IMG/VR virus record: IMGVR_UViG_3300006924_000113
Coordinates: 1-29,087 of that record
Direction: 5' to 3' (one strand)
DNA: 29,087 bases
Origin: a virus
Taxonomy: Duplodnaviria > Caudoviricetes
A program made the position numbers and the translations under genes. Shown one piece after another: positions 1 to 29,087 of the stretch; position 1 is the first letter of the stretch; each line of letters begins with the position of its first letter. Under the pieces are notes generated by a model, which did no database searches, was not told the origin of the DNA, and worked only from the letters and a program-made list of their open reading frames with translations.

Positions 1-28
1 ACCTACTTCTTTTATCTGTTACCGCCAT
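1..28 (-). CDS. 5' end of a gene running off the left edge (MAVTDKRSR...)
   Basis: ATG at 28-26 lies 1 nt after the stop of the 30..467 gene and the frame is open to the window edge; only 9 codons visible. Confidence 0.35.
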
Positions 29-29
29 A

Positions 30-467
30 CTATTTCTTTTTCTTTTTTAATAATTTTTTATAGTTAATAAGTTTTTTAGCTTTCTTAACGTCTTTAGCTG
101 TAGAAGAAACTGTTTTAGCAGCTCCTTTATAGTCAAGGTTTTTTATGTTTTTTGCAAGCTTAATAGCTCCACCAACTATTTTACCAGTTTTAGAATTAGC
201 TACTTTTTTACCAAACTCTACACCTTTATCAACTCCTCTTCTTGCTTTTGTCTTTCCTGTAGAGTTTAATCCTGCTATATTTTTTCTAAGTCTTGAAGTT
301 TTTTTAAGACTACATTTTTTGCCTTTGCCTTTTGCTGCGGCGGCACATTTAGCTAATTTCTTTTTTTGAATAGCTAAAGATTTTTTAGCCAACATAGTCA
401 TTTTTGGCGCTGATTTTTTTGCAGCAGTTTTATTTTTACGACCTCCAGGGCCAGCTCCCATTCCCAT
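30..467 (-). CDS. Lys/Ala/Gly-rich very basic protein, putative DNA-binding or condensing protein
   Basis: 145-aa ORF with about 40 Lys and only 4 acidic residues; upstream TATATTTG box. Confidence 0.7.
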   Translation of the reverse strand: MGMGAGPGGRKNKTAAKKSAPKMTMLAKKSLAIQKKKLAKCAAAAKGKGKKCSLKKTSRLRKNIAGLNSTGKTKARRGVDKGVEFGKKVANSKTGKIVGGAIKLAKNIKNLDYKGAAKTVSSTAKDVKKAKKLINYKKLLKKKKK

Positions 468-500
468 ATTATATACTTTTAAATATTTGTTTTATCTTTA

Positions 501-508
501 CAAATATA
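501..508 (-). promoter_or_regulatory. Bacteroidota -7 promoter box (TATATTTG) for the 30..467 gene
   Basis: Matches TAnnTTTG about 34 nt upstream of the ATG; no clear -33 TTG. Confidence 0.5.
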
Positions 509-521
509 AGAATTTAATTCA

Positions 522-986
522 ATGAAATTTAAAGGGGTATATCCAAGAAAAAACACTACCAGAAAGCCGCCTGATCATGATTTTCTAAAATACTGGAGAG
601 TTATAAGGTACTGGGTGAAAGCAAAATACAAGTTAGGAACACCTGAATTAGAAATGTTACTATTTTTATACAGCGAACAAATATTTAATAAAAGTCAATT
701 CAAAGAATACGAAGAACTTATGTATTGGGATGTAAATCGTTTCAATAAATTATTAAAGGATGAGTGGATACACGTTTGGAGAAAGCGAAGTGGTAATGAA
801 ACGACTCTATATGAATTGACATACAAAGCTAAACGCGTTATCAATACCATATACAAAAAACTTAACGGAGAGGAAATATCAGAATCTCCAGTTTCAAATC
901 CTTTATTTAAAAATGATATTACTTATATGGATAAAGTGTATAGGAATATGATAAAAGAATTAAACAAAGAAATTAAAGAACAATAA
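522..986 (+). CDS. Putative winged-helix (MarR-like) DNA-binding protein
   Basis: 154-aa ORF; pattern 'LGTPELEMLLFLY...FNKLLKDEWIHVW...TLYELTYKAKRVI' resembles a wHTH with a YxLT wing; fold call is pattern recognition only. Confidence 0.55.
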   Translation: MKFKGVYPRKNTTRKPPDHDFLKYWRVIRYWVKAKYKLGTPELEMLLFLYSEQIFNKSQFKEYEELMYWDVNRFNKLLKDEWIHVWRKRSGNETTLYELTYKAKRVINTIYKKLNGEEISESPVSNPLFKNDITYMDKVYRNMIKELNKEIKEQ

Positions 987-1230
987 CAACATCGCGTTCT
1001 TGAATGATAGTATATGTTTCATCGTTTATCATCATGGTGTGACCAGAATTTTTATCGTAATATATTAAATCTGAGGCCTTTATAACAGTAACATCCGTCC
1101 CTGGCTTTACTACAGATCCTTTTTTATATCTAAACTCATCCACATCCGTTTGAGATAACAATAAACCAGAAGAAGTTTTAACCTCTTCTGTGATTGTTTT
1201 TATAATAATATACTTTCCAACTGGTTTCAT
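973..1230 (-). CDS. groES: Co-chaperonin GroES (Cpn10)
   Basis: 'MKPVGKYIII...EEVKTSSGLLL...GSVVKPG...D.IYY...YTIIQERDVV' is the Cpn10 pattern; start moved from 1284 to the ATG at 1230 (MKP start, avoids overlap with groEL). Confidence 0.9.
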   Translation of the reverse strand: MKPVGKYIIIKTITEEVKTSSGLLLSQTDVDEFRYKKGSVVKPGTDVTVIKASDLIYYDKNSGHTMMINDETYTIIQERDVVIVL

Positions 1231-1273
1231 TGTATTGTTTTTTAATTTACTGTAGTTCATCCACAACCATTCC

Positions 1274-2902
1274 TTATTGATCATCTACTTTTCTTGCGTG
1301 AGTAATTATAGCGTTAGTGCTAAGTATTGTTGTAGCTACACTTACCGCATTTAATAAAGCTAAACGAGTTACTTTTAAAGGATCAATGACTCCCATTTTA
1401 AACATATCTCCATACTTTTCGTTTTTAACATCATAACCATGGTCTTTTGGCAAGGCCCATGATTTAGAAAGAATTGCAGAAGCACCTTCATCATTAATAC
1501 CTGCATTATCTAATATTTGATAAAAAGGCTTGCACATTGCGTGTCCTAAAATAACATCTGCAACATCTTTGTCATCAAACTCATCTTCAGGCTTTTCCTT
1601 AAACCTCTGAACCTCAAGGTGTTCCCCAATAGCAAATAAAGAAGAACCTCCTCCCTTTACAATCCCTTCTTCTAAAGCACTACGAACAGCACATACAGCA
1701 TCTTCTACCCTATCATATTTTTCTTTTTGCTCTACATCAGAATTACCTCCAACATAAATAGCTCCAATAGAACCTGATAAACTTGCGATACGCTCATTGA
1801 TAAACTCTCTATCTGAAACTATATCTGTATTTTTTTGCTGTTCTTTTAATTCTTTAATTCTATTTTGTATCTCTTCAGTTAACTGATCACTTTTTATTAT
1901 AACAGTTTGATTTTTACCAGATATAATTTTATCAGCATGACCTAAGTCATCCATTGTAATCATATTTAAATTATCACCTGTTTTTTCTGAAAAGTATTTT
2001 GCCCCAACAGACAACGCGATGTCTTGCATAAGCTCGTGTTGTTTATATCCAAAGTTTGGAGGTATAATATTACATAGCTTAAGTCCGTTACGCACCACGT
2101 TTGCTGCCAGGGTATTCACAACATTAGGCGAGCAAGCCCCAATGATGAGAAGTTTCTTGTTTTGTTGTATTACTGGTTTTAATATATTTTCTATTTGAAG
2201 TATATTACTTATCTCTTGATCACAAACTAAAACTAAAGCATCCTCTAATACTGCTTCGTCATTTTTTTGATTAGTGATAAATAAATTAGAAGTATAACCT
2301 CTATCAACTTTTATTCCGTTTGTAACTGTTGCATAAGTCTCATGGTTTTGAGAACTCTCAACTGTAACTATTCCATTGACTCCAACTTTTTTATAAGCCT
2401 CTGAAATAATCTTACCTAACTCTGGATCATTGTTTGAAGAAATAGTAGCAACATCTTTTAATGTTGAAGAAGTAACTTTGCGACTCTGTTTTTTTAATTT
2501 AGAAACAACATTGTCAGCAGTCTTTTTTATATTCCGAACAACATCAGTTACATTATGTTCTGGTTGTAAAAACTTTTCACCAGCCTTTACCAAAGCTTCA
2601 GTCAAAACAATTGCAGTAGTAGTTCCATCACCAGCAGAATTAGCAGTTCTTCGAGCCGCATCTTTCATCATAGTAATAGCCAAGTTCTCTACAGGATCTA
2701 TTAATGATATAGATTCCGCAACAGTAACTCCATCTTTTGTAATTGTAATTCCTTGCGTGTGATTAGAAGATTCTATTAAAACAGTTTTTCCGCGTGGGCC
2801 TAAAGTGCTTTTTACAGCTTTAGATATTTTTGTTATTCCGCTAATTAATTTGTTTCTTCCGACTTGATCGAACTCAAGATCCTTTGGTATGTAGTTGCTC
2901 AT
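1274..2902 (-). CDS. groEL: Chaperonin GroEL (Cpn60), phage-type
   Basis: 542 aa; TLGPRG, ITKDGVTVA, AGDGTTTA, EDAVCAVRSALEEGIVKGGG and GVIDPLKV motifs; no C-terminal GGM tail. Confidence 0.97.
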   Translation of the reverse strand: MSNYIPKDLEFDQVGRNKLISGITKISKAVKSTLGPRGKTVLIESSNHTQGITITKDGVTVAESISLIDPVENLAITMMKDAARRTANSAGDGTTTAIVLTEALVKAGEKFLQPEHNVTDVVRNIKKTADNVVSKLKKQSRKVTSSTLKDVATISSNNDPELGKIISEAYKKVGVNGIVTVESSQNHETYATVTNGIKVDRGYTSNLFITNQKNDEAVLEDALVLVCDQEISNILQIENILKPVIQQNKKLLIIGACSPNVVNTLAANVVRNGLKLCNIIPPNFGYKQHELMQDIALSVGAKYFSEKTGDNLNMITMDDLGHADKIISGKNQTVIIKSDQLTEEIQNRIKELKEQQKNTDIVSDREFINERIASLSGSIGAIYVGGNSDVEQKEKYDRVEDAVCAVRSALEEGIVKGGGSSLFAIGEHLEVQRFKEKPEDEFDDKDVADVILGHAMCKPFYQILDNAGINDEGASAILSKSWALPKDHGYDVKNEKYGDMFKMGVIDPLKVTRLALLNAVSVATTILSTNAIITHARKVDDQ

Positions 2903-2922
2903 TGTATTTAATTTAATTTAAA

Positions 2923-2953
2923 CAAATGTACAAAATATATTTTAAATAGACAA
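2923..2953 (-). promoter_or_regulatory. Bacteroidota sigma-A-type promoter for groEL-groES
   Basis: On the minus strand TTG-N20-TACATTTG, 20 nt upstream of the groEL ATG. Confidence 0.65.
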
Positions 2954-3145
2954 TGACGAATGTCAAACAATATTGCTCCTACTTACTTATATATATATTA
3001 CTACTACTACTACTATTTTTTTATTATTATTATAGTATTTTTTTCGACATTTTCGACATTTAATAAAAATAGTAATATAAAGTATTGAAAAAGAGATAGT
3101 TAGTTAATGCCGATTTTTTTTTAATACAACATTGTTGTGTCGATT
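2949..3145. repeat. Origin-like intergenic element, copy A
   Basis: TGAC-GAAT-GTCA inverted repeat (2954-2965), (CTA)n/(TTA)n AT-rich tract, GACATTTTCGACATT (3046-3060), AAAGAGATAGTTA (3090-3102); last two blocks identical at 12786-12800 and 12821-12833. Confidence 0.7.
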
Positions 3146-3161
3146 ATTATACATATTATAC

Positions 3162-3188
3162 AAAAAAAGAGAACCTATTAAGATTCTC
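3162..3188 (-). terminator. Intrinsic terminator after the 3215..3427 gene
   Basis: Minus strand GAGAATCT-TAAT-AGGTTCTC followed by T7; the U-G wobble pair works only on this strand. Confidence 0.7.
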
Positions 3189-3214
3189 CTTCAAAATAAA
3201 AATTAGTGAGTGAA

Positions 3215-3427
3215 CTAAAATCTTAATTGTCTGAAATGTTTTTTGTTATCAGCAAGCTCTATAGCTTCAGATATTTGGTTAACCTTGCGGTCATTTTTTA
3301 CAGCTCTTTTTATAGAAGCTGCTTTTTGAATACCAGTCATTGAATCTGGTCTATCGTTTATTAACCTTCCATCTTTCACGTAAAGTCCGTTAACAAAGTC
3401 TCTTGGGTTTAAGTTTTTGCTATGCAT
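3215..3427 (-). CDS. Hypothetical protein (70 aa), monocistronic
   Basis: ORF flanked by its own -7 box upstream and a terminator downstream. Confidence 0.75.
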   Translation of the reverse strand: MHSKNLNPRDFVNGLYVKDGRLINDRPDSMTGIQKAASIKRAVKNDRKVNQISEAIELADNKKHFRQLRF

Positions 3428-3451
3428 GATATTATTCTTTTAGTTAAAAAA

Positions 3452-3459
3452 CAAATATA
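3452..3459 (-). promoter_or_regulatory. Bacteroidota -7 promoter box (TATATTTG)
   Basis: TAnnTTTG match 24 nt upstream of the ATG at 3427. Confidence 0.55.
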
Positions 3460-3594
3460 CTAAAAAAAATTTTTTTTATTCAGACATATAGAACTTGAGG
3501 GTAATACATACACATACGTTGACGATCCCCAAAAGGAAAACGATTTTTTTTAAAAAAGTCAAATCAAATGCTAAAATATTTTTTCCAATGTTTT

Positions 3595-3730
3595 GGCGTT
3601 TTGCTACGAGCAACAGCACAGCACCAGGAACACGCGCCGAGGCCGTACCGCCTCGCCACGTTTCGCCCTTCCGCGGTTACTCCTGGCACGCTCTCCACCG
3701 CTCGCGCGCTCCATTGCTCCAGGAAAGAGA
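3595..3730. other. GC-rich structured non-coding island at the divergence point
   Basis: Abrupt GC-rich tract in AT-rich flanks; near-perfect palindrome CGAGGCCGTACCGCCTCG (3638-3655), CCAGGA/TCCTGG arms (3624-3629, 3681-3686), TTGCT-ACG-AGCAA (3601-3613). Confidence 0.6.
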
Positions 3731-3923
3731 AGATCCCTTTGTTAAACTTTTAATATTAGATCTTTTTTACACTTCAAGACATTGAAGGTTATACCTCCGC
3801 GAACGCTTAAAATATTAAATGTTTCTTATTTATATTGATTATAAATTACGTTTATAACTTGCACATTATCAGCACGTTACACGCTCAAGATATTTGTAAC
3901 AAGTATATAATTTAAAAAAACGC

Positions 3924-3953
3924 TTGTATAACTTAAATATTAAACTATCTTTG
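3924..3953 (+). promoter_or_regulatory. Main early promoter (Bacteroidota consensus)
   Basis: TTG(3924-3926)-N19-TATCTTTG(3946-3953), a full consensus match, 35 nt before the first rightward gene. Confidence 0.8.
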
Positions 3954-3988
3954 AACAAAATATAAACATTAACCCATAAATTAACATT

Positions 3989-4219
3989 ATGCATTCAATA
4001 CAAGTAAAAGTAAAAAGCGAAGTTTTAAGACAGTTAAACAATATTAAAATAGACGCGCAAGAGGTTAAAAATTTAGTTGATTTCGGAAACCCAACAGAAA
4101 AAGCAATAACTGAAGATTTTACCGCGGAAAAATTAGAAGCGAACGGAGTTTTTGACCTTGTCAGTAATTTAGAAGACGAAATTAAAACCTTAAAAATGCT
4201 TTTAAACTTATTAAAATAA
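3989..4219 (+). CDS. Early hypothetical protein (76 aa)
   Basis: First ORF after the early promoter; stop is immediately followed by hairpin repeat 1. Confidence 0.75.
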   Translation: MHSIQVKVKSEVLRQLNNIKIDAQEVKNLVDFGNPTEKAITEDFTAEKLEANGVFDLVSNLEDEIKTLKMLLNLLK

Positions 4220-4221
4220 TA

Positions 4222-4250
4222 TAAACCAGGGCGCAGAAATGCGCCCACAA
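4222..4250 (+). repeat. Intergenic hairpin repeat, copy 1 (variant stem)
   Basis: TAAACCA-GGGCGCA-GAAA-TGCGCCC-ACAA. Confidence 0.92.
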
Positions 4251-4260
4251 TTAAAAAACT

Positions 4261-4647
4261 ATGTTACGCACAAACTCAAAAAAATATCTTTCAAATATTC
4301 AAAATTATTTGCTTGATGCAATCAATACAGACGACCACACAACAGAAGCAACAACACACGCGGAAAAATTGGCCTTTGTTATGTCTTGTTATGAATCAGA
4401 ATTTAACCACAGATTCAACCAGGCACGACACCCAAACGAACAAACGCGGTTTGCTCATTGGCTTGCTGGCCTTCCTTCGGTTTTAAATATTCCATTTTAT
4501 AACGATGATATTGTAAAACTTGCAAAACGCCTCCAGGAAGTTGACACCTACCCAAACGAAAAAAACACCACAAAACGAATAGTTGAAAACTATTTCAATT
4601 TTATGGCGTACCACATTTTAAAACTAAATGCAAAACTTAATAAATAG
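4261..4647 (+). CDS. Early hypothetical protein (128 aa)
   Basis: ORF fills the space between repeats 1 and 2. Confidence 0.85.
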   Translation: MLRTNSKKYLSNIQNYLLDAINTDDHTTEATTHAEKLAFVMSCYESEFNHRFNQARHPNEQTRFAHWLAGLPSVLNIPFYNDDIVKLAKRLQEVDTYPNEKNTTKRIVENYFNFMAYHILKLNAKLNK

Positions 4648-4650
4648 ATC

Positions 4651-4679
4651 TAAACCAGGGAGCGGAAACGCTCCCACAA
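4651..4679 (+). repeat. Intergenic hairpin repeat, copy 2
   Basis: TAAACCA-GGGAGCG-GAAA-CGCTCCC-ACAA. Confidence 0.95.
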
Positions 4680-4689
4680 ATTTAATTTT

Positions 4690-4935
4690 ATGACCACATT
4701 TGAAACACTTACAGAAGACCAAAGAAGCGCAATTTTAGAGGCTAAAAATTTGGTAACGATTGAAGACCTCAGCGCCTTAAGTTATGGCGAAGATTTAGAG
4801 CTAACAAATAAAGTTTGTTTATCTCATTACTGCGAAGATGATATTATAGTTTTAAACCTTTCCGAAGAATGGGAAGAAGTATTTCAAATACTTTTTAATA
4901 CAGATACCGAAGAAATAATTTTTGAATCAATATAA
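4690..4935 (+). CDS. Early highly acidic protein (81 aa)
   Basis: ORF fills the space between repeats 2 and 3; about 20 D/E versus 3 K/R. Confidence 0.85.
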   Translation: MTTFETLTEDQRSAILEAKNLVTIEDLSALSYGEDLELTNKVCLSHYCEDDIIVLNLSEEWEEVFQILFNTDTEEIIFESI

Positions 4936-4938
4936 TTA

Positions 4939-4967
4939 TAAACCAGGGAGCGGAAACGCTCCCACAA
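4939..4967 (+). repeat. Intergenic hairpin repeat, copy 3
   Basis: Identical to copy 2 over 29 nt, followed by TACC. Confidence 0.95.
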
Positions 4968-4979
4968 TACCGCAAAAAA

Positions 4980-5246
4980 ATGACTATCACAATGACAAGA
5001 ACAAAGCAAGAAAAAAACCCAAGTACAAAAACCACGTTTTTACCTGGTGTTACATTTGTTGAAGAAATCACAGAGCGCGAATATAATTTAATAACTAAAG
5101 ATGAAACGCTTAAGGCCTTCAGAAGAGCAGGAGGCAAAGAACACGCGGAGCGCTCGTATACTTGTAGAGGCTACAACGTAGTAAAGTTAACAAGCACAAG
5201 CCCAACAAACCAAACAAGAATAATAAGAGAATTTAAATTTCAATAG
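4980..5246 (+). CDS. Early hypothetical protein (88 aa)
   Basis: ORF starts 12 nt after repeat 3. Confidence 0.8.
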   Translation: MTITMTRTKQEKNPSTKTTFLPGVTFVEEITEREYNLITKDETLKAFRRAGGKEHAERSYTCRGYNVVKLTSTSPTNQTRIIREFKFQ

Positions 5247-5248
5247 AT

Positions 5249-5413
5249 ATGAAAAAAATAATCACAATAGTAATTTGTTTAATATTTGCAACGCCAACGC
5301 TTACAAGTTGTAGCGCCTCCAGGCAATGTAAAACGTCAAAGTATAAAAAGAAAATGTATACTAAAAAATGTTGGAATGCAAAACGCCAAAAATATACAAG
5401 ATGCCGAAGATAA
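5249..5413 (+). CDS. Small basic lipoprotein (54 aa; not in the ORF track)
   Basis: MKKIITIVICLIFATPTLTS-CSASRQCKTSKYKKKMYTKKCWNAKRQKYTRCRR: MKK start, hydrophobic stretch, lipobox LTSC; starts 2 nt after the previous stop. Confidence 0.75.
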   Translation: MKKIITIVICLIFATPTLTSCSASRQCKTSKYKKKMYTKKCWNAKRQKYTRCRR

Positions 5414-5565
5414 AAACAGAGATAACGGAGTTAATAAAATTCCGCAATCAATACGAAAACGCGACAACAGAAGCGCGATTTATTGAGGCCGAAGAGTATT
5501 TATGTAAGGTACACGATAAATTTGGAACAATAGAAGTTTCAGCGATTAGAAATTTAATTAAGTAG
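5401..5565 (+). CDS. Early hypothetical protein (54 aa)
   Basis: Likely start MPKIKTE at 5401 within track ORF 5368..5565; stop is followed by repeat 4. Confidence 0.7.
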   Translation: MPKIKTEITELIKFRNQYENATTEARFIEAEEYLCKVHDKFGTIEVSAIRNLIK

Positions 5566-5567
5566 TA

Positions 5568-5596
5568 TAAACCAGGGAGCGGAAACGCTCCCATAA
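5568..5596 (+). repeat. Intergenic hairpin repeat, copy 4
   Basis: TAAACCA-GGGAGCG-GAAA-CGCTCCC-ATAA followed by TACC. Confidence 0.95.
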
Positions 5597-5606
5597 TACC
5601 AAAGTT

Positions 5607-5873
5607 ATGAAGTATACAAATCAATTTATTAAAATAGGTAACAAACAAGTAAAGCAAATAAATAAAACAGAGGCTAAAAAAGTATATGATAAAGGCCATG
5701 ATCTTTATTTAAACGCTTGCAATATGATGTTAAATAATTCCTGGACAAGCCCAATGTTATTAAATAACGGATCTTCTGAAAAGTTTGAAACAATGGTAAA
5801 CGAGTACGAGTATTATAATTGTTGCAGTGAACGAGGAAAGTACGCAAATTATTTTATTAATGTAAATAAATAA
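5607..5873 (+). CDS. Early hypothetical protein (88 aa)
   Basis: Starts 10 nt after repeat 4; tightly packed with the next gene. Confidence 0.85.
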   Translation: MKYTNQFIKIGNKQVKQINKTEAKKVYDKGHDLYLNACNMMLNNSWTSPMLLNNGSSEKFETMVNEYEYYNCCSERGKYANYFINVNK

Positions 5874-5876
5874 GTT

Positions 5877-6155
5877 ATGGAGTATAAGTCTAACATTATC
5901 AAAATAGGTAATAAAGAATTAATGACAAGTGGTAACAGAGAGGTTATGAATATAGAAACAATAACAAACGATGACACGCGAGATGTCTCAATTAGAATTG
6001 TAGATTTTTTAATAAATAATGAATTTATAAAGTATAAAGAAGGAAATTATCCCTTCGAGATACAAGACGAAATACACGAAGAAATAAATAATTTAATAAA
6101 CATAAGTGAACAAAACGAACAAGTAATAATCGAAAGTAAAATAAATAAGTTATGA
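5877..6155 (+). CDS. Early hypothetical protein (92 aa)
   Basis: 3 nt after previous stop; ATGA overlap with next gene; N-terminus resembles that of 5607..5873. Confidence 0.8.
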   Translation: MEYKSNIIKIGNKELMTSGNREVMNIETITNDDTRDVSIRIVDFLINNEFIKYKEGNYPFEIQDEIHEEINNLINISEQNEQVIIESKINKL

Positions 6156-6346
6156 AAGCATATAAACGAAGAGTAAAATACACGCAAGAGTATATTAACA
6201 AATCAGATCTAAAGGAAATAAATAAAATTATAATGGATCAAAATTGGAGTAGGCCTTTTTTATTAAGAATGTGTTTTGATAGAGCGCTTGAATTAGGATA
6301 CAAGGGAACATTTCCAGTAACTAAATGGGATACCGATGAAGTTTAA
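6152..6346 (+). CDS. Early hypothetical protein (64 aa)
   Basis: Coupled overlaps on both sides. Confidence 0.75.
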   Translation: MKAYKRRVKYTQEYINKSDLKEINKIIMDQNWSRPFLLRMCFDRALELGYKGTFPVTKWDTDEV

Positions 6347-6596
6347 ATTAAGAGCGACAAGCAACGTAAAAGCGTTTTACCTGGCCAAATATTCAACAGA
6401 TGAATTAGGCCAGGAAATCGATAGCAACATAAATTTCAAAATGGTTTTTGAATGCCTTGACAACTATCAAGAAATATACGACTTAATAGGCGTTTGCGAT
6501 AGCCTGGTTAGGGAAAGAATTTTCGAAGCGCTTGCCGAAATAATGAATGTAGAATATGACTACATATATCACCAATGGTTAGGTAATTCAAATTAA
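6336..6596 (+). CDS. Early hypothetical protein (86 aa)
   Basis: In-line ORF in a packed operon. Confidence 0.8.
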   Translation: MKFKLRATSNVKAFYLAKYSTDELGQEIDSNINFKMVFECLDNYQEIYDLIGVCDSLVRERIFEALAEIMNVEYDYIYHQWLGNSN

Positions 6597-6612
6597 AGAA
6601 AGTTTAAAAAAC

Positions 6613-6643
6613 TTGCACAAGATGTTTATAATAACTATATTGC
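6613..6643 (+). promoter_or_regulatory. Possible second early promoter
   Basis: TTG(6613-6615)-N20-TATATTGC(6636-6643), a variant -7 box, in the gap before the ATG at 6673. Confidence 0.45.
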
Positions 6644-6672
6644 AGAAAATTAATCTAATTAAATATAAAAAA

Positions 6673-7113
6673 ATGAGAGTAATTAAAACAAAAGTTTATC
6701 AGATACACGAACACCCAGGCAAAGAACTATGCTTTAAATGGATCAGAGAAAATTTTCACGACTTGAATGAATTTTCAGTGTACGAGTTAGTTGATAGTAT
6801 AAAAAAATTAAGCCAGGAAATAGGCGGAAGAAACGATTATTCAATCAGCCAAAGCCCATGCCGAGGCGAGTACATAAAGTTTAGTGAGTACGATCAATTG
6901 GCCTTGGATAGCCTGGAAGCGGATAAGTGTGAATTAACAGGTACATTTTGGGATCAAGAAATAATTGAAGGATTGAAAAACAATTCTCTAAATAATGTAT
7001 TGAAACAATTACACCAGGAGACTGAATATGTTTATTCTGATGAAGGTTTAACGGATCTTTGTGAGGCTAATGAATATGAATTTACAGAAAACGGATCATT
7101 AATATATAATTAA
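6673..7113 (+). CDS. Conserved phage protein resembling the family often auto-annotated 'antitoxin of toxin-antitoxin stability system'; function unverified
   Basis: N-terminal MRVIKTKVY and C-terminal EYVYSDEG..DLCEANEYEFTENG patterns recalled from that family; start moved to the ATG at 6673. Confidence 0.65.
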   Translation: MRVIKTKVYQIHEHPGKELCFKWIRENFHDLNEFSVYELVDSIKKLSQEIGGRNDYSISQSPCRGEYIKFSEYDQLALDSLEADKCELTGTFWDQEIIEGLKNNSLNNVLKQLHQETEYVYSDEGLTDLCEANEYEFTENGSLIYN

Positions 7114-7118
7114 AAGTT

Positions 7119-7400
7119 ATGAGCAAAAACGAAACCATTAAATTTTTAGGCCACAGAATTGAGGCAATGCAAGGAGAGATAAATAAACTTTCCAGGAGTA
7201 AAGAAAAGGATACCATTAACATAGAGTATGCTGATATAAGGGAAGACTTAATACAATTCTATGAACTTGATGTTGATAATTGTAGAATGAGTAACCTGGA
7301 TTGGATCAGAGAGATAGCCTTGTTAATATGTACAAATCATTATAAGTATCAAATATTATCAGAAGTAGAGCAGTATAAAGCAATAAGAAAAAATTTATAA
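7119..7400 (+). CDS. Early hypothetical protein (93 aa)
   Basis: Packed ORF. Confidence 0.8.
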   Translation: MSKNETIKFLGHRIEAMQGEINKLSRSKEKDTINIEYADIREDLIQFYELDVDNCRMSNLDWIREIALLICTNHYKYQILSEVEQYKAIRKNL

Positions 7401-7402
7401 TT

Positions 7403-7804
7403 ATGAGCGAGCAAGAACAAGAAAAAATAGTAAGCCTGGAAGCAGATAGGTTATTAAGAAACGCATTAGATAAAAAAGCATTTGCGGAAAAATTGAAAGT
7501 AAGAAGCGTAAGGTATTTTAATACTCGAAGAGGCCTTGGATATGAAGCGCAAACAAATCAAATGAATGTTGTTATATGGAATGACGGAAACGGAGGCGGT
7601 ACGTATATCGCTCCATATTATCCATATACAAAAGATTGTAGCGACATAATGGAAAACGAGGCCTATTTAGAAGGCTTAATTGATCAGTACGAAGGAATAA
7701 CCCTGGAGGATAAAGAAAGAATAATTGAAGATCACACAGAAAAATTATTATTCCAGGAAAGATTTAACGGAGAGAACAACACAGAACATTTAAAACCATA
7801 TTAA
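7403..7804 (+). CDS. Early hypothetical protein (133 aa)
   Basis: Packed ORF with a WNDGNGGGT motif. Confidence 0.8.
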   Translation: MSEQEQEKIVSLEADRLLRNALDKKAFAEKLKVRSVRYFNTRRGLGYEAQTNQMNVVIWNDGNGGGTYIAPYYPYTKDCSDIMENEAYLEGLIDQYEGITLEDKERIIEDHTEKLLFQERFNGENNTEHLKPY

Positions 7805-7826
7805 TTAATAAATAAAATCAAATAAA

Positions 7827-8492
7827 ATGAAACTATTAAAAACACAGAAGCACACAGATTATGTAAGATTTGGGTTTACGTTTAACACCACAAATGGAAA
7901 AGGTTTAGACTTTGAGACTCATGTAAACGGAGGCCTAACAAACCAGGAATTTGGAGAAGTAAAATTCCTGGACATTGAAGATTTAGATTATGATACAAAC
8001 TTTACAATGTTTGGAGAAAAAACTCAATACACAAAATTTAGAGACTTTTACAGAGAATTGTATGGACACGCAAAGTTTGATCAATTAATAAAAAGTATTG
8101 AAGACAGATGCGAAAAAGAAATATTAGACCATTACGAAAATACATTTGAGTATTTGTCTGTAAAACAATTAAGGGATATTCTATGCCATATAATAGGTTA
8201 TGATAAAAAGAAAAATACCTGGAAGGCTGATAAAAATATTACCAACAAACCTGGAGACAATGTAAAAATTACAGACGGAGAAGGCGGTATCTATTGGACA
8301 AGTAATTGGTATGTGAAAAGAGTAATTAAGCGTTTAGCTGATGCTCAAATTAAAAGCGGTAAAAAATTAGGAGACTTTTTTGATGATCCAAAGCAATTAC
8401 CTATAAAGCAATTCATAACAAATAATTGCAAATACCAAGGAGTAGAAATACACGATGTTTTAAATTTAATTGAAAGAACTAAAAAATATTAA
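7827..8492 (+). CDS. Early hypothetical protein (221 aa)
   Basis: Long ORF with A-rich start context. Confidence 0.85.
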   Translation: MKLLKTQKHTDYVRFGFTFNTTNGKGLDFETHVNGGLTNQEFGEVKFLDIEDLDYDTNFTMFGEKTQYTKFRDFYRELYGHAKFDQLIKSIEDRCEKEILDHYENTFEYLSVKQLRDILCHIIGYDKKKNTWKADKNITNKPGDNVKITDGEGGIYWTSNWYVKRVIKRLADAQIKSGKKLGDFFDDPKQLPIKQFITNNCKYQGVEIHDVLNLIERTKKY

Positions 8493-8494
8493 TA

Positions 8495-8788
8495 ATGAAG
8501 GTAAAAATACAAGTAAGACGGATCTACCATAAATTTGCTGAAATTGAAACAGATATTGATGAAAATGAATTTGATCATTATCGAATAGACAATGGTAAAT
8601 ACACAAGTATAGATGAATTTATAATTTATAAGGAAGAGGATTGGATAGACGATCTTGAGCATAAAATGAATGAATCAGAATTTGTTCTTGGAAATGGAAT
8701 AGATGATTTGGAAGGTATGAACGAAGTAGAGTCAGAATCAGAGTATAGGTATGAATGTGAAAAATTAAGAATCGGAGGCCACTTATGA
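8495..8788 (+). CDS. Acidic early hypothetical protein (97 aa)
   Basis: Packed ORF, ATGA overlap with next; about 27 D/E. Confidence 0.8.
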   Translation: MKVKIQVRRIYHKFAEIETDIDENEFDHYRIDNGKYTSIDEFIIYKEEDWIDDLEHKMNESEFVLGNGIDDLEGMNEVESESEYRYECEKLRIGGHL

Positions 8789-9009
8789 AAACAAAAGGAA
8801 CATACTCAATAGTTGAAGATAACTATGAATTAGATATAAATTACGAATTTTATTGGAATGACGGAGATAATGAGTACCCTCCTGAAGCTGATTTAGAAAT
8901 AGAAAATGTAGAATTAAACGGAGTAGATATAACAGACTTTTTTTGGGATTGGGTAAACGATGATCTCAATACCAAGGTATGGGAATACGCTCAAGAAAAT
9001 AAATATTAA
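8785..9009 (+). CDS. Highly acidic, aromatic-rich early protein (74 aa)
   Basis: About 20 D/E versus 4 K; coupled start. Confidence 0.8.
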   Translation: MKTKGTYSIVEDNYELDINYEFYWNDGDNEYPPEADLEIENVELNGVDITDFFWDWVNDDLNTKVWEYAQENKY

Positions 9010-9014
9010 TAATT

Positions 9015-9224
9015 ATGGCATACGCGGAAACACAAAAAGACAGAGACTTTAATAAGATAACCGAACTAATGGGAGATTTTATAGAAGCAACAAACGAGAT
9101 CAACAAAATTAAACCTCAAATATCCTGGTTTAATGACTTTGTAGACTTTGTTCAAGAATATGATAACGGAATTTATAACCAGGCTTGTATATGGGCTGAT
9201 AAAATGCAAAACAATGGGATATAG
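9015..9224 (+). CDS. Early hypothetical protein (69 aa)
   Basis: Packed ORF. Confidence 0.75.
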   Translation: MAYAETQKDRDFNKITELMGDFIEATNEINKIKPQISWFNDFVDFVQEYDNGIYNQACIWADKMQNNGI

Positions 9225-9552
9225 TAGTCAAGTAATAATAGGAATACCAAAAACAGAAAAGGTAAGATTGTTTAAACTTCAAAACTCTGAAAGGCGTTTT
9301 GTTTTTCCAGATTTATTTTCCCTTTTAAAAGAAACAAAAGACGGAATGATGATATACACAAGTATCTTTGATCTGAAATGGTATAGCCCTTATCCAGATG
9401 TAAAAATAATTGAAGATTTTTTATATGATCTCGAAGAGAGAGGCCTGGAGGCTTTTCAAATTTGCATAGGAGAAGACCAGGTTGTTCACTCTGAAATAGG
9501 AAGGTATTACGAACACCTGGAAATAAATTTACAAGTAAATATATACGATTAA
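9214..9552 (+). CDS. Early hypothetical protein (112 aa)
   Basis: Likely start MGYSSQV at 9214 within track ORF 9148..9552. Confidence 0.8.
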   Translation: MGYSSQVIIGIPKTEKVRLFKLQNSERRFVFPDLFSLLKETKDGMMIYTSIFDLKWYSPYPDVKIIEDFLYDLEERGLEAFQICIGEDQVVHSEIGRYYEHLEINLQVNIYD

Positions 9553-9577
9553 ATTAGTATTTATAATTGTTTTACAC

Positions 9578-9585
9578 TATATTTG
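9578..9585 (+). promoter_or_regulatory. Bacteroidota -7 box (TATATTTG) ahead of the middle genes
   Basis: TAnnTTTG in the intergenic gap 32 nt before the ATG at 9618; -33 element weak. Confidence 0.55.
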
Positions 9586-9617
9586 TGAACTAAGTTTAAC
9601 TAAAATTTAATCAAATT

Positions 9618-9806
9618 ATGGACGATACACTACGAATGCTATTTGAGTCATTCAACCCTCAAAACCCACAAGCAAGGAACACCGCTATACACATGGCTAT
9701 GTGTTCAAACATTATTAATAACATTAATGATGATGAAGAAGATCCTTTGGATACAAGCCAGGAGGTTACTACTATGGAAGATGACGATTATCCTTTAGGT
9801 ATTTAG
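9618..9806 (+). CDS. Hypothetical protein with acidic C-terminus (62 aa)
   Basis: ORF after the promoter box. Confidence 0.7.
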   Translation: MDDTLRMLFESFNPQNPQARNTAIHMAMCSNIINNINDDEEDPLDTSQEVTTMEDDDYPLGI

Positions 9807-9808
9807 TT

Positions 9809-9916
9809 ATGGGAAGAGAAGATAAAAATATGAAACTTGTAGCATGGTCATTCATTGGAGCGATCTCTTGCTTAATTGCTATTCAATTATATAAATTTAT
9901 AAAATGGTTAATATGA
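9809..9916 (+). CDS. Small single-pass membrane protein (35 aa; not in the ORF track)
   Basis: MGREDKNMKLVAWSFIGAISCLIAIQLYKFIKWLI; 2 nt after previous stop, ATGA overlap with the next gene. Confidence 0.65.
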   Translation: MGREDKNMKLVAWSFIGAISCLIAIQLYKFIKWLI

Positions 9917-10170
9917 ATTATACAGAAACCAGGACAGACGAACTTCAGTGTACCGAAGATAAAACTATTAAAGTAGACACTCCTTCTTATTATGATGGTA
10001 AAAATAATTACACCGCAATAGATGTTGTGAATAATTTTGATTTGAATTATAATTTAGGAACTGCTTGTACTTATATTTTAAGAGCATACAGAAAACATAA
10101 CACGCCTAATGAAGATCTTCAGAAGGCTATAAATCATTTACAATTTGAATTAAATAAAATTAATCAATAA
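9913..10170 (+). CDS. DUF3310 family protein (T7 gp1.7 nucleotide-kinase-like)
   Basis: 'VDTPSYY...AIDVV...YNLGTACTYILRAYRK...EDLQKAINHL' pattern; start at 9913 by ATGA coupling. Confidence 0.8.
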   Translation: MNYTETRTDELQCTEDKTIKVDTPSYYDGKNNYTAIDVVNNFDLNYNLGTACTYILRAYRKHNTPNEDLQKAINHLQFELNKINQ

Positions 10171-10472
10171 TGAAGAAACAAATATTTGATGACTATGCTA
10201 CTGCGGTAGCAAAAAAGTTTCATCTAACTTTAGATGAAATGTTTACCTCTACAAGACGAGGAGATATAGTAGATGCCAGGCAAATGCTATATTATTTATG
10301 TATGGAAAGACCAATAAGAATATCTTACATACAAAGGTTTTTGGAAACCTATGATTTTAAGGTAACCCATTCAACTATAATACATGGATATAATAAAGCA
10401 AAAGATCTAATAAGTAATGATACCGATGTTAATGATTTAGTCCAGGAGATATTAAAAGATAATAATGTATAA
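10170..10472 (+). CDS. Stand-alone DnaA C-terminal (domain IV) HTH protein
   Basis: 'VAKKFHLTLDEMFTSTRRGDIVDARQMLYYL...HSTIIHG' matches Bac_DnaA_C. Confidence 0.85.
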   Translation: MKKQIFDDYATAVAKKFHLTLDEMFTSTRRGDIVDARQMLYYLCMERPIRISYIQRFLETYDFKVTHSTIIHGYNKAKDLISNDTDVNDLVQEILKDNNV

Positions 10473-10878
10473 TTTAAACCAAGTTTTTATTCAAGCTAAA
10501 TCATGTAGTAATAGCATTCAAGAAGATATGCCTTATGGTGAAAGTGTTTTAAGTAAAGGTATAAAGATTCAAAAGTTTAGTGATAGGATTGAAATATTAG
10601 ATCTAAACAGAAATGGAGATTATTACAAGGTAATTGAAAGTGATCATTATGATTTCTTTTATGAGTATGGTTGGATAATAGGTTGTTTAAAATTAAACAT
10701 TGAAAATTGCTTATTTAAATTAAAACTAATTGAGTCAAAGATAAAGACAGAGGTAAACACTCGAAAGAACGATAAGCATATACAGAACTTAAAAAATAAA
10801 AGAGAAGCCATACTATTAAAGTATGCAAACAAAATAAAAGATTTAAATTTAAAATTAAATACAAATGAGCAAAAATGA
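10465..10878 (+). CDS. Hypothetical protein with coiled-coil-like C-terminus (137 aa)
   Basis: Coupled overlaps on both sides. Confidence 0.75.
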   Translation: MYNLNQVFIQAKSCSNSIQEDMPYGESVLSKGIKIQKFSDRIEILDLNRNGDYYKVIESDHYDFFYEYGWIIGCLKLNIENCLFKLKLIESKIKTEVNTRKNDKHIQNLKNKREAILLKYANKIKDLNLKLNTNEQK

Positions 10879-11485
10879 AAATTACTTTAAAGAATTGGTT
10901 GCAAAAGATGTTTCCAAGCACGTAAAAAAGAAAGGAAATTTTAATTATTTATCCTGGGCAATAGCCTGGAACTATTTAAAACAATCAAACCCAGGAGCGC
11001 AACGTATAGTGTATGAGGCGCAAGAAACAGGTTTGAATTGGTTTTCTGACGGAATGACTGGCTATGTAAAAGTAGGTATAATAGTGAATGATATAGAGCA
11101 TATTGATTATTTACCTATTAAAGATTTTAGGCATAACTCTATTACTGTTGACAAAATAACTTCTATGGACGTTAACACTGCAATTCAAAGAGCAACTGCA
11201 AAAGCTATTGCTATGCATGGCCTTGGTTTAAGTCTTTATGCAAATGAAGATACTTTAATAATTCCAGAGATCCAGGAACATAAAAAGACACAGACCACAA
11301 CAAAACAAAAGACTGAAACTTTAATCACATTAGAGATTGGAGATATGAATTGGGCTAAAGTTTTAACTTACATATCAAAAAATAAAGAATTAGGTTTAGA
11401 GAAGATAGTAAAAAATCTTAAGTCTAAGTATAGTATAAAAGCAGTAGTGAAAAAAGAATTAGCTAAATCCTTTAAAAATGACTAA
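10865..11485 (+). CDS. Single-strand annealing protein, Sak/Rad52-like (DUF1071)
   Basis: 'DVSKHVKKKGNFNYLSWAIAW...YLPIKD.R...DVNTAIQRATAKAIAMHGLGLSLYA.ED' motifs. Confidence 0.88.
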   Translation: MSKNENYFKELVAKDVSKHVKKKGNFNYLSWAIAWNYLKQSNPGAQRIVYEAQETGLNWFSDGMTGYVKVGIIVNDIEHIDYLPIKDFRHNSITVDKITSMDVNTAIQRATAKAIAMHGLGLSLYANEDTLIIPEIQEHKKTQTTTKQKTETLITLEIGDMNWAKVLTYISKNKELGLEKIVKNLKSKYSIKAVVKKELAKSFKND

Positions 11486-12221
11486 AGCAGACATACTTAA
11501 AAACCTGGAAGACGATGCTAAATATTATGGAGATTTTGGTCAGCAATATCTATCAAACTCAGACATAGGAAAGTTATTAAAGAATCCTACTCAGTTTAGA
11601 GTAAGTAATGAATTTACAAAGCCAATGCTTGAAGGTAGATATTTCCACACCAAAATATTAGAGCCACATAAAATAGGAGACTTCCAGGAGGTAGAAGCAT
11701 CAACAAGATCTACTACTAAATATAAAGAGGCTTTGGCTGAATCAAATGAGGAAATGCTTTTGCTTACAAAAGAAAGAGAGCAATTAGATTTTTTATGTAC
11801 TAAGATGACTTCTAATATGGAAATGTTTGATCTTATCTATGAAGAGAATAATGATTACGAAGTTCCAGAAATTCAAAAAATAATGAATTTAGATTGGAAG
11901 GGAAAGGCTGATATCTTAAACCATAAAAGTAATTTAATTATTGACATTAAAACAAGTTCGGATATCGATAAATTTATGTATAGTGCAAAAACCTATAATT
12001 ACGATAGTCAAGCCTACATATATCAAAGGTTATTTGGAAAGCCATTAATATTCCTGGTAATAGATAAAAGGACTGCAAGACTTGGTATATTTGAATGTTC
12101 TCAATCATTTATACAAGGAGGCCAGGAGAAAGTTGAGCAAGCGGTAGAAGTGTATCAAAAATATTTTAGTAATGAAGCGACTGAAGACATACATACATAC
12201 ATACATAGGCAGACTTTATAA
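11478..12221 (+). CDS. PD-(D/E)XK exonuclease, RecE/DUF3799-like
   Basis: 'LSNSDI', 'G.YFH..ILEP', 'KGKAD', 'IIDIKT', 'Y.YDSQAYIY'; adjacent to the annealing protein. Confidence 0.85.
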   Translation: MTKADILKNLEDDAKYYGDFGQQYLSNSDIGKLLKNPTQFRVSNEFTKPMLEGRYFHTKILEPHKIGDFQEVEASTRSTTKYKEALAESNEEMLLLTKEREQLDFLCTKMTSNMEMFDLIYEENNDYEVPEIQKIMNLDWKGKADILNHKSNLIIDIKTSSDIDKFMYSAKTYNYDSQAYIYQRLFGKPLIFLVIDKRTARLGIFECSQSFIQGGQEKVEQAVEVYQKYFSNEATEDIHTYIHRQTL

Positions 12222-12363
12222 AAACCTAAAAAGAACAAAGAAAAATACTATTATATGGATAAAAGTTCCAATGTCTTGTAATAGTGCAGAGCATAAAACT
12301 GAAGTTATGTTATCTGTAATTAGCTATATGGAGCAAACAATTAAAATTAATAAACATGAGTGA
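12172..12363 (+). CDS. Hypothetical protein (63 aa); start uncertain
   Basis: Fills the gap between exonuclease and SSB-like genes; 50-nt overlap upstream. Confidence 0.5.
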   Translation: MKRLKTYIHTYIGRLYKNLKRTKKNTIIWIKVPMSCNSAEHKTEVMLSVISYMEQTIKINKHE

Positions 12364-12634
12364 AGTAAAAGACAAAATTTACGTAGGAAGTGGAAAAGAA
12401 AAATTTGACGGAGACCAGGTAGCAGTATCTGTTTGCTTGTCAGATCTTCCAAAAGATTGGATTTTTGAGTACAACAACAAAAAGTATGTAAAACTTATTG
12501 TACAGAAAAAAAGAGAAACAGATCAATATGGTAAAACACATTATGTAGCCATTGATACATTTAAACCAGAGCAGAAGACAGAGCAGAAGGTTGTAGCTAA
12601 TGCAGTGGACGAAGGAGATGGGCTTCCTTTTTAA
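12356..12634 (+). CDS. Putative single-stranded DNA-binding protein
   Basis: Small beta-rich protein with acidic tail ending DEGDGLPF, typical of SSB C-termini; position in the recombination module. Confidence 0.65.
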   Translation: MSEVKDKIYVGSGKEKFDGDQVAVSVCLSDLPKDWIFEYNNKKYVKLIVQKKRETDQYGKTHYVAIDTFKPEQKTEQKVVANAVDEGDGLPF

Positions 12635-12655
12635 TTAATCCTAACTGAATAAAAT

Positions 12656-12679
12656 AGGGAGTTTACGCTCCCTTTTTTT
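12656..12679 (+). terminator. Intrinsic terminator after the SSB-like gene
   Basis: AGGGAGT-TTAC-GCTCCCT followed by a T tract. Confidence 0.8.
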
Positions 12680-12689
12680 ATCTTTTGTC

Positions 12690-12873
12690 TCGTGTCGAAT
12701 GACAGAAATTTAACTCTACAAAGAGATCTATAGAAAAAAATATAAAACAACTACTTCTTTATCTACATTATTATTATATATTATTGACATTTTCGACATT
12801 AAAATATATAAGTAACTAATAAAGAGATAGTTAAGTAAAATAAAATCAACATAAAATCAACATAAAATGGACA
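12690..12873. repeat. Origin-like intergenic element, copy B, with 11-bp tandem repeats
   Basis: TGTC-GAAT-GACA (12693-12704), AT-rich tract, GACATTTTCGACATT (12786-12800), AAAGAGATAGTTA (12821-12833), TAAAATCAACA x2 plus TAAAATGGACA (12841-12873) overlapping the primase ATG. Confidence 0.75.
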
Positions 12874-15278
12874 TAACCATATTTAAAGACATAAAACAGA
12901 CATCACAACCCTTCTACAGAAATATAAACCTGGTGTTAAAAAGAATACAAGATGGATCTTCCAAGGATATAGTTAAAAAAATACGTGCCGAAAAAGATAA
13001 GAATAATAGGAACATATTAAAGCAAAAACTACCAGCAATTTGTTTTAGTGGAAAATTTACAAAACGAAATGACAAAGCTTTAAAAGAGCATAGTGGTTTG
13101 ATATGCTTGGACTTTGATGGGTACAAGTCAAGTAAAGATTTATTACAAGAAAAAGAAAAGCTTTCAAAAGATAAATATGTTTATGCAGTATTTATTTCTC
13201 CAAGTGGTAATGGCTTAAAAGTTTTAGTTAAAATACCTCCAATTACAGAGAATCATAAAAGCTACTTCCTAAGCCTTCAAAAACATTTTGATAGCGATTA
13301 CTTCGATAAGTCTTGTAAAAACGTCTCAAGAGTCTGCTATGAGTCTTATGATCCATTAATTCACATAAACGCTCAGTCAAGTTTATGGGACAGCATACAA
13401 GAACAAGAATACAACGAAGTAAATAAGAATACTGATATACCAACAATACCAGTAACGGATGAAAATAAAATAGTAGAAATATTAGTTAAATGGTGGGAAA
13501 AGAAATTTCCCATGAATGAAGGAGAAAGAAACAATAATGCTTATGTTTTGGCTGCCGCTTTAAATGATTTTGGAGTATACCAATCTTTAGCTGAGTCAGT
13601 ATTAAATAATTATCAAACAAAAAATTTTGATAGAGAAGAGATAAGAAGGACAATACGAAGTGCTTATTCTAATAAGCATAATTTTGGTACAAAGTATTAT
13701 GAAGATGAAGATCGCCTTAACAACTTAAGAATGAAGTTAAAAAGAGGTGTACCAAAAAAAGAAATTAGATCTCAATTGCAAGAGTCAGATATTGAGGTCG
13801 CTACCATAGACAATGTGTTGGCTCGTTTAGATGAAGAAAATGCAAACAATCAGTTTTGGACAAAAAACGACAAAGGAGTTATAAAAATAGTTCACATACT
13901 TTTCAAGCAATTCCTGGAGGAGAATGGATTTTATAAGTTTAACCCTGAAGGAAGTAAGAATTATGTTTTTGTAAGAGTAACTAACAACTTAATAGATCAC
14001 ACTTCTGAGAAAGAAATAAAAGATTTTATTTTAAACTATCTATTAGAAGTAGACGATCTAAGTGTTTATAATTATTTTGCTGAACATACCAGGTATTTTA
14101 GAGAAGAGTTTTTAACCCTTCTGTCATCTATTGCGGTTTATTTTATAGAAGATACAAAAGATAGTGCCTATCTGTATTATAAAAATTGTGCAGTAAAAAT
14201 AACTAACAATCAACTTATAAAAATCGACTACTTAGATTTAGGTGGTTACGTATGGAAAGATCACGTAATAGATAGAGTTTTTAATGAATGTGATGCAGAA
14301 AGTTGTGATTACCAGCAATTTATTAAAAACATTTGTGGTAAAGATGATAACAGAGTTAATTCTATGAAGTCAACAATAGGGTATTTACTTCATGCCTGGA
14401 AAAACTTATCCTACTGTCCAGCAGTAATATTAAATGATGAGGTAATATCAGATAATCCAGAAGGAGGAACAGGTAAGGGTATTTTTATGAACGCCTTGAG
14501 TCATATGAAAAAATTAGTATTTATAGATGGTAAGTCGTTTAATTTTGAAAAAAGCTTTGCTTATCAAACTGTTAGTGTTGATACTCAAATATTATGTTTT
14601 GATGATGTGAAGAAGCATTTTGACTTTGAAAGATTATTTTCTGTTGTTACAGAAGGCTTAGTCCTGGAAAAGAAAAATAAAGATGCTATAAAAATTCCAT
14701 TTAGTAAATCACCTAAAGTCTCTATAACAACAAATTACGCTATCAAAGGTAAAGGATCATCTTTTGAAAGAAGAAAATGGGAATTAGAATTAGCCCAGCA
14801 CTACACCAAAGATTTTACACCACTTATGGAATTTGGAAAACTTATGTTTGGAGAATGGGATGATGATGAATGGTGTCAATTTGATAATTATATGATAAGT
14901 TGTGTTCAAACTTATATGAATCATGGCCTTATAAAATCAAAATTTATAAACCTAAAGACAAGACAATTATCAGCAGAAACTTGTCACGAATTTTTAGAAT
15001 GGAGCGGAGAAATAGGTGGAGGATCACAACACGAAAAATTAAAGCAAGCTGGAAGGGTATACAAGAGTGACCTATATTTAGATTTTGTTGAAGACAATCC
15101 AGACTTTGCTCCAAAGTCTAAGTTTACTGTTTCACGAACTAAATTTTATAAATGGCTTACTGCTTATTCTGTATACAAATACAATTGCAAACCTGAAGAA
15201 GATAGAGATTCACAAGGTAGATGGATAAGGTTTAGAAGTAAGCACGAGTTAGAAGAAAACGGAAGATTAGATTTTTAA
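12867..15278 (+). CDS. Primase-helicase: BT4734/VirE-N-like AEP domain, PriCT domain, P-loop (SF3-like) helicase
   Basis: 'KLPAICFSGKF', 'SGLICLDFD', 'FISPSGNGLK', 'SRVCYESYDP'; 'GERNN'; Walker A GGTGKG and Walker B ILCFDD. Confidence 0.9.
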   Translation: MDITIFKDIKQTSQPFYRNINLVLKRIQDGSSKDIVKKIRAEKDKNNRNILKQKLPAICFSGKFTKRNDKALKEHSGLICLDFDGYKSSKDLLQEKEKLSKDKYVYAVFISPSGNGLKVLVKIPPITENHKSYFLSLQKHFDSDYFDKSCKNVSRVCYESYDPLIHINAQSSLWDSIQEQEYNEVNKNTDIPTIPVTDENKIVEILVKWWEKKFPMNEGERNNNAYVLAAALNDFGVYQSLAESVLNNYQTKNFDREEIRRTIRSAYSNKHNFGTKYYEDEDRLNNLRMKLKRGVPKKEIRSQLQESDIEVATIDNVLARLDEENANNQFWTKNDKGVIKIVHILFKQFLEENGFYKFNPEGSKNYVFVRVTNNLIDHTSEKEIKDFILNYLLEVDDLSVYNYFAEHTRYFREEFLTLLSSIAVYFIEDTKDSAYLYYKNCAVKITNNQLIKIDYLDLGGYVWKDHVIDRVFNECDAESCDYQQFIKNICGKDDNRVNSMKSTIGYLLHAWKNLSYCPAVILNDEVISDNPEGGTGKGIFMNALSHMKKLVFIDGKSFNFEKSFAYQTVSVDTQILCFDDVKKHFDFERLFSVVTEGLVLEKKNKDAIKIPFSKSPKVSITTNYAIKGKGSSFERRKWELELAQHYTKDFTPLMEFGKLMFGEWDDDEWCQFDNYMISCVQTYMNHGLIKSKFINLKTRQLSAETCHEFLEWSGEIGGGSQHEKLKQAGRVYKSDLYLDFVEDNPDFAPKSKFTVSRTKFYKWLTAYSVYKYNCKPEEDRDSQGRWIRFRSKHELEENGRLDF

Positions 15279-15279
15279 T

Positions 15280-16509
15280 ATGGAGTTTAGAGACTATCAA
15301 AAAGAAATAATTAATAAAGCCAAGCCTCTATTGTTAAAAGATAAATTTGTTTATCTTGCAATGGAGGTAAGAACTGGTAAAACTCTCACGAGCTTGGGTG
15401 TAAGTGCGCTTTTGCCAGTCTCTAACCTTTTATTTATTACTAAGAAAAAAGCTATAAGCAGTATACAAGATGACTATAAACTTCTTGATCCTTCTTACAA
15501 TATTACTGTTATTAACTACGAATCACTTCATAAAATAGACCAGAGAGGCTGGGATATGGTAATCTGTGATGAGGCCCATGGTATGGGAGCGTTTCCAAAA
15601 AGAAACAAAAGATCAACGCAAGTTCGTTCTTTGATCTTAGAAAACAATCCTTTTGTAATATTCTTATCTGGAACACCAACACCTGAATCATTTAGTCAAA
15701 TGTACCATCAAGTATCAGTAGTTCGTAAACATCCATTTAGTGATTATGTAAACTTTTATAAGTTTTCTAAACAATACGTAAATGTTAAGCAAAGAAAAAT
15801 CAATTCTCTTTACATAAACGATTACTCAGATGGCCTACAATCAATTATTGATGAGATGAAACCACATACTATTTCTTATACTCAAAAAGAAGCTGGGTTT
15901 AAAATTAACACTAAAGAACATATTTTAGAAGTAGAGATGAGTCCGATGACATATCAACTAACAAATAAATTAAAAAAACATTTAGTTATTGAAGGAAGTG
16001 AAGACGTGATATTAGCTGATACTCCAGTAAAACTTATGATGAAGCTTCATCAAATGTATTCAGGAACTGTAAAATTTGAATCAGGAAACTCTATGATTAT
16101 TGATTTAAGTAAAGCAGAGTTTATACACGATAACTTTGCTGATGCTAAAATCGGTATATTTTATAAATTCAAGGAAGAGTTAAATGCACTAAAAGAAGTT
16201 TACGGAGATGGTTTATGTACTGATTTAGAAACATTTAACGAAACAAATAAAACCATAGCTTTGCAAATCGTAAGCGGAAGAGAAGGAATATCTCTACGGA
16301 AAGCTGAATGTCTGGTATATTATAATATTGATTTTTCAGCTACCAGTTACTGGCAGTCCAGGGATCGTATGACAACTAAAGAAAGATTGGAAAGCGATGT
16401 TTATTGGGTATTTTCAAAAGATGGTATAGAAAAAGAAATATACAAGGCTGTTACAAAGAAAAAAGATTACACCCTAAGACATTTTAAAAGAGATCTATTG
16501 TCCTTATGA
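15280..16509 (+). CDS. Superfamily 2 (SNF2-like) helicase
   Basis: MEVRTGKT, ICDEAH, LSGTP, GREGISL, YWQSRDR motifs. Confidence 0.9.
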   Translation: MEFRDYQKEIINKAKPLLLKDKFVYLAMEVRTGKTLTSLGVSALLPVSNLLFITKKKAISSIQDDYKLLDPSYNITVINYESLHKIDQRGWDMVICDEAHGMGAFPKRNKRSTQVRSLILENNPFVIFLSGTPTPESFSQMYHQVSVVRKHPFSDYVNFYKFSKQYVNVKQRKINSLYINDYSDGLQSIIDEMKPHTISYTQKEAGFKINTKEHILEVEMSPMTYQLTNKLKKHLVIEGSEDVILADTPVKLMMKLHQMYSGTVKFESGNSMIIDLSKAEFIHDNFADAKIGIFYKFKEELNALKEVYGDGLCTDLETFNETNKTIALQIVSGREGISLRKAECLVYYNIDFSATSYWQSRDRMTTKERLESDVYWVFSKDGIEKEIYKAVTKKKDYTLRHFKRDLLSL

Positions 16510-16730
16510 AGTTTATAAAATTTTTTTTAATTTGGTACAGTCAACAAATGGCAATACCATTTTGGGTAATTGGACACGTACATTTACACTTTGCAACCTG
16601 GCATGACCTATATGAATACGCTTTGTCTATTGTTTTACATATAATGGTAGGAATTGGTTTTTGGATTGACTGGAAACAAAACGGATATGACGGAACAACA
16701 GATACAGAACAAAAGAATAAAAGAACTTGA
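16506..16730 (+). CDS. Small membrane protein (two hydrophobic segments)
   Basis: ATGA coupling to the helicase; hydrophobic aromatic-rich segments. Confidence 0.6.
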   Translation: MKFIKFFLIWYSQQMAIPFWVIGHVHLHFATWHDLYEYALSIVLHIMVGIGFWIDWKQNGYDGTTDTEQKNKRT

Positions 16731-16926
16731 AGGAGAAGGGTATTATGTTATAAAACTGAAACTTACAAATAAAAATGGTATACCTGATTTGATAGCGCTT
16801 CCTCCAGGATGTGATGTTCTTTTCTCTGAAATAAAAAAACCAAAAGGAGTATTGTCTGATCTTCAAAAGTTTAGAATAAAAGAATTAAAAAAATATGGGT
16901 TTAAAACTGAAGTATATAAAGGATGA
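16687..16926 (+). CDS. VRR-NUC-like nuclease / Holliday junction resolvase
   Basis: 'MTEQQIQ...GIPDL...FSEIKKPKGVLSDLQKFR' PD-(D/E)XK pattern; start at 16687. Confidence 0.85.
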   Translation: MTEQQIQNKRIKELEGEGYYVIKLKLTNKNGIPDLIALPPGCDVLFSEIKKPKGVLSDLQKFRIKELKKYGFKTEVYKG

Positions 16927-17209
16927 TGGATATGATGTTTATGAGGAATATCTTGAAGCTTTAGACTCCCTTGAGCTGGGATTGTCTTTAGTTATTTCTG
17001 AATACATTGACTCTAAAGTTTTATATCTACCAGTAAATGATTATATATCTCAAATATTGGGAGGTACGGTAAAATATAAAAATGAAAATATATTTTTTGC
17101 ATTAGAAATAATAAGAACACAAGGATCTTTTTTAATGTTGTCGGATCTAAAAATAATAAGTTCTGATGATTATCTCGATTTAATTAATTTAAACTTACAT
17201 ATAAAATGA
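16895..17209 (+). CDS. Hypothetical protein (104 aa)
   Basis: Packed ORF with ATGA overlap to next. Confidence 0.7.
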   Translation: MGLKLKYIKDDGYDVYEEYLEALDSLELGLSLVISEYIDSKVLYLPVNDYISQILGGTVKYKNENIFFALEIIRTQGSFLMLSDLKIISSDDYLDLINLNLHIK

Positions 17210-17730
17210 AACCTATTGATAAAGGAATAAACAATATAATATTAATTATAAACGAAGAGTTAGGTATTGATTTAATGCAAAACCCAAAAAGAAGACAGAG
17301 AATTTATGTGTTCGGAAGAGCTATATTATATAAAATTCTAAGAAAACATTTAAATATGACACTAAGTGATATCGCAAAAGTTTTAAACAAAAACCATGCA
17401 ACAGTATTACATAGCTTAAAACAACTTCCTTTCTTGTTAAAGTTTGATAAAAACCTGGCCAGTAAGCATAATAATGTTATGTATATGTGGCTCGGAAATG
17501 TTGATAACTCTGTTGAAGTTTCAGACCAAGAGTTAAAAACAAGGATAAGATACCTTATAAATCAAAATAAAATGTTAAATTTGGAGGTGGATGAGCTAAA
17601 TACTAAGCTTTCCGACTACACAGGAAAATATCACAAATACTTAGAGTTAAGTCAAGAGTGGGGTTTTAGGGTTGGAGATAGGTTTGACGAGTTTAAAAGA
17701 AAAGTAAATACTTTATTAAATGGAATGTAA
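17206..17730 (+). CDS. Second DnaA C-terminal-like HTH protein with coiled-coil extension
   Basis: 'RRQRIYVFGRAILYKILRKHLNMTLSDIAKVLNKNHATVLHSL' matches the DnaA domain IV signature. Confidence 0.8.
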   Translation: MKPIDKGINNIILIINEELGIDLMQNPKRRQRIYVFGRAILYKILRKHLNMTLSDIAKVLNKNHATVLHSLKQLPFLLKFDKNLASKHNNVMYMWLGNVDNSVEVSDQELKTRIRYLINQNKMLNLEVDELNTKLSDYTGKYHKYLELSQEWGFRVGDRFDEFKRKVNTLLNGM

Positions 17731-17956
17731 ATATACGTTTGAAGATTTAGATAAAATCATGAATTTTACTTCATGGACTGACAAAAAGAAAGTTGATACT
17801 TTGCTTTTTATAGACTGCTCACTTTATACAAATATGGGTACGGAGTCTACTCAAACAGAGAGAAATATTACTAAGTCTAAGTCTAAAAAGTTATACAAAG
17901 CTATATCTAAAATTGATCCGTCAGTCGGACGCCTTATATTAAAATCTATAGATTAA
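17720..17956 (+). CDS. Hypothetical protein (78 aa)
   Basis: Coupled overlaps. Confidence 0.8.
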   Translation: MECKYTFEDLDKIMNFTSWTDKKKVDTLLFIDCSLYTNMGTESTQTERNITKSKSKKLYKAISKIDPSVGRLILKSID

Positions 17957-18150
17957 TGGCAAATCCAATATCAGCTGATGACATACAAGCGATAAACCAC
18001 ATAAACTATGTGTCTAACAGTATGCATTCTTTGACTGATGATTTGTACGAAGATTTAATGGATAGAGACCACGACAAAGCAAAGCTAAAGGCTAAAAATA
18101 TAATTATACTAATGAATGATTTAATTAAATCTTTATCTGATGAAGTCTAA
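17956..18150 (+). CDS. Hypothetical protein (64 aa)
   Basis: TAATG coupling to the previous gene. Confidence 0.75.
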   Translation: MANPISADDIQAINHINYVSNSMHSLTDDLYEDLMDRDHDKAKLKAKNIIILMNDLIKSLSDEV

Positions 18151-18256
18151 AGCAGATCAAAAAAACAATATAATAGCAGAAATTTTAAGATTAAAAAAAC
18201 TACCTCAATCAGCTAAAGTATTGTTGAAGATAAAAAAACTACAACAGAAATTATGA
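18140..18256 (+). CDS. Small basic protein (38 aa; not in the ORF track)
   Basis: MKSKADQKNNIIAEILRLKKLPQSAKVLLKIKKLQQKL; fills the gap with ATGA coupling to the next gene. Confidence 0.55.
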   Translation: MKSKADQKNNIIAEILRLKKLPQSAKVLLKIKKLQQKL

Positions 18257-18573
18257 ATAAAGGAATAGCTACAGAGTTACAAGAGTTTTGTGAAACCATC
18301 GCAAAAAGATACTCTAACACCGCAAGAGTTGGAAACGTAAACAATGAAGCTTTTACTGTTGAAGAAATAATACCAACTTCAGATCACAGTGCTTGCGTTA
18401 ATTTTTCTAAGACAGGAGGTAAAGTTGCAGTTGCTTTTTTCTACTACATAAATAAAGGAAGATCAAAAGGATGGAAATACTTTTTTCCAACAGACTCACA
18501 CGTGAATGGATTTCAAGCGTTTTTGTACTACAAACTGGAAGCGGAAAGGAAAAATTATTCTAAGAATTTTTAG
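18253..18573 (+). CDS. Hypothetical protein (106 aa), last rightward gene
   Basis: Packed ORF converging on the virion module. Confidence 0.8.
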   Translation: MNKGIATELQEFCETIAKRYSNTARVGNVNNEAFTVEEIIPTSDHSACVNFSKTGGKVAVAFFYYINKGRSKGWKYFFPTDSHVNGFQAFLYYKLEAERKNYSKNF

Positions 18574-18799
18574 CCTTACACTTAGCCCAGTGTATTTCAG
18601 CGCACTTCTTGTAATCCTGGATATCTTCAAAGTATTGCCTAACATTATCATAAACATCATTTTCCATAGGAATAAGAGGTCTTGAAGGATTAAATAGTAA
18701 ATATATACGCTCATCTTTTTCAAGCATATCTTTATAGTCTTCCTTTCCAGTTAAAATTTTATAACTGTCTATCATACATTTATGTTCGTCAAAAGCCAT
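18560..18799 (-). CDS. Hypothetical protein (79 aa) with UVR-like C-terminal motif
   Basis: 4 nt after the giant gene; 'YFEDIQDYKKCAEI' resembles a UVR helix pair. Confidence 0.7.
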   Translation of the reverse strand: MAFDEHKCMIDSYKILTGKEDYKDMLEKDERIYLLFNPSRPLIPMENDVYDNVRQYFEDIQDYKKCAEIHWAKCKAKNS

Positions 18800-18803
18800 A
18801 CGT

Positions 18804-21800
18804 TTATTGTTTTATAACATCTCCTCCGCTAATTACATCTGAATTAATTTTATCAGAATCTTTTAGTTTATCTTGACGTAGCTGGTATCTATATTCTTTT
18901 GGATCATTATCTTTTAAAAAATCTAAATATTGTTTTCTTTCTTTAGCTTTTTTAGTTTTTCTTCTTTTAACAACGTCATCTTCAAACATTTCTTTCATTA
19001 CAACTCTTCTTACATCTTTATAGAAAGGAATAAGGCCTAAATTACCCATAAGCTCCAGAGCCATACGATTTGTGAGTTCTTTTTTGTTTTTTTCTCTACT
19101 CTCTTCTGTCTTATTAGTAATAGATCTTACAGCTAAATCTGTACTTCTTTGAAGAGTTTTAATTATTGGCCCCATTGGCCCAGCAAGTAATCCAATAGTG
19201 GTTTCTATTAATCCCTTCTTTTTTAAATCTCCTTCATTAAACTGAGAAAATGTAATAGAATGCTTAAAAGGATCATACTCTCCTTCTCTAAATTCTCCTA
19301 ACATATATTCATTAAACTTCTCTATACCAAAAGCAGGTAGAAGGTTAGGTATATTACCCATACTTCTTCGAGTCATTAAAGTTAACACTGTACCAATTGT
19401 TTGTCGAGTGATCATATCTTCAATCGAAGAATCATCTTCTTCATATTCTGCGTCAGTAAACAGCTCATCAAATCCGTCTGAAACAAGAGATAATAAAAGA
19501 GGATACATCGTCATCCTTACAGTTGCAGCGGTCATAATTCCAACAGCTTGCTTCTTGCTCATATCACCACTTCTTTGTAAAGCCCCTACTGCATTACGAA
19601 CTGTTCCGTATTCAAATAAACTAAAGGTTGCCATAAATTTATTTACAGCCCTGTAAGTATTTAAAAGCATTGGCTGATTAGGATCATTTCTTCTCATGTT
19701 TTTTATTACACCTTTAAATGGGTTTTGAGAACTACTTATTCTAACACCCATTCTATCTGCTTCTGCGGTAGATTTCTTTACCGCATCAGAATATTCATCG
19801 CTTAGGTATTTAGAAGTTCCTTCACCTATTTCAACAAAATCTTTTTTACTTAATTTAATTCCTGTTTCAGCCTCAAATTTTAAAGCAAAAGTTCCATACC
19901 ACATTGGTCTGGTCATTGCTCTATCAGGAGTAGATATAATAGCGCCAGCAATTTGATCAATAGCACTAATAGTTTGTTTTGGGCCTAACCTTCCAAGTAT
20001 ACCTAAAACATTCATAAACCCACTTTTAGCTCTCATTGAGTCTGGCGAGCTTTGAGCAAAGTTAGACATATCAGCAAATCGAGAAGTAAAAGTTTTAGCA
20101 TTATATTGCTTAGTGGTTTCAGAAGATCCTAAATTATTTAATATATCAGCACCTTTTTTGCCTCCCAAATATGCAAGTCCAGAAAACTTCTTAAAACCAA
20201 GTAGTGCTGCTTTCGGATTAGCCATAACAAAACTAAGGTTGGAAGCAAGTTCTATTCCCATCCTTGGGACACCAGCTAATATTGCCTGATAAGCATTTCT
20301 TTTTATCCTATTCAAAAACATTTCACCAACACCAACTGGTCTCATAGTTTCTCCATAAGTAATCTTTATCACTTCTTCTACTGACTTCTTTAAAGCATCA
20401 GCAGCTTGAATTTGAGCGTCAGTACCATCAGCTTTCATATTTTTTGAAACCTTGTTTACAGTCTTCATAACCTCTCGTATTTTTGAGGTCATAAAATAAT
20501 CTATATTGGTTTCTTGTAAACCTCTTTGAGCAGACAAAGAAGGATCAAAGCTAATAGGTTTTGGCCCATTAGTTCTACCTTCAAAAGTACCAGACTTTGT
20601 AGAAGCCTTAGAAAACTCAACAGCCTTTTCATCAATAGCTGCACTTGTTTCATTTGATAAAACAACTCTATGAGAATATCCATTTAATAAGTCTATTCTA
20701 TTTGATCTAATAACTGAAGACGTAAATAAACCTTTCTCAGCTAAACTATTATTAACCTCATCATATATTGATAAAGCCTTTTTTTCACCTTTAGTTAAGC
20801 TGGATTCTAATTTATCTAAACTAATCTCACCATCTACAGTAAATTCCTCAACAAGTTGCTCTAATATTTTTAAATCGTTTTTATATACGTTTTTGTTTTC
20901 TGGTTTTTTATAAAAATCTATCGTAGCATCAATCATTTCTTTTGCTGAAGGAGCTTTTTTATTAGGCTTTCCGTTTTTATCTAAGTTTAAAATATGCTCT
21001 CTTGCTAACTGTAATAATCTAATCTTATATTTTTTAGCTACAATTTTGTTTGCACTATTTCCAAATCTTGCTGTTCTACGAATAATTCCTTTTCCATCAA
21101 ACTCCAGAACTTTTTCAGCCGACTCTATTTTACTGAACCCTTGATCAGTGTTTACTTTAAAAGCCTCATATGTTTTAGCAAGTAAACCAAAAGTGTTATC
21201 AAATATTACAGTGCTATTTAAATTACCGAAAGCATCATCAATATATGAAGCAACATTAGATCTTACTTTATCTAATATTATGTTTTTACCTGAAGGACTT
21301 CTGCTTGTTATTGCAAGTTTAATGGATGAAGATAAGTTTTTAAAGTTTCTCTTTATACCTGATAAAGTTATTTTACTGAATGGCTTTGTAACAATTTTCG
21401 CAGCCTTATTACTTTTTACTTCTAATAAAATATTATTAGCTTCTGGAGTCACAATACCTTGAGAAAGATTCTGCATGACAGATCGTAAACTTTCTACCAT
21501 AGAGTAATCAAAAGTACCATCTTCATTTTCATTTACTAACTCTTTTATATCTTCATCTGTAATTAAGTTTAGTTCTTCAGCAATCTTTTTAGAATCTTTA
21601 TTTGATATTAAATCAGTATCAGCTTTTATATCTTTTATTTCAACTATAGCTTCATCAAGATTATACTCTTTTGATTCTTTTTCTTTTTTAACTTTTTCAA
21701 CTTTTACATCTGTATCTGCTTCCGCATCAAGACTGTTTATAATATCCAAAGCTGCCTTAGTATCCGCGCCTACATTCTGGATGTTTAATGTTTTTTTACT

Positions 21801-24800
21801 TGCTCCATAAATATCAACTAAAGCCTCAAAAGAATCTAACTTATCTAAGGGTATAGAAGATATTTCTGCTTTTGCTAATATTTTTAAAACGTCTATTAAC
21901 GCATTATTATCTGCACCAACTTTTCCTTTTTTAATATTATACAGAACTCCTCCTTTTTTTCGTTTAGTCTTTTTCTGTATTCTGGCTATTTGATCATTAA
22001 TTGTAGCTGAGTTCATTACATCAGTAACATACTTAGATAAGTTTTTTACCTGAGCCTCTTTACTAAAATTTGTTCTTAATACTTTTCGAGTCATAACTAA
22101 AGCTTGTTTAGCCCTAACCACACCTCTTACTTGAAGATCTTTTATCTGATCTAATACTCTCTGTTGAGCCGCTTTATATGAAGCTTCAGATTCCTTTGCT
22201 GCTTTTGATTCAAGTTGTATTTGAGTAACTAAACCATTAGCATCTATCACAAGAGTAGATTTCTTTTTCTTACCTTGCGTTATTCTCTTTGGGTTTATAC
22301 CTCTTTTTCCTTTAGTAAATACTCCAGGTTCGGAAGCCGCTTTTCTGTTTGCTTCTTTGTTTTTTGTATCCGTTAATGTATTCGGCTCTCTGTTTGGATC
22401 AATTGAAACAACAGTGTCTATATTTTTTTTCGTTGGTTTAAGTCCAGTTAGTTTTTCAAATTTAATTTCTAAATCTACTAAACCAGGAGATTTTCCAGTC
22501 TGCGCCTTTACTTTTCCAGTATCATTTTGTATTATAAACTCAACAACCTGCTGAATGTAGTCGCTTTCTCTTTCTTGAGTATATCCATCAAGCTCCATTA
22601 CTAAATCATCTAAGCCACGAGTATCTGTATCTTGTCCAGTCTCTTTGCCAAACATATTTTTTTGTTTCTTGGCAAACCAATAACGCCTCATGTTAGAAGT
22701 AACATTGTTAGCATCATTCGCGTCTATAAATTGCTGTTCAGTTATTTTACCTATTAATGAAGATATACCTAAAGGATCAGCTAATTCTTGTTTTTCTGAT
22801 TTACTAAGCTCTTTTGATCTCTTTCTTTCTAAATCAATAGTCTCCGCAACTTCTTTTATGTTGTTAGAGTTTTCTGCAATCTCAGAAATGTATTGCTCTG
22901 GTGTTAAATTAGTAGACTCATCTAACTGTAAAGGAGTACCCTCATTAACATCTATTACATTTTTCAAAATAAACTCTTGAGCTTTTGGAGGAGTCTTTTC
23001 TAAAGGCCTCCCAGTCTTTCTATTTACAGCATAAGCTTTCCCTTCTGCATCCACTTCTACATCAACAGTTCTGCTCCCTGGAACTTTAAATCTTTGAGTA
23101 CCTCCTTTACGTTGAGAAGGAGGAATGGTTTCAAAACTTTTAGGTTTGCTATCCACTCCCTTTTTTTTGTTTTCTATACCGAGTCTTTTAAACTCATTAT
23201 TTAAAAACTCCTTATTAAGATCATTTATAACCTCTCCGTTTTCTATACTTTGTATGTAATATTCTTTAACATCTTCGTCTGTAGTTATACCAGCTTTCTT
23301 CATAAGTACAGGGTTGAACCATTTCTTAGAAAACCCATTTTCACCATCAGCTATCTCATCTACTATGTTTTTTATTTTTTCTTTTAATGGCCGACTCTCT
23401 TCCTCTACTACTTCAGTGCTTTCAACTACTTCCGCTTCCTCTTGCGTGGTAGGTTCGGAACTCTCTTGTTCATTTTTGGCTGGACTCTCTTCGGTAATTT
23501 CTTCTTGGACGTTGACTTCTCCCACTCCTTCGCCATCTCTGGAAGATTCTTGTACATCCACCTGCGTTGTGCTTGACTCTTGAATGGCATCTACTTTCTC
23601 TTTTATTAATAATTGTTTTGCGTTATCAAACTCCTTGTCTGTGTACGTGTCTTTATTTATTTTATCCTGAACTTCTTGATCAGTAATACTTTCCTCTACT
23701 TCTTTTTTTATGTCATCAGCTATTTTTTGATCCGCAATAATTGCTTTTTCAGCTTGCGTATCAGAGTTCTTAAGCTGCTCCATCATGGCTTTCTGCATAT
23801 CAGAAATTTGCCCCTCTGTTGCTGATTCTATTCCTTCTTCTTTTAATTTAGCTCTTGCTTCAGCTTTTGAAACAGACAACACCTCTGTAAAGGTATTTCC
23901 GTCTCTTGATATCTCTACTGTTTCTGTTATAGTAGATGATTCATTTATGAGAAAATTTATTTCTTGATCTATCTGGTTTCTTCTTTGTCTTGTAGCCTCA
24001 GATCTTGCATCAGGTAATTTACTTTTTTCTAATTCTAATTTAACAATAGCATCTCTTTGAGGCCCTGGAGGAACACCCAGAGCTTGTAAGTCCGCATCAA
24101 ATTGACTTGTAGCTTTTAAGTCTGTTATTACAGACTGCATTTTTTTATCGTTTTTTATTTCGATATTCATACCAGCAATTTGATCTGGAGTTGCAGTTCC
24201 TATTGTTGCCAGCATATAATCCTTTGTAACAAGGTCGCCATTTAAATTATATCTTGGAGTAGTATAAATACCTCTTGCTAAAGATATAGGAGCATTACCT
24301 GCACCTGCAAAACCCTCAAGACCTATTTCAGCCACGTCCATTTCCTGACCAGCCAAAGCTCTTGCGGTTGCTTCACCCAAACTACCTCCAGCAATTTCAA
24401 CACCTAAACCAGCGGATATCTCAATTCCTTTATTTACCATAGCTCTGGTTACAGTTCCTTTACCTCCAGCAGCTAATCTTTTAGCTGTTCCTTTTGCCAG
24501 GGCTTTTCCTGTACCTCCAATAGCTTTTCCAGCAACACCTGCTGTCATAGCATCAATCATACCTATAGCAAGACCTCTTGTAGCAGCTCTATTTCTAATT
24601 CTTTGTAGTGCTTGATCGTCATTTAAAACCATTCTTATCCCTTCAACATCAAATTTACCTCCTTTAGCCTCTACTTCTTCTTTCATAAATTCAGTATAAG
24701 ACATACCAAATTCTAAAGCTGCCGAAGCTCCCCCCATAGCACCACCTATAGCACCTGCTCCTGTTCCAAATAAAGCACCAGGGCCAGACACTGCTGTTAA

Positions 24801-25733
24801 GGCTGCACCAGTTGCTGCACCAGTTGCTGCACCTGCTCCTGCCGCTGCTGCGGAGGCTGGATTAATCATAGACGAAAGTGAGTCAATAAGTAATTCTGGA
24901 GCTATTGAAAGATTCGATCCAAAGCCAAGAATAAAGCCAAGAACACCACCACCATTTTCATCATAAATTTTCTGAAAGCTTTTCATTTCATCAGAAACAG
25001 TTACGTTCTCTGATCTCTTAACAGCAGCTATGTATTCTTGTAAGTCTTGATCTGAAATATTTTTTCCTTTTGCAAACAAAGCAATAGAGTCATCTACTGA
25101 TTGACCTTTGGTGTATCCGTTACCAATAGCACGATACATATCTCCCCAAAAATCAGCACTAAGAACACCTAAAATTGGAACATCATCAAACGCCCAATCC
25201 ATTGCTTGACCAAGCCAGCTTTCTTCAAGCCAAGTCTCGTCTTCCTTGTCTTTTTTAGGCATTCCATCGTCACCTAAAATAACAATCTCGTCATCTACAA
25301 TTTCATATAATTTTTTTGCATTAGAAGTAGGATCTAATATACCAGGAAGCTCTTCCTGCTCAATGTTTGGTGTAACATTAATATTGGCTTCATCTACATC
25401 TGCTTGAGGTACTTCTACTTGAGGTACTTCTACTTGAGGAACATCAACTGTTGTTGGTGAAGAATCCGAAGATCCAGCTCCTTCCACTTGAGGAGTTTGT
25501 GTATTTGATTCCGTATTTTCCTCTGGAGAAATAATAGGAGTATCTCCAGTTTCTTCTTTTTTTTTTTGAAGCTCACCAAAGTAAGACAAATAACCTTCCA
25601 TTGTAGGAAATGCCTCTGGATCAATCTCATCGTACAAAACTTCTAATCCTTCTGAGTCAATTATACCCTGAAGCGTTTCTTTGTCATCTACAATACCCTC
25701 TAATAATCCTAATAAATCGTCTAATAATTCCAT
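18804..25733 (-). CDS. Giant putative internal virion (DNA ejection) protein, 2309 aa
   Basis: Last and largest of three size-increasing ORFs after the tail and GNAT genes, as in podovirus ejectosome order; acidic N-terminus, Gly/Ala-rich hydrophobic segment, helical C-terminal half. Confidence 0.75.
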   Translation of the reverse strand: MELLDDLLGLLEGIVDDKETLQGIIDSEGLEVLYDEIDPEAFPTMEGYLSYFGELQKKKEETGDTPIISPEENTESNTQTPQVEGAGSSDSSPTTVDVPQVEVPQVEVPQADVDEANINVTPNIEQEELPGILDPTSNAKKLYEIVDDEIVILGDDGMPKKDKEDETWLEESWLGQAMDWAFDDVPILGVLSADFWGDMYRAIGNGYTKGQSVDDSIALFAKGKNISDQDLQEYIAAVKRSENVTVSDEMKSFQKIYDENGGGVLGFILGFGSNLSIAPELLIDSLSSMINPASAAAAGAGAATGAATGAALTAVSGPGALFGTGAGAIGGAMGGASAALEFGMSYTEFMKEEVEAKGGKFDVEGIRMVLNDDQALQRIRNRAATRGLAIGMIDAMTAGVAGKAIGGTGKALAKGTAKRLAAGGKGTVTRAMVNKGIEISAGLGVEIAGGSLGEATARALAGQEMDVAEIGLEGFAGAGNAPISLARGIYTTPRYNLNGDLVTKDYMLATIGTATPDQIAGMNIEIKNDKKMQSVITDLKATSQFDADLQALGVPPGPQRDAIVKLELEKSKLPDARSEATRQRRNQIDQEINFLINESSTITETVEISRDGNTFTEVLSVSKAEARAKLKEEGIESATEGQISDMQKAMMEQLKNSDTQAEKAIIADQKIADDIKKEVEESITDQEVQDKINKDTYTDKEFDNAKQLLIKEKVDAIQESSTTQVDVQESSRDGEGVGEVNVQEEITEESPAKNEQESSEPTTQEEAEVVESTEVVEEESRPLKEKIKNIVDEIADGENGFSKKWFNPVLMKKAGITTDEDVKEYYIQSIENGEVINDLNKEFLNNEFKRLGIENKKKGVDSKPKSFETIPPSQRKGGTQRFKVPGSRTVDVEVDAEGKAYAVNRKTGRPLEKTPPKAQEFILKNVIDVNEGTPLQLDESTNLTPEQYISEIAENSNNIKEVAETIDLERKRSKELSKSEKQELADPLGISSLIGKITEQQFIDANDANNVTSNMRRYWFAKKQKNMFGKETGQDTDTRGLDDLVMELDGYTQERESDYIQQVVEFIIQNDTGKVKAQTGKSPGLVDLEIKFEKLTGLKPTKKNIDTVVSIDPNREPNTLTDTKNKEANRKAASEPGVFTKGKRGINPKRITQGKKKKSTLVIDANGLVTQIQLESKAAKESEASYKAAQQRVLDQIKDLQVRGVVRAKQALVMTRKVLRTNFSKEAQVKNLSKYVTDVMNSATINDQIARIQKKTKRKKGGVLYNIKKGKVGADNNALIDVLKILAKAEISSIPLDKLDSFEALVDIYGASKKTLNIQNVGADTKAALDIINSLDAEADTDVKVEKVKKEKESKEYNLDEAIVEIKDIKADTDLISNKDSKKIAEELNLITDEDIKELVNENEDGTFDYSMVESLRSVMQNLSQGIVTPEANNILLEVKSNKAAKIVTKPFSKITLSGIKRNFKNLSSSIKLAITSRSPSGKNIILDKVRSNVASYIDDAFGNLNSTVIFDNTFGLLAKTYEAFKVNTDQGFSKIESAEKVLEFDGKGIIRRTARFGNSANKIVAKKYKIRLLQLAREHILNLDKNGKPNKKAPSAKEMIDATIDFYKKPENKNVYKNDLKILEQLVEEFTVDGEISLDKLESSLTKGEKKALSIYDEVNNSLAEKGLFTSSVIRSNRIDLLNGYSHRVVLSNETSAAIDEKAVEFSKASTKSGTFEGRTNGPKPISFDPSLSAQRGLQETNIDYFMTSKIREVMKTVNKVSKNMKADGTDAQIQAADALKKSVEEVIKITYGETMRPVGVGEMFLNRIKRNAYQAILAGVPRMGIELASNLSFVMANPKAALLGFKKFSGLAYLGGKKGADILNNLGSSETTKQYNAKTFTSRFADMSNFAQSSPDSMRAKSGFMNVLGILGRLGPKQTISAIDQIAGAIISTPDRAMTRPMWYGTFALKFEAETGIKLSKKDFVEIGEGTSKYLSDEYSDAVKKSTAEADRMGVRISSSQNPFKGVIKNMRRNDPNQPMLLNTYRAVNKFMATFSLFEYGTVRNAVGALQRSGDMSKKQAVGIMTAATVRMTMYPLLLSLVSDGFDELFTDAEYEEDDSSIEDMITRQTIGTVLTLMTRRSMGNIPNLLPAFGIEKFNEYMLGEFREGEYDPFKHSITFSQFNEGDLKKKGLIETTIGLLAGPMGPIIKTLQRSTDLAVRSITNKTEESREKNKKELTNRMALELMGNLGLIPFYKDVRRVVMKEMFEDDVVKRRKTKKAKERKQYLDFLKDNDPKEYRYQLRQDKLKDSDKINSDVISGGDVIKQ
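25403..25447 (-). repeat. 15-bp in-frame tandem repeat (V[D/E]VPQ x3)
   Basis: CTTGAGGTACTTCTA x2 plus CTTGAGGAACATCAA on the + strand. Confidence 0.85.
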
Positions 25734-25745
25734 AAATATTTATTA

Positions 25746-27770
25746 TTACTGAGTCTTACGCCATACTTTATAGTCTTGAAAGTTTCCTCCTGGATTTGAT
25801 CGTTTCCATATTTTAAAACTCATAATAGTTTTGCTTTCTCTTTTCTTGTTAACTTTCTTAGTAGCTTCATTAATCGCGTCAACTACTTGGTTTGCAATAT
25901 TTGTTTTTGTTTCTCCACCACTAATTCTAATAGACGTCTCTTTACCAGCTATGTTTATTTTATAATACTCTTCACCACCAACTGTAACCACCTCTGTTGT
26001 TGGGCTACCATAACCTTGATTTGCAAGCTCTCTTTTAAGCTCACCACCCATGGCGTTAACTACCACATCATCTACAACCTTTGTGACTGTACTATCCCAT
26101 TGGAGATTTGTCGTGTCTCCAATTGCATCCTCTATTGTTTTTATAACTGTTTTACCAGAAGGCAGTACAGACGTGTTGGTTATTACATTAAGAGGAGGTT
26201 TTGATACTGATGTTTTTAATTCTCTACTTATACGAGGGTTTATTTTTATTTTTTGAGAATTAATTAAATCCCTAACTCTTCCTCTACTATAACCCTTACC
26301 TGGAGTTAATATGTCAATAGCTGTCATAATATCAGTCTCAGTATCAAGAATATCTAATGACTCATCTTCAGCTGTATTTGGATTGTCAGGTTTACCACTG
26401 TCACTTACTCTATCTATAATAAAATCATCTTGTCCTCCACCTCTTTTTATAACAATCATTGAATCAAAAATATCAAAAGATATAATTTTATCCTCTGGCT
26501 TTGTAACTTCAGCATTTCTGGAATCAATAAGCCTCTTAAGAATAGCTTTTGATGAAGCGGCATTTGGATTTGTAAACACATCATTTAATTCAGATATATA
26601 ACCTGCATCAGCTATATCTTGATTAGTACCTGTAACCGCAGCTGTATTTGGTTGTTGACCACTAAGACCTTTAGTCTTTTTAGTTGACTGACCAAACTGC
26701 GTAAGAATTTCATCTTTTATAAATTGCTTAGCAGCATCCTCTTGACCATCTATTAACGTAACGCTTGGAGGTTGAGTTGTATAATCAGCTTGAATCCATT
26801 TACTTAAATCCGTACCTCCTTTATTTACAAACTCTTGCTCTGTTTGAGCAATAATATATCTATCTGATCCTGCTGATCTGCCTACTAAAATATTAGCAAT
26901 AGACAATTCATCTCCCATAACAGTTTCTGATATGGTCTCAACAAGAGTGTTAAATCTTGTTTTACCATCTTTTCCCTTCAAAGCATCTTCCATCTCTCTT
27001 GCTCCTTCACGAGTGACAACAACATTACCACCATCAGTTACTGTGTATCCACTAATAGTGGATGTAATAAAAGCGCCTACATTTTTAACTTCATTTGCAA
27101 CAATAGTGCTTACATCGTATTTTGCTCCGTCATCTTCGTATAATAGTAAATTATTAAGATTATTAAAACTTTGATACGCATCTCTCTGTGTATCCCACTC
27201 AGGCATACTTCCGTCTTCATTTAAACGAACCAGGTATGAATTACCTGTCGGTGAAGTAAATGGAACTACATTGTCTAAATTGTTAAAAGCTAAAGTAGAT
27301 TCCTTTATAGCTGTCTCCATTCCAGAAGCTATAACCTTACCATTAGGGCCTAACTTCTGTCTTTCTTCAGATTTAATGAATTTTGTATTCCAATCTTTGG
27401 CAGCGATACCCCAGTTAGCCATATCGTCTTTAGCTGTTTGAAGAGTAGCCATAAAATCAGAAGGTTTTATTTTACCTTTCTTCATTAACTGAGACTGAAT
27501 TAAAAGAGTTTCTTTTAATCCCTTCGCAGCCAACAAAACTGTTTGACCTAAAGTCTGGTTTTGAAAAGAATCAGCTTTTTCTAACTGAGCAATTACATCG
27601 TCTGTATCTGACTGTATTTGTGCTTTCCTACCCTCTCTTTGAGTAGCTATAGCATTTACACCAGCTGTAATTTTCGCTGCTTCTTCAGCAAAGTTTAATT
27701 GAGATCCTTCACGACCTTGATAAACTTCATAATCCGATACCGACTCTTGTCTGCTAAATTCGTTTGCCAT
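25746..27770 (-). CDS. Putative internal virion protein (674 aa)
   Basis: Position between small and giant internal protein genes; no catalytic motif recognised. Confidence 0.7.
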   Translation of the reverse strand: MANEFSRQESVSDYEVYQGREGSQLNFAEEAAKITAGVNAIATQREGRKAQIQSDTDDVIAQLEKADSFQNQTLGQTVLLAAKGLKETLLIQSQLMKKGKIKPSDFMATLQTAKDDMANWGIAAKDWNTKFIKSEERQKLGPNGKVIASGMETAIKESTLAFNNLDNVVPFTSPTGNSYLVRLNEDGSMPEWDTQRDAYQSFNNLNNLLLYEDDGAKYDVSTIVANEVKNVGAFITSTISGYTVTDGGNVVVTREGAREMEDALKGKDGKTRFNTLVETISETVMGDELSIANILVGRSAGSDRYIIAQTEQEFVNKGGTDLSKWIQADYTTQPPSVTLIDGQEDAAKQFIKDEILTQFGQSTKKTKGLSGQQPNTAAVTGTNQDIADAGYISELNDVFTNPNAASSKAILKRLIDSRNAEVTKPEDKIISFDIFDSMIVIKRGGGQDDFIIDRVSDSGKPDNPNTAEDESLDILDTETDIMTAIDILTPGKGYSRGRVRDLINSQKIKINPRISRELKTSVSKPPLNVITNTSVLPSGKTVIKTIEDAIGDTTNLQWDSTVTKVVDDVVVNAMGGELKRELANQGYGSPTTEVVTVGGEEYYKINIAGKETSIRISGGETKTNIANQVVDAINEATKKVNKKRESKTIMSFKIWKRSNPGGNFQDYKVWRKTQ

Positions 27771-27783
27771 TATTTATTTTTTT

Positions 27784-28404
27784 TTATTGACCAGTAGCGT
27801 TAGCAGCGTTTAAACTATCTAAGAAATTTTGTTCAGCAGTAGTGAGATTTTTTGCTCCAAATAAAGGGGCTAATTGAGCCGCTTGACCAACTGTACTTAC
27901 TACTCCACTTATTCCTTCAGACATTGCTTTCGCAGAAGCTGCTGATGATTCTTTAGCAATCTTCTCTTGATCTTTTGCGTAACCTAAATCCATACGCTTT
28001 AAATCTTGATTAATAGCGTCTTTGGCATCTGCTTTCATTTTTGCATTTGCTTCTAAATCTTTCTGCAAACCTAAACGAGTAGCTTCGGCAGTGGCATCAG
28101 AAGCCTGTTGAAGTAAACCAACACCAGCGGCTAAATTACGAGGATCTCCTTCTTGAAGAGCTTGTATGTTTTGAGTTTGTGCTTGTAAATTATTTGCAAA
28201 AGCTCTATCATAAGCTTCGGTAGAAACATTTAAACCAGCATAAAAGTTTTTTTCTGCTTTTCTTTTAGCCTCCGCCATAGCTTTTTTTGAAGCTGCCGCG
28301 GCTTTTTCAGCCATCCTTCCTTGTTTTGCAGATTGACTAAAGGAGTTTATTGCCCCTCCTGCCGAAGCCGCTACCCCTACTACTGCTGCTGTTGTTACTG
28401 CCAT
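27784..28404 (-). CDS. Putative internal virion protein, T7 gp14-like position (206 aa)
   Basis: Hydrophobic Ala/Gly N-terminus followed by Ala/Gln-rich helices; directly after the GNAT-like gene. Confidence 0.7.
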   Translation of the reverse strand: MAVTTAAVVGVAASAGGAINSFSQSAKQGRMAEKAAAASKKAMAEAKRKAEKNFYAGLNVSTEAYDRAFANNLQAQTQNIQALQEGDPRNLAAGVGLLQQASDATAEATRLGLQKDLEANAKMKADAKDAINQDLKRMDLGYAKDQEKIAKESSAASAKAMSEGISGVVSTVGQAAQLAPLFGAKNLTTAEQNFLDSLNAANATGQ

Positions 28405-28405
28405 A

Positions 28406-28816
28406 TTATATTTTTTTAATCATTTCAATAGAATACGTAGAAGCTTCTTCATATCCTATTTTTTTATACACGTTAATTAAAGGTTTATTTTTAATTAAAG
28501 CATATACATATTTTTTATTTAGGTCTTCAGCTTGCTTGGTAATAGTTCCAACCAATAAAGCTAAAGCCTCTTTTCTTTTGCTCCTATCTTTGTAATGTAA
28601 ATTAGATATTATCCAATCACACCACACTGCTGTAGAGTTGGTTGTGTACATAAATCCTGCACATATAGGCGTATCCTGGTCGTATACTATATAACCTCCT
28701 GTACCATTTTCAGGAAGAAAGTCTCTTGATGGAGCTGTCCACCTCCAGTCCGCCCACCAATCTACAAGTATATTGTCATAGTCGCTTACTTCTAATGGTC
28801 GTATATTTAATTTCAT
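28406..28816 (-). CDS. GNAT acetyltransferase-like protein (T7 gp13-like position)
   Basis: 'LNIRPLEVSDY', 'ICAGFMY', 'LINVYKKIGY' GNAT-type pattern; located between tail and internal protein genes. Confidence 0.7.
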   Translation of the reverse strand: MKLNIRPLEVSDYDNILVDWWADWRWTAPSRDFLPENGTGGYIVYDQDTPICAGFMYTTNSTAVWCDWIISNLHYKDRSKRKEALALLVGTITKQAEDLNKKYVYALIKNKPLINVYKKIGYEEASTYSIEMIKKI

Positions 28817-28822
28817 TTACAA

Positions 28823-28830
28823 CAAAGATA
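28823..28830 (-). promoter_or_regulatory. Bacteroidota -7 box (TATCTTTG) immediately before the GNAT-like gene
   Basis: TAnnTTTG only 6 nt before the ATG at 28816, implying a nearly leaderless transcript if real. Confidence 0.5.
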
Positions 28831-28837
28831 GTAATTT

Positions 28838-29086
28838 TTATGGAAAACTTTTCATCACACTACTGCCTACTGAAAATAGTTCTACAGGATCTGTTGAGTC
28901 ATTTTCAAGTTTAAATTCCAAGTAGTATCCTCTTGCCCCATGAGACTCAGCTGTTGCGTTTTTTATAAACATAATAAACTGACCAACTGTTGGTGTAGAA
29001 CCGCCTGGCACTGTTGTGTCTACAGTAATGCTTGTACTTGTTTTAAATGTAACTTGACCTACAAAAATTGGATCTGTAGTAGCTAC
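28838..29086 (-). CDS. C-terminal part of a tail tubular/stabilisation protein (partial, not in the ORF track)
   Basis: Open frame from the window edge: ...FIMFIKNATAESHGARGYYLEFKLENDSTDPVELFSVGSSVMKSFP*; beta-rich C-terminus typical of podovirus tail nozzle proteins; gene order agrees. Confidence 0.65.
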   Translation of the reverse strand, partial: VATTDPIFVGQVTFKTSTSITVDTTVPGGSTPTVGQFIMFIKNATAESHGARGYYLEFKLENDSTDPVELFSVGSSVMKSFP

Positions 29087-29087
29087 A

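Follow-up and report, generated by a model that had tools for sequence, protein, structure and literature searches.

The window analyzed here, a stretch of 29,087 nucleotides, comes from a ~60-kb marine podophage of an uncultured family. Its host probably belongs to the Bacteroidota; GTDB matches recovered in the host search reached at most 74% identity and lay for the most part in bins labelled Bacteroidota, with some in other bins, and among 401 Flavobacteriaceae genomes no CRISPR spacer matching the phage was found, three short matches being without an array.

The left part of the window is organized around a strand switch. On the minus strand, groEL (1274..2902) lies just outside the region of interest and marks its sharp left boundary; it contains one CCWGG site and has normal numbers of AGCT and GCWGC. 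At the switch itself is a GC-rich non-coding patch (3582..3741, plus strand), which holds the first three CCWGG sites of the core zone described below and which has a similar location in the 24 lineages for which groEL served as the anchor. This patch is a candidate for the left genome end; the contig starts scatter. To the right, on the plus strand, are about 22 small early genes (3989..10878), mostly unannotated and often acidic, with CCWGG at silent positions. Between them are four copies of an intergenic repeat (4220..4254, 4649..4683, 4937..4971 and 5566..5600, all on the plus strand), in the first of which CCAGG leads into a 7-bp hairpin; the cassette separating the second and third copies is absent from relatives, and positions 1-19000 yielded no Rfam match to an RNA element. 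The cluster is followed by genes for a Sak single-strand annealing protein (10865..11485) and a PD-(D/E)XK exonuclease (11478..12221), both on the plus strand and each with four CCWGG sites, and then by a primase/helicase module.

CCWGG sites in the early arm

The core zone (3624..12419) contains 46 CCWGG sites--27 CCAGG and 19 CCTGG--of which 39 lie in early genes, four in the hairpin repeats and three in the GC-rich patch. This recount agrees with that of a first-pass annotation made from the sequence alone, as do the counts for the flanks: 3 sites in 1-3623, 10 in 12420-18800 and 12 (rather than about 11) in 18801-29087. The corresponding densities are 5.23 sites per kb in the core versus 0.83 to its left and 1.57 and 1.17 in the two segments to its right, and for the core base composition predicts 3.4 sites and an order-2 Markov model 6.3. 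The best Poisson change points of CCWGG density fall at 3624 and 12416. The enrichment had been described as confined to this region; it is indeed not uniform along the genome, but the replication genes further right are also enriched (9 sites versus 2.0 expected within genes of the primase/helicase module, 12420..18620), and hence the right edge is better described as a shoulder. Within the shoulder 12 of 13 silent positions are retained, versus 8.5 expected.

Sites occur in all three reading frames, as had been noted (5, 9 and 26 of 40); three of the 40 belong to a questionable ORF that overlaps the non-coding patch. CCAGG is likewise present in all four copies of the hairpin repeat, though the repeats supply merely 4 of the 46 sites and thus are not the source of the enrichment. 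The absence of CCSGG, also remarked upon earlier, is true of the core but is equally true of the entire window because CCGG is missing throughout, and therefore provides no region-specific control. Regular spacing was rejected, the spacing of sites in the window being near random (CV 0.88, p 0.26) and that in relatives borderline (p 0.02-0.10), as was a longer motif, there being no fixed base flanking CCWGG. The strand balance of 27:19 (p 0.30) indicates no polarity, and both orientations are enriched (22 versus 5 and 18 versus 3).

Selection acts on CCWGG density, not position

That the enrichment reflects DNA-level selection, as the first-pass annotation proposed, is backed by shuffles, by silent-site retention and by the use of rare codons. 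Under codon-preserving shuffles of the 24 early genes, the observed 39 sites compare with 7.3 expected (z 17), which makes CCWGG the top 5-mer. The expectation is 5.5 when late codon usage is applied, and a null constrained by avoidance, in which 18 purged patterns are penalised, has a mean of 11-12 and a maximum of 16. Bias in codons or amino acids, the codon usage of late genes and sinks created by avoidance consequently all fall short of 39. The rare codon CTG accounts for 11 of the 69 leucine codons preceding G in early genes, every one of them after C, whereas in late genes CCTGG occurs at none of 150 such codons; similarly, the rare codon CAG accounts for 15 of the 40 glutamine codons preceding G in early genes, all after C, versus 2 of 96 in late genes.

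Silent G or C residues within CCWGG are retained at 63 of 63 positions in comparison with one close relative, versus 379 of 500 outside the word (p 1e-7), and at 53 of 54 versus 341 of 464 in comparison with a second. Within the sister group itself, retention is 18 of 19 versus 102 of 157 (p 0.008), though two of the four sister-group pairs are not significant (p 0.23 and 0.14), and CAG is also highly retained outside of CCWGG (11 of 13). The outer C of the word is retained in 25 of 25 cases, and in comparison with lineage L010 the sole change within sites is at W. CCWGG is maintained at all four of its defining bases and on both strands. (In the window's group AGGCC, too, exceeds its expectation, with 21 versus 4.5, but its silent-site retention was tested and is not significant.) The sister group shares with the window only 7 of 17 alignable sites, yet has a density of 4 per kb; because sites turn over between sister groups at steady density, it is density rather than position that is selected.

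A reversal on one branch

Among 46 sampled lineages, CCWGG is hoarded in only one monophyletic pair. In a tree built from the PD-(D/E)XK exonuclease gene, this clade (support 100/99) is nested within lineages having 0-0.1 CCWGG per kb, and its four nearest lineages have 0-1 CCWGG in the same arm. Purging thus flipped to hoarding on a single branch. The set of avoided words as a whole changes on that same branch, which suggests a host shift.

Word counts also delimit a zone (3319..13550) purged of other restriction-type words. GCWGC is absent from it; AGCT occurs 21 times in 1-3317 and once in 3318-8335; and GGATG and GCTGT are absent from 4-13 kb. For these four words depletion is limited to the early region, where CCWGG does the opposite. 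The sharp bounds of this purged zone suggest that the early arm may be the first DNA to enter the cell. In relatives, the words purged from this arm are CCWGG and GATC; in the window GATC is not clearly enriched (32 versus 25) but merely unpurged.

Textbook accounts of phage evolution under restriction centre on the avoidance of sites, whereas here selection favours a classic restriction word in the very arm from which the closest relatives purge it. Chi, likewise a hoarded word, is polar. Purging of restriction sites from first-injected DNA has been described for the Autographiviridae (PMC12455610, which cites T7 and T5) and resembles the present case in that word selection is limited to the early arm--for GCWGC, AGCT, GGATG and GCTGT here and for CCWGG and GATC in relatives--but the window's CCWGG has the reverse sign, namely a five-fold gain under purifying selection. 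Chi hoarding by the lambdoid phages LLS and MD8 (PMC12315714) similarly gathers a short, host-read word toward a genome end; there, however, Chi replaces a missing recombination module, whereas the present phage has Sak and exonuclease genes of its own, and its CCWGG is enriched on both strands. The literature search found no report of an early block hoarding a word.

Possible roles of the hoarded word

The best explanation, which is put forward tentatively and at somewhat less than even confidence, is that CCWGG methylated by the host turns off a DISARM-like sensor that responds to DNA entering without marks. A branch of the phage family would have moved to a group of hosts in which CCWGG is invariably methylated, so that the word would no longer pose a risk of cutting; the host would then methylate CCWGG on progeny phage DNA; the early arm would go in first, in ordered fashion from a left edge near 3.4-3.6 kb; and its dense marks would silence a DISARM-like defence directed at incoming DNA that lacks them, protecting the phage until early anti-defence genes act. 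With a sensor repressed by the mark, more sites would be better. Class 2 DISARM (DrmMII) methylates CCWGG, generating 5mC; methylation, named an off switch (10.1101/2021.12.28.474362), represses DISARM, which has been proposed to detect DNA during injection (PMC9142583). Nevertheless, DISARM is a host system rather than a phage trait, the accessible text of these two sources describes no escape by motif hoarding, and other results given there count against this explanation: restriction by class 1 DISARM is as much as 12-fold higher with unmethylated motifs, phage protection did not scale with site number, and modified phage was still blocked by class 2 DISARM. It is weakened further by the enrichment, in nine additional lineages, of CCAG followed by a base other than G, for which a CCWGG methylase alone does not account.

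The earlier annotation had viewed the zone as a self-mimicry shield modified by either host or phage. Its regional, DNA-level selection stands; a mark made by the phage is disfavoured, as no methyltransferase was detected on the clade's gene map, which closes through the overlap of contigs G002 and G011. Specifically, there is no PF00145 match in G001, G002 or G011-G015, no PF01555 match in any of five, and no methyltransferase catalytic motif in the ORFs of G001 and G002; for other adenine-methylase families, coverage was limited to the motif search and to Pfam scans made on 58 ORFs. Among 301 Flavobacteriales genomes, the five best Dcm-like enzymes adjoin EcoRII- or MvaI/BcnI-family nucleases and none is an orphan, and such pairing in the likely host order would account for the purging of CCWGG by relatives. 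DrmA and DrmB form operons at 4 of 4 Flavobacteriales loci scanned, though the C5 methyltransferases that adjoin drmAB at two of these loci do not resemble Dcm closely enough to be called Dcm-like (E 4e-21 and 3e-8); DUF1998 occurs in 13 of 301 genomes, some instances not being DISARM.

More generally, the phage may be practising a gene-free counter-defence, in which a host motif is written densely into the leading DNA so that the previous host's 'self' stamps act as a passport against mark-sensing defences, a proposition for which belief and doubt are evenly balanced. If true, it offers a direct test of how DISARM- and phosphorothioate-type systems, which have no fixed target, recognise self, with tolerance expected to rise with the density of marks close to the end that enters; and, inasmuch as within one family a single arm alternates between purging and hoarding while other lineages accumulate related CCAG words, the word hoarded would reveal which mark-sensing defence the host uses, allowing modification systems of the hosts of uncultured phages to be inferred from sequence alone.

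A different mark, phosphorothioate, is possible but rather unlikely: the CCAG core would be selected, an Ssp-type host system would mark a fraction of sites, so that density would be needed to gather enough marks, and lineage-specific restriction would set the fifth base (G here, C or T elsewhere). In 11 of 46 lineages CCAG reaches 1.4-2 times its expectation (z at least 2.5), another 5 almost lack it (0-1 versus 25-39), and its count in the non-coding patch correlates with early-gene CCAG enrichment across 24 lineages that are not phylogenetically independent (Spearman 0.69, or 0.62 without three avoiders). At the level of the order rather than of the host, DUF4007 occurs in 11 of 301 genomes, with SspC and SspD at both loci checked. 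Ssp modifies CCA motifs, with phosphorothioate on just 10-15% of consensus sites (PMC12914056), and gut metagenomes show C*AG and C*CA motifs (PMC11931770); such cores and partial occupancy, in Ssp and BREX type 4 systems alike, would reward density. But the phosphorothioate motifs given in the accessible text of these two papers do not include CCWGG, nor is phage-side enrichment described there. Moreover, CCAGA, CCAGC and CCAGT would each have to be purged separately here, the symmetric loss of both neighbour classes being simpler under a reader of palindromic CCWGG, and silent-site retention of CCAGT and CCAGC does not reach significance in the pairs compared.

Alternatively, and also with low probability, unmodified CCWGG could be a docking word for a sequence-specific protein. 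This might be a translocase or a regulator of nucleases from the host, making CCWGG a Chi analogue that works both ways, or an early or ejected phage protein by which the leading DNA is drawn in, coated or transcribed. Such a reading requires no modification enzyme and matches both selection on density and a right edge that declines gradually; the hoarding clade has five private early genes and a giant virion protein that is shorter than, and divergent from, that of its sisters, and Chi hoarding near genome ends offers a precedent. Yet the sites lack the strand polarity of Chi; no DNA-binding or modification family was detected in the early proteins scanned or in eight giant proteins; searches of Pfam, PADLOC, NCBIfam and the ESM Atlas revealed no phage-encoded CCWGG reader; the model of the largest private protein (221 aa, pLDDT 66) has no fold match at E 0.001; and EcoRII/MvaI-type systems of the likely host order would cut an unmodified array.

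That methylated CCWGG instead tunes early transcription or replication timing is improbable: the zone covers the same stretch as the early operon and hairpin-repeat sites precede several early cassettes, but 39 of 46 sites are within coding sequence at unfixed, near-randomly spaced positions, and relatives with the same layout manage without CCWGG.

Even less credible is a mutational by-product, whether of Vsr very-short-patch repair or of avoiding neighbouring words. Vsr bias, which increases CCWGG and reduces CTAG, acts on one position and genome-wide, and Vsr does not protect the outer C of CCWGG. Such repair converts CTAG to CCAG (PMC4687349), CTAG is absent from the window, and Vsr genes adjoin Dcm-like enzymes in the likely host order. 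However, the Vsr precursor CTTGG/CCAAG is undepleted (10 versus 11.7) whereas non-Vsr neighbours are depleted, which together with the retained outer C largely refutes such a bias; the window's constraint spans all four positions and is regional; and the avoidance-constrained null tops out well below the observed count. Equally far-fetched is the idea that the sites act as decoys, titrating or occupying a restriction enzyme specific for CCWGG: EcoRII-type enzymes with an effector-binding domain do occur in the likely host order, but enzymes of this type are activated when further sites are present, the sites sit in genes required intact, and the nearest relatives purge CCWGG from the same arm.

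Selection on CCWGG in early-arm DNA

The CCWGG-dense zone of the early arm (3624-12419) holds 46 CCWGG sites, as against 3, 10 and 12 in the window's three remaining segments; composition predicts 3.4 and an order-2 Markov model 6.3, and the zone is bracketed by density change points at 3624 and 12416. The enrichment noted in the first-pass annotation is therefore real: it survives codon-preserving shuffles (39 sites versus 7.3 expected in 24 early genes) and it is regional, near-complete relatives having about 1 CCWGG per kb across the remaining genome. For the same early genes, late-gene codon usage lowers the expectation to 5.5, and an avoidance null, which penalises 18 purged patterns (the one-step neighbours of CCWGG among them), gives a mean of 11-12 with a maximum of 16 among samples. 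The replication genes form a shoulder to the right of the core zone (9 sites versus 2.0 expected). CCWGG is enriched in both orientations, its flanking bases are unconstrained, and seven sites fall outside accepted genes. The whole window lacks CCGG and CTAG.

The annotation's further proposal, that selection acts at the DNA level, is borne out by codon recruitment and silent-site retention. Before a G, early genes use CTG for 11 of 69 leucines (11/11 preceded by C; late genes 0/150) and CAG for 15 of 40 glutamines (all preceded by C, one of them in a doubtful ORF; late genes 2/96). Relative to the close relative L010, silent G/C bases are retained at 63/63 positions within CCWGG and 379/500 outside (p 1e-7); relative to another, L006, at 53/54 and 341/464. 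Two pairs from the sister group (that of locus L073) give 18/19 versus 102/157 (p 0.008) and 20/20 versus 138/173 (p 0.03), two further sister-group pairs being non-significant; all these pairs have common ancestry. By position, retention is 25/25 at C1, 8/8 at C2, 26/26 at G4 and 4/4 at G5, the sole change being at W. Late-gene CCWGG has no significant retention excess (28/34 versus 24.8). Density stays at 4-5 per kb in both groups of the clade despite site turnover, 7 of 17 alignable sites being common to both. The early-arm excess comes from selection on DNA, which acts on how densely a palindromic 5-mer occurs. AGGCC/GGCCT is also frequent at 3640-9450 (21-23 versus 4.5 expected); it is enriched in the window's group, not in L073's, and its silent-site retention is not significant.

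From purging to hoarding

Of 194 sampled loci, 134 have an early arm of 4.5 kb or more, and these form 46 clusters. Only two clusters, that of the window with 17 loci and that of L073 with 8, have at least 3 CCWGG per kb. Early-arm CCWGG is absent from 21 of the 46 and occurs at most once in 28; 39 other clusters, pooled, have 61 sites over 347 kb of early arm and 176 over 316 kb downstream. In an exonuclease tree (48 rows, one gene, midpoint root) the two hoarding clusters make up one clade (100/99) nested within a 100/99 group, whose four other lineages have 0-0.1 CCWGG per kb. The set of avoided words swaps on the clade's branch: in the sisters CCWGG, GATC, GCGC, CGCG and CCGC are scarce and AGCT, CATG, GGATG and GCTGT are retained, whereas in the hoarding clade avoided and retained words are reversed. 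This swap points to a host shift. The sisters' purge is explained by the Dcm-like enzymes of Flavobacteriales (21 matches at E 1e-40 in 301 genomes), since the closest five (57-60% identity) all adjoin EcoRII- or MvaI/BcnI-family nucleases.

The window, a linear virus record of 29 kb (47% complete), encodes groES/groEL, a row of small early genes, Sak, exonuclease, primase, a SNF2-type helicase and a presumed virion protein of 2309 aa. Of the named phages only MW202828 matches the primase over its full length; this 60.9-kb record is described as belonging to Podoviridae and as having a P22-like portal. Because the remaining named-phage matches are mostly to Flavobacterium, Nonlabens, Polaribacter and Cellulophaga phages, the majority of GTDB matches lie in Bacteroidota-labelled bins, and runs containing the stretch are marine wherever a habitat is named, the host is likely, judging from these matches, to belong to Flavobacteriales.

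Restriction-site avoidance is already known from the open-access literature, and the accessible portions of earlier reports describe Chi hoarding in phages (PMC12315714) and an unexplained CCGG excess in Helicobacter (PMC4687349). Searches of the open-access literature found no account of a phage accumulating a palindromic modification motif in its early arm, and the accessible portions of PMC12926258 and 10.64898/2026.06.24.734251 add nothing further on such hoarding. CCWGG hoarding belongs to none of the tested families; it is classed here as a form of self-word hoarding.

What might reward the sites

Classic restriction penalises sites; hoarding therefore requires a system that rewards them. 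Our tentative candidate, somewhat short of an even chance, is a methylation passport, that is, host-made marks on dense CCWGG that would switch off a DISARM-like defence against unmarked entering DNA. According to the available part of 10.1101/2021.12.28.474362, class 2 DISARM methylates CCWGG, methylating added motifs raises plasmid entry 82-134-fold (versus 21-fold for a motif-free control), unmethylated motifs reduce it up to 12-fold, and the protection of phages did not rise in step with the number of sites. The accessible parts of 10.1101/2021.11.30.470565 and PMC8919816 report methylated CCWGG from marine viral genomes whose kinship is not stated. Of 301 Flavobacteriales genomes, 13 contain DUF1998; six such loci were fetched, and DrmA and DrmB were found at 4/4 scanned. 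Two drmAB loci have an adjacent C5 methylase, which is Dcm-like in 0/2. At one bacterial locus (L302; G123:C1:402000-421999), a single gene run combines drmAB with an Argonaute, two methyltransferases and an AAA restriction-type ATPase.

The annotation saw no methyltransferase in the window, and for PF00145 and PF01555 this extends to the clade: neither family has a match in the clade's contigs, whose gene map is closed by an overlap of 79 identical bases between contigs G002 and G011, and catalytic methylase motifs are absent from the ORFs of G001 and G002. The clade may encode a divergent methyltransferase. Close to the terminase are genes for a SET-domain protein and for DUF6445/2OG-Fe(II)-oxygenase-like proteins; these adjoin it at L111 6592-7460 and L112 9070-9651 and differ between close relatives.

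The main rival, though an unlikely one, is a CCAG-based phosphorothioate passport, so placed because of a family-wide CCAG signal and Ssp operons in the order Flavobacteriales. CCAG exceeds expectation (z >= 2.5) in 11 of 46 clusters; its following base is lineage-specific (G in the window's group, C in L216, T in L108 and L096); and CCAG counts in a GC-rich non-coding patch (3582-3741 in the window, with a counterpart in every groEL-anchored lineage) track coding enrichment (Spearman 0.69 over 24 lineages, kin sharing values). According to the accessible parts of PMC12914056, PMC11931770 and PMC11185561, Ssp modifies CCA cores and covers only 10-15% of sites. Against this rival, silent-site retention of CCAGT and CCAGC is not significant in the available pairs. 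CCAG/CTGG is nearly absent from the early arms of L002 (MW202828), L171, L172, L162 and L175 (0-1 versus 25-39 expected), and CCAGH from the entire MW202828 genome, implying that the hosts of these five may carry a strong CCAG-targeting system. Genome G010 has a second, late-region CCAGT/ACTGG burst at about 22-28 kb in Sak-forward orientation (10, 14 and 24 per 2 kb), with a CCAGC burst and loss of CCAGA. That CCWGG is instead a docking word for a protein is given a low probability, and the VSP, decoy and transcriptional readings carry little weight.

Early-arm edges, repeats and other features

GCWGC is missing between 3318 and 13551, and AGCT, GGATG and GCTGT disappear across the same span; the word content of groEL (1274-2902, minus strand), immediately to its left, is unaffected. 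The sharp left and graded right edges would fit ordered entry from a genome end; in Autographiviridae only early-injected sites count for restriction, according to the available part of PMC12455610. Four intergenic hairpin repeats (4220-4254, 4649-4683, 4937-4971 and 5566-5600) are probably recombination points for early-gene swapping, because the cassette that separates copies 2 and 3 is absent from relatives; three of the four are terminator-like when read on the minus strand. In the early and replication region of MW202828 (L002 13245-24670), a 16-bp palindrome with GTTAAC at its centre occurs 14 times, spaced much as early genes are, and L197, L175, L162, L211 and L206 have other repeated words at similar places.

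The giant protein (18804-25733), at 2309-2430 aa, falls some 500-1100 aa short of its counterparts in relatives, and its middle part has 63% identity to a relative that is elsewhere about 92% identical; eight giant proteins at the homologous position have no Pfam domain except for one weak match. Upstream of groES/groEL, short, very lysine/arginine-rich ORFs stand in a row (window 30-467; L326, a relative's locus, 91-4928) and possibly encode DNA-condensing proteins.
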